A stretch of 64,000 nt of DNA from an uncultured Clostridia bacterium (GTDB lineage: Bacteria; Bacillota; Clostridia; Christensenellales; DTU072). This document shows positions 1 to 64,000 of the stretch, piece by piece. The stretch lies in the NCBI GenBank assembly GCA_944349655.1, contig CALVNL010000004.1, positions 8,819 to 72,818 of the forward strand, given 5' to 3'. The stretch's first letter is position 1, and each line of letters opens with the position of its first letter. The position numbers and the translations under genes were made by a program. Below the pieces are notes generated by a model, which was not told where the DNA came from, made no database searches, and was given only the letters and a program-made list of their open reading frames with translations.

Positions 1-2
1 CA

Positions 3-305
3 AACATCTGCGTACCCGTCAGCGTGGAGCCTTACGCAAGAGCGGGCGCGACCCTCACTAAGTGTTGCGGGACCCCCACGGTCATTCCCGGCAGACAGAT
101 TTGCGGGGGGATAAAGAACGGTATTTGTTCTTTTACTCTTTCTCAGAGCGTATGCGTAGCCGTCCCCGTGGAGTTCGGTGCGAACGCAATAGTCGGAGAA
201 GCCTACGTCGATTGCCTCGACGCTTCCGCAGAAGACATCTGCACCGATTGCAGCTTCTCGCCTGCGCCTGCGCCTGCGGCAATTAACGAAGAAACTATTC
301 TCTGA
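3..305 (+). CDS. Small cysteine-rich protein, 5' end cut by the window edge (paralogue of 324..605)
   Basis: The frame is open from nt 3 (NICVPVSVEPYARAG...) with no upstream stop. It shares the blocks C.V..P..V.A.A..G then CCG.P.V, and a later C....V.VP...A.V..DC block, with the next ORF. No family recognised. Confidence 0.5.
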   Translation, partial: NICVPVSVEPYARAGATLTKCCGTPTVIPGRQICGGIKNGICSFTLSQSVCVAVPVEFGANAIVGEAYVDCLDASAEDICTDCSFSPAPAPAAINEETIL

Positions 306-323
306 GATTAAGGAGGAAGCACA

Positions 324-605
324 ATGACAAAACCGAATCCGAACAAACACTGTAAAGACGATTGCGTGCGTACCGCGGTACGCTACTGCGAAGTGGCGTT
401 GCCGATGGACGTTTCGGCAAAAGCCGAAATAGGACGCGTGGAAACCTGTTGCTGCGGAGAACCTGCCGTGGAAGCCCAAGAGAAAAACAACGGATGCCGA
501 CTGGTAGTGCGGCAAAGATTGAAAATAAGCGTTCCGATAGTTTACGAAGCCGTGGTAACGACCGATTGCCCGCAATGCTTCTGTAAAGACGGGGATTGCC
601 ATTGA
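324..605 (+). CDS. Small cysteine-rich protein (93 aa, 11 Cys), paralogue of the preceding ORF
   Basis: Strong RBS AAGGAGGA 6 nt before the ATG. CCCGEPAV and C-terminal CPQCFCKDGDCH motifs. A hairpin terminator follows. Confidence 0.55.
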   Translation: MTKPNPNKHCKDDCVRTAVRYCEVALPMDVSAKAEIGRVETCCCGEPAVEAQEKNNGCRLVVRQRLKISVPIVYEAVVTTDCPQCFCKDGDCH

Positions 606-610
606 AAAAA

Positions 611-642
611 AGCCGACCGAAACATTTTTTCGGTTGGCTTTA
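611..642 (+). terminator. Hairpin terminator after the Cys-rich gene pair
   Basis: AGCCGACCGAAA-cattt-TTTCGGTTGGCT stem (one G.U pair) flanked by an A-run and a short T-run. Confidence 0.55.
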
Positions 643-691
643 CATAATTGTATAATGTAATAAACGGAAGGATTTTTCATAAAATAAAATT

Positions 692-1162
692 ATGAAAAAT
701 TTTTTCATAAAATATAAATACGGTTTTATTTCCGTAGCGTTCATTATCTTAGTAAGCGTACTGGGCGGAGTCTTCGTCAGGAGGGGGGACGACTTTTTCT
801 CCACGGTCACAAAACCTACGCAATGGGTTCCCGATTTCGTTTTTGCGGTAGTATGGACTTTGATTTATGTCATATACGCCGTGACGTTTTTCCATTTTTC
901 GGGAGAAGGTTTACTCGATAAAAAACTCGTTTTTATCGGGCTGATAAACGGATTACTCAACGTTTTGTGGTGTCTTGTTTATTTTGCTTTAGGAAACAGT
1001 TTCGGAGGTATCGTAATAATCATAATCAATGCTTTTTTCGCAACTTTTTTAGCAAAACTGATTATCGAAAAAGGACAAAAACTCACATTTTTATGTTGGT
1101 TATATCCTTTATGGCTTTATCTTGCCACGGCGTTGAACCTTGCCGTCTGGATTTTGAATTAG
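692..1162 (+). CDS. tspO: TspO/MBR family tryptophan-rich sensory membrane protein
   Basis: 156 aa with about 5 hydrophobic helices. KPTQWVPDFVFAVVWTLIY and C-terminal YPLWLYLATALNLAVW match the TspO pattern. Confidence 0.8.
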   Translation: MKNFFIKYKYGFISVAFIILVSVLGGVFVRRGDDFFSTVTKPTQWVPDFVFAVVWTLIYVIYAVTFFHFSGEGLLDKKLVFIGLINGLLNVLWCLVYFALGNSFGGIVIIIINAFFATFLAKLIIEKGQKLTFLCWLYPLWLYLATALNLAVWILN

Positions 1163-1297
1163 GGCGAAAATTAATTAAAAATAGAAAAATTCGAGCAAAA
1201 AAGCTCACGTTAACATAAATTAACGGCATAACGGTTGAATGTCGTAAGGCTTTATGATATAATTAGAAAAAATATTTTCTTATATATCAGGAGACCA

Positions 1298-2458
1298 ATG
1301 AAACAGCGTATTTATCTGAGTTCTCCGCATATGGGCGGAGAAGAAATGAAGTACGTACAGGAAGCGTTCGATACTAACTGGGTAGCTCCTCTCGGCAAGA
1401 ACGTGGAAATGTTCGAAAAAGAAATGTGCGATTATGTGGGCAGACCTTACGCAGTCGCCCTTGCCAGCGGTACCGCTGCCATTCACCTGGGGTTAAAGTA
1501 TCTCGGAGTGAAAGAAGGCGATACCGTTTTTTGTTCCAGTTTTACCTTCAGCGGCAGCTGCAACCCTATCGCTTACCTCGGGGCTAAACCGGTTTTTATC
1601 GATTGCGACTACGACAGTTACAATATGAGTCCCGAAGCGTTGGAGAAGGCTTATTCGGTGTATCCCGACCCCAAAGCGATCGTCATCGTAAATCTTTACG
1701 GACAGCCGGCAAAGTTCGACGAACTTAAAGCCATAGCTTCCGCTCACGGAACTCCCATACTGGAAGATTCCGCCGAAAGTTTAGGTGCGTCTTATAAAGG
1801 CGTCAAAACGGGTACCTTCGGAGACATTTCCATTTTCTCTTTCAACGGAAATAAAATCATAACCACTTCGGGCGGCGGTATGCTTATGTGTAACGACGAA
1901 GCGACCCGAAAAAAAGTTCTTTTCTGGGCTACGCAGTCGAGAGAGCCGTTCCCTTGGTATCAGCACGAAGAGATCGGTTACAACTACCGTATGAGCAACG
2001 TTTGCGCAGGGATAGGGCGCGGACAGCTGAAAGTCCTCGACGAAAGAGTGAAAAGGAAAAGAGAAATTAACGCGCTTTACCGCAAGGCTTTCGCCGATAA
2101 TCCCTATATAGACGTCATACCGACTTTCGAGGGGGCGGAGTCTTCCTACTGGCTGACGGGAGCCACTCTCACAAAAGACTGTAAGGCTTCTTTTATGGAC
2201 ATTATCGACGCACTGAACGCCGAAAACATAGAAAGCCGTCCCGCCTGGAAACCCATGCATATGCAACCTGTGTTCGCCGATTGCGGTTTTGTCACTCATC
2301 TTACAGATGAACAACGTAAGAAAAGCGGTTTCGGAAGCGTATGCGAGGACCTTTTTTCGAGGAGTTTGTGTTTGCCAAGCGACACCAAAATGACGGACGA
2401 AGACGTCTTGTTCGTGGCAAGCGTGGTGAATAAGACAATTTACGACAAGCAGAAATAA
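1298..2458 (+). CDS. DegT/DnrJ/EryC1/StrS-family sugar aminotransferase (PglE/EpsN-like)
   Basis: ATG at 1298 is preceded by AGGAGA. N-terminus MKQRIYLSSPHMGGEEMKYVQEAFDTNWVAPLG and FSFNGNKIITTSGGG (PLP-Lys region) are typical. The ORF-track start at 1235 is an extension with no RBS. Confidence 0.9.
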   Translation: MKQRIYLSSPHMGGEEMKYVQEAFDTNWVAPLGKNVEMFEKEMCDYVGRPYAVALASGTAAIHLGLKYLGVKEGDTVFCSSFTFSGSCNPIAYLGAKPVFIDCDYDSYNMSPEALEKAYSVYPDPKAIVIVNLYGQPAKFDELKAIASAHGTPILEDSAESLGASYKGVKTGTFGDISIFSFNGNKIITTSGGGMLMCNDEATRKKVLFWATQSREPFPWYQHEEIGYNYRMSNVCAGIGRGQLKVLDERVKRKREINALYRKAFADNPYIDVIPTFEGAESSYWLTGATLTKDCKASFMDIIDALNAENIESRPAWKPMHMQPVFADCGFVTHLTDEQRKKSGFGSVCEDLFSRSLCLPSDTKMTDEDVLFVASVVNKTIYDKQK

Positions 2459-2461
2459 TTT

Positions 2462-4030
2462 ATGTACAGACACTTTTTCAAACCGTTATTTGATTTTTTA
2501 TTGAGTTTTATCGCATTGATATTACTTTCGCCGTTTTTTATCCTTTTTACGCCGATAGTGGCACTCGCAATGAAAGGAAATCCTTTCTTCGTGCAGAAAC
2601 GGCCGGGTAAAAACGGAAAAATTTTCCGTATGATAAAGTATCGTACGATGACCAACGCCAAAGACAAAGACGGCGTTTTGCTTCCCGACGAAAAACGCCT
2701 GACTTCCTTCGGTAAGTTGATGAGGAAATTTTCTTTGGACGAACTTCCCGAGATATTCAATATTTTCTTAGGACAGATGAGTATTGTGGGACCGAGGCCT
2801 TTGCTGGTGTCGTATCTCCCGCTTTACAACGATTTTCAGGCAAGACGCCACGAAGTAAGACCGGGGCTTACCGGGTGGGCGCAGGTCAGCGGCAGAAACG
2901 CCATTTCCTGGGAACAGAAATTCGCTAAAGACGTGGAATACGTCGATAATATGAGTTTCGCTTTCGACGTAAAAATCTTTTTCCTGACCATTGCCAAGGT
3001 ATTCAAAAGAGAAGGGATAAGTCAGGAAGGTCAAGCCACGATGGAAGTTTTTACCGGAACGCCGAAGAAAGAAATCAACGTGCTTATACTCAGCGCGGGC
3101 AGAAGAGTGGAACTTGTAAAACTTTTCAAAGAAGCCCGCGACAGATTGGGTTACGGGGGTAAAGTAGTGGCGGTGGATCTTTCCGATACCGCGCCCGCTC
3201 TTTATTTTGCCGACGAACATTATTTTCTTCCGAGGATAGGCGCCGACGGTTATATCGACAAATTGATAGAAATTTGTAAAACCTGTAAAATAAATTTAAT
3301 CGTTCCGACCATCGATACCGAACTTATGTTGCTTGCGGAAGAGAGGGAACATATAGAGAGGGAAACGGGTGCTTTGATCAATATCGGCAGTAAGGAGTGC
3401 GTGGATATTTGTTGCGACAAAACCTTGACGGCGGAATTTTTTGCCGAAAACGGTTTCAACGCTCCTTATACCTATACCGAAGAAGAATTGAACGAGGGAA
3501 AATACTCCTTCCCGTTGTTTATCAAACCGAGGGACGGAAGTTCAAGTATCAACGCTTTCAAAGTGGAGAACGAACAGCAGTTGAGATTTTTCCTTAGTTA
3601 CGTCAAAAAGCCCATAGTGCAGGAGTGCGTCAACGGAAAGGAATATACGGTGGACGCCTTTATCGACTTCGAAGGCAACATAATAAGCGTGGTTCCGAGA
3701 ATAAGGTTAGCGGTAAGAAGCGGAGAAATCCTTAAAGGCGAAATAGATATGAACGAAGCCATCATTTCCGACGTTACGAAGATGATAAAAAAACTCCGTC
3801 CTTCGGGGCATATAACGGTGCAGGGCTTTTTCGGAGAAGACGGGATAATGCGTTATATCGAAATAAATCCCCGTTTCGGCGGCGGAGCTCCGATGAGTAT
3901 AAGAGCCGGAGCCGATACCTGCGAATGGTTGTACAGGATAGTCGCCGGAGAAAAAATCGACGCGTCAAAAGTGAAGATAGCCGACGGAGCCGTATATGTG
4001 CGTTTTGACGACAGCGTGAGGGTAAAGTGA
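2462..4030 (+). CDS. Fusion protein: PglC-type (small, monotopic) phosphoglycosyl transferase + ATP-grasp ligase domain
   Basis: Residues 1-~200 have one N-terminal membrane helix, KRPGKNGKIF.MIKYRTM, DELPE, VGPRP and PGLTGWAQVSGRN (bacterial sugar transferase). Residues ~205-522 have LILSAGRRVELVK, FIKPRDGSSS and EINPRFGGG (ATP-grasp). One uninterrupted frame. Confidence 0.85.
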   Translation: MYRHFFKPLFDFLLSFIALILLSPFFILFTPIVALAMKGNPFFVQKRPGKNGKIFRMIKYRTMTNAKDKDGVLLPDEKRLTSFGKLMRKFSLDELPEIFNIFLGQMSIVGPRPLLVSYLPLYNDFQARRHEVRPGLTGWAQVSGRNAISWEQKFAKDVEYVDNMSFAFDVKIFFLTIAKVFKREGISQEGQATMEVFTGTPKKEINVLILSAGRRVELVKLFKEARDRLGYGGKVVAVDLSDTAPALYFADEHYFLPRIGADGYIDKLIEICKTCKINLIVPTIDTELMLLAEEREHIERETGALINIGSKECVDICCDKTLTAEFFAENGFNAPYTYTEEELNEGKYSFPLFIKPRDGSSSINAFKVENEQQLRFFLSYVKKPIVQECVNGKEYTVDAFIDFEGNIISVVPRIRLAVRSGEILKGEIDMNEAIISDVTKMIKKLRPSGHITVQGFFGEDGIMRYIEINPRFGGGAPMSIRAGADTCEWLYRIVAGEKIDASKVKIADGAVYVRFDDSVRVK

Positions 4031-4704
4031 TAAAGGCGTTTGTTTTCGACCTTGACGACACGCTTTTTCCCGAAAAAGAATACGTCCGTTCGGGGTTTCG
4101 GACAGTGGCGGAATATTTCGGAAAAACCTACGGCGTGAAGGAAGCGTATCCGAAACTTCAAAGGCTTTTTGCCGAAAACGCCAAGGGAGTTTTCGACAGG
4201 CTGTGCGAGGAAGAAAAACTTTCCGAAGGAGCGAAAAAAGAGGCAATAGATATATACCGTACTCATCGTCCCGAAAGCCTGCGTTACGCAGACGGAGCGG
4301 AAGAACTTCTGAAACATCTCAGAAAAAACGGTTACCGTCTCGGGATAATCACCGACGGACGACCTTTCGCTCAACAGGCAAAAATCGACGCTTTGGGAGT
4401 AACCGACCTGGTGGACGAAATTATAATAACCGACGCTTTAGGCGGAGAGGAGTACCGCAAACCCAACCCGTACGCTTTCCGCCTTATGACGGAAAAATTA
4501 GGGGTAAAGGCTGAGGAGACCGTTTACGTCGGGGACAATCCGCAAAAGGATTTTGCGATAAAGAAATATTTGCCCGTCACCACGGTAAGGGTGCTCGGAG
4601 AAGGGCTTTACGCGGATAAGGAATATCTTTACGGGATAAAACCCGATATTACGATAAATAATTTACAGGAACTCAAGGGAGGAACGGTTTTATGGCCGAA
4701 ATAA
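4027..4704 (+). CDS. HAD-superfamily hydrolase (phosphatase-like)
   Basis: GTG start overlaps the upstream stop (GTGA). HAD motif I FDLDDTLF, RKPNP and VGDNPQKD. Confidence 0.8.
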   Translation: MIKAFVFDLDDTLFPEKEYVRSGFRTVAEYFGKTYGVKEAYPKLQRLFAENAKGVFDRLCEEEKLSEGAKKEAIDIYRTHRPESLRYADGAEELLKHLRKNGYRLGIITDGRPFAQQAKIDALGVTDLVDEIIITDALGGEEYRKPNPYAFRLMTEKLGVKAEETVYVGDNPQKDFAIKKYLPVTTVRVLGEGLYADKEYLYGIKPDITINNLQELKGGTVLWPK

Positions 4705-5486
4705 TTTCCGAAGAAAAAAAATACGCGGAATTCGTACATGGCAATCTTTTCAGATTACTTATGTTTTTTCACGATATATGTAAAAAAGAAGGGATAAAGT
4801 ATTCTCTTTACGCCGGGTCAATGCTCGGCGCCGTCCGTCATAAGGGGTTTATACCGTGGGACGACGATATCGACATAATAATGCCGAGGAAAGAACTCCT
4901 CAGGCTGAAAGAGGTGGTGGACGAATATCTTGTCGGCACGGATTATTTTTTCAATCATACCGCAGACAGAGTGGCGGAGATAAATTATAAAAACGGCGCC
5001 ATAACCTTTAACGGAAAAAACGTTTCGGGAATGGGACTGGATATATATATTATCGACAATCTTCCCGACGACCCTAAAGAAAGAAGAAGATTTCTTTTCC
5101 GCTTGAAAATGTATCAGGGAATGATGAAAAAGGGTAAAATCAACTGGAAAAGATATAATCTTAAAGGTAAAATACTTGTTTTCGGAACGAGGCTTTTGGG
5201 AGCGGGAAAATCGCTCAAGAAAATTTGCGACGAATACGACGTTCTGTCGCAGAAATATAACGACAGGGTCACGAAGCAGTGTTTCGTAAGCAACGACTCA
5301 TACGACTGGATGAAATTTTCATACGATCAGAACGCTTTTTCGGAATACATAACCGTTCCGTTCGAGACCGGAGAAGCCGATATTTTAAGCAATTACGATT
5401 ATTTCCTGAAAATGGAATACGGAGATTATATGAAACTTCCTCCGGAGGAAGAACGCCACTTTTTCCACACTTGTTTGGAGGAATAA
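4692..5486 (+). CDS. licD: LicD-family phosphotransferase (copy 1)
   Basis: Signature YAGSMLGAVRHKGFIPWDDDIDIIM. Overlaps the HAD gene by 13 nt. Confidence 0.85.
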   Translation: MAEIISEEKKYAEFVHGNLFRLLMFFHDICKKEGIKYSLYAGSMLGAVRHKGFIPWDDDIDIIMPRKELLRLKEVVDEYLVGTDYFFNHTADRVAEINYKNGAITFNGKNVSGMGLDIYIIDNLPDDPKERRRFLFRLKMYQGMMKKGKINWKRYNLKGKILVFGTRLLGAGKSLKKICDEYDVLSQKYNDRVTKQCFVSNDSYDWMKFSYDQNAFSEYITVPFETGEADILSNYDYFLKMEYGDYMKLPPEEERHFFHTCLEE

Positions 5487-5489
5487 CAG

Positions 5490-6329
5490 ATGAAATTCGC
5501 AAACACCGAAGACGCATTGAAATACGTTCAAACCGATATTTTAAGGGAAATAGACAGGATATGCAACAAACACGATTTACGCTATTATCTTGCCTACGGT
5601 ACCCTTATCGGAGCGGTCAGACACAAAGGTTTTATCCCGTGGGACGACGATATCGATATAATGATGCCCTACGAGGATATGTTGAAATTTGCCGAAATTT
5701 GCAAAACCGAACTGGGCGAAAAATATTTTTATCAGTCTCCGGAAACGGAAAAGGAATACCGTCTTACCATTAACAGAGTAAGGCGGAACGGGTCGGTGCT
5801 TTCCGAACCCGCCCTTGTCGGGAAGAACGTTCACCAAGGTATTATGGTGGATATTTATCCTCTGTTCGGAGCGGAAGAAGGGAAAATAAAACGTCTTATC
5901 CAAGTAATAAGAGCTATGAAAAGGGCGTTGTATATGCTGGACGAACCGGTCAGAAATCACGGTACGCTGATGAAAATCGGTTCGTCTTTTCTGTTAAAGA
6001 TTAAAACCGCAAAAGGAAAGGAGACCGCCGCAAAAAGACTCACCGCCCGTCTTGCGAAAAAAACTTTCGACAGTTCCGAATACGTCACCGTTCTTGACAG
6101 CGGCATAAAGGAAATGAGCACCACTTATAAAAAAGAGTGGTTCGGACCCGGCGTAAAGGCGCCTTTCGGCGAAGAGGAATTTTCCGTTCCCTGCGACGCC
6201 GATGCGGTACTGAGAAAATATTTCGGCGATTATACCGTTCTGCCTCCGGAGGACGAAAGGAAATATCACCACGATTATCTGGAAATAGTGTTGCCCGAGG
6301 ACGTGGAAATCGAAGGAGGAAAACAATGA
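5490..6329 (+). CDS. licD: LicD-family phosphotransferase (copy 2)
   Basis: Signature AYGTLIGAVRHKGFIPWDDDIDIMM. GGAGG RBS upstream. Confidence 0.85.
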   Translation: MKFANTEDALKYVQTDILREIDRICNKHDLRYYLAYGTLIGAVRHKGFIPWDDDIDIMMPYEDMLKFAEICKTELGEKYFYQSPETEKEYRLTINRVRRNGSVLSEPALVGKNVHQGIMVDIYPLFGAEEGKIKRLIQVIRAMKRALYMLDEPVRNHGTLMKIGSSFLLKIKTAKGKETAAKRLTARLAKKTFDSSEYVTVLDSGIKEMSTTYKKEWFGPGVKAPFGEEEFSVPCDADAVLRKYFGDYTVLPPEDERKYHHDYLEIVLPEDVEIEGGKQ

Positions 6330-7549
6330 ACGTACTCTTTCTTACAATAGGTCAAATACCCGATCTTCATACCCCGAGCGTGCATATAGACCTTATCAGG
6401 GAACTCCGTAAAAGCGGACACGAAGTATCGGTTTTGTGCACCCGAGAAAAGCGTTTAGGGTTACCCACGGAGCTTTCAGAAGAAGACGGGGTCAAAATTC
6501 TGAGGCTCAGGATAGGCAATCTCACCAAGTGTTCGATGATAGAAAAAGGTATAAACACCGTTCTCATCGAAGGACAGTTCAAGCGAGCCATAAGAAAGTA
6601 TTTCGGCGCGGATCGATACGATCTGGTGATATACAACACGCCGCCCATAACTTTGGCGGGAGCGGTCAAGTACGCTAAAAGGAAATTCCGTTGCCGTTCT
6701 TATCTGATATTGAAGGATATTTTCCCGCAGAACGCCGTCGATATAGGCATAATGTCGACGAGCGGTATAAGCGGTCTGCTTTATAAATTGTTTCGCCGTA
6801 AGGAAATTCAGCTTTATTCCGCATCCGACAGGATAGGCTGTATGAGCAGAGCAAACAAAGAGTATCTCTTGCGGCACAATCCTTACTTGGAAGAAAAGAA
6901 CGTGGAAATTTTCCCGAATGCGGTATTCAGCGATACTTTGTCGCACAGACGGAAAAAAGATAGGTCGCTCCTTGAAAAATACGGTATAGCCGCCGACCGT
7001 CCCGTTTTTATTTACGGCGGAAATTTAGGTAAGCCGCAGGGGCTGGAGTTCTTTGCCGAAGCGTTGAAAGGGATATCGGACAAGATCGATTGCTCTTTCG
7101 TGATAGCCGGCAGCGGAACGGAAAAGGAAAAATTCTTTAAGGCGGTAAACGGGTTGAAAAACGTTTATCCGATAAATTATCTGCCTTACGAAGAGTATGA
7201 AAATCTATGCGCCTCCTGCGACGTGGGACTGGTTATGCTGGATTACCGTTTTACCATTCCGAATTATCCGTCGAGGATATTGAGCTATATGGAAAACGCA
7301 ATGCCCGTGCTTGCCTGCACGGACCCTAATACCGATGTGAAAGAATTAGTGGAAGAGGAAGCCGTCTGCGGGAAATGGTGTCCGTCGAACGACGTTGACG
7401 CTTTTGCCGAAAGCGTCAGATGGTTTGCGGAGAATACCGATAAATTTACCGAATTGGGCGGAAACGGCAGAAAGTATTTCGAAGAAAATTTCGTTGCCGA
7501 CAAAAATATAGAAAAATTGGAAAAATTTATAAACGAACGGAGAGCTTAG
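6326..7549 (+). CDS. GT4-family glycosyltransferase (WbuB-like, the type that accompanies fnlABC)
   Basis: The ATG overlaps the licD stop (ATGA) and has a GGAGGA RBS. N-terminus MNVLFLTIGQ... with a GT-B layout. The ORF-track start at 6137 is an Arg-rich extension lying inside licD. Confidence 0.75.
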   Translation: MNVLFLTIGQIPDLHTPSVHIDLIRELRKSGHEVSVLCTREKRLGLPTELSEEDGVKILRLRIGNLTKCSMIEKGINTVLIEGQFKRAIRKYFGADRYDLVIYNTPPITLAGAVKYAKRKFRCRSYLILKDIFPQNAVDIGIMSTSGISGLLYKLFRRKEIQLYSASDRIGCMSRANKEYLLRHNPYLEEKNVEIFPNAVFSDTLSHRRKKDRSLLEKYGIAADRPVFIYGGNLGKPQGLEFFAEALKGISDKIDCSFVIAGSGTEKEKFFKAVNGLKNVYPINYLPYEEYENLCASCDVGLVMLDYRFTIPNYPSRILSYMENAMPVLACTDPNTDVKELVEEEAVCGKWCPSNDVDAFAESVRWFAENTDKFTELGGNGRKYFEENFVADKNIEKLEKFINERRA

Positions 7550-7550
7550 T

Positions 7551-8615
7551 ATGAGAGATTTATTTACGGTGGGACCGGTCAATATGTTCGAAAGAAGTTT
7601 GCGCGTCGCGTCGGAGCCTATTCCGTATTTTCGCAATCAGGCGTTCAGCGACGTTATGACGGAAATCAAGGAAGATTTTTTGTCATTTCTCAATGCGCCC
7701 GAGGGCAGCGGATTTGTTTTGCTGACGTCTTCGGGGACAGGGGGAATGGAAGCTGCCGTTATGAATTTATGCAAGCAAGGGGATACCGTTCTCGTAATAA
7801 ACGGCGGTACTTTCGGAGCAAGATTTGCCGAAATAGTATCTTTGCACGGATTCCGTTTGCTGGAGTGTAAAATACCTTTCGACGAAGACCTTACCGAAGC
7901 GACGCTCGCGCCGTTTGAAAATGAAAAAATCGACGTCGTTTGCGTAAATATTCACGAAACGTCGGTAGGCAAACTTTACGACGGAAAACTTCTGGGCGAG
8001 TTCGCCCGCAGGAAGGGCGCTTTGTTTATCGTAGACGCCATAAGTTCCTTCCTTGCCGACGAAATCGATATGAGGGAATTCAACGCCGACGTCATAATCA
8101 CGGGCAGTCAGAAAGCCCTTGCGGTCGACGCGGGAGTAAGTCTTATAGCGCTTTCGCCCGAAGCCGTGAAAAAACAAGCGGAAGTAAATTGCCGCAGTCT
8201 TTATTTCGGATTCGGAAATTACCTTAAGGATATGGAGAGAGGGCAGACTCCCTTCACCCCTGCGGTGGGGACGGTCCTGACCATTCAGGACAGAATGAGA
8301 GGTATTAAGGAAAAAGGCTTGCAAAGCGAAATCGACCGTTGCAAAACCTTGGCTGAATATTGCCGCAAAGCAATAAAGAAACTTCCTTTGAGCGTTCCTT
8401 CCTATCGGAAGTCGAACTGCCTTACGCCGATAATTTTCGCCGACGGGCAGGCAAAGGCAATGAACGAATATCTCGTTAAAAATTACGATATTCACATTAC
8501 GCCCAGCGGAGGCGCGAACGCCGACAGACTGGCAAGAATCGGTCATATCGGCAATCACGATATAGCCGGACTGGACAGACTTATCAAAGCTATGGAGGAA
8601 TTTTACGGATTATGA
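7551..8615 (+). CDS. Class-V PLP-dependent aminotransferase (AGXT/PhnW-like), substrate unknown
   Basis: TSSGTGGMEAAV, FIVDAISSF and ITGSQKAL (PLP lysine region). 354 aa. Confidence 0.75.
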   Translation: MRDLFTVGPVNMFERSLRVASEPIPYFRNQAFSDVMTEIKEDFLSFLNAPEGSGFVLLTSSGTGGMEAAVMNLCKQGDTVLVINGGTFGARFAEIVSLHGFRLLECKIPFDEDLTEATLAPFENEKIDVVCVNIHETSVGKLYDGKLLGEFARRKGALFIVDAISSFLADEIDMREFNADVIITGSQKALAVDAGVSLIALSPEAVKKQAEVNCRSLYFGFGNYLKDMERGQTPFTPAVGTVLTIQDRMRGIKEKGLQSEIDRCKTLAEYCRKAIKKLPLSVPSYRKSNCLTPIIFADGQAKAMNEYLVKNYDIHITPSGGANADRLARIGHIGNHDIAGLDRLIKAMEEFYGL

Positions 8616-9328
8616 AAGTTATCATTTTAGCCGCAGGCAGAGGAACGAGAATAAGTAAACTTATAGGGGATATTCCCAAATGTACCGTGGACGTCTGCGG
8701 AAAACCGCTTATTATCAGGACGCTGGAACTTTTCAAGAAAAACGGAGTCGAGGACGTAGCCATATCTTTAGGGTATAAACACGAAGTGGTGAGCGAAGTC
8801 ATTAAAGGACATAACGTCAGGGAGTATTACAATCCCTTTTTCCACGTTACCAATAGTATAGCGTCGCTATGGTTTGCGTTAAAGGAATTCGACGGGACGG
8901 AGGACGTCATTATTTGTAACGGAGACGTTTTCTGGACGCAGGAAGTTTTCGACGCCATAGCAAAAGACGAAAGGGATATAGTTATGCTTGCCGACAGGAC
9001 GAAAGCCGACAGCGGAGATTATTTTTTCAAAACCGACAACGGCAAGCTCTTGGCGTACGGTAAGGAATTAACCAGGGACAACAGGGATTGCGAATACGTC
9101 GGTATAGCTAAAATAAGCAAAGAGATCGTACCGCTTTTCAAAGAAAGGCTGTTGAAATTGATAAATTCGCAGGAATGCGACAAGTGGTGGGAAAACATAC
9201 TTTACTCCATGGTAGGGGAAAGAGATATTTACATAAAAGACGTGGAAGGAGCTTTCTGGGCGGAAGTGGACTTTATCGAGGACTATAACAGAATATTGAC
9301 CTATGTAGGCAAGAATACAAATAAATAA
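8612..9328 (+). CDS. Nucleotidyltransferase, LicC/MobA-like (probable cytidylyltransferase for a phospho- or phosphono-headgroup)
   Basis: N-terminal MKVIILAAGRGTRISKLIGDIPK nucleotide-binding signature. ATGA overlap with the aminotransferase gene. Confidence 0.75.
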   Translation: MKVIILAAGRGTRISKLIGDIPKCTVDVCGKPLIIRTLELFKKNGVEDVAISLGYKHEVVSEVIKGHNVREYYNPFFHVTNSIASLWFALKEFDGTEDVIICNGDVFWTQEVFDAIAKDERDIVMLADRTKADSGDYFFKTDNGKLLAYGKELTRDNRDCEYVGIAKISKEIVPLFKERLLKLINSQECDKWWENILYSMVGERDIYIKDVEGAFWAEVDFIEDYNRILTYVGKNTNK

Positions 9329-9362
9329 AAAAAGGATAAGTATTCCTAAAGGAGAAATGATT

Positions 9363-10400
9363 ATGTTTGAAGGAAAAACGCTATTGATAACGGGCGGAAC
9401 TGGAAGTTTCGGGAACGCAGTATTGAGGAGGTTTCTGAATACCGATATAAAGGAAATCCGTATCTTCAGCCGTGACGAAAAGAAACAGGACGATATGCGT
9501 CACGAGTATCAGGCTATATTCCCGGAATATGCTGAAAAAATAAAGTTTTATATCGGTGACGTAAGAAATATCGATTCCATACGTCCTGCTATGGTGGGCG
9601 TGGATTATATTTTCCATGCCGCAGCATTAAAACAAGTCCCGTCTTGTGAATTTTTCCCTATGGAAGCGGTACGCACCAATATAATAGGTACCGAAAACGT
9701 ACTAACGGCGGCTATTGACGCCGGAGTGAAAAACGTCGTATGCCTTTCGACGGATAAGGCGGCATATCCCGTAAACGCAATGGGAACCTCCAAGGCAATG
9801 ATGGAAAAGGTTATAGTTGCGAAATCGAGGACCGTTGATCCGGCAAAAACAAAAATATGCTGCACACGTTACGGAAACGTTATGTGCAGCCGCGGATCCG
9901 TTATACCGCTTTGGATTGACCAGATCAAAGCCGGTAAACCGATCACCATCACGGAACCTACAATGACCCGTTTTATCATGTCGCTTGACGAAGCGGTGGA
10001 TTTGGTTTTATTTGCTTTTGAAAACGGTGAAAGCGGTGATATCCTGGTGCAAAAAGCGCCGGCTTGCACTATTGAAACGCAGGCGAAAGCCGTTATAGAA
10101 TTATTTGACGCTTCGAAAAAGACAGAGATTAAAATAATAGGAATCCGTCACGGAGAAAAGATGTATGAAACATTGCTCACAAACGAGGAATGCGCCAACG
10201 CTATCGATATGGGGAACTTCTATCGGGTGCCTTGCGATAAAAGAGGACTTAACTATGATAAATATTTCAAGGTAGGAGACGTGAAGCGTAATCCCTTGAC
10301 CGAATTTAATTCCAATAATACAAAACTTCTCAACGTGGAAGAAACCAAAGCCAAGATTGCGTCTTTGTCATATATACAAGAGCGTTTAACCGAAAAATAA
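9363..10400 (+). CDS. fnlA: UDP-GlcNAc 4,6-dehydratase/5-epimerase (FnlA/CapE/WbjB family)
   Basis: LITGGTGSFGNAVLRRF...IRIFSRDEKKQ..M is characteristic of the family. GGAG sits 8 nt before the ATG at 9363; an alternative ATG is at 9357. Confidence 0.9.
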   Translation: MFEGKTLLITGGTGSFGNAVLRRFLNTDIKEIRIFSRDEKKQDDMRHEYQAIFPEYAEKIKFYIGDVRNIDSIRPAMVGVDYIFHAAALKQVPSCEFFPMEAVRTNIIGTENVLTAAIDAGVKNVVCLSTDKAAYPVNAMGTSKAMMEKVIVAKSRTVDPAKTKICCTRYGNVMCSRGSVIPLWIDQIKAGKPITITEPTMTRFIMSLDEAVDLVLFAFENGESGDILVQKAPACTIETQAKAVIELFDASKKTEIKIIGIRHGEKMYETLLTNEECANAIDMGNFYRVPCDKRGLNYDKYFKVGDVKRNPLTEFNSNNTKLLNVEETKAKIASLSYIQERLTEK

Positions 10401-10413
10401 AGAGGAAAACAAT

Positions 10414-11619
10414 ATGAAAATTCTTGTTACGGGAGCAAAAGGTTTTGTGGGAAAAAATCTCTGCGAAGCGCTGAAGAACATACGCGACGCAAAGGACAGA
10501 ACACATCCCGGTGTTTCGGTAAGCGAAATATTCGAATACGATATCGACACCGATGAATCGTTGCTTGAACGGTACTGTCGCGAAGCAAATTTCGTATTTA
10601 ACCTTGCCGGCGTAAATCGTCCGAAAAATAACGATGAATTTATGCAAGGCAATTTCGGATTTGCTTCCGCACTTTTGGATTGTTTGAAAAAATACGACAA
10701 CAAATGTCCGGTAATGATATCATCGTCGATACAGGCAACCTGTATCGGCAGATATGACGGGGATTACGGCAGGAGCAAAAAGGCAGGAGAGGAGTTATTA
10801 TTCGGATACGGGAAAGAAACAGGAGCAAAGACGCTTGTGTACCGTTTTCCCAATTTGTTCGGTAAGTGGTGCAAGCCTAATTATAATTCGGTTGTCGCAA
10901 CGTTTTGTTATAACATAGCCAATGATTTGCCTATTCGGATAAACGACCGCAATATTCGACTGGAGCTTCTTTATATCGACGATTTAGTGGAAGAAATGTT
11001 GAATGCGCTGGAGGGCAACGAGCACCATTGTGATTATGACGGCGTCGAAACGATTTTTGACGCGGAAGGAAAATATTGCGCCGTACCTGTTACGCATAAA
11101 GTCACTCTCGGAGAAATAGCGGATTTGCTTTATTCTTTTGCAGAACAACCTAAAACGCTGGTAATACCGGAATTGGCAGAAAATTCTTTCGGTAAGAAAC
11201 TTTACAGCACTTATCTTTCTTATTTGCCTAAAGAAAAAGTGTCTTTCAGCCTGAAAACGAACGTCGACGCGAGAGGCAGTTTTACCGAGTTGTTGAAAAG
11301 CGCAAAATGCGGTCAGGTTTCGGTTAATATTTCCAAGCCGGGCATTACGAAAGGAGAACACTGGCATAATTCCAAGTGGGAGCTGTTTATCGTAGTCAGC
11401 GGTCACGGACTGATTCAAATGAGAAAGATAGGTTCGGAAGAAGTATTGAATTTCGAGGTAAGCGGAGACGATATAAAGGCGATACATATGTTGCCGGGTT
11501 ATACTCACAATATTATAAATCTTTCCGACGACAGGGATTTAATAACGGTTATGTGGGCTAACGAACAATTCGATCCGAACAAGCCCGACACTTATAGCGA
11601 ACGTGTATGCAGGAGTTAA
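10414..11619 (+). CDS. fnlB: Bifunctional SDR + cupin enzyme (FnlB/CapF/WbjC family)
   Basis: N-terminal Rossmann motif VTGAKGFVGKN plus a C-terminal cupin-like segment (GEHWH..., MLPGYTHNI). Lies between fnlA and fnlC. Confidence 0.85.
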   Translation: MKILVTGAKGFVGKNLCEALKNIRDAKDRTHPGVSVSEIFEYDIDTDESLLERYCREANFVFNLAGVNRPKNNDEFMQGNFGFASALLDCLKKYDNKCPVMISSSIQATCIGRYDGDYGRSKKAGEELLFGYGKETGAKTLVYRFPNLFGKWCKPNYNSVVATFCYNIANDLPIRINDRNIRLELLYIDDLVEEMLNALEGNEHHCDYDGVETIFDAEGKYCAVPVTHKVTLGEIADLLYSFAEQPKTLVIPELAENSFGKKLYSTYLSYLPKEKVSFSLKTNVDARGSFTELLKSAKCGQVSVNISKPGITKGEHWHNSKWELFIVVSGHGLIQMRKIGSEEVLNFEVSGDDIKAIHMLPGYTHNIINLSDDRDLITVMWANEQFDPNKPDTYSERVCRS

Positions 11620-11621
11620 AA

Positions 11622-12803
11622 ATGGAACTTAAAGTTGATTATTCAAACATTAAATGGAAAAATAACGGAAAAATAAAATTATTGATTATTGTGGGGACGC
11701 GGCCTGAAATTATCAGACTTGCCGCCGTTATCGATAAATGCAGACTTTATTTCGATTGTATTTTGGCTCATACGGGACAAAATTATGACTACAATCTGAA
11801 CGGTGTTTTCTTTAAGGATTTGAAATTATCTGACCCTGAGGTATATATGAATGCCGTAGGAGACGACTTGGGAGCCACCGTCGGAAATATTATTAACGCT
11901 TCCTATAAATTAATGAGTCACATACACCCCGATGCTCTTTTAATTCTGGGAGATACCAATTCCTGCTTGTCGGCTATTTCGGCAAAAAGATTGCATATTC
12001 CGATTTTTCATATGGAAGCAGGGAATCGTTGCAAGGACGAATGCTTGCCGGAGGAAACCAATCGCAGGATAGTCGATATAATTTCGGATGTGAATTTAGC
12101 GTATTCCGAACACGCAAGGCGTTATCTCGCCGAGTGCGGTTTACCGAAAGAGCGTACTTATGTAACGGGATCTCCCATGGCGGAAGTTTTGCGTCGGAAT
12201 CTTGCAGAGATAGAAGCCAGCGATATCCATCATCGTCTCGGGCTGGAAAAAGGTAAATATATTTTGCTTTCGGCACATAGAGAAGAAAATATAGACACGG
12301 AAAAGAACTTCCTTTCTCTTTTTAACGCCATCAACAAACTTGCGCAAAAGTACGATATGCCTATTTTATATTCCTGTCATCCGAGAAGCAGGAACAGACT
12401 GAAAGCGAGTGGATTTCAACTTGACGAGCGCGTAATACAACACGAGCCTCTCGGCTTTCACGATTATAATTGTTTGCAGATGAATGCTTTTGCCGTAGTT
12501 TCCGACAGCGGAACATTGCCGGAGGAAAGTTCGTTTTTTACAAGTATAGGACATCCTTTTCCTGCGGTCTGCATAAGGACGTCCACCGAAAGGCCCGAGG
12601 CACTGGATAAAGCCTGCTTTATTATCGCAGGTATTGAGGAAAAATCTCTTTTGCAAGCAGTAACAACGGCTGTGGAAACAAATAGAAACGGAGATTACGG
12701 TATTCCCGTGCCCGATTATATCGAGGAAAACGTGTCGACCAAAGTCGTAAAGATAATTCAAAGCTATGTCGGCATAGTCGATAAAATGGTTTGGAGAAAA
12801 TAA
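11622..12803 (+). CDS. fnlC: Non-hydrolysing UDP-N-acetylhexosamine 2-epimerase (FnlC/CapG/WbjD family)
   Basis: AGGAG RBS before the ATG at 11622. IVGTRPEIIRL and HTGQNYD motifs. Confidence 0.9.
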   Translation: MELKVDYSNIKWKNNGKIKLLIIVGTRPEIIRLAAVIDKCRLYFDCILAHTGQNYDYNLNGVFFKDLKLSDPEVYMNAVGDDLGATVGNIINASYKLMSHIHPDALLILGDTNSCLSAISAKRLHIPIFHMEAGNRCKDECLPEETNRRIVDIISDVNLAYSEHARRYLAECGLPKERTYVTGSPMAEVLRRNLAEIEASDIHHRLGLEKGKYILLSAHREENIDTEKNFLSLFNAINKLAQKYDMPILYSCHPRSRNRLKASGFQLDERVIQHEPLGFHDYNCLQMNAFAVVSDSGTLPEESSFFTSIGHPFPAVCIRTSTERPEALDKACFIIAGIEEKSLLQAVTTAVETNRNGDYGIPVPDYIEENVSTKVVKIIQSYVGIVDKMVWRK

Positions 12804-13894
12804 TGAATTTAGCGGTCATTGGTTTTAGCAATTTAATAAGTATGCCTTATATGAGATTTTATAAAAGTTTGTTTGAAAAAAATCAAATACATGCCGATTA
12901 TTATTGTTGGAATCGCGATAAGGCGGGTTCTGTTTATATTTCTGAGGGAAACGTTTATAATATAAATATAAAATGTAAAGACAACCGGTTTAATAAGTTT
13001 TTCTCCATGTTGAAATGGCGGAAAACGATCACGGCTTTATTAAAGAAAAAGCATTACGATAAAATCATAATTCTTACGTCTCTTCCGGCTATATTTCTAT
13101 ATAGATTTTTAATTCGTAATTTTAGTGGGAGATATATTTTTGACATAAGAGACTATTCGTATGAACATAATAGGATCTATCAACAATTTATGCAAAATTT
13201 ATGTGATAAAAGTTATGTCACTTTTGTGTCTTCTCCCGGGTTTCGCAGTATGCTTTTATCTGATTTTGAAGTAAAGAATATACACAATATAGATGTTAAA
13301 GAAGCTGATTACAGTGCGCCTTCTTTTAATAAAAAAGAAGTTATATTAGGATATGCGGGGTTAATTAAATATTACGAATCGAATGTCGAACTTATCGAAA
13401 ATTGTTCTGATCGTAACTATAAGTTTTATTATTATGGTATATTTGAAGATAAAAGATGGGGAGAGCTTTTTGAAAAAGATCTGAATAACGTTAAATTTTT
13501 CGGTCGATTTCTTTCGGAGCAAAAGAATGATATTTATAAAAATATAGACATCGTAAATTGTTATTTTGCTAAAAATTTATCTTATGGGCAACGTCTTTTA
13601 TTACCGAACAGACTTTACGACGCTTTATATTGTAATAGACCGATTTTAGTTAACGAAGGTTGTTTTTTAGCAGATTATGTTAAGCATTATGGTATCGGAT
13701 TAGTAATCAATGATGGTAGAGATATTAGTAAACAGATAGAAAAATATATTGATAGTTTTGATAAAAATGTTTTTGAGAAAAATGTAAAGATATGTTTAGC
13801 CGATATAGAAAAGGAGCAAATTACGGCAGAAAGAGCAATAATTAATTTTGTAAAAGCGGACAAGAATAATTTAAAGGATGAGATGAAGGAATGA
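12803..13894 (+). CDS. Putative glycosyltransferase / capsular biosynthesis protein (family not recognised)
   Basis: TAATG stop-start overlap with fnlC. Soluble, about 363 aa. First gene of the AT-rich block. Only weak GT-B-like features. Confidence 0.45.
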   Translation: MNLAVIGFSNLISMPYMRFYKSLFEKNQIHADYYCWNRDKAGSVYISEGNVYNINIKCKDNRFNKFFSMLKWRKTITALLKKKHYDKIIILTSLPAIFLYRFLIRNFSGRYIFDIRDYSYEHNRIYQQFMQNLCDKSYVTFVSSPGFRSMLLSDFEVKNIHNIDVKEADYSAPSFNKKEVILGYAGLIKYYESNVELIENCSDRNYKFYYYGIFEDKRWGELFEKDLNNVKFFGRFLSEQKNDIYKNIDIVNCYFAKNLSYGQRLLLPNRLYDALYCNRPILVNEGCFLADYVKHYGIGLVINDGRDISKQIEKYIDSFDKNVFEKNVKICLADIEKEQITAERAIINFVKADKNNLKDEMKE

Positions 13895-15072
13895 AAGTAT
13901 TGTACGTGTCGAACGCTTGTAGTGTTCAAGAATATAATAGTTTATTTAAAAATATTTCTAAGCAAATAAATCATCAAAGTCAAAAGTTCAATAGGCTGTT
14001 TGCGGAAGGTATAGCCGAAAACGGTCATGATGTCACTATGTTAAGCAGTAGACCGATAAATCCTGCTATCCATCCTAAAAAATGGTATGAAAGGAAAACC
14101 GAGAAGGTTGTCGGCGTGAATTATATTTATATTCCTTTTTTTAATTTAAAATATATTAGGCAATTTTTTATAGTTATAAATTTGATCAAAGAAGTTAAGC
14201 GTTGGATAAAGGATAATCCTGATGGAGTAATTTTTTGCGACGTTTTGAATTATTCGATGTTATGTGCTTTAAATACAGCGACAAAAAAAGCAAAAAATAA
14301 AATTATTTCAATTGTTACTGATTTGCCGGAAATACTTGCGAACGGTCAAATGGATAGGCGAGCCATAAAACAAAATAAACTTATTTCCGAATCGGACGGA
14401 ATGGTATTACTGGCGGAGGCAATGAATGAGAAAATCAATCCCTTAAAAAAACCTTACGTAGTTATGGAAGGTTTTTGTGACATTAAGATGAAATCGGTTG
14501 AAAATGATTTTTCTAAGAAATACAGTAAAAAAACGGTTATGTATGCCGGTCTTTTGCATAAAAAGTATGGTATTGAAACTTTAGTTAAAGCATTTATCGA
14601 AGCGAATATAGAGAATAGTTATTTACATATATACGGATCCGGAGATTATGAAAACGAGATTGTTAAAATAGCCAAGGAGTATGATTCAATAAAATTTTTC
14701 GGAACAAAAGATAACGGTTATATTGTGAATGAAGAGTTAAAAGTGTCATTGCTGGTTAATCCGAGACCGGTCAACGAAGAATTTGTTCTTTATAGCTTTC
14801 CTTCTAAAAATATGGAATATTTAGCTTCCGGGACTCCTATGTTGACAACAAATTTGCCGACTATGCCTGAAGATTATTATCAATATTGTTTTGTGGCAAA
14901 AAGCGACGATAAAGAGGGACTAAAAAATGAATTAGTAAAGATTTTTTCATTTACCGATCAAGAATTATTTCAGTTCGGCAAAAAAGCTAAAGAATGGGTG
15001 TTGGCAAGTAAAAATAATATCGTTCAGACTAATAAAGTAATGAAATTTGTAACGACTATGTCAGATAGGTAA
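13891..15072 (+). CDS. GT-B glycosyltransferase (GT1/GT4-like)
   Basis: ATGA overlap with the upstream gene. C-terminal E(x7)E-type region NMEYLASGTPMLTT. Confidence 0.75.
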   Translation: MKVLYVSNACSVQEYNSLFKNISKQINHQSQKFNRLFAEGIAENGHDVTMLSSRPINPAIHPKKWYERKTEKVVGVNYIYIPFFNLKYIRQFFIVINLIKEVKRWIKDNPDGVIFCDVLNYSMLCALNTATKKAKNKIISIVTDLPEILANGQMDRRAIKQNKLISESDGMVLLAEAMNEKINPLKKPYVVMEGFCDIKMKSVENDFSKKYSKKTVMYAGLLHKKYGIETLVKAFIEANIENSYLHIYGSGDYENEIVKIAKEYDSIKFFGTKDNGYIVNEELKVSLLVNPRPVNEEFVLYSFPSKNMEYLASGTPMLTTNLPTMPEDYYQYCFVAKSDDKEGLKNELVKIFSFTDQELFQFGKKAKEWVLASKNNIVQTNKVMKFVTTMSDR

Positions 15073-15076
15073 ATAT

Positions 15077-16315
15077 ATGGGATTAATAGCTGTAATATTG
15101 CCGTTTATATTTGGTCTTATTTCTTTTATAAAATATAAAAAGATAATCAATTTACAGGTTATTTTTAATTTGTTATGGTTTTTTGTCGTTCTTATTTCAT
15201 TGTTAAATATATTGGATAATATTCCTATTAGAAAAGAAATTTATCTTATGAGCAGCATATTTACGCTGGTGTTTAATATTGGCGGATTTATGGCGAATTT
15301 AGTCAAGAAGCCAAAATTTATAACAAGAAGGGAAATTGACTATTTTTTTATTAAATTATGTATTTTGATAGTTGCGTTTTTTTATATAATATTATTTATA
15401 AGGGCATTACGATATTTGTCTGCAGGTGGTAATTTCAGCGGCATAAGATATAATTATTATTACGGTAATGATATTATTAAAAATGTTTGGGAAAATTTAT
15501 TAATAACTTATATTGTAGATGGTGTTTTTAAATTTCTTACTTTATACCTTTTATATAATATTTTGCATCAAGGCAGTTTAAAAGTATCAATAAGCATTAT
15601 ATGTTTGATGTTTCTCAATTTGATTTTTACCGGGGGAAGATTGGTTATTTTACAATTGGTATTATTGCTGATCATTCAGTTTTTAAAATTTCGAAAAATG
15701 TTGAATAAAAAGACTAGAAAAATAATAGCGTATGTTGTTTTTTTCGGGTTAGTCGCTATTGTTTTTATATCCTTAAAAAGGAATATCACGGGATTGATAA
15801 AACAAGGGATTTCTTATTTCTGCACATCCATGGCTTTTAGCTCGGCAATTCTTAATAACTATAACATTGAGTTGATCGGGTTCGGGAGGATCGTTTTTGC
15901 GCCTATTCTAGACTTGCTAATAAATTTTTTAAGATATTTTCATGCTACGGATCAGGTATCGTCAGCAATTTTAGTCTCGGATATAACTAAAAATGCTTTA
16001 GTGGTAGGGCTTGACGGTGGGACATATAATGCTTTAGTCCCCGCTTTTTTCCATTTATATATGGGCGGGGGATATATCAGTATAATTGTTTTTGGTTTTC
16101 TATTTGGATTTATTTGCATTATTGTAGAAAAAAGGAAATCATATTTTGATTTTAAGAATGAGTTGCTTTGGATGTATTTGCTCATAGGTGTTTTATTCAG
16201 TTCAATGGGGTGGCAGTTTATGAGCGTTAGCAATTTAACAACTTTACTATGTATATATTTATCACAGAAAAAAATACGGAATTATAGTCGTGAAGAAAAG
16301 GTCACTGTTGTTTAA
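15077..16315 (+). CDS. wzy: Wzy-type oligosaccharide repeat-unit polymerase
   Basis: 412 aa with about 10 hydrophobic helices and no soluble domain. Embedded among GT genes next to wzx. Confidence 0.65.
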   Translation: MGLIAVILPFIFGLISFIKYKKIINLQVIFNLLWFFVVLISLLNILDNIPIRKEIYLMSSIFTLVFNIGGFMANLVKKPKFITRREIDYFFIKLCILIVAFFYIILFIRALRYLSAGGNFSGIRYNYYYGNDIIKNVWENLLITYIVDGVFKFLTLYLLYNILHQGSLKVSISIICLMFLNLIFTGGRLVILQLVLLLIIQFLKFRKMLNKKTRKIIAYVVFFGLVAIVFISLKRNITGLIKQGISYFCTSMAFSSAILNNYNIELIGFGRIVFAPILDLLINFLRYFHATDQVSSAILVSDITKNALVVGLDGGTYNALVPAFFHLYMGGGYISIIVFGFLFGFICIIVEKRKSYFDFKNELLWMYLLIGVLFSSMGWQFMSVSNLTTLLCIYLSQKKIRNYSREEKVTVV

Positions 16316-16384
16316 TAAGTCTAATTATGTTATTATTGAACAATACTATTATTTTATTTTATAAAACTATAATAAGGAGAAATA

Positions 16385-17644
16385 ATGCGCATACTTTGGG
16401 TTTGTAATATAATCTTACCAAAAATAGCAAATGCTTTAGAGACCGAAAGTCCGGTTTTAGGTGGATGGCTTACAGGTGCGAGTATACCTATACTAAATAG
16501 TAAAGAGGATCGACTTATTTATATGTTTCCTTTTAACTCCGAGATAGAAGGAAGCATCGGGAATTTAACATACATAAGCTATAAGGAACCTGATATTAGC
16601 GTTTGCGCTGATGAGTTGATCATAAGATTCCGGGATATAGTCAAAAGCTGTAAACCTGATATTGTACATATTTGGGGGACTGAATATGCTCATGCATTAG
16701 CTATGACATATGCATTGCAATCATTGGATATGCTCAATAAAATGGTTATAAGCATCCAGGGGTTAATTCATAAATGTGCTGAAGTTTACAATTTGGGATT
16801 AAACAAAAAGGTGCAAACAGCTCAGACGATTAGAGACATAATTCGGCATGACAGTATATCGAAACAACAAGAGATTTTTACCCGAAGAGGATTAAACGAA
16901 ATCGAAACTTTGAAAATCGCTAAAAATATCATCGGCAGAACAGAATGGGATAAAAATACTTGTTTAAATATTAATCCTAATTTAAAATATTATAAATGTA
17001 ATGAAAGTTTAAGATCCGGTTTTTATGATGCCGATCAATGGAAATATGAAAAGTGTAAAAAATACTCTATTTTTTGTGCACAAGGAGGGTATCCTATCAA
17101 AGGATTACATTTCGCATTGAATGCGTTGAGGATTCTAAGAGACAAGTATGAAGATGTATCTTTGCGAGTACCTACTGAAGACTTTGTCCATACTTCTTTC
17201 TTGGATAGGCAAAAAAGAACATATTATTTTTCTTATTTAAGAGAACTTGTGAAGAAGTATAAACTTGAAAAAAATATTGTTTTTTTGGGTAGTCTTGATG
17301 AAGGAATGATGATAAAAGAATATCAATGTGCAAATGTATTTTTAAGTTCGTCTGTTTTAGAAAATTCTTCCAATTCAATAGGGGAGGCAATGCTTATAGG
17401 GACTCCGATAGTTGCTAGTAATGTTGGGGGTTGTTCTAGCATATTGGAAAATAATATTACGGCATTAATGTATAAAGTTGATGATACCTTTAGTCTTGCA
17501 GAGAAAATATCGTTAATATTCGAGGATTACGCACTTGCAAATAGATTAGGTGCAAATGCTAAGGAAGTGGCCATAGTTCGCCACGATAATACAGCCAACA
17601 ACATCAGACTTAGGGAAATATATAAAAAAATAATAGAGGATTAA
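16385..17644 (+). CDS. GT4-like glycosyltransferase
   Basis: N-terminus MRILWVCNIILP. C-terminal SNSIGEAMLIGTPIVASNVGG. Confidence 0.75.
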   Translation: MRILWVCNIILPKIANALETESPVLGGWLTGASIPILNSKEDRLIYMFPFNSEIEGSIGNLTYISYKEPDISVCADELIIRFRDIVKSCKPDIVHIWGTEYAHALAMTYALQSLDMLNKMVISIQGLIHKCAEVYNLGLNKKVQTAQTIRDIIRHDSISKQQEIFTRRGLNEIETLKIAKNIIGRTEWDKNTCLNINPNLKYYKCNESLRSGFYDADQWKYEKCKKYSIFCAQGGYPIKGLHFALNALRILRDKYEDVSLRVPTEDFVHTSFLDRQKRTYYFSYLRELVKKYKLEKNIVFLGSLDEGMMIKEYQCANVFLSSSVLENSSNSIGEAMLIGTPIVASNVGGCSSILENNITALMYKVDDTFSLAEKISLIFEDYALANRLGANAKEVAIVRHDNTANNIRLREIYKKIIED

Positions 17645-17645
17645 G

Positions 17646-18803
17646 ATGAAAATAGCGTTTTGTTCAAATTATTTAAACCACCATCAATTATATCTTTCTA
17701 AAGCCATTATAAATGCCGGCATTGAATATTACTTCATAGCTGCGGAACAAATGGAAGAGGAAAGAAAAAACGGAGGGTGGATTAATATGAATGATAAATA
17801 TGATTGGGTAGTGCGTATTTATCAGGGACAAGAACAAATAGATTTTGCAAAAAGAATTATTAATAATGCCGATTTGGTAATAATGGGTTCTTTTCCGATT
17901 AAATTCATCAGACAAAGGATATTTAAAAACAAACCGGTTTTTTTATATAGCGAAAGATGGTTTAAATCATCTGACGGAGACAATAAAAAATTTAAAACAT
18001 TTCATAAATTTTTAAGCAATCTAATACATATAAAATATTTAAATTTTTTTAATGTATATATGTTGTGTGCTAGTGCCTATACTGCTTATGATTGCAATTT
18101 ATTTGGAAATTTTAAGAATAAATGCTATAAATGGGGATATTTCCCATACGTAAAAACTTATGATTTAAATAAATTAATGGAAATAAAAAAAGAGAATGAT
18201 ATTGTTGAACTGTTATGGGTTGCAAGGATGTTGGATTGGAAACATCCTGAATATGTGGTTCACCTTGCAAAACGCTTAAAGAAAAAGGGAATAAAATTTC
18301 ATATCAATATGATAGGAACTGGAGATAAATTTGAAGAAATTAAAGCAAGTATAATTTCTGAGAATTTATTGCCGGAACTTAATTTAATAGAAAGTATCCC
18401 TAACGAGAGTGTCCGAGAATATATGGAAAAAGCAAACATATTTTTATTTACAAGCGACTTTAATGAAGGTTGGGGCGTTGTTTTGAATGAGGCAATGAAC
18501 AGCGGTTGTGCCGTTGTGGCATGTAATGGCATAGGGGCTGTACCGTTTCTTGTTGAAGATAGAAAAAACGGTTTAATTTATAATAACGGAGATATAGACG
18601 AATTTTGTAATATGGTTGAGACATTAATATGCAACAAGGAGTTATGTGAGGAGTTAGGACGAAATGCATATGAGACCATTATTTCTGAATGGAATCCAGA
18701 AAATGCAGTTAGAAAACTTTTAAAACTTTATAATATTTTATGCAAGAAAAGCAATGAAACAATAGAGTATGGAATTTGTTCAAAAGCAGAGATCTTAGAT
18801 TAA
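17646..18803 (+). CDS. GT1-family glycosyltransferase
   Basis: EGWGVVLNEAMNSGCAVVACNGIG and a GT-B C-terminal domain. Confidence 0.8.
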   Translation: MKIAFCSNYLNHHQLYLSKAIINAGIEYYFIAAEQMEEERKNGGWINMNDKYDWVVRIYQGQEQIDFAKRIINNADLVIMGSFPIKFIRQRIFKNKPVFLYSERWFKSSDGDNKKFKTFHKFLSNLIHIKYLNFFNVYMLCASAYTAYDCNLFGNFKNKCYKWGYFPYVKTYDLNKLMEIKKENDIVELLWVARMLDWKHPEYVVHLAKRLKKKGIKFHINMIGTGDKFEEIKASIISENLLPELNLIESIPNESVREYMEKANIFLFTSDFNEGWGVVLNEAMNSGCAVVACNGIGAVPFLVEDRKNGLIYNNGDIDEFCNMVETLICNKELCEELGRNAYETIISEWNPENAVRKLLKLYNILCKKSNETIEYGICSKAEILD

Positions 18804-18821
18804 AATTATCGGAAATAAAAA

Positions 18822-20330
18822 ATGGCAACAAGTTTAAATAAAAGATTTTTATCAAATACCGTATGGATAATAGGTGGTCAAATCGTTAAAGCAGCTATAG
18901 GCTTTGTAGTGAGTTTATATACTGCAAAATATCTCGGACCGAGCGATTATGGTATTTTAGGGTATGTAACAAGTATAATTACGTTGTTTACGGCTTTAGC
19001 GAATTTAGGACTCGGGAATATTATTGTTAACGAGATTTTGATCAATAAGAACAGGGAAGGAGAGATTATAGGGACTGCGATAGTATTGCAGCTGCTTTCT
19101 TCGGCCATATCCTATTTGTTGGTGTTTGGGACTGTAGTAGTGCTAAACATTGATGATAAAACTATGTGGATTTGTACTATATTGCAATCTTTTTCATTGA
19201 TTTTAACGGTATCCGATCAGGTGAATTATTATTATCAATCGCAGTTAAAGTCAAAAATAGCAACTATAATTTCGTTAATAGCATATATAATCACTCAAAT
19301 TTATAAAGTTTATTTACTTATCACCGATAAATCCGTGGTATGGTTTGCATTTGCAAATACATTAGATTATCTGGTTATTGCGGTATTATTATTTTCTTAT
19401 TATATAATAAAAAAAGCCCCAAAACTTTCTTTTTCAAAGAATACTGCCAAACGGTTATTAAAATTATGCGTTCCTTTTATTCTTTCAGGGTGTATTAGTG
19501 TTTTATATACTTCTTTAGACAGAATAATGCTGAAAGAATTATTACATGATACCGATAGCGTAGGCTATTATAACGTAGCATATACAGTAAGTCACGTTTG
19601 GGTTTTTGTTGTAAATGCGGTAATAACATCTTTCGCCCCTCTTGTTTTCGAAATGGCTAAAGAGAAAGGTATTCAGAGTGCAGAGTACAAAAAAATCGTA
19701 CGACAACTGTATTTTTTGGTATTTTGGTTAAGCGTGTGCGCTTCTTTGGTTATAGATTTAGTTGCAGGATGGTTTATAAGGTTTTTTTATGGAGAACAAT
19801 ATTTAGAATCAATTATTCCTACGATGCTTTTGACCTGGAGTGCGGGTTTCGCGTATTTAGGAACAGCGAGAGGTATTCAATTTGTATGTGAAAATAAACA
19901 AAAATATATTGTTTTGTTTTCAGTTCTAACCGTTTTTATTAACTTCGGGATGAATATGGCTTTAATCCCTCAATTAAAAGTGACAGGAGCGGCTTTGGCT
20001 ACGGTGATTTCAGAAATTTTTGTTTGTGTCATTGCGCCTCTTATGTTAAAGCAAACTCGAAATATAAGTATAGATATACTTAGCGGAATGGCCTGTCATG
20101 GCGTTGATCTAAAATTATTTATTGTGGTATTGAAACAGCAACTTTTGAAAATGTTTAATATTAAAAGTAAGAAAAAATCGGAAGATAATGATGAAGATTT
20201 GCTCGAAGATGCTAAAGCGATTAATACTGAAAAGTTAGCCTCGGATATTAAAACGGAAACGGCAGAGCTGGTCCCCGAGTCCGAGGACGAAGGGCGGAAA
20301 GAAGACGATGACTTGTCGTCGCTAAATTAA
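18822..20330 (+). CDS. wzx: Wzx-type (MOP superfamily) polysaccharide flippase with an acidic C-terminal tail of about 60 aa
   Basis: About 12 hydrophobic helices over about 440 aa. This is followed by KKKSEDNDEDLLED...ESEDEGRKEDDD. Confidence 0.85.
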   Translation: MATSLNKRFLSNTVWIIGGQIVKAAIGFVVSLYTAKYLGPSDYGILGYVTSIITLFTALANLGLGNIIVNEILINKNREGEIIGTAIVLQLLSSAISYLLVFGTVVVLNIDDKTMWICTILQSFSLILTVSDQVNYYYQSQLKSKIATIISLIAYIITQIYKVYLLITDKSVVWFAFANTLDYLVIAVLLFSYYIIKKAPKLSFSKNTAKRLLKLCVPFILSGCISVLYTSLDRIMLKELLHDTDSVGYYNVAYTVSHVWVFVVNAVITSFAPLVFEMAKEKGIQSAEYKKIVRQLYFLVFWLSVCASLVIDLVAGWFIRFFYGEQYLESIIPTMLLTWSAGFAYLGTARGIQFVCENKQKYIVLFSVLTVFINFGMNMALIPQLKVTGAALATVISEIFVCVIAPLMLKQTRNISIDILSGMACHGVDLKLFIVVLKQQLLKMFNIKSKKKSEDNDEDLLEDAKAINTEKLASDIKTETAELVPESEDEGRKEDDDLSSLN

Positions 20331-20644
20331 AGCAAGATCGCGAGGGAATATATATCGTCGAAAAAGATTTTTTCGTTACCTAACACGAGATATTTGAGGG
20401 GGAAGTTGAGTTCGGAGACTTCCCCTTCTATTTCCGGGTAATGTCCGTCGAGGAAAAACGTAATTCGGATTTTCGTACCTTTGGTAAGACGGAGTAAAGT
20501 AGAGGAAATTTCTTCTTTCCGCTCTTCGGAAAGTAGGCGCTTCGGTTGTCGGGTGCGGCGTTCTTCCCGCTTCCGGAGTTCCTCTTGTAAGCCTTTGAGC
20601 GAGTCGAATGGCAAGAATTGCTTTGCACGGTCGGTTTTATTCAC
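20327..20644 (-). CDS. yolD: YolD-like protein
   Basis: RAKQFLPFDSLKG N-terminus and a small beta-rich C-terminal part. Overlaps the Y-family polymerase gene by 8 nt, the usual pairing. Confidence 0.75.
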   Translation of the reverse strand: MNKTDRAKQFLPFDSLKGLQEELRKREERRTRQPKRLLSEERKEEISSTLLRLTKGTKIRITFFLDGHYPEIEGEVSELNFPLKYLVLGNEKIFFDDIYSLAILL

Positions 20645-21908
20645 CGTTGTGTCCCCCTATCAGGCGGTTCCGTTCGGCGGCGGTGGCTCCGTCGCAAAAA
20701 TCCATTCCCCGTAAAACGGCGTTTTTCCCGAAACGGGTCTTGAGTCCGAGGACGGTTTTTTCCGCTTCCTTTTCCTTGCGGATTTTTTCAAAGTCGGTAA
20801 ACAGATCGTAGGTTTCGTTCGAGACGGAGGAAACCGAATTGAAAGTTATGCCTAAACGCCTTATGGGCAGATTTTTGTCCGCCTTTTCGCTGAATAATCG
20901 GCTGACATAAGGGGCGATTGCCGAAAAAACGTTGGTTTTTACCGTCATTTTTACGGTGCCGCCGTCCGACAAGCCCGAAAAATCCGAATAACCTATATAT
21001 ATTCCGACGGAATCGGTGACTACGTTCCGTTTCATCATTTCCTGACATCCGGCAAGGAGCATTTCGTCCATTACCAAAGCGGCTTTTTCGTAATCGTAGT
21101 CCGAAGGAAGAATTTGCGAAAAAGAAACGGATCTTGACTTCGATTTATAGTTTTTTATATCGGCAAGAGTACAGCTTTCCCGTCCGTAAGCGTGGTCGAT
21201 AAGCAGTTCGGCGTTGACGCCGAAAACTTTGTACAAAAGTTCCTCCGAGGTTTCGGCAATACCCTTCATATCGAAAATACCGTATTTGGACAGCCGTGCC
21301 GAGATTCCCGAGGAGATCTGCCAGAAGTCGCTCAAAGGACGGTGCGTCCATAGGGTTTTTTTGTAAAGGTCTTCGTCGAGAAAACCTATGCCGTCCTTGG
21401 TTTTCTTTGCGGTCAGGTCGAGAGCGATTTTGGCAAGATACAAATTCGTGCCGATACCGCAGGTGGCGGGGATACGCTTGTTTTTTGCAATTTCGGCAAG
21501 GAGGAATTTAGCGAATTCATAGGGCGTTTTACGGTATAAACCGAGATAATCCGTCACGTCGAGAAAAGACTCGTCTATGGAATAAACGTGTATGTCGGAA
21601 GGGGACAGGTATTCCAGATAAACGTCGTAGATGTCTGCGGCGTAATCGATATATTTTTTCATACGGGGTTTTGCCACGATATATTTTATCGAAGAGGGAA
21701 TTTCCGAAAGACGGCAGCGGTTTTTTACGCCCAAAGACTTGAGGTGCGGGGAAACGGCGAGACAGAGGGCGTTTTTGCCCCTGGTTTCGTCGGCGACGAC
21801 GAGCGGCGTTTCGAACGGGTTAAGTCCGCGCTCCACGCACTCCACCGAAGCGTAAAAACATTTCATATCGATACAAAAATATATCCGTTGTTTTTCCGTC
21901 ATAGACAA
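20637..21908 (-). CDS. Y-family (UmuC/UvrX/DinB-like) translesion DNA polymerase
   Basis: IYFCIDMKCFYASVE and YSIDESFLDVT catalytic motifs. 423 aa. Confidence 0.9.
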   Translation of the reverse strand: MSMTEKQRIYFCIDMKCFYASVECVERGLNPFETPLVVADETRGKNALCLAVSPHLKSLGVKNRCRLSEIPSSIKYIVAKPRMKKYIDYAADIYDVYLEYLSPSDIHVYSIDESFLDVTDYLGLYRKTPYEFAKFLLAEIAKNKRIPATCGIGTNLYLAKIALDLTAKKTKDGIGFLDEDLYKKTLWTHRPLSDFWQISSGISARLSKYGIFDMKGIAETSEELLYKVFGVNAELLIDHAYGRESCTLADIKNYKSKSRSVSFSQILPSDYDYEKAALVMDEMLLAGCQEMMKRNVVTDSVGIYIGYSDFSGLSDGGTVKMTVKTNVFSAIAPYVSRLFSEKADKNLPIRRLGITFNSVSSVSNETYDLFTDFEKIRKEKEAEKTVLGLKTRFGKNAVLRGMDFCDGATAAERNRLIGGHNGE

Positions 21909-22513
21909 AGACTTTTAATTACTTTTATAGCGATGCCCTGGATTTCCACGTCTTTATATAACATATCTTCGTAGGACGGGTTTTCGGCTTTCAGGCGGAT
22001 AAGGCGGTTTTCGGAGTCTTTATAATACCTTTTCAGTGTAACTTCTTCTCCGTCGCACAGCGCTACGACTATATCGCCGTCGGAAGCGGAAGATTGCACC
22101 TTGACGATAACGATATCGCCGTTGGCTATTCCTGCGCCCGTCATACTGTCGCCGTTGGCTTTCAATGCAAAAAACTTACCTTTCCCCAAAATTTTGGAGG
22201 AAATATCGAGGTATGTTTCCACGTTTTCTTCGCAAAGCAAAGGTTTCCCGCAGGACACGCTTCCGAGAAGCGGAGTCCTTACGACGTCGTCGATAGCTTT
22301 GACCATACGTTCGCTTTTTATACACCGACGGCCGTTTTCGTCCGCAAGCAAACCCGATTTTTTCATTTCCGCAATATAACGATGGAGATTTCCGGGATCC
22401 AATCCCAACGCGAAAGCGATTTCCCTTTCCGAAGGGAAACGGTTTTCTTCGAAATAACATTTTTCGATAAAGTCTTTTATGCGAGCATATCTCGCTTCGG
22501 CTTTTTCTCGCAC
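21899..22513 (-). CDS. lexA: LexA-type repressor (wHTH + S24 peptidase)
   Basis: The C-terminal domain carries GDSM (Ser nucleophile) and a VTLKRYY Lys region. The N-terminal domain has SEREIAFALGLD..NLHRYIAEMKKSGLL. A Cys-Gly (SCGKP) replaces the usual Ala-Gly cleavage site. GTG at 22513 has GGAGG 5 nt upstream; the ORF-track start at 22525 lies within that RBS. Confidence 0.85.
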   Translation of the reverse strand: MREKAEARYARIKDFIEKCYFEENRFPSEREIAFALGLDPGNLHRYIAEMKKSGLLADENGRRCIKSERMVKAIDDVVRTPLLGSVSCGKPLLCEENVETYLDISSKILGKGKFFALKANGDSMTGAGIANGDIVIVKVQSSASDGDIVVALCDGEEVTLKRYYKDSENRLIRLKAENPSYEDMLYKDVEIQGIAIKVIKSLCL

Positions 22514-22527
22514 GGCTACCTCCACAA

Positions 22528-22543
22528 TACAGCAAATGCTGTA
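22528..22543. promoter_or_regulatory. Perfect palindrome TACAGCA-AA-TGCTGTA between a putative -10 and the lexA RBS: candidate operator
   Basis: Read directly from the sequence. It sits 4 nt upstream of the lexA GGAGG and next to a TATTAT hexamer on the - strand. No GAAC-N4-GTTC (Cheo) box is present in 22514-22731. Confidence 0.45.
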
Positions 22544-22731
22544 AAATAATAATAACCCGAATTCTCGTAAAAATCAAGCCGAAACATACAGGAAAAAAAT
22601 GGAAAAATAAGATATAGCGTCAACAAAAATATAAAAAAACGTAAAAAATATAAATTGTTTTACGAGGGAGCTCTTTACAAATAGATAGTAGATATTATAA
22701 TTAAAATTAAGCGACAAACAGGAGGGTCGAT

Positions 22732-23490
22732 ATGATAAAGAAACAAACGGCGGGCAGGGACGGTTTAGGCGAATTCGCTCCGGAATTTGCCAGGTTGAAC
22801 GACGACGTGTTGTTCGGAGAGGTGTGGAGCAGGGAGGCTCAGCTTTCGGCTCGTGACCGTTCGCTGGTCACTGTGGTGTCGCTGATGTCGCAAGGCTTGA
22901 CCGACTCGTCTTTTGCCTATCACCTCGAGAGTGCGAAAAACAACGGTATAACCAAAGAGGAAATTGCGGAGGTTCTTACCCACGCGGCGTTCTATGCAGG
23001 GTGGCCGAAAGCGTGGGCAGCGTTCCGTATGGCTAAAGAAATTTGGAAAACCGATGATAAGGTTTCCGATGCAAAGAGTTTACACGCCCAAAGTATGATT
23101 TTTCCGATAGGAGAGCCTAATGACGGATATGCGGAATATTTTAAGGGCAGAAGTTACCTTGCGCCTGTCTCGGTCAAACAGGTAGGGATATATAACGTCA
23201 CGTTCGAGCCCGCTTGCCGCAACAACTGGCATATTCACAGGGCGGAGGAAGGCGGAGGTCAGATACTCTTATGCTTGTCGGGAAAAGGCTATTATCAGGA
23301 ATGGGGTAAGGAAGCTATCGCCTTAAACCCGGGGGACGTGGTCAATATTCCTGCAGGCGTAAAACACTGGCACGGGGCGGCGGCGGACAGTTGGTTTTCG
23401 CATCTTGCCATAGAAGTCCCCGGGAAAAACGCCTCCACCGAATGGCTGGAAGAAGTAGGCGACGATTATTACGATAAATTAGGGCAATAA
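22732..23490 (+). CDS. Carboxymuconolactone decarboxylase (AhpD-like) domain fused to a cupin domain
   Basis: The N-terminal half has LSARDRSLVTVVSL...THAAFYAGWP (CMD family). The C-terminal half has NNWHIH...GDVVNIPAGVKHWHGA (cupin). Confidence 0.8.
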   Translation: MIKKQTAGRDGLGEFAPEFARLNDDVLFGEVWSREAQLSARDRSLVTVVSLMSQGLTDSSFAYHLESAKNNGITKEEIAEVLTHAAFYAGWPKAWAAFRMAKEIWKTDDKVSDAKSLHAQSMIFPIGEPNDGYAEYFKGRSYLAPVSVKQVGIYNVTFEPACRNNWHIHRAEEGGGQILLCLSGKGYYQEWGKEAIALNPGDVVNIPAGVKHWHGAAADSWFSHLAIEVPGKNASTEWLEEVGDDYYDKLGQ

Positions 23491-23505
23491 GGAGGTAAAG
23501 AGAAT

Positions 23506-23985
23506 ATGAGTAAGATTTTGGTTGCGTATTTTTCGCCGACCAGGCACACCGCTAAGCTGGCGACAAATCTGTCAAAAGTGATCAACGGCGATCTTTATGA
23601 AATAAAACCGCTGAAAATGTATTCGGCTTCGGATCTGGACTGGACTGACAAAAACAGTCGAAGCAGTAAGGAAATGCAAGACAAAACTTCTCGCCCGTCT
23701 ATAATTACGGCAGACCTTCCGAATATAGAGGAATATTCCGTAGTTTTCGTGGGGTTCCCGATATGGTGGTATATAGCGCCCACCATCGTCAACACTTTCC
23801 TGGAAGCGTGCGACCTCTCGGGTAAGACCGTAGTACCCTTCGCTACCAGCGGCGGCAGCGGAATGGGTAAAACCAACGATTATTTACGTCCTTCCTGTAA
23901 GGGGGCGATCCTTAAAGAAGGAAAGGTCTTTTCCCCGTCCGTAAGCGGAAATGAATTGAAAAAATGGGCGGAAAATAAATTTTGA
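23506..23985 (+). CDS. Flavodoxin-family protein
   Basis: MSKILVAYFSPTRHT N-terminus (FMN phosphate loop) and VGFPIWW. Confidence 0.8.
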   Translation: MSKILVAYFSPTRHTAKLATNLSKVINGDLYEIKPLKMYSASDLDWTDKNSRSSKEMQDKTSRPSIITADLPNIEEYSVVFVGFPIWWYIAPTIVNTFLEACDLSGKTVVPFATSGGSGMGKTNDYLRPSCKGAILKEGKVFSPSVSGNELKKWAENKF

Positions 23986-24207
23986 TCAGCGGAAACGTTC
24001 GTTACGGTAATTTTCTTCACGCAATAAATAATCGCAACTGACCTCGAAAAAATCGGCTAAAGCCACGATATAGCTTGCTTTAGGTTCGTTGATCGATTTT
24101 TCCCAAAAATCAACGGCTTTCTGACTGACGCCGATTGCTTTTGCGAGTGCTTGTTGGGACAGGTTTCTTTCCTGTCTCAATTTTTTTATTACTTCGCCGA
24201 TTTGCAT
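23986..24207 (-). CDS. XRE-family HTH transcriptional regulator (73 aa)
   Basis: IKKLRQERNLSQQALAKAIGVSQKAVDFWE is a canonical HTH_3 pattern. Confidence 0.85.
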   Translation of the reverse strand: MQIGEVIKKLRQERNLSQQALAKAIGVSQKAVDFWEKSINEPKASYIVALADFFEVSCDYLLREENYRNERFR

Positions 24208-24240
24208 AACTTAATTATAGTAATTTTCTTCTTAAAATAC

Positions 24241-24291
24241 TTGACATAGAAGTTTTCTACTTATATAATGATTTACAAGTAGATAACTACT
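24241..24291 (+). promoter_or_regulatory. Sigma-A-type promoter (TTGACA-17-TATAAT) interleaved with GTAG/CTAC palindromes
   Basis: TTGACA at 24241-46 and TATAAT at 24264-69. Palindromes are TAGAA-gtt-TTCTA (24247-59), TCTACTT...AAGTAGA (24256-62 / 24277-83) and AGTAG-ataa-CTACT (24278-91). Confidence 0.55.
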
Positions 24292-24320
24292 AAACAATAT
24301 CGATTTAAGGAGAGGAAAAA

Positions 24321-24845
24321 ATGGCAAGAACGACTTTCAGCGTTAACGTGGAACCGGACAGAGAGGCTGTCATTATCAGAAATTATGAGGCTTTCGGGTG
24401 GGAAGTTATGTCCAGTCAAAGGATATACAACGAGCATCAGGAGTATAAAGGCGATTATACTATCGGCAATACCGTTTATCAGAATTTCGAGACGAAGAAA
24501 ACGGATTTTGTCAAAATTACTTTTTCCAGAGAAAAGGATTATCCTAATAAGGACGTATTGCTGCCGTTGGAAATAGAGTATAACGAAATTCAGAAAAATC
24601 TGGAAAATATGAGCAGTCCGTCGTATCCTGCAAAGTGGGGCAGTAACCTGATAGGGCTCCTTCTATGTTTTTGCGGCGGTTTTCCGGGGTTTGCCTATTT
24701 TATCGTCAAAGCGAGTAAAAACAAAGGTTACCGCAAACGGGTGAAACAATACGAAGAGCAGCGGAAAGCACGGGATGAACGAAGAAGTAAATATTTTGAC
24801 AGACAAAGACAACTCGTAAAAATCGCACAAGAATACAGCGCATAA
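24321..24845 (+). CDS. Hypothetical protein with one C-proximal transmembrane helix and a basic tail
   Basis: AAGGAGAGG RBS. LIGLLLCFCGGFPGFAYFIV helix followed by a Lys/Arg-rich C-terminus. No family recognised. Confidence 0.5.
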   Translation: MARTTFSVNVEPDREAVIIRNYEAFGWEVMSSQRIYNEHQEYKGDYTIGNTVYQNFETKKTDFVKITFSREKDYPNKDVLLPLEIEYNEIQKNLENMSSPSYPAKWGSNLIGLLLCFCGGFPGFAYFIVKASKNKGYRKRVKQYEEQRKARDERRSKYFDRQRQLVKIAQEYSA

Positions 24846-24866
24846 CGCTAAGGGGGAAAAATCGAA

Positions 24867-24905
24867 AAAATCGGACAGGACTTTACGTTCTGTCCCTTTT
24901 GATTT
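24867..24905. terminator. Bidirectional hairpin terminator between convergent genes
   Basis: GGACAG-11 nt-CTGTCC stem flanked by an A-run and a T-run. Confidence 0.6.
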
Positions 24906-24918
24906 TACGGAATTTACG

Positions 24919-27600
24919 TCAAAGAGTTTGCGGTGATTTTTTCCGGATCTTGTTGATCAGTCGGATTACCGCTTTTACCGCTTCGGACAAAACTATCGTG
25001 CAGGCGGCTATCCCGAACAGCTTGAGCCATAACGTAAACGGCAGGGGAACGGTTCCGAAGAAGGAGCCGGCAAATTGTATTATCAGCACCTGCAAAACGA
25101 AGGTAGTTCCTACCACTACAAGCATAAGTTTGTTTTGCAAAAGATGTCGGAATATGCTTTCGGAGTGGAGTTCCCGACAGTTAAAGGAATTAAACAGCTG
25201 GAACAACACGAACATCGTAAACAGTACCGTCAATTGTTGAGCTTCGGGTACGTTCAGGAAGTTATAAACGTATTGACAAAGGAACACCGCCGACATAAGT
25301 CCGCCCGTTACGAAAATTCTTGCAAACATCGGCTTTGAGATTATGCTTTCGTTACGTTTCGTCGGGGGGCGGGACATCAGGTCCTTGTAGTTGGGTTCCA
25401 GCCCCAGGGTCAGGGCGGGCGGTCCGTCCATTATTATGTTTATCCACAATAGTTGCAGGGCGGTAAAGGGTGCTTGAAGCCCGAGCAGAATGGACGTGAA
25501 AACCACAATGACCGAAGAAAGGTTTACCGTAAGCTGGAAAGTAATGAAGCGCTTGAAATTTTCGTAGATGTTCCTGCCCCATTCCACCGCTTTGACGATG
25601 GTGGCGAAAGAGTCGTCCAAAAGTACCACGTCGGCGGCTTCTTTCGATACTTCGGTGCCGGATATCCCCATAGCTATGCCTACGTCGGCGTTTTTCAAAG
25701 CAGGGGCGTCGTTTATGCCGTCTCCCGTCACGGCTACGACGTTTCCTTGATTTTTCAGTATCTGAACCACACGCATTTTGACTGTCGGGGTGCTTCGGGC
25801 GATAACGCATATTGAGGCAAGACGGTCTCCGAGTTCCTCGTCGGTCAGATTTTCCAGGTCCTTGGCTTCCACGGCAGTCATGCCTTCTTCCAACAACGAA
25901 AGTTCGGTTGCTATTGCCTGGGCGGTAAATATGTTGTCGCCGGTAAGTATCTTCAGACTTACCCCTGCACTCCGACAGGACTTGACTGCGTCATAGACCT
26001 CCTTTCGTAAAGGATCGCTTATCGCAACAAACCCGTCGAAAGTCATTCCGCTTTCCAGTAAACGGTGGTTTTCTTCGTTTTCGTAAACGAGGTCGGCTAC
26101 GTCGTCTTTGTGAGCAAACGCAATCACCCGCATAGCTTTTTCTTCGCAGGACTTTATTTCGCTTTCTATGCGGACTTTTTCTTCTTCGTTTAAAGAGCAG
26201 GAATACAAAACGTACTCGGGACTGCCTTTCGTCAAGGCTTTAATCTCTCCGCCGACATCTATAAGGGTAGTCATATGCTTAAGGTCTGAGGTAAAGGGGA
26301 ACGCCTTGATAACTTTGACTTTTTTCCTTTCGGCACGGTAGTCGTCGCCCGTCTTTCGTATTTTGCTTCCTTCGTAAAAATTAAGAAGAGCGCATTCGGT
26401 TGGATTGCCTAAGAATTTTCCGTTTTCACCTAAATCTGCGGTGGAATTAAGACATATATTGTATTTCAGGTTTTCGTCGTCGAGTTCGCTGACGTCTTCG
26501 TGAAAAGTTCCGTCGAAAAAGGTACGTACCGTCATTTTGTTTTCGGTCAAAGTTCCCGTTTTGTCCGAACATATTATATTGATACAGCCCACGGTTTCCG
26601 AAGCTATCATTTTTTTAACGAGAGCGTTGTGTCGGGCGAGTTTTATGATGTTTATGGAGAGGGAAACGGCGACTATGGTCGGCAGACCTTCGGGGACTGC
26701 GGCGACTATCAGTACGATACTGGTAACGAACGCTTCCATGACGTCTTCCGCGTTGAGTCCGTCGTGTAAAGCAAAACTTATCAGTTCGGAAATAAATACT
26801 ATCGCCGCTGCGGTAACTCCGAGGATGGTGATGATTTTTCCCAGGCGGGCGAGTTTTTGTTGCAGGGGAGTGGTGGTTTTGACGTTGTTGCGGAGTTCGC
26901 TTGCGATTTTTCCGAATTCCGTTTTATCCCCGACTGCGGTTATAACCGCTTTTCCGCTACCTGCGGTAACGTAAGTGCCGCCGTAAACCATATTCGCTCT
27001 TTCTGCGAGAGGAGTTTTTTCGTCGCAAGAAACAAACAAGGCGTCTTTGCGGGCAGGCAGACTTTCGCCCGTCAACATCGATTCGTCGCTTGACAGATCC
27101 ACCGAGGAAACAAGTCGTCCGTCTGCGGGAACTTTGTCACCCACGGCAAGACAGATAATGTCGCCGACTACTATTTCCTGTTGGGGGAGGAGTAAAGTTT
27201 TTCCGTTTCGGATAGCTTTGACGACGATATTTTCGCTGATGTCGTTCAACGCTTCGAAAGCTTTTGCACTCCTGCCTTCCATAACCACGCTGATAATGAC
27301 CGAAAGTGAAATAGCGCAGAAGATACCCACGCATTCCAGAAAGTCGGCTTCCCCGCCGCTGATTGCCCGATAAATATTGACTGCGAGCGCGATAAAGCCC
27401 GCCGCAATCAACATAATAATCATAGGTTCGGTGGCGGCTTCCCATATTCTTTTCAGCAAGGATTCCTTTTTCGGTTTGGTTAATGCATTGGAGCCGTACT
27501 TTTTACGGTTTTCCTCCACGCAACCGTCCGAAAGTCCGTTTTCCGCATCCGAAGATAATTCGCTGAGAACGGTCTCCCTGTCGTCGAAAAAATCTCTCAT
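24919..27600 (-). CDS. P2-type cation-transporting ATPase (Ca2+/Mn2+ pump type)
   Basis: DKTGTLT, PEGLP in TM4 and TGDGINDAPALK. The ATG at 27600 has GGAGG 5 nt upstream. The ORF-track start at 27693 lies inside the leader hairpins. Confidence 0.9.
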   Translation of the reverse strand: MRDFFDDRETVLSELSSDAENGLSDGCVEENRKKYGSNALTKPKKESLLKRIWEAATEPMIIMLIAAGFIALAVNIYRAISGGEADFLECVGIFCAISLSVIISVVMEGRSAKAFEALNDISENIVVKAIRNGKTLLLPQQEIVVGDIICLAVGDKVPADGRLVSSVDLSSDESMLTGESLPARKDALFVSCDEKTPLAERANMVYGGTYVTAGSGKAVITAVGDKTEFGKIASELRNNVKTTTPLQQKLARLGKIITILGVTAAAIVFISELISFALHDGLNAEDVMEAFVTSIVLIVAAVPEGLPTIVAVSLSINIIKLARHNALVKKMIASETVGCINIICSDKTGTLTENKMTVRTFFDGTFHEDVSELDDENLKYNICLNSTADLGENGKFLGNPTECALLNFYEGSKIRKTGDDYRAERKKVKVIKAFPFTSDLKHMTTLIDVGGEIKALTKGSPEYVLYSCSLNEEEKVRIESEIKSCEEKAMRVIAFAHKDDVADLVYENEENHRLLESGMTFDGFVAISDPLRKEVYDAVKSCRSAGVSLKILTGDNIFTAQAIATELSLLEEGMTAVEAKDLENLTDEELGDRLASICVIARSTPTVKMRVVQILKNQGNVVAVTGDGINDAPALKNADVGIAMGISGTEVSKEAADVVLLDDSFATIVKAVEWGRNIYENFKRFITFQLTVNLSSVIVVFTSILLGLQAPFTALQLLWINIIMDGPPALTLGLEPNYKDLMSRPPTKRNESIISKPMFARIFVTGGLMSAVFLCQYVYNFLNVPEAQQLTVLFTMFVLFQLFNSFNCRELHSESIFRHLLQNKLMLVVVGTTFVLQVLIIQFAGSFFGTVPLPFTLWLKLFGIAACTIVLSEAVKAVIRLINKIRKKSPQTL

Positions 27601-27623
27601 AGATACCTCCGATATTCCGAGGC

Positions 27624-27780
27624 GAAAAAAATGTATGGCGTATCCGACTGCCATACAATAAAAAAAGACTCCATGCATGGCAAAAATATCCATACATGAG
27701 TCTCGCCATTTAATACAAGCCAGGTAGAGTAACCAGTATGTTGACTTGTCGCACCGCAGTGCCGACTACTCCCTCATTGA
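27624..27780 (-). promoter_or_regulatory. yybP-ykoY (Mn2+) riboswitch-like leader with two tandem intrinsic terminators
   Basis: The minus-strand RNA reads CAAUGAGGGAGUAG-UCG-[GCAC UGCG GUGC]-GAC-CAAG-UCAACAUAC...CUUG...GGCGAGAC-UCAUG. The GGGAGUAG and GCGAGAC blocks and the helix order resemble the family. GAGACUCAUGUAUGG is also the 5' arm of a 13-bp terminator hairpin followed by U7. A second hairpin, GUAUGGC...GCCAUAC plus U7, follows. Confidence 0.5.
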
Positions 27781-27788
27781 CGAAAAAA

Positions 27789-27818
27789 AGTATAGCAAAC
27801 CTTCCTCCGCTTTGTCAA
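27789..27818 (-). promoter_or_regulatory. Sigma-A-type promoter for the riboswitch/ATPase transcript
   Basis: Minus strand reads TTGACA (27818-27813), 18-nt spacer, TATACT (27794-27789). Confidence 0.6.
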
Positions 27819-27876
27819 CGAAACAAACTAAAAAAACACCCCTTAAAACGTAGCGTTTTTCGGGGAGAAGAGCAAC

Positions 27877-27922
27877 GCAAACAAAAAACCCCGTTGAATG
27901 GGGTTTTCGCTTGCTTTTTTTT
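27877..27922. terminator. Bidirectional terminator at the end of the R-M operon; copy A of a hairpin repeat family
   Basis: GCAAACAAAAAACCCC-gttgaat-GGGGTTTTCGCTTGC followed by T8. The left arm and loop are near-identical to the copies at 36750 and 36947. Confidence 0.7.
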
Positions 27923-27967
27923 AGATAAACACTTGTTTAATCGCTAGATACAAAATAGTTATTAATT

Positions 27968-29656
27968 TTAAAGATTCATAGAAGTAATAAACTCCGTAAT
28001 GCTTTTATACACTTCGTCATCCAAATTCGTATATTCTACTAAAACTTTATTTACCCATTCAGGACCATGTCCACCTACTTCTTTTATAAAACATTCTAAC
28101 TCGCCTACAGGTACGATATATACGCCATGCTCTTTTAGCAATCCATCAATTCTTCGGAAAGAACTGGTTGCGTCTGCTGGTGGTAAAGCTGATATTCCAG
28201 ATGATTTCAATGTTTTCCACTTGGAAATTGTAGAAACCGCTTCCTTAATGGTTTCACTTTCTTTATTAGATAAAATCTTGCTTGTTGATGAATCCAAAAC
28301 TTGATTTATTGTAATTTTCGCTGTAGTTCTATCTATCTTTTCTTTAGGACTATGCAAATTGCTTACAATTTTATTATAATCCGTTTTAATACTATCATAA
28401 TCTACTGCATATGCTTCAACAATACCTTTAAAGAGCTCTTCATCATTTAAAACATCAATGTCTACGATAGTTGTAACTGGCACATTCAATGAGCGCAGCG
28501 CTTGAATAATTTTAGACATACGGTGTTTGCCGCCGCAATGAATAAACAAAGTTTCAGAATACTTCTGTTGCTTTTGCTTGATATGGCTTTCAATTATTGA
28601 ATACATCTTACAATCAGAATCACTTTCACAAAGAACAACCGATTTGTGGAAAAGACTTGCCATAATATTAGAGTATTTTAATAACGGATCACTCCAAACC
28701 CTATTGAAATCTGCATTATTTAAGATCGAAAAGTGATTAATATTTCCGTCTCGAGTAATTCTGACTATTTTAATTCTTTCGGGGCAAGAATCCAACAATC
28801 CTTTTATAATTTCTTCACTATGGGTTGAAATAAATGCTTGTTGTTTATCTGACAATGTTTGCCCTATAATTTGCCCCATAATTCTCGCTTGCGGAGGATG
28901 AAGAAACGATTCTGGCTCATCAATCAGATAAATTCTGTAATAATCCAGCATTAAATACAGCAAAATGCCGGTGAAGCTTTTTATTCCATCTCCTTGATTT
29001 TGAACCTGATCATAGGTCTCAAGAATTTTTGCAAATGCTTCTTGACGAGTTATTTCGTCATCGAAATTACCATCCAAAACAAAATTTTTGCCTATGCATA
29101 GAGGAATTGCTGCACCATAAAATGTATTAGGTGTTAAATCTTGCCCGAAAGCCTTTTTAAAATTGTCAGACAACCATTTTCTATATTTACCGTCAAAAGC
29201 TGCATAATGTATTGGATGACTTTTATTCTCGTCTCTTCTGATGTTCTGTGGTGCCGAGCAAATAGTTAATCGTGCTGAAGTATCTAAATTAGCCACAAAT
29301 AAATCACGAAAATTATCAAAATATGGGGACGATTGAAATCTTTGGTCTGTAAAATTAAAAACATTCATATGATGTCCAAAAACATTATATGATATATGAT
29401 CTCCATTATGAATTCCTTTTGAAACGCAAGATAATGCAGACGATATCGGCGTTGAAGATTTTGTGATTGTTATATTTGATATCACCACACTTGGCACTTT
29501 TTTCGCAGAAAGTGCGTATACATCTTTTAAAGCTTGGCTTTTACCTGCATTATTTGGACCGACAAAAACCACTATATCATTTTCCGATATATCCAAGTTT
29601 TGACCATTATTAAACTGTATTTGAGAAATAAATCCCCCTGCTTTTTCTTCAGACAT
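27968..29656 (-). CDS. ABC-type ATPase fused to a TOPRIM/DUF4435-like nuclease domain (OLD-family class 1 / fused PARIS AriA-AriB-like)
   Basis: Walker A GPNNAGKS (33-40), signature-like GDGIKS (222-227), Walker B YLIDEPE (243-249), H-loop STHS. Then VVLCESDSD (Glu) and IVDIDVLND (DxD) as in TOPRIM, and a C-terminal GVYIVPVGELECFI block. Confidence 0.7.
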   Translation of the reverse strand: MSEEKAGGFISQIQFNNGQNLDISENDIVVFVGPNNAGKSQALKDVYALSAKKVPSVVISNITITKSSTPISSALSCVSKGIHNGDHISYNVFGHHMNVFNFTDQRFQSSPYFDNFRDLFVANLDTSARLTICSAPQNIRRDENKSHPIHYAAFDGKYRKWLSDNFKKAFGQDLTPNTFYGAAIPLCIGKNFVLDGNFDDEITRQEAFAKILETYDQVQNQGDGIKSFTGILLYLMLDYYRIYLIDEPESFLHPPQARIMGQIIGQTLSDKQQAFISTHSEEIIKGLLDSCPERIKIVRITRDGNINHFSILNNADFNRVWSDPLLKYSNIMASLFHKSVVLCESDSDCKMYSIIESHIKQKQQKYSETLFIHCGGKHRMSKIIQALRSLNVPVTTIVDIDVLNDEELFKGIVEAYAVDYDSIKTDYNKIVSNLHSPKEKIDRTTAKITINQVLDSSTSKILSNKESETIKEAVSTISKWKTLKSSGISALPPADATSSFRRIDGLLKEHGVYIVPVGELECFIKEVGGHGPEWVNKVLVEYTNLDDEVYKSITEFITSMNL

Positions 29657-29674
29657 TTTTATTCTCCTAAAGGA

Positions 29675-31096
29675 TTAGTATTTCAATTCATCGCACAGGG
29701 CGAGAAGTTCTTCGACTCGTTTGACGATGCGTTTTTGCTCGGCAAGCGGTGGCAAAGGAAGCAATAAGTGTTTTAGTTTATCTGCCTTGATACCTTTCGC
29801 AGTAGCACCCGTACAATTATCAAGGAGTTGCTGTTGGAATTGTGGTGATAATATAAAATACATAAACAAAGCAGGAACTACAGTTTCTTTTTCATATTCT
29901 TTCAAAGTAATAACTCTTTGTCCACAAGAACATTCGTCTAAATCACATAATGCTACGTTCCCCATAGGAGCTTCAGTGGTGAATAACAAATCACCATGTT
30001 CTGTTATTCCACGACTTTTCCTCTCGGAATATTCTTTTTTGGATATGTACTCTTTTCTTGAATAATCCATATAAGCTCGCTTAATATTTGATGCTGTAAT
30101 CAAAAATATACCTTGGGAAATTTTATTTGGTGTTTTTCCCCGATAATCAACAAAGTCAAATAGTTGATTAAGTTCCACCATTATCCAAGAATTGGGTATT
30201 TCAAAGTTCATAGCAGACAGATTAAGTTCGCTTTTACACGGTTTGATTTTGCTATGATGCTTTTTCAATTTTTGAACAATATCAGCACTTAACCCTTCTT
30301 CATTGTGCTGATTTACAAGTTTACCTTGTACTGCTTGTTGCAAAATCGACTTGCGGAGCTTATCCGGGAATTCGGCATTTAATTTGTTTAACTGTTCTTC
30401 TGCCTTGCCGTATTCCTCAATCAAAGGCATCAATTCTTCGATTTTTGCAACAATTCGCTTTTGTTCCGCAAGAGGAGGAATAGGGATAGGCGTATTTTTT
30501 AGAATTGTGAGGTTTATATTCATCTGCGCCATTCCTTTTCCTTTTGACACAAGAATGTCCTTCAAACCAATCAAAACATAATACATGTAATCGCGACTAT
30601 ATTCACCGAAAAATGTTACACCTGCGACAGCTTGATTTGTGGCTGCATCAATATTCAATATCCCAACCGTTCCTATTGTAGCAAAAATAGTATATAAAAT
30701 AGTTCCTTTGGGAAAAATCTTTGCTGATGATGAATTCAATCCTTGTTCAGAAATTTTTTCTTCTGTTGTGGAAATATATTTATTTCTGATATCTCCGATT
30801 TTTACCCACGGGATATTACCATTCCAAAATGATGAATTAGTGCGCGCTGGCGTACCACCGGAAGTAATTGAAGAAATATCATTTAGACGAACCCATTCCC
30901 AACTTTCAGGAATATCAAAAGGAATTTCATCTTCTGATATTGCAGGTAACGATTTTTCTTTTATCCCGAGTTTCTGTTTTTCGGCACGAATATGTTTCAG
31001 CAATTCCAATGCCGGTTCGTCATCTTTGCATTGCGGCACAAGTTTCCCCTGTACCGCCAACTGCAAAATGGAGTTTTTCAATTCCTGCGCGGTCAT
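29675..31096 (-). CDS. hsdS: Type I restriction-modification specificity subunit
   Basis: Two variable TRDs. They are separated by the conserved helices PPLAEQKRIVAKIEELMPLIEEY (central) and PPLAEQKRIVKRVEELLALCDEL (C-terminal). 4-nt overlap with hsdM. Confidence 0.9.
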   Translation of the reverse strand: MTAQELKNSILQLAVQGKLVPQCKDDEPALELLKHIRAEKQKLGIKEKSLPAISEDEIPFDIPESWEWVRLNDISSITSGGTPARTNSSFWNGNIPWVKIGDIRNKYISTTEEKISEQGLNSSSAKIFPKGTILYTIFATIGTVGILNIDAATNQAVAGVTFFGEYSRDYMYYVLIGLKDILVSKGKGMAQMNINLTILKNTPIPIPPLAEQKRIVAKIEELMPLIEEYGKAEEQLNKLNAEFPDKLRKSILQQAVQGKLVNQHNEEGLSADIVQKLKKHHSKIKPCKSELNLSAMNFEIPNSWIMVELNQLFDFVDYRGKTPNKISQGIFLITASNIKRAYMDYSRKEYISKKEYSERKSRGITEHGDLLFTTEAPMGNVALCDLDECSCGQRVITLKEYEKETVVPALFMYFILSPQFQQQLLDNCTGATAKGIKADKLKHLLLPLPPLAEQKRIVKRVEELLALCDELKY

Positions 31097-32541
31097 TCGT
31101 TGCCCTCCAATTTTGCGGTGATACTTGCCAAGATGCGGTCTATTGCGGTATTCAGTTCGGTGCGCTCCGCTTCATAGTGGGCAATCAGATCTTTCGGCTC
31201 GAGAATTTCTTCTTCCGTATGCGGGAAAGGACAGCATTTATCGAAATCATAGTTCAGTGCTTCCAATTCTTCGGGCGTATAGAAGCGTGCTTTGTCAAAA
31301 CCGTCAACAATAATGGCTTGTTTGTTGGCCCACCACTCACGCACAGGGTCAAAGTGCTTGTCCAGCATGGGTTTTGTTTTGGAAAAACTCTTTACGCCTT
31401 CGGGATAGTCAAGGCGGTAAAACCATACACCGCGGCTGACAACGCCTTTTTTGAAGAACAAAAGATTGGTGTTGACGCTGGCATAAGGTTTAAACACCTG
31501 CGGCAAACGTATGATTGTATGTAAGCCGTATTCTTTTAGAAGCTTCTCTTTAATCGTGTTCTTTACGCCGTCGCCAAACATAAAACCGTCGGGCAAGACG
31601 ACGCCTGCTCTGCCGCCGTCTTTAAGCAGATTCATAATGAGCGCCATAAACAGATCCGCCGTTTCGCTGGTTTGCAATTCGCTCGGAAAGTTTTTCTTGA
31701 CTGCGGCGTCTTCCGCTCCGCCGAAAGGGGGATTAGCGACTATCACATCCACACGATCTTTTGCCGAATAATCGGAAAGAGGTCTGTTCAAAGAATTGAT
31801 GTGTTTTATTCTCGGTATCTCGATGTCATGCAAAATCAAGTTTGTCATGGCAAGAAGATAGGGAAGGGGCTTTTTCTCCCAACCGCTAATAGAAATCTGA
31901 AGCTTTTCGAGTTCTTCAGTCGTCGTAACGCTGCCGATATGCGCAATAGTGCTGGTCAAAAAACCACCCGTGCCACAAGCGGGGTCGAGGACGGTTTCTC
32001 CGAGTTTAGGATCGACCTTTTCGACGATGAAATTCGTAACGGGTCGAGGCGTATAAAATTCACCCGCTCGCCCTGCGCTCTGTAAATCTTTCAGCATACC
32101 TTCATAGAGGTCATTGAAAGTATGTTTCTGTGTTGCGTCGATAAAATCCACCTTCTCATTGATGCGGTTGACAAGCTGACGGAGATAAACGCCCGATTTC
32201 ATATAGTTGTTGATGTCTTCAAACACGTTACGGACAACGAATTTGCGCATATCGCCGTCGGACGTATCTATCTTTTTGAGTTTATCAAACAGTTCGTCTA
32301 TAAATTTGATGAGAGCGTCGCCGGTAATTCCTTCTTTGTCCGCCGCCCAATCGCGCCAGCGGTAACCCTGAGGAATGACGCCTTTATAGTCCGGACGGAA
32401 CTCCCATTCCATTTCTTTGGCGTCAAACGCTTTCAAAAACAAAAGCCAGGTGATCTGTTCGATATACTGTGCATCGCCGTTCAAGCCTGCGTCTTTACGC
32501 ATTATATCTTCCAGCGATTTTATCATAGTGGACATTGCCAT
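31093..32541 (-). CDS. hsdM: Type I restriction-modification N6-adenine DNA methyltransferase subunit
   Basis: Motif I VLDPACGTGGFL and motif IV VIVANPPFGG. The N-terminal HsdM_N-like region has ITWLLFLKAFD. Confidence 0.92.
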   Translation of the reverse strand: MAMSTMIKSLEDIMRKDAGLNGDAQYIEQITWLLFLKAFDAKEMEWEFRPDYKGVIPQGYRWRDWAADKEGITGDALIKFIDELFDKLKKIDTSDGDMRKFVVRNVFEDINNYMKSGVYLRQLVNRINEKVDFIDATQKHTFNDLYEGMLKDLQSAGRAGEFYTPRPVTNFIVEKVDPKLGETVLDPACGTGGFLTSTIAHIGSVTTTEELEKLQISISGWEKKPLPYLLAMTNLILHDIEIPRIKHINSLNRPLSDYSAKDRVDVIVANPPFGGAEDAAVKKNFPSELQTSETADLFMALIMNLLKDGGRAGVVLPDGFMFGDGVKNTIKEKLLKEYGLHTIIRLPQVFKPYASVNTNLLFFKKGVVSRGVWFYRLDYPEGVKSFSKTKPMLDKHFDPVREWWANKQAIIVDGFDKARFYTPEELEALNYDFDKCCPFPHTEEEILEPKDLIAHYEAERTELNTAIDRILASITAKLEGNE

Positions 32542-32553
32542 AGTATGTACTCC

Positions 32554-34230
32554 TTATTTTCTCTTTTCCGATGAATAAACTTCTTTATGGTCACCGCAAG
32601 AACCGACTATTATTTTTTTATCCTTATCGGAAAATCCAAAGTGGATGCTTTGTTTTTTCTGGGCATAGGTTATATGCGCTTCTATATTGATGCTTTCGCC
32701 GTTATAATCAGTCACAAATTGGCGCATAAGTTTTGCATCAGCTCTTGTCATGGACCCTTCACCACGCGTCGCTTTAATACCTGTTTGCATTTTAAATTCT
32801 TTATAGATGTCTCCACCTTTTGTAAAATACAAATCCCACATTACGGTTGATAAAGCAAAAAAAGCTTTCCAAAGTTCAGACAAGTCTATAGTGCAAGTTT
32901 TTAATGTTTTTCTTGCATCATCCGTAAATTGAATTTTATCTCCGAAAGTTGCTTCAAAATAATTTACTATGTCATTACACGTTTTCGGATAATTTTTAAT
33001 GTCCAATCTACTTAAAGTGGCTTTCCTTAATGCAGCATTTTCTTGTGCAAAAGACCGATAACTTTCATTTTGTTGTGTAAGACTATAATTTTCATCTTTT
33101 AGGTTAATAAGTTCTACTTTTAAACGATCTCTTTCAGCTTCTGCTATAAGTTTTTTTTCTTCTTCCTCCATCGCCAAGCTTATAGATTCGTTTTCGACTT
33201 CTTTCAGTTTTTTTTGATGTGTAGATTGAAGCTCCTTTAATCTCTTTTGCCTAATATTAGCTTCTACCTTTGCCCGACAATCATCTATGCGGAAAAATTT
33301 ATCGTAAGCAGTCATATCTTGAGCAAGGGCTCGACGCAGTATTTGACAAACGGCATTTTCCCCAATTGTTTCAATTCGATCAGGGTGAAAATATCTATGA
33401 CGGGTATAGTCTAATTCGTCAGTTGGCTTTACACCCGGATAATAAATGCGAATCATTCCATTGTAGCAAGCTAATTCTTGGGGGGTGAAGAAATTCATTT
33501 CATCTGTTACTGCTTTGCTTGTGGCATAAAATACAAGCGCATTTCCACCTACAGCTTTTGCTATATTTTCCGGGTTTACATACAAACAATCCGTTTCGCT
33601 CAAAGAACTATTTTTCGGGCTAATATAAATATAAGGGATATTTCTTTCTTCACTTTGGAGTTTTTCCCAAAAATTCATCCAACCGCCGTCTCCTATTTTT
33701 TGAGGCGATATAGAGATTCTATCGACACCGCAATAACATTCGATTAATTTATCATCTACTACTTTCTTTATTAATCCTGGAATATTTGGTAAAGGCATAG
33801 GTTCAAACTCCCCGATGAAGCCCGGTCTATCGCTATACGATATAACGCAAGAGAAATACGCTTTATTCTCATCGATGGGCTCATACCCGACTTCCGTAAC
33901 CCATCTTCTGGGGGCGAATCCGTTTTCAGAAAACGGCGTCTCGATTATTTGGCAAGCCCAGTATATATTATTCTTTGCAGGTTCTGGCACATAACATACG
34001 GCAGAGGATATTGTAACTGTTCTGTTGTCAAAAGATGAGATTGTTCCGCCCTTTTTTAAGCTACTCCAATCTTTTGCATCATCTGAAAGGAGTTTTTCTT
34101 TTTTATTCCATTTATTTGTTTGCCAATTTTTGATATGACAAACTAAACGCCAAAGTAAATCTTGTTCGGGGGCTTGCAGAGAAAGCATGAATCTAACCTT
34201 ATAAAATATAGTTGAATTTAAATCAATCAT
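32554..34230 (-). CDS. Uncharacterised 558-aa protein embedded between hsdR and hsdM (N-domain / coiled coil / C-domain)
   Basis: Long uninterrupted ORF with AAGGAG upstream. Its TAA stop lies inside the hsdM RBS (TAAGGAG). No P-loop or nuclease motif recognised. Residues ~318-405 are a Glu/Lys/Leu heptad-rich coiled coil. Confidence 0.7.
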   Translation of the reverse strand: MIDLNSTIFYKVRFMLSLQAPEQDLLWRLVCHIKNWQTNKWNKKEKLLSDDAKDWSSLKKGGTISSFDNRTVTISSAVCYVPEPAKNNIYWACQIIETPFSENGFAPRRWVTEVGYEPIDENKAYFSCVISYSDRPGFIGEFEPMPLPNIPGLIKKVVDDKLIECYCGVDRISISPQKIGDGGWMNFWEKLQSEERNIPYIYISPKNSSLSETDCLYVNPENIAKAVGGNALVFYATSKAVTDEMNFFTPQELACYNGMIRIYYPGVKPTDELDYTRHRYFHPDRIETIGENAVCQILRRALAQDMTAYDKFFRIDDCRAKVEANIRQKRLKELQSTHQKKLKEVENESISLAMEEEEKKLIAEAERDRLKVELINLKDENYSLTQQNESYRSFAQENAALRKATLSRLDIKNYPKTCNDIVNYFEATFGDKIQFTDDARKTLKTCTIDLSELWKAFFALSTVMWDLYFTKGGDIYKEFKMQTGIKATRGEGSMTRADAKLMRQFVTDYNGESINIEAHITYAQKKQSIHFGFSDKDKKIIVGSCGDHKEVYSSEKRK

Positions 34231-34253
34231 CTTCTTCAGTACTCCTTAAATTA

Positions 34254-36572
34254 TTATGCCGCGTAGATAGCCCTTTCTAATTCTCTGATAGCTTCACGGA
34301 ATTTTGCTATCCCGCCGAAAATGGTATTCACAATATAAACTTGTGTTCCGTATTGCTTAATCGGTTCAACCTTCAAAACGTCCACGTTTTCAAGGTCAGT
34401 CAGACCGCTATCGGCATACTTCGTCAAAAGTGCATCCAAAATCTCTGCGGCTTGCTTTCCGTATTTGGTAAAGTAATTGTGTTTACGGACATTTTCGGCT
34501 CGCTCTTTTCTTGTCAGCGGCGGTTGGTCGAATACGATATGCAAAATCAAATCAAACGGGTCTAAATCCTTACTGACTTCGTCACACAAGTCATCAAAGA
34601 ACACACCGCGTTTTTCAAGCTCGTCAACGATTGCTTGTTTGCGCTCTGCCGCATTCCAAGCCGCAAGAAAATCGTTCATCTCCGCATACTGGCTCAATAC
34701 GTTTCGCTTTGTATAATCGATAAGACGTTCGGTAATCAGATGACCGTTTTTATCAAGATATTGCACATGCTTTTGAGAGACAGAAACCTGAGTGTCGCCG
34801 AGAACGTATTTTTGTCTTCTTTCGCGTTCCGGAGGCGTAATTTCAGGAGGCCTTTCAGGTCCTTCTCCGGGTTTATTCGGATGAAAATCGTCTTGCTGCT
34901 CAATCGGACCGTCAAAATCAGGATCATGGAAAAGGCGTGTAACATCGCGGAAGTCGAAAATCGTAAAGTACATTTTTCCGAGGTCTTCCCGGACACGTGT
35001 GCCGCGACCGATAATCTGTTTGAATTCGGTCATGGATCTGATATTGGAATCCAGCACAATAAACTTAACCGTCTGAACGTCAACGCCTGTGGAAAGCAAT
35101 TTGGAAGTCGTAACAAGCACGGGATATTCTTTTTCAACATTTCTGAAATTATCAAGTTGCTTGACGCCTGCTTCGTCATTTGCCGTAATACGCATAACAT
35201 AACGGGAATCTAACGCACACATATCCGCATTTTCATTTACCAATGCTTGACGCATACGGTCTGCGTGCTCCTGATCGACACAGAAGAATATTGTCTTATC
35301 CATTCTGCAATCGTGCTTTTTAAGATAGTCGGAGACGGTCTTTGCAACGAGTTTTGTTCGTTTTTCGAGAACGAGATTTTTATCAAAATCAGTCGTGTTG
35401 TAAACTCGGTTGTCGATGACTTCACCGTTGTCGTCAAGCTGACCTTCATAAGGAACAAAACCCTCGATGTCTTTATCAAAAAACACTCGAATGACACGAT
35501 ACGGGGCTAAGAATCCGTCGTCTATACCTTGTTTCAAAGAATACGTATAGATTGGCTCGCCGAAATAATCAATATTGGAAACAGTATTTGTTTCTTTCGG
35601 CGTTGCGGTAAGCCCTACCTGCGTGGCAGAGGAAAAATACTCCAATACTTCACGCCATTGACTGTCAGCTTTTGCGCTACCCCGGTGACACTCGTCAACG
35701 ACAACTAAATCGAAGAACCCCGGACTGAATTGCTTAAACAAACTGTTGGCATCTTCGTCTTCTCCTGTCAACCCCTGATAAAGGGCAAGATATATCTCAT
35801 GAGCCGTATCAATGTTTTGTTTTGTTACCCACGTCATCTTATCCTTAAACGGAGCAAAATCATTGGTAAAAGTCTGCGCAATCAACGCCGTTCTGTCGGC
35901 AAGGAAAAGAATGCGCTTTTTAAGACCCGCTTTCCAAAGTCGCCAAATAATCTGAAAAGCAGTATAAGTTTTACCAGTGCCTGTTGCCATAACAAGCAAG
36001 ACTCTGTTTTGCCCCTTTGCAATAGCTTCAACGGTTTTGTTGATTGCGTTCATCTGATAATAGCGCGGCTGCTTATCGGGATTATCAGAGTAGTACGGCT
36101 CATCAATAACAGTATCTTGCACCTTGCTGATATTGTTTTGTTCGTGATACATTTTCCATAAAGTTTCCGGTGACGGAAATTCATTCAAAGAAAGATTTAT
36201 CTCGGCAGGTCCTTCGGTAATGAACTTGTTATGAAAAACAAAACCGTCACCGTTTGAAGAAAACACGAACGGAACATTCATCATATCGGCATATTGCAAC
36301 GCTTGTTGCATACCGTCTGCCATAGTATGGTTATTGTCTTTGGCTTCAATAACAGCTATCGGTTTATTCGGTTTGTAAAAAAGAACATAATCCGCTTTCA
36401 AAGGGGCTTCTCGTTTGCAGACTTTCCCACGGGCGATAATTCTGCCATTCGTAATTTTATATTCCTCACGTATTTGTGAAAATAAACTCCAACCGGCAGA
36501 AACGATTGCAGGCGTAATGAATTTTGTCCTTATATCCATTTCAGATAAAGATTTTTTATCGTAAGAATTCAT
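34254..36572 (-). CDS. hsdR: Type I restriction endonuclease/translocase subunit
   Basis: N-terminal PD-(D/E)xK (DYVLF...VIEAKD). SF2 motif I MATGTGKT and motif II VVDECHR. The ATG at 36572 has GGGAGAG upstream; the ORF-track start at 36587 is a TTG inside the RBS. Confidence 0.9.
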   Translation of the reverse strand: MNSYDKKSLSEMDIRTKFITPAIVSAGWSLFSQIREEYKITNGRIIARGKVCKREAPLKADYVLFYKPNKPIAVIEAKDNNHTMADGMQQALQYADMMNVPFVFSSNGDGFVFHNKFITEGPAEINLSLNEFPSPETLWKMYHEQNNISKVQDTVIDEPYYSDNPDKQPRYYQMNAINKTVEAIAKGQNRVLLVMATGTGKTYTAFQIIWRLWKAGLKKRILFLADRTALIAQTFTNDFAPFKDKMTWVTKQNIDTAHEIYLALYQGLTGEDEDANSLFKQFSPGFFDLVVVDECHRGSAKADSQWREVLEYFSSATQVGLTATPKETNTVSNIDYFGEPIYTYSLKQGIDDGFLAPYRVIRVFFDKDIEGFVPYEGQLDDNGEVIDNRVYNTTDFDKNLVLEKRTKLVAKTVSDYLKKHDCRMDKTIFFCVDQEHADRMRQALVNENADMCALDSRYVMRITANDEAGVKQLDNFRNVEKEYPVLVTTSKLLSTGVDVQTVKFIVLDSNIRSMTEFKQIIGRGTRVREDLGKMYFTIFDFRDVTRLFHDPDFDGPIEQQDDFHPNKPGEGPERPPEITPPERERRQKYVLGDTQVSVSQKHVQYLDKNGHLITERLIDYTKRNVLSQYAEMNDFLAAWNAAERKQAIVDELEKRGVFFDDLCDEVSKDLDPFDLILHIVFDQPPLTRKERAENVRKHNYFTKYGKQAAEILDALLTKYADSGLTDLENVDVLKVEPIKQYGTQVYIVNTIFGGIAKFREAIRELERAIYAA

Positions 36573-36749
36573 ATTCTCTCCCTTCAAGCGTGAAATCCTA
36601 ATATATTTAAATTAAGAATTTAATCTTTTACCAAAATATATTTTGATATTATAAATTATATATTTTATATAAATAGTTTTCAAGCATATATTAATAAAAG
36701 ATAAAAATAGATATGCCCGATGCTTGTCAATTTAAATATATCATTATAT

Positions 36750-36807
36750 AAACAAAAACCCCGTTGAAGGGGTCGTTTTGTTTGTATTGGCGTTCCCGGC
36801 GGGAGTC
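36750..36807 (-). repeat. Direct repeat copy B: terminator hairpin plus the last ~20 nt of tRNA-Arg (att-like remnant)
   Basis: 58 nt differing from 36947-37005 only by one A in the A-run and one G/A substitution. It diverges exactly after ...CGGCGGGAGTC. Confidence 0.8.
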
Positions 36808-36946
36808 CCTCGCACTCTCGCTATCGCTCGCCGACGGGCCTGGGCGGTATGACAGCATACTATGCTGTCAACTACGACGGCAATGCTCTTTGAATTTTCT
36901 TGTGCCGTCTATCCGCCCGTTCGACTCCCTGAATAATCTCGTATGC
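36808..36946. other. 139-bp spacer with nested inverted repeats between the two att-like copies
   Basis: GGGAGTC (36801-07) pairs with GACTCCC (36923-29). GGGCGG (36842-47) pairs with CCGCCC (36913-18). GACAGCATA-c-TATGCTGTC lies at 36851-69. GACGGCA (36876-82) pairs with TGCCGTC (36903-09). Confidence 0.4.
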
Positions 36947-37005
36947 AAACAAAAAACCCCATTGAAGGGGTCGTTTTGTTTGTATTGGCGTTCCCGGCGG
37001 GAGTC
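36947..37005 (-). repeat. Direct repeat copy C: tRNA-Arg 3' end plus its terminator hairpin
   Basis: Partner of 36750-36807. The hairpin CAAACAAAAAACCCC-attgaa-GGGGTCGTTTTGTTTG serves as the tRNA terminator on the - strand. Confidence 0.8.
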
Positions 37006-37062
37006 GAACCCACGGCCTTCCGCTTAGGAGGCGGACGCTCTATCCTACTGAGCTACGGAAAC
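36986..37062 (-). tRNA. tRNA-Arg (anticodon CCU), CCA encoded
   Basis: Reverse complement is GTTTCCGTAGCTCAGTAGGATAGAGCGTCCGCCTCCTAAGCGGAAGGCCGTGGGTTCGACTCCCGCCGGGAACGCCA. It has a 7-bp acceptor stem, anticodon loop CUCCUAA and T-loop GGTTCGACTCC. Confidence 0.92.
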
Positions 37063-37091
37063 TTAAATGCCTTTTTCGCTTTCGCATAACT

Positions 37092-37120
37092 ATAATAATC
37101 TTTAAGCACCGTTTTGTCAA
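37092..37120 (-). promoter_or_regulatory. Sigma-A-type promoter for tRNA-Arg
   Basis: Minus strand reads TTGACA, 17-nt spacer, TATTAT, about 30 nt upstream of the tRNA 5' end. Confidence 0.6.
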
Positions 37121-37183
37121 GAGAATACGCTTTTTTACACTTAGCTCTTCTCCCGCATCGTAGGAAAATTTAGCTTTTCGGAA

Positions 37184-37212
37184 TTGACACGAAGTACGTT
37201 TCGTTGTATAAT
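37184..37212 (+). promoter_or_regulatory. Consensus sigma-A promoter for the ferredoxin gene
   Basis: TTGACA (37184-89), 17-nt spacer, TATAAT (37207-12). Confidence 0.7.
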
Positions 37213-37245
37213 GAAGAAAACCAAAATATAAGGAGATTGATTATT

Positions 37246-37416
37246 ATGGCATATGTAATTAACGATACTTGCATCAGCTGCGGTTCCTGTGAAGGCGAAT
37301 GCCCCGTTAGCGCTATCAGCGCAGGCGACGGAAAATACGTCATCAACGCCGACGAATGCATAAGCTGCGGTTCCTGCGCCAGCGTTTGCCCCCAGGAAGC
37401 TATCAGCGAAGAATAA
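37246..37416 (+). CDS. fdx: 2x[4Fe-4S] clostridial-type ferredoxin (56 aa)
   Basis: AAGGAGA RBS. Two CxxCxxCxxxCP motifs (CISCGSCEGECP and CISCGSCASVCP). Confidence 0.92.
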   Translation: MAYVINDTCISCGSCEGECPVSAISAGDGKYVINADECISCGSCASVCPQEAISEE

Positions 37417-37440
37417 TTTTTCTTTTTCAAAAATCGGAAA

Positions 37441-37467
37441 AAGACCGTTTTACGACGGTCTTTTTTC
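37441..37467 (+). terminator. Intrinsic terminator after the ferredoxin gene
   Basis: AAGACCGT-tttacg-ACGGTCTT followed by a T-run. Confidence 0.75.
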
Positions 37468-37558
37468 ATTTGCTCCCGAATGAAGAAATATTTTTTTTAT
37501 CGAGAAAAATTTATTGCGGTAAATTCTTGACAACCTTTTTAATATAATGTATTATTAA

Positions 37559-37584
37559 AACAATTAAACAATCATTTAATTGTT
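37559..37584. promoter_or_regulatory. Perfect 10-bp inverted repeat AACAATTAAA-N6-TTTAATTGTT upstream of the P1B ATPase: candidate operator
   Basis: Read directly from the sequence. It lies between a TTGACA...TATTAT promoter-like region (about 37526-37554) and the start codon region. Confidence 0.4.
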
Positions 37585-39441
37585 ATGAGGGAGTCTATGG
37601 CAAAACTTGAAAAATATTTACCTTTAATAAAGATAATTTTAACGTTAGCTTTACTGATAGTGGGACTTGTTGCGCCGTTAAACGAGGTCAGCGAACTTAT
37701 TGTGTTTATTGCGGCATTGATTATCATAGGTTACGAACCGTTTTGGGAATGTTGCAAAACTCTTGTGAAATTCAGGTTTGACGAAAACCTGCTTATGATA
37801 ATTGCCGCCGTAGGGGCTTTTATCTTGGGGCAGTACGCCGAAGGCATCGCGGTATTGCTTCTTAAGACGGTAGGGGAGATGTTCGAAGAGTACGCCGTAG
37901 ATAAAAGTCGTAGTTCGATAACCCGTATTGCGGAAATGAGGTCCCCGTACGCAAGGGTAGAACGCAACGGCGAATATATTGAAACCGACCCGGAAAGCGT
38001 AGTGAGAGGCGAAAAACTTTTGATTAAGCCGGGGGAGAGAGTGCCGGTCGATTGCGTTATTTGCGAGGGGGAAAGCGCATTGGACGTATCGGCTCTTACA
38101 GGGGAGTCGGCTCCGATAAACGTCGCGGCGGGAGACGCCGTTTTGAGCGGAAGTATAGTTCTTAACGGTGCTTTGACGGCATATTGCGAAAGGGAATACC
38201 GTGACGGAACGGTGGCGAGAATACTGGAAATGGTGGAGAGCGGCAAAGCCAAGAAAGCCATCACCGAAAAGTTTATAACTAAATTTGCCCGTATCTATAC
38301 TCCGGTCGTCGTTGCGGCGGCGATACTTATCGCTCTTATACCGTCCTTGATTACGGGGAACTATTCCGAGTGGATATACATAGCCCTTAATTTCCTGGTA
38401 ATAAGTTGCCCCTGCGCTCTTGTAATCAGCGTACCTTTGGCGTTTTTCAGAGGGATAGGAATAGCTTCCGGAAAAGGTATCCTTATTAAAGGAAGTCACT
38501 ATATGGAGGAATTGAGCAAAATACAGGCGGTTGCTTTCGATAAAACGGGAACTCTTACCGAAGGGCGTTTTGTTATTGAAAAAATAAATCCTTATAAAAT
38601 CGACGAAAAGGAATTTATGCAAAAAGCCCGTATTGCAGAATGTGACAGCAATCATCCGCTTGCAAAAGCCATAGTGGGAGAAAATTATAACGGAGCACGC
38701 CCCGACGTTTTCGAGGAAAGAGGCGGTAAGGGCGTGGTGGCAAAATACGGAGAAAACAGTTATCTTGCCGGGAACGCCGCTTTTCTCGCTTCAAACGGAG
38801 TGGAAATAGAAAGAAGCGAAGGCGGAAGCGTGGTTTATTTTGCCGAAAACGGACGTTATATCGGGAGTATAGTTTTGCGTGACGCCATCCGCAAAGAGGC
38901 GGAAACCGTGTCCGAAAAACTCGCTGCAGTCGGTATAAATCGGACGGTAATACTGAGCGGAGACGCAGAAAAAGAATGTAAAAGAGTTGCGGAAAATCTC
39001 GGTTTTTGCGAATATCACGGCGAATTATTGCCCGCGGATAAAGCTTTATATTTCGAGGAACTGAAAAAAGGCGGAGTAAAGGCGGCTTTTGTGGGAGACG
39101 GAATAAACGACGCTCCGAGCATAGCTTCCGCCGACGTAGGGATAGCTATGGGCGACAACGGAAGCGACGCGGCGGTGGAAAGCGCAGACGTGGTGCTTAT
39201 GAAAAACGACCCGTCCCTCGTTGCCGACGGCGTTAAAATCAGTCGCAGAACAATGCGCATAGCAAGGGAAAACATTATTTTTTCCATAGCCGTAAAGGTT
39301 GCGGTAATGGCTTTAAGCCTTGCCGGGATAGCGAGTATGTTTTTAGCGATATTTGCCGACGTAGGCGTAAGTTTTATCGCCATTCTGAACGCCGTCAGAC
39401 CGATGAAAAAAGAAAGGGAAAAAATCGCTCGGAAAAAGTAG
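37585..39441 (+). CDS. P1B-type heavy-metal-translocating ATPase (Cd/Zn/Co-type), lacking an N-terminal HMA domain
   Basis: CPC in the TM helix (VISCPCALVISVP), DKTGTLT and VGDGINDAP. No CxxC metal-binding domain at the N-terminus. An alternative start is at 37597. Confidence 0.88.
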   Translation: MRESMAKLEKYLPLIKIILTLALLIVGLVAPLNEVSELIVFIAALIIIGYEPFWECCKTLVKFRFDENLLMIIAAVGAFILGQYAEGIAVLLLKTVGEMFEEYAVDKSRSSITRIAEMRSPYARVERNGEYIETDPESVVRGEKLLIKPGERVPVDCVICEGESALDVSALTGESAPINVAAGDAVLSGSIVLNGALTAYCEREYRDGTVARILEMVESGKAKKAITEKFITKFARIYTPVVVAAAILIALIPSLITGNYSEWIYIALNFLVISCPCALVISVPLAFFRGIGIASGKGILIKGSHYMEELSKIQAVAFDKTGTLTEGRFVIEKINPYKIDEKEFMQKARIAECDSNHPLAKAIVGENYNGARPDVFEERGGKGVVAKYGENSYLAGNAAFLASNGVEIERSEGGSVVYFAENGRYIGSIVLRDAIRKEAETVSEKLAAVGINRTVILSGDAEKECKRVAENLGFCEYHGELLPADKALYFEELKKGGVKAAFVGDGINDAPSIASADVGIAMGDNGSDAAVESADVVLMKNDPSLVADGVKISRRTMRIARENIIFSIAVKVAVMALSLAGIASMFLAIFADVGVSFIAILNAVRPMKKEREKIARKK

Positions 39442-39452
39442 TTTTCTTTAAT

Positions 39453-39482
39453 AAAAACCTCCCCGACAAGGGAGGTTTTTTG
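39453..39482. terminator. Bidirectional terminator between convergent genes
   Basis: AAAAACCTCCC-cgacaa-GGGAGGTTTTTT. Confidence 0.8.
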
Positions 39483-39499
39483 TGTTCATAAAGACGGAT

Positions 39500-40237
39500 T
39501 TAACCGTAAAGCACGGGTTCGTGTTCGGGCAGACTGTCGCCGAGTTCCTTTATTTTATCCTGGAGATAAACGCAGATTTGTTTGCGTTGCAGTTTCATAG
39601 GGACGTCGGGATTATATTCTATCGGATCTCCTACGGCGAAAGTGCGGAGTTTTTCGGCGCAATAAACGGGATAAAATTTAAGTTTTTTGCCGGTTTGCTT
39701 GTAATACATCTCGGCAACCAACGGGAAGCCTGCGTTGAATTCGTAAACGTAACGGTTGACCTGATTTTCGGTGCGTTCGGGAAAAACCACCTGGGCAACC
39801 CCTTCTTCCATAGTGAAAATACTTTTTTCGAAGGTTTCCATAACTTTGGAAGACTTGTGGTAAACGGGGATGGGTTCCAACGCGCGGAACGTTTTGACTA
39901 TCAGAGGGGTCAGTAAAAATCCTAAAGGTTTAAGTTTTTTCCTTTTTCCGCTTAAAACGTTATTTTTAAGATGCTGCCAACATTCCTTGTAAAAGCAAAA
40001 ATAGTAATTTGCCCACGGACGGACGGTTTTCTTTTGCAAGAGGAAATATACGGGAGCGTAAATTTTCGTATGGTTGCAAACGAAGAACACCGGTTCGTTT
40101 TCGGCAGGTTTTTCGGTTTTCCATATAAATTCGTTTTTCGGGAAAAACAATCGCACCAATCCTCTCAGACAACGGTAGAAAGGGTGGAAGGATTTATGTT
40201 TGGAATATTCCTTGAAAGGGCTGTAATATTTTTTCAT
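39500..40237 (-). CDS. Lysophospholipid acyltransferase (PlsC-like) family protein
   Basis: VFFVCNHTKIY (NH block) and VVFPERT (FPEGT-like block). The canonical Asp of H(x)4D is not evident, so the assignment is tentative. Confidence 0.5.
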   Translation of the reverse strand: MKKYYSPFKEYSKHKSFHPFYRCLRGLVRLFFPKNEFIWKTEKPAENEPVFFVCNHTKIYAPVYFLLQKKTVRPWANYYFCFYKECWQHLKNNVLSGKRKKLKPLGFLLTPLIVKTFRALEPIPVYHKSSKVMETFEKSIFTMEEGVAQVVFPERTENQVNRYVYEFNAGFPLVAEMYYKQTGKKLKFYPVYCAEKLRTFAVGDPIEYNPDVPMKLQRKQICVYLQDKIKELGDSLPEHEPVLYG

Positions 40238-40357
40238 ATTGTTATATTATCATAAACGCCGATATCCCCGCAAGGGAATTTAACTTATTTCGGGAAGGAG
40301 AGTTTTTACGACCTTTTTCGACGACTTCATTAAAATGCCCGACTTCGGTTATTATAG

Positions 40358-40386
40358 TTGCAAAAATACGACTTTAACAATATAAT
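40358..40386 (+). promoter_or_regulatory. Sigma-A-type promoter for tyrS
   Basis: TTGCAA (40358-63), 17-nt spacer, TATAAT (40381-86). This leaves only a leader of about 25-30 nt. Confidence 0.65.
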
Positions 40387-40418
40387 ATTAGTTAATATAT
40401 TTTACGGCGGAGGAAAAA

Positions 40419-41627
40419 ATGCCTAACATAATGGATATCCTCAGAGAAAGAGGATTTATAAAGCAAACCGTTTACGAAGACGAATTGTACGAACTTCTCG
40501 GAAAACAATCGGTACCCTTTTATATCGGGTTCGATCCCACAGCCGACAGTTTGCACGTAGGTCACTTCCTTGCTCTGATGGCTATGAGCCATATGCAGAA
40601 GGCAGGACACAAACCCATAGTTCTGATAGGCGGCGGTACGGCTATGATAGGCGACCCTTCGGGCAGGACGGATATGAGGGGAATGATGACTAAAGAAACC
40701 ATCGCCCATAACTGCGCCTGTTTCAAAAAACAGATGGAAAGATTTTTCAGCTTCGAAGGAGAGAACGCGGCGGTTATGGTCAATAACGCAGACTGGCTTC
40801 TCAACCTCAATTACGTGGATTTCATAAGAGACATAGGAGTGCATTTCTCGGTAAACCGTATGTTGTCGGCGGAGTGTTTCAAACAGCGTATGGAAAAGGG
40901 ATTAAGTTTCCTCGAATTCAACTATATGCTGATGCAGAGTTACGATTTTCTGGTGCTGTGCCAAAAATACGGGTGTCTTTTACAGTGCGGCGGCGACGAC
41001 CAGTGGTCGAACATTCTTGCCGGCGCCGACCTCATAAGGAGAAAGGAAGGGAAAGCGGCATTTGCCATGACTTTCGAACTTCTGACCACTTCGGAAGGAA
41101 AGAAAATGGGCAAGACCCAGAAAGGAGCGGTATGGCTGGACCCGCAGAAAACCACTCCTTACGAATTTTATCAGTATTTCCGCAACGTGGACGACGCAGA
41201 CGTCAATAAATGCATGCGTTTCCTGACCTTTATGGATATGGCGGAAATCAACGAACTTACCGCTTATATGGACGAAAGAATGAACAAAGCCAAAGAGCGT
41301 CTTGCTTACGAAGTCACCAAGATAGTTCACGGCGAAGAGGAAGCGGAAAAAGCGGCAGCTCAGGCAAAAGGCGCTTTTTCGGGAGACGAAGACGCAATGC
41401 CCACGATGGAAGTTACGCTGGAAAGTCGCAACGTGGTGGACGTACTGTGTCAACTCAATATAGCCAAAAGCAAAGGCGAAGCCAAACGTCTCATAGACGG
41501 CGGCGGAGTAAAGATAAACGACGACGTGGTGACGGGGTACGGAGCCGAACTCACCGACAGTCAGTTCAATAACGGGTTTATCCTTCACAAAGGCAAAAAG
41601 GTGCATATAAGGGTTAAGGTTCTGTAA
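40419..41627 (+). CDS. tyrS: Tyrosine--tRNA ligase
   Basis: HIGH motif (LHVGH), KMSKS motif (KMGKT) and a C-terminal S4-like domain. GGAGG RBS. Confidence 0.95.
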
Positions 41628-42268
41628 TGGAATATCTGACCGTCGAAGGAAGCGAGGAAGCCCGTTACGAAATAAAAAAATCCGTTTTTATCGGCAGAAT
41701 AAAAGGAATAAACTCTTATGACGAGGGAATGGATTTCGTAAAACGGACGGCGAAGGAATTTTCCGACGCCACGCATAACTGTTACGCCGTGATAACCCGC
41801 AGCGGGGAACAGAAATTTTCCGACGACGGAGAACCGCAGGGTACGGCGGGGCAACCTATTCTGCAAACGCTGAAGCGTAAAGGTCTGACCGACGTGGCTT
41901 GCGTGGTGACGAGATATTTCGGCGGCATAAAACTCGGAGCGAGCGGACTTACGTCAAGTTACGCCGAAAGCGCCTCGTTAGTTGCCGATAAAGCCGAAAA
42001 AGCTCTTTACAAAGAAAGCCGAACAGGTTTCGTGGAAGTGGATTACGCTCTTTACCGACCGACTGCCGACAAGCTCAACGCTTTGGGGACGGTTACGGGA
42101 ACGGATTTTTCTTCGGGAGCAAAGATATATTTTGCGATACCGACGGGGTGTGAAGGGAAAGCTGCCGACCTTATATCCGCTCTTACCGCAGGGAAAGCCG
42201 AAGTTTCCTTCGGCGAAACAAAATTTATAAAATACACTAATTCGTTATTTAACGGAGGTAAAAAATGA
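41627..42268 (+). CDS. YigZ/IMPACT (UPF0029) family protein
   Basis: KKSVFIG..., ATHNCYAV and DDGEPQGTAGQPIL motifs. Confidence 0.85.
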   Translation: MEYLTVEGSEEARYEIKKSVFIGRIKGINSYDEGMDFVKRTAKEFSDATHNCYAVITRSGEQKFSDDGEPQGTAGQPILQTLKRKGLTDVACVVTRYFGGIKLGASGLTSSYAESASLVADKAEKALYKESRTGFVEVDYALYRPTADKLNALGTVTGTDFSSGAKIYFAIPTGCEGKAADLISALTAGKAEVSFGETKFIKYTNSLFNGGKK

Positions 42269-43320
42269 AAATAACGCTTACGAAACAGAAAAAACAGAAA
42301 CCCGACTACAAGAATTTAGGTTTCGGCAAGTATTTTACCGACCATATGCTGGTTATGACCTATTCCGACGGGAAATGGAACGAACCGGAAATCGTCCCCT
42401 ACGCCGATTTCAGCATGGACCCTTGTACCAACGTATTGCATTACGGACAGGGAATTTTCGAAGGGTTGAAAGCGTATAAGGACGCCGACGGCAAAATAAC
42501 GATGTTCCGTCCTTACGACAATATGCGCAGAATGAACAAATCCGCCGAAAGACTTTCCATGCCCACTTTCGACGGGGAAAAAATGGTGGAATGTATCAAG
42601 GAACTCGTCCTTATCGACAGCGACTGGATACCTACCGACCCGGGGACCGCTCTTTATATCCGTCCCACGATGATAGCCAACGACAAAGCGCTGGGCGTGC
42701 ACGCCGCGCACAATTATATTTTCTACGTTATCCTTTCTCCGGTAGGAAGCTATTACGCCCACGGACTTGCTCCCACGAAAATAATGATAGAGGAAGAATA
42801 CGTCAGAGCTCCTCTCGGAGGCACGGGAGAATGTAAATGTATGGGTAACTACGCAGCCAGCCTTCTTGCCGGCGAACTCGCAAACAAAAAAGGTTACGAC
42901 CAGGTATTGTGGCTGGACGGAAAGGATAGAAAATATATCGAAGAAGTGGGTGCAATGAACATCTTTTTCGTTATCGACGGAGTGGTTATTACTCCTGCGC
43001 TGGTGGGAAGTATTCTGCACGGCATTACCCGCAGAAGTACCATTGAGGTTCTGGAGAAAGCCGGCTACAAAGTGGAAGAAAGACGTATTTCGGTGGACGA
43101 AGTGGTTAAGGCGCAGAAAGAAGGACGCCTGAACGAAAGTTTCGGAACAGGCACGGCGGCGGTTATTTCTCCCGTAGGCGTATTGCATTATAAAGGCGAA
43201 GATCTTATAGTCAACAATAACGAAATGGGACCGATTTCCCGTTACGCATACGATACCATAACCGGTATTCAGAACGGCAGACTGCCCGATGAATTCGGTT
43301 GGGTTTACAGATGTAACTGA
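42265..43320 (+). CDS. ilvE: Branched-chain amino acid aminotransferase (class IV)
   Basis: FGKYFTDHMLVM N-terminus, EGLKAY and GTGECKCMGNYAAS, typical of long-form IlvE. Confidence 0.9.
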   Translation: MKITLTKQKKQKPDYKNLGFGKYFTDHMLVMTYSDGKWNEPEIVPYADFSMDPCTNVLHYGQGIFEGLKAYKDADGKITMFRPYDNMRRMNKSAERLSMPTFDGEKMVECIKELVLIDSDWIPTDPGTALYIRPTMIANDKALGVHAAHNYIFYVILSPVGSYYAHGLAPTKIMIEEEYVRAPLGGTGECKCMGNYAASLLAGELANKKGYDQVLWLDGKDRKYIEEVGAMNIFFVIDGVVITPALVGSILHGITRRSTIEVLEKAGYKVEERRISVDEVVKAQKEGRLNESFGTGTAAVISPVGVLHYKGEDLIVNNNEMGPISRYAYDTITGIQNGRLPDEFGWVYRCN

Positions 43321-43326
43321 TATTTT

Positions 43327-44139
43327 ATGAAAAATTTTCTCTTTCTCGGCAATCCCGAAAACAGCCGTTGCCGTACGTTGGTAAAAGAAGCGTACGAATT
43401 TCTGACCGCATCGGGAGCGGAATGCAGGGCGGGAGGTAAACTCTCCGACTTAGGACTTCTCCCCGAAGCGGAAGACGACTTCCCTGCCGACGTTGCGTTG
43501 GTTTTCGGAGGAGACGGAACCATTCTCAACGCTTTGGGATTGCTGTCGGAAAAGGAAATCCCCGTTTTGGGTATCAATTTAGGACACGTCGGATACCTTG
43601 CGGCGGCGGAGCCGGAAGATACGATAAGTATTCTGAAAGATTGCCTTGAGGGAAAATATTTAACGGAAGAACGAATCACTCTGGAAGCTTGTTTCGAAGA
43701 TAAGTCGCTTTGCGGTATCAACGAAGCGGTACTTTACAGAGGGGACAAGCCGCATATTCTCAACGTAAGCGTGGGAATAAACGGACAGGAAGTCACCAGG
43801 ATAAGAGCCGACGGAATAATAGTGGCTACGCCCACGGGATCCACCGCGTATAACCTTTCTGCGGGAGGTCCGCTGATGGTGCCTACGGCGGAAAATCTCG
43901 TCGTAACCCCTATCTGCGCTCATTCCATGTTGTCAAGACCGTTGGTCGTGGGGTCGAAAGACGTCATAACTTTAACCGTGGAAGGCAATTCCGTCCTGAG
44001 CTTGGACGGCAAAACGGTGACGGAAATTTCCGCCCGTCAAGCGGTGACTTTGAAGACAGGCACAAGAAAAATCAGATTTATAAGAAGCGGTAACGACAGT
44101 TTCTATAAAACCTTACAAAAGAAATTATCCCGTCAATAA
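43327..44139 (+). CDS. nadK: NAD+ kinase
   Basis: GGDGTILNA and the ADGIIVATPTGSTAYNLSAGGP motif. Confidence 0.9.
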   Translation: MKNFLFLGNPENSRCRTLVKEAYEFLTASGAECRAGGKLSDLGLLPEAEDDFPADVALVFGGDGTILNALGLLSEKEIPVLGINLGHVGYLAAAEPEDTISILKDCLEGKYLTEERITLEACFEDKSLCGINEAVLYRGDKPHILNVSVGINGQEVTRIRADGIIVATPTGSTAYNLSAGGPLMVPTAENLVVTPICAHSMLSRPLVVGSKDVITLTVEGNSVLSLDGKTVTEISARQAVTLKTGTRKIRFIRSGNDSFYKTLQKKLSRQ

Positions 44140-44160
44140 ACGGGCAACTCGGAGAGGTAT

Positions 44161-45003
44161 ATGTTTAAGATATTGAAAAGAGAGGAACTCAATCCTACCG
44201 TCACACGGTTGGAAATCGAAGCTCCGCTCGTGGCGGCTAAAGCCCTGCCGGGGCAGTTCGTCATATTGAGAGTGGACGAAAAGGGGGAAAGGATACCCCT
44301 TACCGTAGCCGATTACGACAGAGAAAAAGGTACGGTTACCATTATTTTTCAGATAGTGGGCGGAACCACAGAAAAGCTCAATCATAAGAAAGAAGGCGAA
44401 TTTTTAGAAGATTTCGTAGGACCTTTGGGTCGCCCGTCGGAACTGGACGGGCTGAAGAAAGTAGCGGTAGTGGGCGGCGGCGTAGGGTGCGCCATAGCTT
44501 ACCCCGTAGCCAAGAAACTTGCCGAAAACGGAACGGAGGTTCATTCGGTGGTAGGGTTCAGGAATAAGGAATTGGTCATTCTCGAAAAGGAATTTTCTTC
44601 CTGTTCGGCAAAATACGTTATTATGACCGACGACGGAAGTTACGGAGAGAAAGGGCTGGTAACCGACGCCTTGGAAAAACTGATAAAAAGCGGAGAAAAC
44701 TACGACGAAGTGATAGCCATAGGTCCGCTTGTAATGATGAAATTCGTTAGCCGTCTTACCGAAAAATACGGTATCAAGACGGTAGTCAGTATGAATCCGG
44801 TTATGGTGGACGGCACGGGAATGTGCGGAGGCTGCCGCATAACCGTGGGAGGCGAAACCAAATTTGCCTGCGTGGACGGACCCGAGTTCGACGGGCATAA
44901 AGTGGATTTCGACGAGGCGATAAAAAGTTCGGCAAAATTCCGTTCCGACGAAATAGGACACAGGGAAAAGGTCTGCAATCTTTTCCGTCAGGAGGTGAAA
45001 TAA
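44161..45003 (+). CDS. nfnA: NfnA-type FAD/NAD-binding oxidoreductase subunit with a C-terminal Fe-S cysteine cluster
   Basis: PGQFVILRV and IPLTVADYD (FAD-binding barrel) and a C-terminal GMCGGCR...FACVDGPEF. Paired with a gltD-like gene. Confidence 0.8.
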   Translation: MFKILKREELNPTVTRLEIEAPLVAAKALPGQFVILRVDEKGERIPLTVADYDREKGTVTIIFQIVGGTTEKLNHKKEGEFLEDFVGPLGRPSELDGLKKVAVVGGGVGCAIAYPVAKKLAENGTEVHSVVGFRNKELVILEKEFSSCSAKYVIMTDDGSYGEKGLVTDALEKLIKSGENYDEVIAIGPLVMMKFVSRLTEKYGIKTVVSMNPVMVDGTGMCGGCRITVGGETKFACVDGPEFDGHKVDFDEAIKSSAKFRSDEIGHREKVCNLFRQEVK

Positions 45004-46388
45004 TGACCGACGTTATGAAAAAACACTCGATGCCCACGAGGGATCCTGCGGAAAGAGCGAGAGATTTTTTACCCGTAGAAACGGGTTACGACGAAGAAAC
45101 GGCGGTTGCCGAAGCCAAGAGGTGTCTTAACTGCCGTCATAAGCCCTGCGTCGGCGGTTGTCCCGTTCAGATAGACATACCGGCGTTTGTAAAAAAGATA
45201 GTCGAGAGGGATTTCGAAGGAGCGTACGAAATAATCGCGCGCACGAGTTCGCTTCCGGCAGTCTGCGGCAGAGTTTGTCCGCAGGAGACGCAATGCGAAG
45301 CTAAATGCGTAAGAGGCATAAAAGGCGAACCCGTCGCGATAGGAAGGTTGGAAAGGTATGTTGCCGACAGACACCTTGCCCTTAACGAAAAGCCGACTAA
45401 ATCCGACTCCAACGGTCATAAGGTGGCCGTGATAGGATCGGGGCCTGCTTCTCTTACCTGTGCCGGGGCGCTTGCAAAAAAAGGTTACGAAGTTACCGTG
45501 TTCGAAGCTTTACATACGCCCGGAGGAGTAATGGTTTACGGAATACCCGAATTCAGGCTCCCGAAAGCCATAGTAAGGCAGGAGATAGATAACCTTTCGA
45601 GTTTAGGAGTGGAGATAAAAACCAATACCGTAATAGGTAAAACGCTTACCGTGGACGAAATACTTGCCGACTTCGAAGCGGTATTTATCGGAAGCGGAGC
45701 GGGCTTGCCGAAATTTATGAATATACCGGGAGAAAATCTCAACGGAGTATTTTCGGCTAACGAATTTCTGACGAGAATAAACCTTATGAAAGCCTACTTA
45801 GACGAGTACGACACGCCCGTAAGGAGAGGTAAAAAGGTAGCCGTCGTCGGCGGAGGCAACGTGGCTATGGACGCCGCCCGCTGCGCGCTCAGACTGGGAG
45901 CGGAGGAAGTTTATATAGTTTACCGCAGGTCGGAAGAGGAACTTCCCGCCCGAAAGGAAGAGGTGGAACACGCCAAGGAAGAAGGGATAATTTTCCGCCT
46001 TCTCACTAATCCGGTGGAAATACTCGGCGACGAAAACTATTTCGTCAAGGGAATACGTTGCAACAAAATGACTCTCGGCGAACCCGACGCAAGCGGTCGT
46101 CGTCGTCCGGTAACTATTCCCGACAGCGATTTCGTTATAGACGTGGACACGGTTATTATGAGCATAGGGACTTCTCCCAATCCGCTTATAAAGAATTCCA
46201 CCCCGGGGCTGGAAGTCCAGAAATGGGGAGGTATCATCGTGGACGAAGCGGGACTTACCAGCAAGGACGGAGTTTACGCAGGAGGCGACGCGGTGAGCGG
46301 AGCGGCGACGGTAATACTCGCTATGGGAGCGGGAAAGAGAGCAGCCGAAGCCATAGACGAACGCATAAGGAACGGAAATGGCAAATAA
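45003..46388 (+). CDS. nfnB: NfnB / GltD-like NADPH-dependent oxidoreductase subunit
   Basis: N-terminal CLNC...C..GCP and CGRVCP Fe-S motifs. VIGSGPASL and VVGGGNVAMD dinucleotide folds. Confidence 0.85.
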   Translation: MTDVMKKHSMPTRDPAERARDFLPVETGYDEETAVAEAKRCLNCRHKPCVGGCPVQIDIPAFVKKIVERDFEGAYEIIARTSSLPAVCGRVCPQETQCEAKCVRGIKGEPVAIGRLERYVADRHLALNEKPTKSDSNGHKVAVIGSGPASLTCAGALAKKGYEVTVFEALHTPGGVMVYGIPEFRLPKAIVRQEIDNLSSLGVEIKTNTVIGKTLTVDEILADFEAVFIGSGAGLPKFMNIPGENLNGVFSANEFLTRINLMKAYLDEYDTPVRRGKKVAVVGGGNVAMDAARCALRLGAEEVYIVYRRSEEELPARKEEVEHAKEEGIIFRLLTNPVEILGDENYFVKGIRCNKMTLGEPDASGRRRPVTIPDSDFVIDVDTVIMSIGTSPNPLIKNSTPGLEVQKWGGIIVDEAGLTSKDGVYAGGDAVSGAATVILAMGAGKRAAEAIDERIRNGNGK

Positions 46389-47667
46389 ACCGAAAGCCAA
46401 GTGGTACCGTCTGGACAATTCGGGAATGATTTATCCTATGGTAATAACTCTGCGCACGCAGAGTCTTTACCGTATAGGAGCCGAATTGAAAGAGAAAGTC
46501 AATAAGACTTATCTCCGTATTGCGGTAAATTCGGCTTTGGAGCGATTTCCTTACTTCAAAGTGGAGTTAAAACACGGACTTTTCCGTCATTATCTGGACG
46601 AAAACAACCGTGCGCCTCTCGTAGAAGAAGACGACGGTATTTTGTTAAAAATTCTCAATTTTCGTCACAACAGATATTATCTTTTCCGCACGACTTTTTA
46701 CGGAAATAAAATTTTTATAGATTTTTTCCACGGTTTATGCGACGGTACGGGGGCGTTGGAGTTTTTCAAAAGCGTCCTGTATTATTATTTCAAAGCCGCA
46801 AACAATTCTTTTTCCAGGGATAACGTAATGACGGTGTCGAAGCCGATACTTGAAGAAGAAACCGAGGACGCTTTCAAAAAATATTACAAAAAAATCGAAC
46901 TCGGAAAAGGTATAAACAAAATGGCGGGAGGAAGCGCTTTCCGCCCCAAGGGGAAACAGTTTTTTTATGAAGGTTTCGGACTTATACAAGCCGAAGTTTC
47001 CACAGAAAAACTGTTGGAAGCGGCGAGGAGACACGGCTGTTCGGTTACCGTTTTTATTGCCGCACTGGCTATGTTTTCGGTAAGCCTTTGTTACGACCCG
47101 AAAGACGTTAAAGAAGATTTCGTGGCGTTTATTCCCGTCAATTTACGTAAAAAATTCCCCTCGGGAACGATGTTTAATTTTACTAATTTTGCAAAATGTC
47201 CTATTCCGAGAGATACCGAACGCACTTTCGACAATTTTATATCGGTAATGAAAGAGCAACTCGCTTCTCAGCTTACCGAAGAGGAGTTACAGATCAAGCT
47301 GAGTTTTTCTTCTCTTATGGATAAACTTCCTTTGTTACGCTATATGCCGCTTTTGATAAAAGGATTTATTTCCAGAATCAGCCGTGAACTGTCCCCGAAA
47401 TCCAAACAGACGATGATAATTTCCAACCTCGGCGAAGTAAAACTCGAGGACGGGGAAAGGGTAAGGAATTTTCTGTTCAACTTAAACTGCAACGAACGTA
47501 CTCCCGTAAATTTGGGCGTGATAAGTTATAACGGAGTAACCTTGTTGTCCTTTACGAGGAAACTTATAAGTACGGAGATAGAGAAAACGTTTTGCCGTAT
47601 GCTCAGCGAGGAATGCGGAGAGGTGAAAGTCGTTTCAAACTTCAGGGAGGAAAGCGATGTACTGTAA
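46378..47667 (+). CDS. Condensation-domain/alcohol-acetyltransferase-like acyltransferase
   Basis: HxxxDG motif in FFHGLCDGTGALEF. 429 aa. Confidence 0.55.
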   Translation: MANKPKAKWYRLDNSGMIYPMVITLRTQSLYRIGAELKEKVNKTYLRIAVNSALERFPYFKVELKHGLFRHYLDENNRAPLVEEDDGILLKILNFRHNRYYLFRTTFYGNKIFIDFFHGLCDGTGALEFFKSVLYYYFKAANNSFSRDNVMTVSKPILEEETEDAFKKYYKKIELGKGINKMAGGSAFRPKGKQFFYEGFGLIQAEVSTEKLLEAARRHGCSVTVFIAALAMFSVSLCYDPKDVKEDFVAFIPVNLRKKFPSGTMFNFTNFAKCPIPRDTERTFDNFISVMKEQLASQLTEEELQIKLSFSSLMDKLPLLRYMPLLIKGFISRISRELSPKSKQTMIISNLGEVKLEDGERVRNFLFNLNCNERTPVNLGVISYNGVTLLSFTRKLISTEIEKTFCRMLSEECGEVKVVSNFREESDVL

Positions 47668-48319
47668 AGAGTGTAAAGTTACGGTCAACTGTAAAACCGA
47701 CGTTTGTCCTCTTTGCCACGGAAAGCTCGAAGGCAATCCCGAGACCGAAGCGATGGCGTTTCCGAAAGCGAAAATCAAGCGTTTTCAGCCCGACTGGTTC
47801 GGAAAAATCTACTTTCTCATAGCCGCGGTAATCACCATAGTCTGTCTTGCCGTAAATTTAGCCCGAAACGAAAAGTTTCTTTGGAGCATAATAGTCCTCG
47901 TGAGTCTGGTTTACGGCTGGTACTGTATCCGTTTTACCATTATAGCGCAGGGGCATTTTACGGCAAGAATTTTCGGGCAGACGATAGCGCTTACCTTACT
48001 TTTCATTGCGGTAAGACTTACGGCAGGCGGTAACCATTTTATTTTCATAACCTGGCTGCCCGTGGTATATTTTTGCAGCGAAGTCTTGCTTTGCGCCTAT
48101 ATTGCCATAAACCGCCGTCAGGCGAGGTTGGTGATGATGAGCCTTGCGGTAGTGGCGATACTCGGCATAATTCCCGTTTGCGCGGCTTTTATCCTCGACT
48201 TAAGCGTCAAATGGCCGAGTATAGCCGTTTCGGCTTTTTCGGGGGCGATTTTTTTAATAACTCTGATTATCGGCAGAAAACACATTCTCGGAGAGCTGAA
48301 AAGATATTTTCATCTTTGA
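47657..48319 (+). CDS. Zinc-ribbon + multi-pass membrane protein (DUF6320-like)
   Basis: N-terminal CKEC...CPLC zinc ribbon followed by about 5 hydrophobic helices. Overlaps the upstream gene by 11 nt. Confidence 0.55.
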   Translation: MYCKECKVTVNCKTDVCPLCHGKLEGNPETEAMAFPKAKIKRFQPDWFGKIYFLIAAVITIVCLAVNLARNEKFLWSIIVLVSLVYGWYCIRFTIIAQGHFTARIFGQTIALTLLFIAVRLTAGGNHFIFITWLPVVYFCSEVLLCAYIAINRRQARLVMMSLAVVAILGIIPVCAAFILDLSVKWPSIAVSAFSGAIFLITLIIGRKHILGELKRYFHL

Positions 48320-48340
48320 TGACTCCGTTGAAAATATAAT

Positions 48341-48370
48341 AAAAAAAGGCGGTTTCGATACCGCTTTTTT
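48341..48370. terminator. Short bidirectional hairpin between convergent genes
   Basis: A7-GGCGGT-ttcgat-ACCGC-T6. Confidence 0.55.
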
Positions 48371-48377
48371 CAATATT

Positions 48378-49100
48378 TCAGATTTGATTTTTTTTCTTTT
48401 TGAAGAGCTTAAAAACGCCTTTCGTACGCCATACTTCTATGTCTTTCCGTAATTCTTTTACGTCGAAAGGTTTGCCGTGGGAAGGGTAAACGGTGGCTAC
48501 GTCGGGAAGAGCGAGGATTTTTTCCCAGTTTTCCAGGAGAACGTATTTGTTTTCCAGCCACAGCGGAAAATGTGCCGAAGCAGGAAAAGCGTTCATACAG
48601 ATATCGCCGCAGAAAAGCATACTGCCCACCTTTACGGCAAGGTCTGCGTCGGTGTGTCCCGCAAGAGGAATCAACTCTATCCCGTATTCGGTAAGAGGAT
48701 TTTGTTGATAGGAAATGAAAGAGTCGGTCTTGATTGCGGGAAAACACTGAGTTTTGTCCACGAACATTATACTGCCCCAGCTTCCGATAAGGGAAGGGAA
48801 ATTACTAACGAATACGTCTATATTGTTTTTCCCTGCCTCTAAACGGGCTTTTTGCGCGGGATTGTAAATAACCTTGGGAGAAACGTCAGCCAACATTTCC
48901 TTCAGGAAACCGACGTGATCGGAATGAGCGTGGGTTATTATAACGTATTTTATTTCTTCTTTCCGAACGCCGAGTTTTTGGAGTTTTTCGCAAAATTTCG
49001 GATATTCCCACTTGTATCCGGTATCGATAAGGCAGTATCCGTCGCTTAAAACCAACAGATATCTGTTAAAATAGCGGCTGCCTGCGTTCAGAACTTTCAT
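48378..49100 (-). CDS. MBL-fold metallo-hydrolase
   Basis: THAHSDHVG zinc-binding motif. Confidence 0.85.
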   Translation of the reverse strand: MKVLNAGSRYFNRYLLVLSDGYCLIDTGYKWEYPKFCEKLQKLGVRKEEIKYVIITHAHSDHVGFLKEMLADVSPKVIYNPAQKARLEAGKNNIDVFVSNFPSLIGSWGSIMFVDKTQCFPAIKTDSFISYQQNPLTEYGIELIPLAGHTDADLAVKVGSMLFCGDICMNAFPASAHFPLWLENKYVLLENWEKILALPDVATVYPSHGKPFDVKELRKDIEVWRTKGVFKLFKKKKNQI

Positions 49101-49102
49101 TT

Positions 49103-49348
49103 TTAAGAATTTTTAGCTTCTTCGAGAGCTTTCGCCAACTGGTCGGGACAACTCGTCGCGCGGTAACCGCAACGGATACCTTTGAGTTTTTCTATAACGT
49201 CGTCCACTTTCATACCTTTTACGAGGGAAGCGATGCCTTGAGTATTTCCGCTGCATCCTCCGCCGAATTTTACGTCGGTAAGCACTCCTTCGTTAATTTC
49301 GAAATCGATATAGGACGAACAGGTTCCTCTGGTTTTGTATCTCATCAT
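49103..49348 (-). CDS. TSCPD-domain small protein (TIGR03905-like)
   Basis: GTCSSYIDFEI...GGGCSGNTQGI...GIRCG...TSCPDQLA. GGAGG lies before the tandem ATGs. The ORF-track start at 49420 is an extension. Confidence 0.75.
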   Translation of the reverse strand: MMRYKTRGTCSSYIDFEINEGVLTDVKFGGGCSGNTQGIASLVKGMKVDDVIEKLKGIRCGYRATSCPDQLAKALEEAKNS

Positions 49349-49470
49349 ACCTCCGTAGTCTTTCGCTAAATTATATATTAAAATTAAAAAAATAGTACTA
49401 TAATACCGCAAAAAAGTCAAGTATAAAGGACGCCCCTGCTTGTAAAGGAAAGTAAAGAAAGAGTTTTTCT

Positions 49471-50238
49471 TTAGTCTTCTTTATTCAAAAGTATCGGATT
49501 TACGTAGCGGCGTCGTTTTTCGGTGACCTTTCCGTACTGGATAGCCTTTACGGGACAACGGTTGATGCAACCGAGACAAAGAGCGCACTTGTCTTTGGTC
49601 CACCGAGGTTTTCCCGAAGCAAGAGAAATGGCGTTTTCGGGACAGATTTTCTGGCAAAGACCGCAATTTAAGCAGGCGTCGGTAGCATAGAAAGGCGAAG
49701 TTTTACGCCCTCTGAGATAAAACGGATAGGAAAAAAACGAATATATCCGTCCCGCTATAGAAGAAAGAAGCGAGGTATGCTGCCTTGAAATAATTTTCTC
49801 GACGATTTTTTCTGTTTCCGAATGAGCCGATGCGATAATTTTTTTACAGGTCCCCTCGTTCTCGGGATTGAAAAGCGGAAGAAAATTGTCGGGATATTTG
49901 AGACCGAAAACCGCGTGCAAAGGGATATTGACGTCATCGAGGAGCTTTTTCAGACGGTAGTCGGCTCCGCCTATGCTTCCGCCGTAAGTGAAAACGGCAT
50001 AAACGTAAGGAAGGTCGGTGCCGCAGGAAAATTTACGGAGGAATTCGCTCAAGGGCAGAGGAATACCTCCGTAGTAAACGGGAATAATCAGTCCCACGCT
50101 TTCCCCGTGAGATTTTTCAAAGGAATATTCTCCCTTTTTGTTCAGGGCGGCGACGTCGTAAAGTTTTTCGTCGAGGGAGGAGGCAAGACGTTTTGCTACG
50201 TCCAGGCAGTTGCCCGTTGCGGAAAAATAAAATATCAT
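49471..50238 (-). CDS. EFR1-family ferrodoxin (flavodoxin-like domain + 2x[4Fe-4S])
   Basis: MIFYFSATGNC N-terminus. C-terminal CLNCGLCQKICP and CALCLGCINRCP. Confidence 0.8.
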   Translation of the reverse strand: MIFYFSATGNCLDVAKRLASSLDEKLYDVAALNKKGEYSFEKSHGESVGLIIPVYYGGIPLPLSEFLRKFSCGTDLPYVYAVFTYGGSIGGADYRLKKLLDDVNIPLHAVFGLKYPDNFLPLFNPENEGTCKKIIASAHSETEKIVEKIISRQHTSLLSSIAGRIYSFFSYPFYLRGRKTSPFYATDACLNCGLCQKICPENAISLASGKPRWTKDKCALCLGCINRCPVKAIQYGKVTEKRRRYVNPILLNKED

Positions 50239-50247
50239 AAATACTCC

Positions 50248-50859
50248 TTATTTTACTGCGAGAAGACAAATCCAGTCTTTTTCGGTATATGCGGAAATTT
50301 CAGAAAAACCGGCTTTTTTGAGAAGGGAAGAAAGTTTTTCGGGAGAATATATCGTTATATCGATTATCTTTTTAAGTTCGGCGTATTTGTCGGGTTCGTT
50401 CTCGGAAAGTTCGTTGACGATTAAAAAAACGCCTCCGTCGTATAGCGCTCTGTGTATTTCCTTAAAACTTAAGGAAATATCTTCCCAGAAATAAACCGTT
50501 TCGAAAGCGGTAACTAAAGACAGGGAGCCGTCGGCAAAAGGCAGGGAAGACGATAACCCTTGCAGGAATTCGACTTTCCCTGCTTTTATTTCCTTACGGC
50601 AGAGTTTTGCGCTTTCTTTCAAGGCAAGGTTGCTCGGGTCTATTCCGTAAACTTTACCTTCGCAAAGCAAAGTCAACCGTTTTACGTTGGCTCCGCCGCC
50701 GCTTCCCGCGTCGCAGGCGTCGGTAAAGGTTTTTTGGGGCAGGAAAGACAATCCCCATTCCGACAAAGCCGAATGGCCTTTATTCATTGCGTTGAGCATA
50801 AGTTTGCCCCAGAATCCCTTAGGGTGCGGGGCGTTTTTTATCATTTTTTTAGGTTTCAT
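50248..50859 (-). CDS. Class I SAM-dependent methyltransferase
   Basis: Motif I DAGSGGGAN and a Methyltransf_11-like layout. Confidence 0.85.
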   Translation of the reverse strand: MKPKKMIKNAPHPKGFWGKLMLNAMNKGHSALSEWGLSFLPQKTFTDACDAGSGGGANVKRLTLLCEGKVYGIDPSNLALKESAKLCRKEIKAGKVEFLQGLSSSLPFADGSLSLVTAFETVYFWEDISLSFKEIHRALYDGGVFLIVNELSENEPDKYAELKKIIDITIYSPEKLSSLLKKAGFSEISAYTEKDWICLLAVK

Positions 50860-51142
50860 AATCCGATTATATCACTTTTTACAACTCAATACCCGTTTTT
50901 CGAGGGAAAAATTTTGTTATTTTACCGAAAGAAGGTAAATCGTTTACCGAAAGATAACTTTACAAAGAATAAATCCGTCCCGAAGGACGGATTATTCAAA
51001 AAGGAACAAACAACACAACACTTTTTTACCGGTTGACTTAAGTTTAAGATAATTTGCTTTAATTATTCTTAATAAATTATAATTTTATTCCTTTAATTTA
51101 TGATATAATTATGGCGATTCGAAAAACGACGGAGGAAGCGTA

Positions 51143-51577
51143 ATGAGCGTCAAAAAAGCCGAAGAATTGTTTTATAAAGGTTATAGCTGCGCCCAGTCGG
51201 TGGTCGGGGCCTTTGCCTCGGAAGTCGGACTTACCGAAGAAGAGGCGTTGGCTGTGAGCGCTTGTTTCGGCGCGGGAATATGCGCGACGAGAGGTATATG
51301 CGGAGCGTTGAGCGGAACGTTAATGATAACGGGTTTAATTGAAAAATGGACTACCCCCGAGCAAAAACCCGTAGCTTACGAAAAAGGGAAGGAAATCATG
51401 GACGAGTTCGTAAAAGAATTTGCTCATATAAACTGCGCCGAACTGTTGGAAGAATGCGGAGCGACGTATTCAGCCGTGCCGAGCGAAAGAACCGAAGAGT
51501 ATTACGCTTCCCGTCCTTGTCTCGGTATAATAAAATTCTGCGTCGCTCTTTTGGAAAACCGCTTGAAAAACAATTAA
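51143..51577 (+). CDS. C_GCAxxG_C_C family redox-active protein
   Basis: YSCAQSV and CGALSG motifs. Confidence 0.85.
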   Translation: MSVKKAEELFYKGYSCAQSVVGAFASEVGLTEEEALAVSACFGAGICATRGICGALSGTLMITGLIEKWTTPEQKPVAYEKGKEIMDEFVKEFAHINCAELLEECGATYSAVPSERTEEYYASRPCLGIIKFCVALLENRLKNN

Positions 51578-51620
51578 AATACTAATAATAGGTCATATTC
51601 GTTATAAATAAACAGGCAAT

Positions 51621-51652
51621 AAAAAGGACCCGAGTTTCGGGTCCTTTCTTTT
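51621..51652. terminator. Bidirectional terminator between the C_GCAxxG gene and nifJ
   Basis: AAAAAGGACCCG-agttt-CGGGTCCTTTCTTTT. Confidence 0.8.
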
Positions 51653-51669
51653 GTCGGTAAATGCCGCGA

Positions 51670-54600
51670 TTAGTCTTTCTTGGCCATAGCCTTGTATCTT
51701 TCTCTGCGTTCTGCGGCTTCTTTTTCGTTGATATCGAAGAGTTTTTCCGCCTGTTCGGGGAAGAGTTTCTTCAAAGAAGCGTATCTGGTTTCGCCTGCGA
51801 GGAAAGCCTTGTAATCGCTGACGGGATCCTTGCTGTCGAGGATGAAGGGGTTCTCTCCTTTGTCGGCAAGGGTGGGATTGTAACGGTACATCGACCAGTA
51901 TCCGCTGTCGACCGCCTTCTTCATTTCGGCGATGGAGTTGGACATATTGATACCGTGGTTGATACAGGGAGCGTAAGCGATGATGATGGAAGGTCCGTGG
52001 TAAGCTTCGGCTTCCTTGAACGCTTTGACGGCCTGTTCGGGGTTGGAACCGAGGTTGATCTGAGCTACGTAAACGTAACCGTAACTCATAGCCATCATAC
52101 CGAGGTCTTTCTTCTTGGTCTTCTTTCCGCTTGCGGCAAATTTGGCGATAGAGCCGGTAGGAGTGGATTTGCTGGCCTGTCCGCCGGTGTTGGAGTAAAC
52201 TTCGGTGTCGAGGACGAGGATGTTGACGTCTTCGCCCATAGCAAGAACGTGGTCCACGCCGCCGTAACCGATGTCGTAAGCCCATCCGTCACCGCCGAAA
52301 ATCCATACCGATTTCTTGACCAGGCAGTCTTTTTCTTCGAGAATAGCTTTGCAAAGGTCGTCGGCTTCGCATCCGCATCCGTTGCATTTTTCCACTACGG
52401 CAATCAGTTTTGCCGCGCTTTCCTTGCTGCCTTCGGCGTCTTCCATATTGTCTATCCAGCTCTGGCAAGCTTCGGCGCCTTCGGCAAAGTCGGCGAATTT
52501 TTCCTTCAGAGCGAGGACGTTTTCTTTGAGTTTTGCTCTTCTCTGAACGTAAGCGAGGTTCATTCCGTAACCGAATTCGGCGTTGTCTTCGAACAGGGAG
52601 TTAGCCCAAGCGGGTCCGTGTCCTGCGTCGTTTACCGTGTAAGGACAGGTGGGTGCGCTTCCGCCGTAAATGGAGGAGCAGCCGGTCGCATTGGCGATAA
52701 TCATTCTGTCGCCGAAAAGTTGAGTTACGAGTTTGACGTAAGGAGTTTCTCCGCAGCCTGCGCAAGCTCCGCTGAATTCGAACAGAGGTTTGGCAAACAT
52801 GGTTTCCTTAGCGCTGTTGAAGCTGTAAACTTTGTCGTTTTCGGGGAGAGCTTCGAAGTAATCCCAGTTGGCGGCTTCCTTTTCGATAGCTTCGGCAACG
52901 GGAACCATGGTGAGAGCTTTCTCCTTGGCGGGGCAGACGTTGGCGCAACTTCCGCATCCGGTGCAGTCGTACGGGCTGACCTGTACTCTGAAACGGTATT
53001 CCTTGAGTTTGGCGGGAGCTTTGATTTCCGCAGTTACGAAGGTTGCGGGAGCGTCGGCAATCTGAGCGGGTTTCTTCAATACCGGACGGATAGCGGCGTG
53101 CGGGCAGACCAAAGAGCAACGGTTGCACTGTATGCACTTGGTGATGTCCCAGGAAGGAACTTTAACCGCGGTTCCGCGTTTTTCGTACTTGGTGGTTCCT
53201 ACGGGTACCGAGCCGTCTGCGTTGAACGCGCTTACGGGCAGGGTGTCGCCTTTCTGGCAAAGGATGGGATTGACTACGTTCTTGAAGTAGTCGTCGCCCT
53301 TAACGGTGACCATGGGAGCGCCTTCGGTAGTGGTAGCCCAGCTTTCGGGGTATTTCACTTCGATGAGGTTTGCGATGGCTCCGTCCACTGCGGCGTAGTT
53401 CATATTGACGACGGCGTCGCCTTTCTTGCCGTAGGTCTTCTTGATAGCCTGTTTCATATATTCTTCGGCCTGAGCGTAGGGGATAACTTCGGTCAGTTTG
53501 AAGAAAGCCGCCTGCATAACGGTATTGACGCCCTTGGTGGCTCCGATGCTGGCGATAACTTTGTTACCGTCGAGGGTGTAGAACTTGATGTGCTTTTTGG
53601 CGATGGCGTTCTTGACGGGAGCGGGGAGTTCCTTATCCATTTCTTCCGCGGTCCAGATGCTGTTAAGGAGGAAGGTTCCGCCTTCTTTAAGATCGCTGAG
53701 CATATCGTAACGGTAAATATAGCTCGGGCAGTGGCAAGCCACGAAGTCGGCGTGGTCGATAAGATAACTGCTCTTTATGGGTTTGTCGCCGAAACGCAGG
53801 TGGCTTATGGTGATACCGCCGGACTTCTTGGAGTCGTAATGGAAGTATCCCTGAGCGTATTTGTCGGTGTGGTCACCGATGATTTTAATGGAGTTCTTGT
53901 TGGCGCCGACGGTACCGTCGCTGCCGAGACCGTAGAACTTGCAGCAGATGCTTCCTTCGGGAGCGGCGTTGACGAATTCGCCTGCGGGGAGGGAGGTGTT
54001 GCTGACGTCGTCCACGATACCCACGGTGAAGTGATCCTTATTGGCTCCGCCCATATTGGCGTAAACGGAAGCTATCATAGTGGGGTTGAATTCCTTGCTG
54101 CCCATACCGTAACGTCCGCCGAGGATAACGTAATCCTTTCCGCGGAGAGCGGCGCATACGTCGAGGTAGAGAGGTTCGCCGAGAGAGCCGGGTTCCTTGG
54201 TACGGTCGAGGACGGTGATGTACTTAACCGTGGAAGGTATGGCGGCGGCGAGTTTGGCTACGTCGAAAGGACGATAAAGTCTGACCTTGATAAGACCGGT
54301 CTTTTCTCCTCTTGCGTTGAGGTAATCGACGGTTTCTTCGCAGGCTTCGCATCCCGAACCCATCATTATGATAATCTTGTCGGCGTCGGGCGCTCCGTAG
54401 TAATCGAAGAGGTTGTATTTTCTGCCGGTGATGCTTTCCACCTGTTTCATGCAGTCTTCCACGATTGCGGGAACTTTTTCATAGTAAACGTTGCAGGCTT
54501 CTCTGTTCTGGAAATAAATATCTCCGTTCTGAGCGGTACCTTTCTGAATGGGATGTTCGGGGTTGAGGGCTCTGTTCTTGAAATCTCTTACGTCCTTCAT

Positions 54601-55185
54601 ATCCACGAGTTTAGCCATATCTTCGTAATCGATGGCGTCTATCTTGCTGACTTCGTGGCTGGTACGGAAACCGTCGAAGAAGTGCAGGAAAGGAACTTTG
54701 GCTTTCAGAGTGGCGAGGTGAGAAACCAGCGCAAGGTCCATAACTTCCTGAACGGAGTTGGAGCAGACCATCGCGAAACCGGTCTGACGGCAAGCCATAA
54801 CGTCGGCGTGGTCGCCGAAAATGTTGAGGGCGTGAGCTGCGAGGGCTCTTGCCGAAACGTGGAATACGCAGGGCATCAGTTCGCCGGCGATTTTATACAT
54901 ATTCGGAATCATAAGGAGCAAGCCCTGAGAAGCCGTAAAGGTGGTGGTCAAAGCGCCCGCGCACAGAGAACCGTGAACGGCGCCGGCGGCACCGGCTTCG
55001 GACTGCATTTCCGCAATACGCAATTCCTGTCCGAACATATTTTTCCTGCCTTGAGCGGCCCACTCGTCGGAGTTTTCCGCCATGGGGGAGGAAGGGGTAA
55101 TGGGATATATTGCCGCTACTTCGCTGAACGCATAAGCAACGTGTGCGGCGGCTGTATTCCCGTCAATGGTCATTTTCTTACTCAT
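51670..55185 (-). CDS. nifJ: Pyruvate:ferredoxin (flavodoxin) oxidoreductase, single-polypeptide type
   Basis: 1171 aa. N-terminus MTIDGNTAAAHVAYAFSEVAAIYPITPSS. Ferredoxin-like CIQCNRCSLVCP and CTGCGSCANVCP. TPP domain GGDGWAYDIG. Confidence 0.95.
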   Translation of the reverse strand: MSKKMTIDGNTAAAHVAYAFSEVAAIYPITPSSPMAENSDEWAAQGRKNMFGQELRIAEMQSEAGAAGAVHGSLCAGALTTTFTASQGLLLMIPNMYKIAGELMPCVFHVSARALAAHALNIFGDHADVMACRQTGFAMVCSNSVQEVMDLALVSHLATLKAKVPFLHFFDGFRTSHEVSKIDAIDYEDMAKLVDMKDVRDFKNRALNPEHPIQKGTAQNGDIYFQNREACNVYYEKVPAIVEDCMKQVESITGRKYNLFDYYGAPDADKIIIMMGSGCEACEETVDYLNARGEKTGLIKVRLYRPFDVAKLAAAIPSTVKYITVLDRTKEPGSLGEPLYLDVCAALRGKDYVILGGRYGMGSKEFNPTMIASVYANMGGANKDHFTVGIVDDVSNTSLPAGEFVNAAPEGSICCKFYGLGSDGTVGANKNSIKIIGDHTDKYAQGYFHYDSKKSGGITISHLRFGDKPIKSSYLIDHADFVACHCPSYIYRYDMLSDLKEGGTFLLNSIWTAEEMDKELPAPVKNAIAKKHIKFYTLDGNKVIASIGATKGVNTVMQAAFFKLTEVIPYAQAEEYMKQAIKKTYGKKGDAVVNMNYAAVDGAIANLIEVKYPESWATTTEGAPMVTVKGDDYFKNVVNPILCQKGDTLPVSAFNADGSVPVGTTKYEKRGTAVKVPSWDITKCIQCNRCSLVCPHAAIRPVLKKPAQIADAPATFVTAEIKAPAKLKEYRFRVQVSPYDCTGCGSCANVCPAKEKALTMVPVAEAIEKEAANWDYFEALPENDKVYSFNSAKETMFAKPLFEFSGACAGCGETPYVKLVTQLFGDRMIIANATGCSSIYGGSAPTCPYTVNDAGHGPAWANSLFEDNAEFGYGMNLAYVQRRAKLKENVLALKEKFADFAEGAEACQSWIDNMEDAEGSKESAAKLIAVVEKCNGCGCEADDLCKAILEEKDCLVKKSVWIFGGDGWAYDIGYGGVDHVLAMGEDVNILVLDTEVYSNTGGQASKSTPTGSIAKFAASGKKTKKKDLGMMAMSYGYVYVAQINLGSNPEQAVKAFKEAEAYHGPSIIIAYAPCINHGINMSNSIAEMKKAVDSGYWSMYRYNPTLADKGENPFILDSKDPVSDYKAFLAGETRYASLKKLFPEQAEKLFDINEKEAAERRERYKAMAKKD

Positions 55186-55604
55186 CTGAACCTCCGTAAA
55201 TATAGTTGTTATCGTAAATTATTTTAGAATATAACCTTTACTATTATAAATAAATACCATACTAAAGTCAAGTTCTGAAACCGACTTGGGAAACGGAAAA
55301 TCCTTCGGCGGTCCGAAAGGGGCAAACATTGCCGGACACTAATATAAATATCCTTTCATAAAAGTTTGACGGCAGGGTAAAGACAATAAGACAAATGAGA
55401 CGGATTAAAAATTGCTTTTTACATAAAAATACGTTAATAGGTTTCCTAAATAAGGTATACGATAACCCAAAACAAGATTTTTATCGATATATATTTTTAT
55501 CGTCGTATCGTGCGGCGAAAAGGACAAAAGTTGACAAATGTAAAAAATTTGACGCTTTAGGGAATTTGTGTTAAGATATAAAAAACGTATCCGAGAGGTA
55601 AGGA

Positions 55605-56177
55605 ATGATGAAAGACGCCACTCAAAGGAAGCAGACGGTAGCTACCAAAAAGAATTATGCCGCACTCGGAAAGGCGCTTCGGGAATTGATGGAGGAAAAG
55701 GAATTCGGGGCGATATCGGTCCAGGAAATCTGTGTGAAAGCCTTGGTGCCGAGGGCGACTTTTTACAATTATTTTGCCGACAAATACGATCTTTTGAAAT
55801 TCCGTTTCCGTCAGCTTGCAGACAGTATGGCGGATAAGCTGAAAAATTACGACGCAGGCAGTCGGGAGTATTTCGACAAGTTCGTGAGCATAGTTATAGA
55901 ATACGTGGACGCCAACCGCAATCTCATATCGGGATTGCTGAAAGCGGGGTCCGGGATGGGGCTTGCCATTATAGAAAAAGCGCTCAGCGAAAGGCTTTAC
56001 GAATATCTTCTTCGTTCGGAGCGCTCTTACAAGGTCCCGACGGAGCTTCTGAGCGAGTTCTATGCGGGAAGCATTATTTTTATGGTGAAGTGGTGGTTGG
56101 AGAACGAAACTTCGTATAAAAAAGAAGAATTAGCTCTTTTTATAGACTTACTTGTCAATCCTTATCGATTTATCTAG
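55605..56177 (+). CDS. TetR/AcrR-family transcriptional regulator
   Basis: HTH region ISVQEICVKALVPRATFYNYFADKYDLL. Confidence 0.85.
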   Translation: MMKDATQRKQTVATKKNYAALGKALRELMEEKEFGAISVQEICVKALVPRATFYNYFADKYDLLKFRFRQLADSMADKLKNYDAGSREYFDKFVSIVIEYVDANRNLISGLLKAGSGMGLAIIEKALSERLYEYLLRSERSYKVPTELLSEFYAGSIIFMVKWWLENETSYKKEELALFIDLLVNPYRFI

Positions 56178-56223
56178 AAATATTTATAATAATATATTAT
56201 CAATATTAAAGCGGATAAATTTG

Positions 56224-56253
56224 TTGACCTCGCGCGGTAAGTGATAGTATAAT
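56224..56253 (+). promoter_or_regulatory. Sigma-A-type promoter for ispE
   Basis: TTGACC (56224-29), 18-nt spacer, TATAAT (56248-53). Confidence 0.55.
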
Positions 56254-56282
56254 AAAATCGTAATACCTTGCTCAGGAGAATT

Positions 56283-57086
56283 ATGCTCGAAATAAGCGCG
56301 CCTGCGAAGATAAACCTCGCCCTTGACGTGACAGGAAAGGAAGGGCGGTTGCATACCGTGGACACCCTTATTTATCCCGTGAGTTTGCACGATACCGTCA
56401 GGATGAAGCCCTCGGACGTGACTACGGTCAAATACGTCGGTAAGAGGGGAGTTTATCCCGGCGACACGGTGCTTAAAACTTTGGAACTTTATAAGAAAAT
56501 TTACGGCGAAAGGGGAGTGGAGATCGAAATAATCAAACGTATTCCCGAAAAAGCCGGTCTGGGCGGTTCGTCGGCGGACGCCGCTGCGGTGGCAAGAGGA
56601 TTGGAAGAACTTTTCCTTTATCCTTCCGTCGGAGCGGAAAAACTACTCGAGGTCGGCAGCGACGTACCCGCTATGTATGAAAATTCTCCGCAGAGGGCTA
56701 CTTCTTTCGGGGAAAGGACGACGCCTTTCGTCGTTAAGAAAAAAATTTATTTCGCCGTACTTCTCGGAGGAGAAGTAGATACGGGAAAGTGTTACGGATT
56801 ATTCGACGAAACTGGAGGGGAACGCCCCGAAGTGCAAGACGTCGTCGAGGCATTGCGGTGCGGGGAATATTTTACTCCCGTCAACGCCCTCGAACGGGCT
56901 GCGGAAATAATTTGTCCCGACGTGAGGGAGAAAAAGAAATTGCTTTCCGAGGCGGGATTTATCTGTTCCATGACGGGAAGCGGCAGCGCGGTATTCGGTT
57001 ACGAGTACGACTTGGATTTATTTGAAAACAAACTCGCTTTTCTGAAAAAAGCGGCAGGAAAAAAATATAAGACAATTACCTTTTAA
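56283..57086 (+). CDS. ispE: 4-(cytidine 5'-diphospho)-2-C-methyl-D-erythritol kinase
   Basis: APAKINLALDV N-terminus and the GHMP motif PEKAGLGGSSADAAAV. AGGAGA lies before the ATG at 56283. Confidence 0.85.
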   Translation: MLEISAPAKINLALDVTGKEGRLHTVDTLIYPVSLHDTVRMKPSDVTTVKYVGKRGVYPGDTVLKTLELYKKIYGERGVEIEIIKRIPEKAGLGGSSADAAAVARGLEELFLYPSVGAEKLLEVGSDVPAMYENSPQRATSFGERTTPFVVKKKIYFAVLLGGEVDTGKCYGLFDETGGERPEVQDVVEALRCGEYFTPVNALERAAEIICPDVREKKKLLSEAGFICSMTGSGSAVFGYEYDLDLFENKLAFLKKAAGKKYKTITF

Positions 57087-57095
57087 GGAGCGGAC

Positions 57096-59039
57096 ATGGC
57101 AAAGAATACTTATGATTATCCCGTGTATCTGTTTAACGAAGGCACAAACTTCGAAGCCTATAAACTTTTTACGGTGACCAACGTTCAGAAAAACAAGAAA
57201 AGGATGTGGCGTTTCAGAGTGTGGGCGCCCAACGCTTTGAGCGTTTCCGTCGTCGGGGATTTCAATAACTGGGACAGGGAAGCCAACCCTATGGAAAGAC
57301 TCGCCAACAGCGGGATATGGGAGTGTTACGTCAAAGGTATCAAGCGTTACGATAATTACAAGTATTCCATCGAGGGAGCCGACCACACCGTCAGACTCAA
57401 GGCCGACCCTTACGCCACCCACAGCGAAACCGCTCCGGCGACCGCGTCCAAAATTTACGAACTGGAAGGTTACGAATGGACGGACGAAAATTATCTTGCA
57501 AAACGGAAAGAACGCAATTCCTATGAATTGCCTATGAATATTTACGAAGTTCATTTAGGTTCCTGGAGACTTTATCCCGACGGAAATTATTATTCCTACA
57601 GACATCTCGCCGACGAACTCGTCCCTTACCTTAAGGAAATGGGTTATACCCACGTGGAACTCATGCCCGTCACCGAACATCCTTTCGACGGCAGCTGGGG
57701 ATATCAGGTCACGGGACTTTTCGCTCCCACTTCCCGTTACGGCACGCCGCACGACTTTATGTATTTCGTGGACAAATGCCACAGCGAAGGGATAGGAGTC
57801 ATTATGGACTTCGTATTGAGCCACTTCCCCAAAGACAGCTTCGGACTTTACGAGTTCGACGGGACCTGCCAGTACGAGTACGACGATATTTATAAGCAGG
57901 AACACAAGAGCTGGGGAACGAGAGTATTCGATTACAACAAGCCGCAGGTAAGGAGTTATCTTATAAGCGCGGTGGATTTCTGGCTCACCAATTACCACGT
58001 GGACGGTATGCGTCTCGACGCGGTGGCGAGTATGCTTTACTTAAACTACGACCGCAGACAGGGAGAGTGGCGTCCCAACGAAAACGGAGAGGAATATAAC
58101 CTCGAAGCCATTTACTTTTTACAGACGCTCAATCAGACCATATTGTCCCGTCATCCCGACGTGTTGATGATAGCGGAAGAATCCACGGCTTTCCCGATGG
58201 TGACGATGCCCCCGAATATCGGCGGACTGGGTTTCAATTACAAGTGGAATATGGGGTGGATGAACGACACTCTCGATTATATCAAGACCGATCCTTTCTT
58301 CAGAAAAGGAAATCACGACAAACTTACTTTTTCCATAACTTACGCTTTCAGCGAAAATTACATTTTACCTTTCTCGCACGACGAAGTTGTGCACGGCAAA
58401 GCCAGCCTCATAGGAAAGATACCGGGAACTTACGAGGAAAAATTCAGCGGACTCAAGACGCTTTTGTCCTATCAGATGGCGCACCCCGGTAAAAAGCTCA
58501 ATTTCATGGGTAACGAATTCGGGCAGTTTATCGAATGGGATTACAAGAAGCAACTCGACTGGATGCTTCTCGATTATCCTTCGCACGCTTCTTTGCACGA
58601 ATACGTTAAGGACCTCAACAAATTCTATCTCGCAAACAAACCCCTTTTCGAACTGGATACCTCTTACGACGGATTCCGTTGGATAGTGGTGGACGACAAA
58701 ATCCAGAACGTGGCGGCGTTCACCCGTTACGACAAGGCGGGCGATTTTATAATAGTAGTTATCAACTTTTCGCCTACTCCGAGGGAAAATTATTGCATAG
58801 GCGTGGAAAAATACGGCGTTTATACCGAAGTTCTGAATTCCGAGAGCAAGAAATACGGAGGAGAAGTCCCGGCAGGAAAGGAATACACGACGATAGATGA
58901 ATGTCATCACGGACAGGAACAGGCGATAAGCCTTGATCTGAAAGGTAATTCCGCGGTATTTATCAAACTTACCAAAGAGTTGGTCAAAAAGAAACCCGCC
59001 AAGAAAAAAACCGTAAAAACCAAGGCGAAAGCCGAATAA
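57096..59039 (+). CDS. glgB: 1,4-alpha-glucan branching enzyme
   Basis: GH13 motifs DFVLSHF, GMRLDAV and MIAEES. N-terminal CBM48-like FRVWAPNA. Confidence 0.93.
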
Positions 59040-59125
59040 TAAATTTTATTTCAAAAGATGACAAGGGGAAAGGAGTTTACCCCGCCGACCCGGTAAGGGA
59101 AAAATCAATTCAAGGAGAGAAGCAA

Positions 59126-60328
59126 ATGTTAAGTACCAAAAAAGATTGCGTGGCAATGTTGCTTGCCGGTGGGCAAGGGACGAGATTGGGCGTGCTTACT
59201 CAGGAAGTAGCCAAACCCGCCGTTCCTTTCGGGGGAAAATACAGAATTATCGATTTCCCCATTTCCAACACCATAAATTCCGGTATCGACACCATAGGCG
59301 TACTCACGCAGTATCAGCCCTTCGAACTCAACCAGTATATCGGAAACGGACAGCCCTGGGACCTCGACCGACTCAACGGAGGAGCGTTCGTGTTGCCGCC
59401 TTATCAGAAAGGAAAAGCCGGAGAGTGGTATAAAGGCACGGCAAACGCCATTTATCAGAACATCAATTTTCTGGACAGGTACGATCCCGATTACGTGCTT
59501 ATCTTAAGCGGCGACCATATCTACAAAATGGATTATTCGGAAATGCTGGAAGCCCACAAGAAGAATAACGCCGACTGCACCATAGCCGTTCTGAACGTGT
59601 CGATAGAGGAAGCCAGCCGTTTCGGAATAATGAACACCAACGAAGACGGGTCCGTTTACGAATTCGAGGAAAAACCCCGTCATCCGAAGTCCACGAAAGC
59701 GAGTATGGGTATTTACATATTCACCTGGGATAAACTCAGAGATTATCTCATAAGGGACGAAGAAAACAAAAATTCCTCCAACGATTTCGGTAAGAACGTT
59801 ATACCCATGATGCTTGCCGACGGACAGAGGCTTTTTGCTTACGAGTTCTCCGGTTACTGGAAGGACGTAGGCACGATAAGTTCGCTTTGGGAAGCCAATA
59901 TGGATATTTTGAATCCCGAAAGCGGCATAAATCTGAATGACAGAGATTGGAAAATTTACGCAAGGAATATGGCGGAACCGCCTCACTATATCGGTGAAAA
60001 CGCCGAGATAAGCAATTCGATAATCAGCGAAGGCTGCAACGTGGACGGGAAGGTAACCAACTCCGTTATTTATCACGGAGCGACGATTGAAAAGGGTGCG
60101 GAAATAAGAGACAGTATCGTGATGCCCAATTCTTATATCGGGGCAAACTCCCGTATCTGTCACGCCATAGTCGGATGGAGTGCGGAAATCGGCGAAAACT
60201 GCGTAATCGGCGCGCCGCAGAAGGCTCCCGTGGGCGGCGAGTGGAATATCGCCGTGGTGGGACCGGAAGTCAAACTGGAACGCAACAGCGTGGTAAAGGA
60301 AGGAGAAATGAAGGGAGGTAACAAATAA
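59126..60328 (+). CDS. glgC: Glucose-1-phosphate adenylyltransferase, catalytic subunit
   Basis: [26 protein letters not shown] and a left-handed beta-helix C-terminus. Confidence 0.93.
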
Positions 60329-61440
60329 TGAACAATATGATGAGTATTTTGTTTGCGTCTGGCAACGAATCCAAATTGAACGAACTCACCTTGCACAGGA
60401 CCACCGCTTCTCTTCCTTTCGGGGGAAGGTACCGTCTTATAGACTTCAGCCTTTCCAACCTCGTCAATTCGGGAATAAGCAACATCGGCATAGTCACGAG
60501 AAGCAACTACCAGTCTTTGATGGACCACATCAGACAGGGCAGAGACTGGGACCTCAACAGGAAAAACGGCGGAATAAGCGTTTTCCCGCCGTTCGTTTAC
60601 AACTCGTCCCGTGAAGTTTACAAGGGAAAAATCGAAGCTATTTATTCCATATTCAGTTTTCTGAACCGTTCCAAGGAAGATTATGTGGTTATCAGCAACT
60701 GCAATATCGCCGCGAATATCGATTTCGAGGAAATATTCGACCGTCACGTCAAGAGCGGGTCCGATCTTACCGTGGTCTGCCATAAAGGTTACACCACCAC
60801 GTCTCACCGTATAGTCATCGAAAAGGACGAAAAGAATAAAGTCACCGACATTTACGAGACCGAATATGCGGGGAACGAGGAAAAAAACATTTCCTTGAAT
60901 ATTTACCTTATTAAAAAGGACGTACTTATCGACCTCGTTCAGAAGGCTTACGCCAGGGGAATGGTGGATTTCGAAAAGGATATTCTTTTCAAGATGGTTT
61001 CCGAAGGCAGAGTTTCCGCTTACGAAGTTTGTTGTTACGCGGCGATAGTCGACGACGTCAAGACCTATTACAACGAAAGCATGAACCTTCTCAACTTCGA
61101 TACCAGGGAAGCCTTGTTCGGACAGGAAAGCAAAATTTACACCAAGGTAAAAGACAGCGTGCCTACCGTTTACAAATCGGGTGCGAAAGTCAGCAATTCT
61201 CTCCTTGCCGACGGTTGCGTCATCAACGGCACGGTGGAAAACAGCATCCTTTTCCGTAACGTCCGCATAGAAGAGGGCGCCGTGGTCAAGAATTCCATCG
61301 TTATGGAAAACGGCATAGTAGGGAAAAATTCCTCTCTTCAGTACGCCATTACCGACAAGGACGTCACCATAAGCGAAGACAGGAACATTTCCGGATTTAT
61401 CACTTATCCGATAGTTATAGTAAAAGGTAAGAAAGTTTAA
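60328..61440 (+). CDS. glgD: Glucose-1-phosphate adenylyltransferase, GlgD subunit
   Basis: Paralogue of GlgC that lacks the GxGxRL loop (ILFASGNESKLNELT) but keeps FGGRYRLIDF. TAATG overlap with glgC. Confidence 0.88.
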   Translation: MNNMMSILFASGNESKLNELTLHRTTASLPFGGRYRLIDFSLSNLVNSGISNIGIVTRSNYQSLMDHIRQGRDWDLNRKNGGISVFPPFVYNSSREVYKGKIEAIYSIFSFLNRSKEDYVVISNCNIAANIDFEEIFDRHVKSGSDLTVVCHKGYTTTSHRIVIEKDEKNKVTDIYETEYAGNEEKNISLNIYLIKKDVLIDLVQKAYARGMVDFEKDILFKMVSEGRVSAYEVCCYAAIVDDVKTYYNESMNLLNFDTREALFGQESKIYTKVKDSVPTVYKSGAKVSNSLLADGCVINGTVENSILFRNVRIEEGAVVKNSIVMENGIVGKNSSLQYAITDKDVTISEDRNISGFITYPIVIVKGKKV

Positions 61441-61471
61441 CGAAAATCAGTATTGACAGGAGGTGTCAACA

Positions 61472-62893
61472 ATGAAAATATTATTTGCGACAAGCGAAGC
61501 CGGTCCCTTTATGAGAACGGGCGGACTCGGAGACGTCAGTCAGGCGTTGCCGCTTGCCCTCAAAAAGGAGAAGCAGGACGTCAGAGTCATAATGCCTCTT
61601 TACGACGGTATCAGCGACGTTTACCGTCAGACGATGCAATTTATAGGCTCGAAAGTGGTCACTTTGGGTTGGAGACAGCAGTACGCGGGAGTTTTCTCTT
61701 GCGAATACGACGGTGTAAAATATTATTTCATAGATAACGAATACTATTTCAAACGTTTCGGTATCTACGGTCATTACGACGACGGAGAAAGATTTGCCTT
61801 TTTCTCCAGAGCCGTCCTCGACGTGTTGCCGCTTATCGATTTTTATCCCGAAGTTATCCATTGCAACGACTGGCAGACCGGACTCGTACCCGTCTATCTC
61901 GACGCTTTTTACCGTTGGGACGAACACTACGCCAATATGAAAACGGTCATTACCATTCACAACATCGAATTCCAGGGCGAAATGGACAAGAGTTGTATTT
62001 CCGACGTTTACGGGATACCGGCGTCTCACGCCAACATAGTGGAATACGCCAACGACGCCAATATGCTCAAGGCGGGTATAGAGGAAGCCAACGTCGTTAC
62101 CACCGTAAGCAAAACTTACGCTCAGGAAATTCTCAATCCGTATTTCGCTTACGGACTGGAAGATATACTCGGAAAACGCAGTTATAAGATAAGAGGTATA
62201 TTGAACGGTATCGACACTAATCTTTACAACCCGTCCAAAGACCCCGCGCTTTTTGCCAATTATACCGTAAAGACTGTGGCTAAAAAGGCGGAAAACAAAA
62301 AAGGATTGCAGGAAATGGTCAATCTGCCCGTTTCCGACAAACCTCTTATCGGAATGGTCACCCGTCTGACCAATCAGAAGGGAATGGATCTCGTTATGGA
62401 AGTTATAGAGGAGATCCTTTCCATGGATATACAGATGGTGGTGCTGGGAACGGGCGACTGGAAATACGAAACGGCGTTGAACGAGCTTGCCCGTCGTTAT
62501 TCCAACAAACTTGCGGTCATTATCAATTTTTCGCAGGATATAGCGAGCAAGATTTATGCCGGAAGCGATATGTTCCTTATGCCCAGTAAATTCGAACCCT
62601 GCGGACTCAGTCAGATGATCGCTATGCGTTACGGTTCGGTGCCCATAGTCAGGGAAACCGGCGGACTTAAGGACACCGTACCCGCATTCAATCCCGTGGA
62701 ACTTACCGGAAGAGGATTTACCTTCAAGACCTACAACGCTTACGATATGCTGGACGCTATTCACCGTGCGGTGGGAACTTTCTACAACAAGACGGAATGG
62801 TCTGCGGTAGTCGCCAACGCAATGAACGGCGATTACAGCTGGAAGTCTTCGGCTAAGGAATATATGGCTCTTTATAAGGAAATACTTTCCTAA
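61472..62893 (+). CDS. glgA: Glycogen synthase (ADP-glucose type)
   Basis: MKILFATSEAGPFMRTGGLGDV N-terminus. AGGAGG lies 8 nt before the ATG at 61472. Confidence 0.93.
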   Translation: MKILFATSEAGPFMRTGGLGDVSQALPLALKKEKQDVRVIMPLYDGISDVYRQTMQFIGSKVVTLGWRQQYAGVFSCEYDGVKYYFIDNEYYFKRFGIYGHYDDGERFAFFSRAVLDVLPLIDFYPEVIHCNDWQTGLVPVYLDAFYRWDEHYANMKTVITIHNIEFQGEMDKSCISDVYGIPASHANIVEYANDANMLKAGIEEANVVTTVSKTYAQEILNPYFAYGLEDILGKRSYKIRGILNGIDTNLYNPSKDPALFANYTVKTVAKKAENKKGLQEMVNLPVSDKPLIGMVTRLTNQKGMDLVMEVIEEILSMDIQMVVLGTGDWKYETALNELARRYSNKLAVIINFSQDIASKIYAGSDMFLMPSKFEPCGLSQMIAMRYGSVPIVRETGGLKDTVPAFNPVELTGRGFTFKTYNAYDMLDAIHRAVGTFYNKTEWSAVVANAMNGDYSWKSSAKEYMALYKEILS

Positions 62894-62920
62894 TTCTTAC
62901 AAACATAATTTTTTCGGAAA

Positions 62921-62955
62921 TACCCTCGCAAAAAGCTTTGCGAGGGTACAAATTT
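62921..62955 (+). terminator. Hairpin after glgA (weak T-tract)
   Basis: TACCCTCGCAAA-aagc-TTTGCGAGGGTA, a 12-bp stem. Confidence 0.55.
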
Positions 62956-62989
62956 CCGAGTTCAGAAATACTATTACATAGGAGAAAAT

Positions 62990-64000
62990 ATGGATATCAG
63001 CAAAAAAGAATTGCAAGAGTTGATCGAACTGAAACTCGCAAAAATGTTCGGAGTTAAAAAAGAGGAAGCCAGCGAACAGATAATGTATCGGGCTTTGTGT
63101 TTGGTAGTCAAGGATCTGCTTACCCAGAAAAGAGTGGAATTCAAGAAAAAAGTCCGCAAGACAGGGACCAAACAGGTCTATTATATGTCGATGGAATTCC
63201 TGCTCGGACGTTCTTTAAGGAACCACCTTTACAACAGCGGGCTGTTGGACACGGCTACGAAAGTTATTAAGGATATGGGCTTCGATATAAGCCGCCTTAT
63301 GGAAATAGAGCCCGACGCCGGACTCGGCAACGGAGGTTTAGGCAGACTTGCCGCCGCATACATGGACAGTCTTACTTCCTGCGGATATGCCGCAGGCGGT
63401 TTCAGTATCCGTTACGACTACGGTATTTTCAAACAGAGAATAGTGGACGGTTGGCAGATGGAACTTCCCGACGACTGGCTGCAAAACGGCGACGTCTGGC
63501 TTAATCCGAGAGAAGAAGACACCTGCGAAGTTAAATTCGGCGGACATCTGAAAGAAACCTGGTCGGACGGGAAATTGCACGTCGAACAGGAAGGCGCGAC
63601 CGTAATTCTGGCGGTTCCGTACGATATGAACGTATCGGGTTACGGAAGCGACGCCATCAACACCTTGCGTCTGTGGAGCGCGAGAGCTCCTATGGGCTTC
63701 GATATGACGGCTTTTTCCAGAGGTCAATACGTTAAAGCCATAGAAGCAAAAGCGATGGCGGAAGCGATAAGCAAGGTTCTGTATCCTGCCGACGACCATT
63801 ACGAAGGAAAGTCTTTGCGCCTCAAACAGCAATATTTCTTCGTCAGCGCCTCCATTCAGAGCATACTGAAAAAGCATCTTAAATATAATCCGTCACTGGA
63901 CAATCTTGCCGAAAAGGTGGCTATACACATCAACGATACCCACCCGACGCTTTGCATACCCGAGCTTATGCGTATTCTGTTGGACGACTACGGATACGGC
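62990..64000 (+). CDS. glgP: Glycogen/alpha-glucan phosphorylase, 3' end beyond the window
   Basis: Not in the ORF track because no stop is reached. My translation from the ATG at 62990 (AGGAGA RBS) gives MDISKKELQEL...YYMSMEFLLGRSL...EPDAGLGNGGLGRLAA, the GT35 signature. Confidence 0.9.
   Translation, partial: MDISKKELQELIELKLAKMFGVKKEEASEQIMYRALCLVVKDLLTQKRVEFKKKVRKTGTKQVYYMSMEFLLGRSLRNHLYNSGLLDTATKVIKDMGFDISRLMEIEPDAGLGNGGLGRLAAAYMDSLTSCGYAAGGFSIRYDYGIFKQRIVDGWQMELPDDWLQNGDVWLNPREEDTCEVKFGGHLKETWSDGKLHVEQEGATVILAVPYDMNVSGYGSDAINTLRLWSARAPMGFDMTAFSRGQYVKAIEAKAMAEAISKVLYPADDHYEGKSLRLKQQYFFVSASIQSILKKHLKYNPSLDNLAEKVAIHINDTHPTLCIPELMRILLDDYGYG

Follow-up and report, generated by a model that had tools for sequence, protein, structure and literature searches.

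Why should a type I restriction-modification (R-M) operon carry two additional large genes, and do the products of these genes work together with the R-M system or on their own? We addressed this question for a locus in a 64,000-nucleotide stretch of DNA (hereafter, the window) from a Christensenella-like gut bacterium. The reading that we consider probable is that the locus is an island made up of an intact type IB R-M operon with two plugged-in single-gene modules that are most likely independent.

An island at the terminator of tRNA-Arg(CCT)

The first-pass annotation of the window described a layered defense island at a tRNA-Arg locus, with five ORFs located between an AT-rich promoter region and a bidirectional terminator. 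The coordinates and spacings that it gave for these five minus-strand ORFs agree with the ORF list, and the tRNA and both flanking elements are present. The layout of this compact multi-system defense island is as follows.

27877-27908, minus strand: repeat copy C, the native tRNA-Arg terminator, displaced and now serving as the putative operon terminator
27905-36944, minus strand: genomic island of 9,040 bp, inserted into the terminator that directly follows tRNA-Arg(CCT)
27968-29656, minus strand: OLD-family ORF (ORF5), 562 aa (ORF list)
29675-31096, minus strand: hsdS, specificity subunit, 473 aa (ORF list)
31093-32541, minus strand: hsdM, N6-adenine methyltransferase subunit, 482 aa
32554-34230, minus strand: ORF X, HEC-07 family, 558 aa
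34254-36572, minus strand: hsdR, EcoAI/FtnUII-family (type IB) restriction subunit, 772 aa
36588-36753, minus strand: leader and putative promoter region, extremely AT-rich (GC 0.17)
36754-36807, minus strand: repeat copy B, the last 20 nt of the tRNA, trailer and terminator (repeat family D1)
36808-36944, minus strand: GC-rich spacer between copies A and B (137 nt, GC 0.54)
36945-36972, minus strand: repeat copy A, hairpin immediately 3' of the tRNA, left island junction
36986-37062, minus strand: tRNA-Arg(CCT), the target gene (ARAGORN; Rfam tRNA match, 67.3 bits)

That the region 27905-36944 was inserted into the terminator of tRNA-Arg(CCT) follows from the empty site in a 96% identical contig of an uncultured Christensenella sp. 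(L011): this contig lacks the whole block, matching the window at 37472-36945 and then running straight into 27904-24402. These alignments establish the boundaries of the island, within which no integrase, transposase or other recombinase is encoded, and the GC content of which is 0.390, compared to 0.440 in the rest of the window. Direct repeats of ~28 nt flank the island. Copy C is identical to the empty-site hairpin and lies upstream of a P-type ATPase gene (24919-27693). The loop of the copy A hairpin (-18.9 kcal/mol, z = -4.74) is unlike that of the empty-site version, indicating that copy A is island-derived. Copy B, which is 98% identical to 36952-37005, resembles the remnant of an att-like site, and the hairpin that it forms (-14.5 kcal/mol, z = -3.69) would shield the operon from tRNA read-through. 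The 137-nt spacer had no homology in any fetched locus.

The restriction-modification core and the two additional genes

Judging from sequence comparison, hsdR, hsdM and hsdS comprise an intact EcoAI-family (type IB) R-M system. The first-pass annotation had likewise considered the three genes to look intact, with canonical motifs, and the two additional large genes to be non-canonical. HsdR matches the equivalog model NF046051 end to end (1119.9 bits, cut-off 550) and contains the HSDR_N, ResIII, Helicase_C and EcoEI_R_C Pfam domains along with the D..ExK, ATGTGKT, DECH, TATP and QIIGRGTR motifs. The hsdR frame extends to a TTG at 36587 (34254-36587), and the ATG at 36572, which is preceded by GGGAG, yields the 772-aa protein, the same start call as in relatives. 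HsdM matches N6_Mtase (E = 2e-61) and HsdM_N and contains the DPACGTGGF and NPPF motifs. HsdS matches Methylase_S in two stretches, and its two target-recognition domains are accompanied by repeats of the PLAEQKRIV region; between loci, the target-recognition domains vary and the conserved regions are kept.

The product of ORF X belongs to the published HEC-07 family and has a predicted RelE-like RNase C-terminus. It matches the PADLOC HEC-07 model PDLC04161 distantly (E = 1.4e-28, 98 bits) but over nearly the full length, with residues 89-548 aligned to positions 90-547 of 553, and residues 366-551 match NsnC profiles (E = 3.2e-12) over the C-terminal BECR nuclease region. From the N-terminus onward, the predicted architecture comprises a region of two domains, a long coiled coil (residues ~315-410) and the C-terminal RelE/BECR-like RNase domain; the AF2 models have a pLDDT of 84.7 (full protein) and 86.1 (C-domain). 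The best Foldseek neighbors of the C-domain were RelE2, RelE, YoeB and HP0892, with target-normalized TM scores of 0.43-0.57 and weak E-values (0.1-0.3). Full-length X yielded weak START-like matches only in Foldseek, and the AdoMetDC-like and thioredoxin-like N-terminal domains reported for HEC-07 were not confirmed in X. When 53 sequences are aligned, H519 and H548 never vary, and the conservation of E517, R489 and R496 is 90% or higher. The family maintains a length of ~550-570 aa, as seen in 1,140 representative clusters.

ORF5 encodes a divergent single-gene member of the OLD family, a predicted nuclease in which an ABC ATPase occupies the N-terminal part and is joined to a TOPRIM domain of the OLD type. 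Its Pfam matches are AAA_21, AAA_15 and OLD-like_TOPRIM (34.3 bits, cut-off 23.2). The PADLOC Old model matches with E = 4.4e-23, covering residues 242-441 only, and the match to solved OLD structures is marginal (PDB 6P74, E = 0.003). Among 24 homologs, K39, D246/E247, H279, E344, D346, D348, D399 and D401 are invariant.

Modular assembly and the case for independent modules

The base composition of the genes is mosaic. ORF5 (GC 0.336, GC3 0.247), hsdS (0.370, 0.308) and X (0.361, 0.292) are AT-rich, as are the target-recognition domains of HsdS when GC is computed by 150-nt blocks; the corresponding values are 0.466 and 0.530 for hsdM, 0.423 and 0.422 for hsdR, and 0.43-0.48 and 0.48-0.57 for the flanking genes, in agreement with the by-eye estimate in the first-pass annotation that hsdM falls in the flank range. 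Stepwise assembly, which this mosaic suggested to the annotation, is supported by modular variants of the locus with exact boundaries. hsdM and hsdR are not native genes, the entire block being absent from the 96% identical relative. At 72-91% nucleotide identity, the same R-M backbone is found elsewhere without X (L092-L100, including L092 and L097, where the hsdR TAA is directly followed by the hsdM ribosome-binding site), with X and other tail genes but without the OLD gene (L001, L005-L007), and with both X and the OLD gene, at another tRNA-Arg(CCT) (L091). Homology between these loci stops precisely where one gene ends and the next begins, the X cassette being 32558-34253. The GC mosaic accompanies the backbone into other hosts, so assembly predates arrival in this genome. 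Taken together, these comparisons support an island assembled from modules before it entered the present host.

The rival explanation that survives best, although we consider it unlikely, is that at least one of the accessory proteins keeps watch over the type I R-M complex and fires only when this complex is blocked by an anti-restriction protein (Ocr, ArdA or Stp-like), resembling PrrC with EcoprrI. Published precedents are PARIS, Gabija and PrrC, all of them ABC-ATPase systems that Ocr and Stp activate. Furthermore, the OLD clade repeatedly adjoins hsd genes, with type I R-M neighbors in 7 of the 25 evaluable clusters (~28%): the OLD gene is located after hsdS in the type IB operons of L091-L103, between hsdS and an hsdR from a different family in the L125 group (995 aa; gaps of 0-19 nt), or after a DUF4145-type HsdR in L112. 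These seven clusters encompass two type I families and two positions and are scattered over the clade tree, which implies repeated capture. Such recurrence could reflect real functional coupling rather than independent layers and, non-obligate as it is, keeps alive a looser synergy hypothesis.

Nevertheless, the first-pass annotation, which had proposed such a backup role, had also specified that conservation of the extra genes independently of the R-M genes would argue against it, and such conservation is observed for both genes: X occurs alone, with no R-M neighbor, at 70%, 47%, 46% and 34% identity, and 18 of the 25 OLD-clade clusters are not next to R-M genes. Moreover, HEC-07, an Hma-embedded candidate defense gene, reduced plaquing of phages in an E. 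coli K-12 host lacking R-M systems (Payne et al. 2024, bioRxiv 10.1101/2024.01.29.577857), and the effector domain of ORF5 is a predicted TOPRIM rather than the HEPN anticodon-nuclease domain of PrrC. Judged by gene neighborhoods, the backup role is weakened.

Independent modules could still share a transcript, and we infer from the signals around the genes that all five are transcribed as a unit, from their own AT-rich promoter to the displaced tRNA terminator. The spacings are 23 nt (hsdR/X), 12 nt (X/hsdM), a 4-nt overlap (hsdM/hsdS) and 18 nt (hsdS/ORF5). A sigma-70-like site, TTGAAA-17-TATAAT, lies at 36683-36655 within the AT-rich leader. The leader occurs at this locus only; other backbones show homology from 36587 onward. 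At the other end, the hairpin 27884-27908 is terminator-like on both strands (-20.1 kcal/mol, z = -4.25). Alternatively, X, ORF5 or both could be driven by internal promoters in the upstream coding sequence, making the locus a gene array rather than an operon. There are weak sigma-70-like matches just upstream of X (34279-34250, 9/12) and of ORF5 (29924-29896, 9/12), and both genes have their own promoters where they stand alone elsewhere. However, promoter-like matches across the whole region occur at chance level (28 found, 27.0 expected in shuffles), and the 12-23 nt gaps contain ribosome-binding sites only. In addition to standing alone in L002 and L009, X does so in L008, where homology (73% nucleotide identity) covers exactly the ORF and 12 nt, indicating that the native promoter was not carried along. 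Stop sites separating the extra genes from hsdRMS, which the first-pass annotation had singled out as contrary evidence, were not detected: the intergenic gaps of the cluster contain no terminator-like sites, and the two hairpins located inside hsdM fold about as well as shuffled sequences do (z = -0.56 and +0.52). We therefore regard internal promoters as improbable.

Least credible of all is that X and ORF5 are selfish cargo, mainly stabilizing the island as toxin-like post-segregational killers or hitch-hiking, and not anti-phage effectors in this host: the X C-domain does resemble RelE-family toxins, and the island and its relatives occur in mobile settings that include serine recombinases, TnpV, AbiEii and Fic, but no antitoxin-sized gene adjoins X or ORF5 in the window, the steady length of the X family suggests a regulated multidomain protein, and a HEC-07 representative was protective in experiments.

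For the favored reading, an R-M operon with independent modules, we infer the enzymatic activities, triggers and anti-phage function as follows. HsdRMS would place methyl groups on a bipartite motif in host DNA and cleave incoming DNA that lacks this modification. X and the OLD gene sit in the backbone as promoterless cassettes, each with its own ribosome-binding site. Until infection, the N-terminal domains and the coiled coil of X probably restrain its RNase domain, which, once released, would shut down translation. The ORF5 product is probably a nuclease gated by ATP, with tRNA or DNA as its target when triggered. Each module most likely works alone, and co-transcription would provide three mechanistically different layers from one promoter.

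Comparison with known systems

The core shares with EcoAI and other type IB systems the order hsdR-hsdM-hsdS, the 4-nt hsdM/hsdS overlap and a two-TRD HsdS with conserved repeats, and differs from them in the 558-aa gene between hsdR and hsdM and the 562-aa gene after hsdS. Variable extra ORFs among the hsd genes of conserved type I loci, the 'rlo' genes (R-linked ORFs), were reportedly described in Campylobacter jejuni by Miller et al. in 2005; the interspersed ORFs are alike, but the gene families and the host phylum differ.

X resembles HEC-07 as a single gene of ~555 aa, embedded in a larger defense operon, with an invariant His near the C-terminus (H548 in X, H543 in the paper) and a C-terminal RelE-like domain that has HP0892, the structural match of Payne et al. 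(bioRxiv 10.1101/2024.01.29.577857), among its top neighbors. It differs in its surroundings, a type IB R-M operon where HEC-07 has an Hma system, and in the prominence of the long coiled coil in its model. With NsnC of Menshen, the C-terminal part of which is a YafQ/RelE-like RNase (PMC12065111), X shares the BECR/RelE-superfamily region, but X is a single gene with unrelated N-terminal domains, without NsnA and NsnB partners or the inPIN N-domain.

Similarly to Class 1 OLD proteins (phage P2 Old, which cuts tRNA anticodon stems (PMC12445682), and Thermus scotoductus OLD, 6P74), ORF5 combines an ABC ATPase and a TOPRIM domain in one polypeptide, retains the conserved glutamate and DxD acidic residues, and lacks a helicase, retron or GajB partner; it differs in its very divergent sequence and in the linkage of its clade to type I R-M. 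Judged by gene content, the locus also resembles PrrC-EcoprrI and RloC (ABC-ATPase anticodon nucleases) in encoding a putative ABC-ATPase-regulated nuclease in or beside a type I R-M operon, although ORF5 has TOPRIM in place of HEPN and its R-M linkage is non-obligate, whereas PrrC is cited as being found almost only within type I R-M. Given that defense genes embedded in type I R-M operons have already been described (Payne et al. 2024, bioRxiv 10.1101/2024.01.29.577857; PrrC), the locus is a clear but fairly ordinary example of a known layout.

Operon layout and the type IB backbone

The locus consists of five genes, all on the minus strand. Their positions in the ORF list exactly match those given by the first-pass annotation, made from the sequence alone, and the spacings computed from the list (23 nt, 12 nt, a 4-nt overlap and 18 nt) are the same as those it reported.

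Genes of the operon in the ORF list (window coordinates)
27968-29656, minus strand: ORF5 (OLD), 562 aa
29675-31096, minus strand: hsdS, 473 aa
31093-32541, minus strand: hsdM, 482 aa
32554-34230, minus strand: ORF X, 558 aa
34254-36587, minus strand: hsdR, as listed with a TTG start

For hsdR, a start at the ATG at 36572, which is preceded by GGGAG, gives a protein of 772 aa, as in the called homologues. That hsdR, hsdM and hsdS look intact, with canonical motifs, as noted at first inspection, was borne out by the NCBIfam and Pfam matches combined with examination of the motifs. HsdR aligns end to end with NCBIfam NF046051, the equivalog model of the EcoAI/FtnUII-family R subunit (1119.9 bits against a cut-off of 550), contains Pfam EcoEI_R_C (E = 2.3e-30), and carries the motifs of both a PD-(D/E)xK nuclease (D61..E76-x-K78) and an SF2 helicase (ATGTGKT, DECH, TATP, QIIGRGTR). 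HsdM matches N6_Mtase (E = 2e-61), with the AdoMet motif I DPACGTGGF and the catalytic NPPF present, and HsdS matches Methylase_S in two stretches, with two target-recognition domains and repeated LQxAVQGKLV and PLAEQKRIV regions; among the loci compared, the target-recognition domains vary and the conserved regions are kept. On the strength of these matches, the restriction-modification (R-M) system is classified as type IB, EcoAI family. The possibility that X or ORF5 is an additional subunit of the type I enzyme was rejected because both are found without hsd genes.

Upstream of hsdR, the GC content is 17% (36588-36753), and this AT-rich region includes a TTGAAA-17-TATAAT match at 36683-36655, although promoter-like matches over the region as a whole occur at chance frequency (28 found vs 27.0 expected). 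Downstream of the operon, a hairpin at 27884-27908 resembles a terminator on either strand (-20.1 kcal/mol, z = -4.25), and a search for terminator-like sites across the operon detected none within the intergenic gaps. Two terminator-like hairpins inside hsdM, which could have split the operon, were rejected because they fold no better than shuffled sequence. Given the lack of intergenic terminators, the shuffle-like folding of the hsdM hairpins and the chance level of promoter-like matches, we infer that a single transcription unit for the five genes is the simplest reading. An Rfam search of the 27-38 kb region identified the tRNA only.

The island at the tRNA-Arg terminator and its empty site

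Reference genomes were scanned with the flanking P-type ATPase, and a match of 97% protein identity led to a contig of an uncultured Christensenella sp. (CASDZI010000065.1, denoted L011). In BLAST alignments, L011 104-635 corresponds to window 37472-36945, which encompasses the ferredoxin gene, tRNA-Arg and its terminator, and L011 608-4108 corresponds to window 27904-24402. Because the two matches end at 36945 and 27904, the intervening 9,040 bp (27905-36944) are absent from L011. The comparison of the tRNA-Arg locus among relatives, proposed in the first-pass annotation as a way to see which genes vary, was thus carried out, and this relative lacks all five. This empty site led us to reject the scenario in which hsdM and hsdR are native and foreign genes were inserted around them.

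The sole terminator hairpin at the empty site is identical to the hairpin at the distal end of the island (copy C, 27877-27904), and the hairpin next to the tRNA gene (copy A, 36945-36972) has a loop that slightly differs from that of the empty site. As drawn from the alignment of the empty site with these two copies, the island is flanked by direct repeats of about 28 nt that lie inside the tRNA terminator. As in a tRNA-targeted integrative island, the insertion lies 3' of a tRNA gene and between direct repeats, and a relative has the site unoccupied; no recombinase or integrase was found within the island, which contains five ORFs only (ORF list, Pfam, PADLOC and NCBIfam). A megablast search of the island against E. 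coli genomes returned nothing.

A third copy of the hairpin (copy B, 36754-36807) extends into tRNA sequence, covering its final 20 nt, and shares 98% identity with 36952-37005. It is located 198 nt from copy A, beyond a 137-nt GC-rich (0.54) spacer (36808-36944) for which no homologue was detected in any fetched locus. The hairpin of copy B folds well (z = -3.69), so that the operon promoter would be shielded from tRNA read-through. This 54-nt duplication of the tRNA-Arg 3' end and trailer is missing from L011, and its arrangement around the spacer looks like a remnant left at the same att site by an earlier or miniature element.

In another genome (L091), an X-hsdM-hsdS-OLD block adjoins a different tRNA-Arg(CCT) gene (L091 5806-5973, compared with window 27877-27967), with the OLD end facing the 3' end of the tRNA, that is, inverted relative to the window. 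In both loci, the island homology stops at the tRNA terminator, and the terminator hairpin of tRNA-Arg(CCT) was entered in both orientations, in the window by an island without a recombinase.

Two further observations concern the surroundings of the island. The ferredoxin-like 4Fe-4S gene beside the tRNA (37170-37469) contains an internal 55-nt direct repeat (75% identity, 37270-37411) that corresponds to its two cluster-binding motifs, and the 99-aa ORF as listed has no Pfam match at E <= 0.001. Farther along the window, ORFs of 1188 aa (51661-55227, plus strand) and 1171 aa (51670-55185, minus strand) overlap almost fully on opposite strands; presumably, one of them is a shadow ORF of the other.

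Accessory genes as exchangeable modules

Context look-ups and BLAST searches identified the same R-M backbone elsewhere, in several forms, at 72-91% nucleotide identity.

Forms of the backbone and its accessory genes in other genomes
hsdR-hsdM-hsdS-OLD, without X: L092-L096, L097-L100, L101, L103; DUF6088-AbiEii or Fic fused upstream, DUF3800 downstream
hsdR-X-hsdM-hsdS, without OLD: L001, L005-L007; then unrelated genes of 311 aa, 85 aa and 150 aa
X-hsdM-hsdS-OLD: L091; OLD 92% identical, adjoining a different tRNA-Arg(CCT)

The DUF6088-AbiEii or Fic genes are located 12-15 nt upstream of hsdR (L092 170-1782, L097 756-1664), and DUF3800 and 311-aa or 338-aa genes lie downstream of related backbones (L092 8691-9509, L005 15198-16010). 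In L092, the backbone is then followed by an opposite-strand PLDc_2 / MZB / helicase cluster.

Homology to the backbones without X ends at the hsdR stop codon (34254) and restarts at 32557. The hsdR-hsdM junction of L092 reads GCA TAA GGAGTACATACC ATG, and in the window a cassette terminating in AAA TAA GGAGTACATACT ATG comes after the hsdR TAA. Judging from these junctions and the limits of homology, X is a cassette inserted with nucleotide precision that carries a ribosome-binding site of its own but no promoter. It sits straight after the hsdR TAA, its own end is also TAA, and TAAGGAGTAC, which comprises a stop codon and a ribosome-binding site, is present at both cassette junctions (34231-34256 and 32542-32560, examined against L092 4105-4128). 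This sequence could represent insertion microhomology or convergence on the ribosome-binding site. For a stand-alone X that is 70% identical (L008), homology at the DNA level is confined exactly to the ORF and 12 further nt.

The variation in GC content along the operon, which the first-pass annotation took as a sign of stepwise assembly, is real and is also seen in other hosts, where the GC content is about 0.46 for hsdM, 0.42 for hsdR, 0.36-0.38 for X and 0.345 for OLD. Because the same mosaic is found in those hosts, the modules were joined before the island reached this genome, and the flank-like GC of hsdM, on which that annotation had also relied, is a coincidence.

The PADLOC model PDLC04161 of HEC-07 matches X with E = 1.4e-28 and 98.1 bits (residues 89-548 against positions 90-547 of 553), two other HEC-07 models match more weakly, and the Menshen NsnC models match residues 366-551, the BECR region of NsnC (E = 3.2e-12, PADLOC). 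Pfam and NCBIfam identified no family in X even at E <= 10, and a sequence-profile search of PDB returned coiled-coil noise only. At E <= 1e-3, the family encompasses 1,140 representatives (50% clustering), mostly, of 550-570 aa. In an alignment of 53 homologues, H519 and H548 are invariant, and E517, R489 and R496 are at least 90% conserved. The AlphaFold model of full-length X (pLDDT 84.7) consists of an N-terminal beta-rich domain, an alpha/beta domain, a helical coiled coil (approximately 315-410) and a C-terminal alpha+beta domain. A Foldseek comparison of this model with PDB was uninformative, with only weak START/Bet v1-like matches to the N-region (E >= 4e-3), and therefore, the last 145 residues were modelled alone (pLDDT 86.1, pTM 0.81). 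The PDB neighbours of this C-terminal domain were one unrelated toxin, followed by RelE2, RelE, YoeB, HP0892 and HigB; for RelE2, RelE, YoeB and HP0892, the target-normalised TM scores were 0.43-0.57, with weak E-values of 0.1-0.3, a structural resemblance that agrees with a RelE-family RNase fold without being strong by itself. HEC-07 was described as a single-gene system embedded in Hma operons, with AdoMetDC-like, thioredoxin-like and C-terminal RelE-family RNase domains, the last with a conserved H543, and was among seven candidates that lowered plaquing in E. coli lacking R-M (Payne et al., bioRxiv 10.1101/2024.01.29.577857). By these comparisons, X appears to be a distant member of the HEC-07 family.

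Within type IB operons, X was found only in a clade of 78-86% identity. Some of its more distant relatives stand alone amid housekeeping genes (L009, L010); others are located in a defence island (L002), form a pair with a PF27209 protein (L003, L004) or lie on IMG/VR viral contigs, and none of these has hsd neighbours. In L002, the stand-alone homologue (6310-7741, 47% identity) lies beside a Multi_ubiq / ThiF (DUF6791) pair, and the same defence island also holds a second type I R-M system of a different family. In L003 (975-3714) and L004 (1536-4275), an upstream 358-aa gene matching PF27209 (Rv3785_N) overlaps the X relative (34% identity) by 32 nt, which suggests a two-gene variant of the HEC-07-like family.

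ORF5 matches Pfam AAA_21 and AAA_15 above the cut-offs and OLD-like_TOPRIM (PF20469) with 34.3 bits (cut-off 23.2), and its best PADLOC model is Old (E = 4.4e-23), with the alignment limited to residues 242-441. Across 24 homologues, the Walker A (GPNNAGKS), signature (QGDGIKS), Walker B (YLIDEPE) and H-loop (STHS) motifs are invariant, as are the TOPRIM residues E344, D346, D348, D399 and D401. Solved OLD structures match marginally (PDB 6P74, E = 0.003-0.006). The neighbours of ORF5 are hsdS and the terminator, and the UvrD/PcrA (class 2), retron (class 3) and GajB (class 4) partners are neither among these neighbours nor recurrent among 81 related loci. Thus, ORF5 is predicted to be a divergent OLD-family nuclease with a single-gene, class-1-like architecture. 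Given that P2 Old cleaves anticodon stems of tRNA (PMC12445682), its substrates could include tRNA as well as DNA. The Menshen-like NsnB/NsnC pairing of ORF5 with X that the PADLOC matches brought to mind was rejected because the two genes are independently distributed and NsnA is missing.

We classified the neighbours of OLD homologues (59-73% identity) in 81 loci. Type I genes are directly adjacent in 16 of the 53 evaluable loci, and, after clustering of the proteins at 90% identity with L091, L092 and L097 added, in 7 of the 25 evaluable clusters. Three arrangements were observed: behind hsdS in type IB operons; between hsdS and a T1R_D3-like HsdR of about 995 aa, with gaps of 0-19 nt (L125-L134, L139, L148, L151; for example, L125 3805-9834); and behind a DUF4145-type HsdR (L112). 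The second arrangement, with OLD homologues of 63-65% identity, shows this OLD clade in another type I family and at another operon position. Members linked to R-M are scattered across the neighbour-joining tree, indicating that the linkage was gained or lost repeatedly; an XRE-type HTH protein, Fic and a GmrSD-HNH protein are other recurring neighbours. Linkage to type I R-M is therefore frequent, yet non-obligate, in this clade. The plasmid database contained remote matches only (25-31% identity, annotated as hypothetical protein or AAA ATPase), and the viral contigs yielded one OLD relative and six remote X relatives.

Interpretation and relation to known systems

We consider it likely that the locus is an integrase-less island in which two autonomous single-gene defence cassettes were inserted into an intact type IB R-M operon. 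All five genes would probably be expressed from the one AT-rich promoter, with transcription ended by the displaced tRNA terminator. The R-M system would act first, against unmodified DNA, and the HEC-07-like RNase and the OLD-like nuclease would provide independently triggered layers, probably abortive ones.

The first-pass annotation went further, proposing that the extra modules fire once restriction is inhibited. The recurrent link between the OLD clade and R-M, along with published evidence that anti-restriction proteins activate related ABC-ATPase systems, is in line with this idea; however, both X and ORF5 are autonomous elsewhere and HEC-07 is active in an R-M-free host, and we regard such coupling as unlikely. 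Similarly unlikely is that the OLD clade is a dedicated partner or guard of type I complexes, a TOPRIM counterpart of PrrC that would sense inhibition of HsdM/S/R or binding of a DNA mimic and answer with nuclease-mediated abortive infection. The pattern behind this reading is the repeated capture of the clade by at least two type I families in two operon positions; if it holds, then, together with the exact-boundary, promoterless X cassette, it would point to type I operons as plug-in expression platforms for defence cassettes.

If, as we favour, the cassettes are autonomous, the loci make up a natural combinatorial series, a type IB backbone with or without the HEC-07-like RNase gene and with or without the OLD-like nuclease, that also includes an empty site and nucleotide-exact cassette junctions. 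Such a series is well suited to asking whether embedded defence genes are independent of the host R-M operon or synergistic with it, and how promoterless defence cassettes swap into operons.

PrrC is the classical case of a defence gene embedded in an R-M operon. PrrC/RloC contain a C-terminal HEPN anticodon-nuclease domain, whereas ORF5 has TOPRIM and no HEPN, and PrrC/RloC models were not found among the PADLOC, Pfam and NCBIfam matches listed for the island ORFs. Furthermore, the obligate embedding in a type I R-M locus expected of the PrrC/RloC type does not hold for the OLD clade, with its 7 R-M-adjacent clusters of 25. For X, the known counterpart is HEC-07: HP0892, a structural neighbour of the X C-terminal domain, is the structure that Payne et al. 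named for HEC-07 (bioRxiv 10.1101/2024.01.29.577857). Anti-phage activity was shown for one HEC-07 representative in E. coli, and for X it would be a prediction. The island shows no new kind of system, and the embedding is already known: defence genes within type I R-M, BREX, DISARM and Hma operons are the explicit subject of Payne et al. 2024 (bioRxiv 10.1101/2024.01.29.577857), and PADLOC models exist for both accessory proteins. The present analysis would take HEC-07 beyond the Hma systems in which it was described and into type I R-M operons of gut Clostridia, and marks out one OLD clade by its unusually frequent linkage to R-M.

Follow-up and report, generated by a model that had tools for sequence, protein, structure and literature searches.

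The window analysed here, a stretch of 64,000 nucleotides from an uncultured Clostridia bacterium (contig CALVNL010000004.1), carries on its minus strand a type I restriction-modification (R-M) operon in the order hsdR, ORF558, hsdM, hsdS and an OLD-family gene. hsdR (34254..36572, minus strand) encodes an EcoAI/EcoEI-type restriction subunit (NCBIfam NF046051, 1120 bits; Pfam domains ResIII, EcoEI_R_C and HSDR_N), which is 772 aa long from the ATG at 36572, as are its homologues, and which the mechanical ORF list begins at a TTG at 36587. hsdM (31093..32541, minus strand) encodes a type I N6-adenine methyltransferase (Pfam N6_Mtase, E = 2e-61, and HsdM_N; PADLOC MTase_I, E = 5e-188) and overlaps by 4 nt with hsdS (29675..31096, minus strand) for the specificity subunit, which matches Pfam Methylase_S in two stretches (PADLOC Specificity_I, E = 3e-129). 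The final gene of the block (27968..29656, minus strand), for an OLD-family ABC ATPase-TOPRIM nuclease, is a second defence cargo (Pfam AAA_21, AAA_15 and OLD-like_TOPRIM; PADLOC Old, E = 4e-23). A consensus scan gave a sigma-70-like promoter candidate upstream of hsdR (TTGAAA-17-TATAAT; 36655..36683, minus strand), no more than a pattern match at 11 of 12 positions, and a terminator scan gave a bidirectional terminator-like hairpin (27884..27908, no strand assigned) that closes the block. The hairpin motif is found again upstream of hsdR. The block has a low GC content and repeats on both sides, giving it the appearance of a mobile island.

ORF558 (32554..34230, minus strand; 558 aa plus stop, ATG start) lies between hsdR and hsdM, where the original prediction had placed it. 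As described there, it starts 23 nt past the hsdR stop, and this spacer (34231..34253, minus strand) includes AAGGAG within its own Shine-Dalgarno TTTAAGGAGTACTGAAGAAG, followed by the ATG. The spacer to hsdM is 12 nt. The downstream junction is TAAGGAGtacatactATG, read from the sequence as TAAGGAGTACATACT and then ATG (32542..32556, minus strand), so that the TAA of ORF558 falls within the hsdM Shine-Dalgarno, also as described. However, in sister operons without ORF558 the hsdR stop fills the same TAAGGAG, and thus the stop-inside-Shine-Dalgarno junction is a property of the hsdM leader, not of ORF558. By sequence comparison ORF558 is a real gene, because its homologues numbered more than 150 in a first search and the family profile found 1445 clusters (50% identity) at E <= 1e-30; a chance ORF is ruled out by these hundreds of homologues. 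Its greater AT content than that of hsdM was likewise confirmed (GC 0.361 vs 0.466; 0.423 for hsdR), and its GC3 is 0.29, compared with 0.42-0.53 for hsdR and hsdM (0.53 for hsdM itself).

Family assignment and domains of ORF558

Searches of Pfam-A, NCBIfam and PHROGs with ORF558 gave no significant family, and Pfam gave nothing for the tested HEC-07 protein either. The original description of ORF558 as unrecognisable nevertheless does not hold, as PADLOC-DB already contains the family as HEC-07: its model PDLC04161 matches ORF558 at E = 1.4e-28 (98 bits) over residues 89-548, corresponding to profile positions 90-547 of 553, and PDLC04160 and PDLC04159 also match (PADLOC-DB v2). The same HEC-07 model scores 740 bits for P0121 (WP_033943166.1 of Pseudomonas aeruginosa), the tested HEC-07 representative, and it matches solo and embedded homologues of ORF558 alike. 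BLASTP aligned ORF558 with P0121 at 23% identity over 337 residues (residues 90-406, E = 5e-8), and MAFFT alignments of three clades were colinear; ORF558 and P0121 align from end to end, at an identity of only about 18-23%. The two proteins are of the same length class (549 aa for P0121 and 558 aa for ORF558), share the three-part architecture with the motif RxWxTE[IV]G and a RelE/HP0892-like C-terminal domain, and belong to single genes that occur both within multi-gene defence operons and solo. Nine residues are invariant in the joint alignment (W36, W91, R108, W110, R196, P415, H519, G543 and H548), of which H548 is invariant in all alignments and is aligned with H543 of P0121, and H519 is a second invariant histidine. 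When the C-terminal domains were compared by hhalign, the ORF558 clade and the Pseudomonas clade matched with 92.9% probability (E = 3.8e-7), pairing GEG with TGDG and both histidines. The differences lie in the host (Firmicutes/Clostridia vs Proteobacteria), in the location (the hsdR-hsdM junction of a type I R-M operon vs Hma) and in the C-terminal motifs (RGEGxMTR and GxCGxH vs TGDG and GWLPSH).

HEC-07 stands for Hma-embedded candidate 07, a family selected through its embedding in defence systems (Payne, Hughes, Fineran & Jackson, 2024, bioRxiv 10.1101/2024.01.29.577857). Its Pseudomonas representative, cloned alone, protected E. coli from phages and reduced plaquing, and nine systems were assayed, seven of which gave defence, the only failures being HEC-01 and HEC-09 (Payne et al., 2024). 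From N to C terminus, its domains were described as AdoMetDC-like, thioredoxin-like and RelE-like, with 3C6K and 3VFI as structural relatives of the first two and a conserved H543; no active-site mutant of HEC-07 is reported in that paper (Payne et al., 2024). ORF558 is therefore not the new defence component originally proposed, the family having been found earlier by 'guilt-by-embedding' as a single gene with phage protection. It is a distant new member of a described single-protein anti-phage family, not a new kind of system, and despite its distance it would be expected to behave like the tested protein. Taken as a whole, we regard it as probable that ORF558 is a divergent, Clostridia-lineage HEC-07 member that forms an optional cassette in an EcoAI-type operon and acts as an RNase-based single-protein defence.

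The AlphaFold2 model of ORF558 (mean pLDDT 84) is globular to about residue 310, continues in long helices and ends in a C-terminal domain at residues 418-548, in line with the three segments proposed from the sequence. The N-terminal beta-sheet/helix domain (about residues 1-145; 33796..34230, minus strand; delimited on the model's secondary structure) includes four residues invariant in the family, W36, W91, R108 and W110, together with the motif RxWxTE[IV]G, and is presumed to be a sensor domain. In the full-length Foldseek search against the PDB, it gave weak matches to Bet v1/START-like structures, which serve as a lead only (E >= 2.5e-3, TMt about 0.3), and 3C6K and 3VFI were outside the top 50. 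The middle alpha/beta domain (about residues 150-310; 33301..33783, minus strand; from model and alignments) has R196 as an invariant residue and conserves an RH(R) motif (277-279); its counterpart in HEC-07 was described as thioredoxin-like without a CxxC motif (Payne et al., 2024). Both N-terminal domains are spanned colinearly by the HEC-07 HMM and the alignments. The linker (residues 315-342 and 350-410; 33001..33288, minus strand; DSSP on the model) consists of long coiled-coil helices, and the composition of residues 318-405 is rich in Glu, Lys and Leu.

Several other assignments were tried and rejected. A motif scan found no Walker A and no HNH-like spacing, and the maximum Kyte-Doolittle mean over 19 residues was 0.99, so that the absence of an ATPase motif, an HNH motif and a transmembrane helix holds as originally stated. 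For PD-(D/E)xK there were loose pattern matches only. The all-alpha HEPN fold with Rx4-6H does not apply to ORF558, since its only HEPN regex match, R277-H282, falls on a loop within the alpha/beta middle domain, and the family alignments do not show H282 among their conserved columns. A regulatory or C-protein role in R-M was rejected because Pfam and NCBIfam gave no helix-turn-helix family match.

The original statement that ORF558 has no nuclease-type motif overlooked its C-terminal domain (residues 418-548; 32587..32979, minus strand), which is predicted from the model and profiles to be a RelE/YafQ-like endoribonuclease of the BECR superfamily. The domain model has a pLDDT of 84 and a pTM of 0.81. 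Foldseek against the PDB returned RelE2 (3g5o_B, prob 0.95, TMt 0.53), YoeB (7v5y_E, TMt 0.57) and HP0892 (2otr, TMt 0.54; 4ltt, TMt 0.48), and the top 25 places were mostly RelE-superfamily toxins (RelE, YoeB, HigB2, HP0892 and ParE), at weak E-values of 1.1e-2 at best. A C-terminal sequence profile searched against all PDB chains found no RelE relative (a chance match to SRP54 had E = 0.86), and no meaningful match came from a Foldseek search of viral predicted structures (BFVD). At the profile level, the PADLOC model for NsnC, the effector of Menshen, matches residues 366-551 (E = 3.2e-12). The conserved acid E491 (codon 32758-32760) and the invariant H519 (32674-32676) and H548 (32587-32589) form a candidate catalytic set.

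Distribution of the family and the hsdR-hsdM junction

Sister operons whose HsdR is 86% and HsdM 86-90% identical to those of the window lack ORF558, and in them hsdR abuts hsdM. Where it is present, ORF558 homologues are 46-79% identical across operons that keep HsdR and HsdM at 87-96%. These facts, together with its low GC, support the original suggestion of a separately acquired insert. All the occupied operons of the window's closest lineage keep the order hsdR-ORF558 homologue-hsdM-hsdS and the tight junctions, down to 46% identity. An hsd gene adjoins at least 6 of 54 dereplicated homologue clusters and 48 of 54 have no hsd neighbour detected, counts that are lower bounds on hsd adjacency, the HMMs having been built from the window's own Hsd proteins. 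Neighbouring hsd genes are seen again in distant clades, and with other types of HsdR, at homologues of 29% (L013), 33% (L092) and 45% (L019) identity. One homologue stands alone between thrS and housekeeping genes, and next to an integrase lies a gene that is identical to the HEC-07 gene tested. In searches of plasmid and phage collections by tblastn, three Bradyrhizobium megaplasmids (25% identity) and one unannotated 6.8-kb phage fragment (30%) were found, so that in these collections carriage on plasmids or phages is not typical of the HEC-07-like family.

Because sister operons lack the gene and many homologues are solo, we conclude that the hsdR-hsdM junction carries ORF558 as an optional cassette. 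It is transcribed with the operon; the embedding of a co-transcribed defence-type gene, as originally proposed, is supported. On the other hand, the term 'restriction-linked' is not supported in the functional sense, given the few clusters next to hsd genes and the homologue among housekeeping genes. The solo homologues are consistent with autonomy, judging from gene context, and ORF558 most likely acts autonomously, as an abortive-infection protein that relies on an RNase.

How such a protein may work can be outlined as follows. The two N-terminal globular domains with their invariant Trp and Arg would presumably form an infection sensor, and the long coiled-coil linker would presumably serve oligomerisation or signal transmission. 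The RNase may be held inactive inside the same polypeptide and released when the N-terminal half senses a phage-derived cue. RelE, YoeB, YafQ and HigB cut mRNA on the ribosome, and the freed RNase would cut RNA, most likely in the same way. Translation would then stop, and the infection would be aborted in those cells whose restriction barrier had been passed.

Known systems and alternative readings

PrrC with EcoprrI, and RloC, are anticodon nucleases whose genes lie within type I R-M loci; they have an ABC-ATPase head along with an anticodon-nuclease domain of a distinct kind, and the dependence of PrrC on the R-M enzyme is documented. ORF558 is similar in that a type I R-M operon encodes a predicted RNA-cutting effector, which could provide a second line of defence. 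However, it has no P-loop, as originally noted, and carries a RelE-like domain; membership of this group was rejected on the lack of Walker A and of any ATPase family match in Pfam, NCBIfam and PADLOC. The type II toxins RelE, YoeB, YafQ, HigB and HP0892 are about 90 aa long, free-standing and neutralised by a separate antitoxin. They resemble the predicted fold of residues 418-548 or so of ORF558 (target-normalised TM-scores of 0.5-0.57 to YoeB, RelE2 and HP0892), and the histidine beside its C terminus can be compared with the near-C-terminal histidines H83 of YoeB and H87 of YafQ. In contrast, the RelE-like domain of ORF558 forms the tail end of a protein of 558 aa, and no sequence-level similarity to the toxins is detectable. 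A type II RelE/ParE module was rejected on the N-terminal fusion of about 410 residues and the two spacers (23 nt and 12 nt), which are too short for an antitoxin gene.

In Menshen, NsnC, of about 300 aa, has an inactive-PIN N terminus and a C-terminal YafQ-like BECR RNase domain that keeps an H-R-H triad, and its partners are NsnA (ParB-DUF262) and NsnB (ABC ATPase-DUF3696) (Li et al., 2025, PMC12065111). NsnC and ORF558 both end in a BECR-superfamily RNase domain (predicted in ORF558) with conserved histidines, but the N-terminal domains differ, and the NsnC models do not match the N-terminal 365 residues. ORF558's operon contains no ParB/DUF262 gene of the three-gene set, and the downstream OLD-like gene resembles NsnB weakly, via its ATPase. 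With regard to the location, DarTG2 of EPEC is flanked by the hsdS and hsdR genes of a type I R-M operon (PMC12255303). Here too an independent defence cassette occupies an R-M operon junction that acts as a hotspot of insertion or recombination, but the slot is different (hsdS-hsdR) and the proteins are unrelated to ORF558.

The logic of PrrC and EcoprrI, an RNase effector inside a type I R-M operon, raises a possibility that ORF558 binds the HsdR/HsdM/HsdS complex, which keeps the RNase latent, so that its function depends on the flanking genes and it fires only once that complex is disabled or remodelled by an anti-restriction protein of a phage (Ocr, ArdA or Stp-like). In the window's lineage, the position after hsdR and before hsdM-hsdS, the short spacer and the stop-in-Shine-Dalgarno junction persist while ORF558 diverges to 46% identity, favouring stoichiometric co-expression, and hsd adjacency in distant clades points in the same direction. 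Nevertheless, the Pseudomonas HEC-07 protected E. coli without its host system, most homologue clusters (48 of 54) have no detected hsd neighbour and some are solo among housekeeping genes, the same R-M operon occurs without ORF558, and the junction belongs to the hsdM leader; we thus consider this dependence unlikely. In a narrower form, to which we give slightly less weight, the Clostridia-lineage protein may be a non-autonomous, PrrC-style sentinel coupled physically to the EcoAI-type complex, a RelE-like ribosome-dependent RNase kept latent by HsdM/HsdS/HsdR and freed when a phage anti-restriction protein attacks the enzyme. If true, it would be a second, structurally unrelated way of 'guarding' a type I R-M system and would provide HEC-07 with its first trigger and mechanism.

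Two further readings leave out the sensing of phages or the catalysis. ORF558 might be a fused toxin of an addiction or stress-response module, its N-terminal half being a covalent antitoxin instead of a phage sensor, whose growth-arresting domain stabilises the R-M island or answers starvation or DNA damage. The classical type II toxin fold of the RelE superfamily, the lack of a separate antitoxin gene, which would fit a fusion, and the island-like block agree with this. But the family was selected by embedding in defence systems and its tested member cut plaquing, ORF558 diverges fast relative to its neighbours as is typical of arms-race genes, and the conserved N-terminal region with invariant Trp and Arg is far larger than any antitoxin, making the fusion very unlikely. 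Least probable in our estimation is a catalytically inactive RelE-like binding module in a protein that acts by another route, e.g. by ribosome or nucleic-acid binding or by modulating the restriction or modification activity of the R-M system. The weak E-values of the fold and the canonical RelE arginine/lysine set, which is not obviously present, would be in accord with it. Against it, clades less than 20% identical share an acidic residue and two histidines, either invariant or with conservative changes, which is the pattern expected for an acid-base site of the YoeB/YafQ type, and the related NsnC effector domains keep the H-R-H triad.

This example indicates that 'guilt-by-embedding' holds in gut Clostridia. 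For HEC-07, whose defence phenotype is known, the alignment across clades less than 20% identical leaves one acid and two histidines as candidate catalytic residues and a few Trp and Arg positions as candidate sensor residues, all of them ready targets for mutagenesis. As to annotation, Pfam, NCBIfam and PHROGs are blind to a family with more than 1000 clusters at 50% identity. Finally, the EcoAI-type hsdR-hsdM junction is empty in some strains and holds fast-diverging HEC-07 variants in others, and a second variable cargo slot comes after hsdS.

The gene between hsdR and hsdM and its family

Five minus-strand genes form a block in the window, namely hsdR (34254..36572; EcoAI/EcoEI type, NF046051, 1120 bits), ORF558 (32554..34230; ATG start, 558 aa), hsdM (31093..32541), hsdS (29675..31096) and an OLD-family ATPase-TOPRIM gene (27968..29656), with a promoter-like site upstream of hsdR (36683-36655, minus) and a hairpin terminator after the OLD gene (27908-27884). 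The gene between hsdR and hsdM in the original prediction is real, and its junctions read as described: the spacer from hsdR is 23 nt with its own AAGGAG, and the ORF558 TAA lies inside the hsdM Shine-Dalgarno (SD) sequence, in TAAGGAGtacatactATG, where hsdM begins. ORF558 is indeed more AT-rich than hsdM (GC 0.361 and GC3 0.29 vs 0.466 and 0.53; hsdR, GC 0.423). A motif scan of the protein found no Walker A motif, HNH-like spacing or transmembrane segment, as had been stated, and the AlphaFold2 model (mean pLDDT 84) agrees with the proposed globular N-terminus, coiled coil and C-terminal domain: two globular domains take up roughly the first 310 residues, long helices follow (315-342 and 350-410), and residues 418-548 form a compact domain.

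No family match to ORF558 was found in Pfam, NCBIfam or PHROGs. On the other hand, the PADLOC-DB model PDLC04161 'HEC-07' matches residues 89-548 at profile positions 90-547 of 553 (E = 1.4e-28), and two more HEC-07 models in that database also match. HEC-07 ('Hma-embedded candidate 07') is a single-gene system discovered through its repeated nesting within Hma defence operons (Payne, Hughes, Fineran and Jackson, bioRxiv 10.1101/2024.01.29.577857). The embedding approach was also applied to type I R-M, BREX and DISARM, and HECs were among the embedded genes (bioRxiv 10.1101/2024.01.29.577857). WP_033943166.1 from Pseudomonas aeruginosa NCTC13717 was cloned by itself, and seven of the nine tested candidates, all except HEC-01 and HEC-09, reduced coliphage plaquing, so that a defence phenotype of the tested HEC-07 member has been shown by others (bioRxiv 10.1101/2024.01.29.577857).

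We recovered this tested protein (P0121) at its full length of 549 aa; ORF558 shares 23% identity with it over residues 90-406 (BLASTP, E = 5e-8). Joint alignments of Clostridia, Proteobacteria and an intermediate clade (Ignavibacteriales, Nitrospinales and Gammaproteobacteria MAGs) were colinear, with W36, W91, R108, W110, R196, P415, H519, G543 and H548 invariant across the three, and H548 of ORF558 occupies the column of H543 in the tested protein. On sequence grounds, ORF558 is a distant member of a family already catalogued and experimentally supported through its tested member. Thus, the general defence role was guessed rightly, whereas the idea of a new component has to be given up. The authors described an AdoMetDC-like N-terminal domain followed by a thioredoxin-like domain without CxxC (bioRxiv 10.1101/2024.01.29.577857), but these folds were not recovered with the full-length ORF558 model, which gave only weak Bet v1/START-like matches in the PDB. 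The HEC-07-type family is large: a family profile search retrieved 6884, 4426 and 1445 clusters at 50% identity (E <= 1e-3, 1e-10 and 1e-30, respectively). One 45% identical homologue, P0061, has a precomputed Pfam accession, PF28159.1, absent from the release searched, and a newer release may already cover part of the family. Large N-terminal extensions or fusions seem to be present in some members, as in P0466 (909 aa; HEC-07 region, residues 388-909) and in the 1446-aa family ORF of locus L091.

A predicted RelE-like domain at the C-terminus

Because the BLASTP alignment stopped short of the C-terminal domain, the domain profiles of the two clades were compared by hhalign (92.9% probability, E = 3.8e-7, 139 columns), which paired G-E491-G with TG(D/E)G as well as both histidines. 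The acid and the two histidines of ORF558, one of them beside the C-terminus, presumably match the acid-base arrangement of the YoeB/YafQ type. A separate model of residues 408-558 (AlphaFold2, pLDDT 84, pTM 0.81) retrieved mainly RelE-superfamily toxins at the top of its PDB list: RelE2 (3g5o_B; probability 0.95, TMt 0.53), YoeB (7v5y_E; TMt 0.57), HP0892 (2otr and 4ltt; TMt 0.54 and 0.48), archaeal RelE (1wmi), HigB2 and E. coli RelE. Their E-values, at 1e-2 or above, are weak, yet the matches are consistent and include the structure used by Payne et al., who reported resemblance of the HEC-07 C-terminal domain to the RelE-family toxin HP0892 and conservation of H543 (bioRxiv 10.1101/2024.01.29.577857). 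Moreover, PADLOC-DB models of NsnC, the effector of the Menshen system (PMC12065111), match residues 366-551 (E = 3.2e-12), in keeping with published work that places the NsnC C-terminal domains among YafQ-like RNases of the BECR superfamily carrying an H-R-H triad (PMC12065111). The original prediction saw no nuclease motif, but a predicted RNase domain unrecognisable by eye is present.

An optional cassette in the hsdR-hsdM slot

In the window's own lineage the order hsdR-X-hsdM-hsdS, X being ORF558 or its homologue, is kept while X drops to 46% identity, at loci where HsdR is 87-95% and HsdM 90-96% identical. Looking up close HsdM relatives revealed sister operons with no gene between hsdR and hsdM, L127-L129 (HsdR 86%, HsdM 90% identical to the window) and L130-L131 (86% for both). 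ORF558 is therefore an optional, fast-evolving and compositionally foreign cassette at a recombination-prone junction. In these empty-slot operons the hsdR stop lies within the same hsdM leader, gcgTAAGGAGaactcactATG, and inside the hsdM SD (TAAGGAGaactcactATG); a stop within the SD is thus a property of the hsdM leader. In the window, a copy of the 10-mer TAAGGAGTAC lies at each end of ORF558 (34239-34248 and 32547-32556, minus), apparently a junction that was duplicated when the cassette was inserted or exchanged.

To survey homologue contexts, genome, viral and metagenome contigs were scanned, which yielded 116 context-unbiased loci; dereplication at 85% identity left 54 clusters in which the homologue was full-length and had one or more neighbours. 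An hsd gene was directly adjacent on the same strand in at least 6 clusters and within four genes in at least 9, and at least 4 had the order hsdR-X-hsdM; the Hsd HMMs were made for this survey, so all three figures are minimum counts. Such hsd adjacency is far above chance for a gene family, though clearly in a minority of clusters. A 46%-identity homologue is a solitary gene with thrS on one side and housekeeping genes on the other, a second belongs to a defence island close to a ubiquitin-like system, and an exact match of the tested Pseudomonas protein is encoded beside an integrase.

The best-supported reading is that ORF558 is an autonomous single-polypeptide sensor-effector. Family membership, the predicted fold, the conserved residues and the cassette behaviour come from the present analysis, and from these we infer trigger, autoinhibition, RNase activity and target. 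The N-terminal half, with its invariant Trp/Arg cluster around RxWxTE[IV]G, would sense an infection cue; the coiled coil may transmit the signal or serve oligomerisation; and the RelE/YafQ-like domain would cleave RNA, probably ribosome-bound mRNA by analogy with RelE, YoeB, YafQ and HigB, causing translation arrest. The main rival, a PrrC-like guard dependent on the R-M complex, seems to us improbable: a guard role is compatible with the fixed position and close junctions of the gene in the window's lineage, but solo homologues, sister operons with an empty slot and the stand-alone action of HEC-07 argue against such dependence as a requirement. The remaining interest of ORF558 lies in the HEC-07 mechanism and in a possible coupling to the R-M enzyme.

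Variable genes around the R-M operon

The cargo downstream of hsdS differs among sister operons. An OLD-family gene follows hsdS in the window, L001 and L125 (78-86% identical, GC 0.34); AbiTii, DUF3800 and an SLFN-like helicase follow in L127, and DUF6173 with DUF3800 in L130 and L027, while in L026 a pair of AAA_21 and RloB genes lies about 2.3 kb farther along. Directly upstream, an HTH_26 gene of 73-76 aa overlaps the hsdR start in L027, L028, L127, L128, L130 and L131, recalling RptR, a small R-M-proximal repressor (PMC12255303); the window lacks any ORF reaching 60 aa just upstream of hsdR.

The repeat GCAAACAAAAAACCCCrTTGAAkGGGG, with a hairpin, occurs at 27877-27902, 36747-36772 and 36945-36970 and flanks the low-GC R-M block (about 9 kb) on both sides; two copies of a 54-nt version, offset by 198 nt, lie upstream of hsdR (36754-36807 and 36952-37005). 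The repeats may be terminators or REP-like elements, or may mark the edges of an island. Elsewhere in the window, two neighbouring ORFs at 20637-22525 (minus) look by eye like genes for a LexA-like repressor of the S24 type (208 aa) and a DNA polymerase of the Y family (423 aa), both putative. Upstream of the R-M block, a 99-aa ORF (37170-37469, minus) contains a 55-nt direct repeat of 75% identity (37270-37411), which by eye may correspond to the cluster-motif pair of a 2x[4Fe-4S] ferredoxin.
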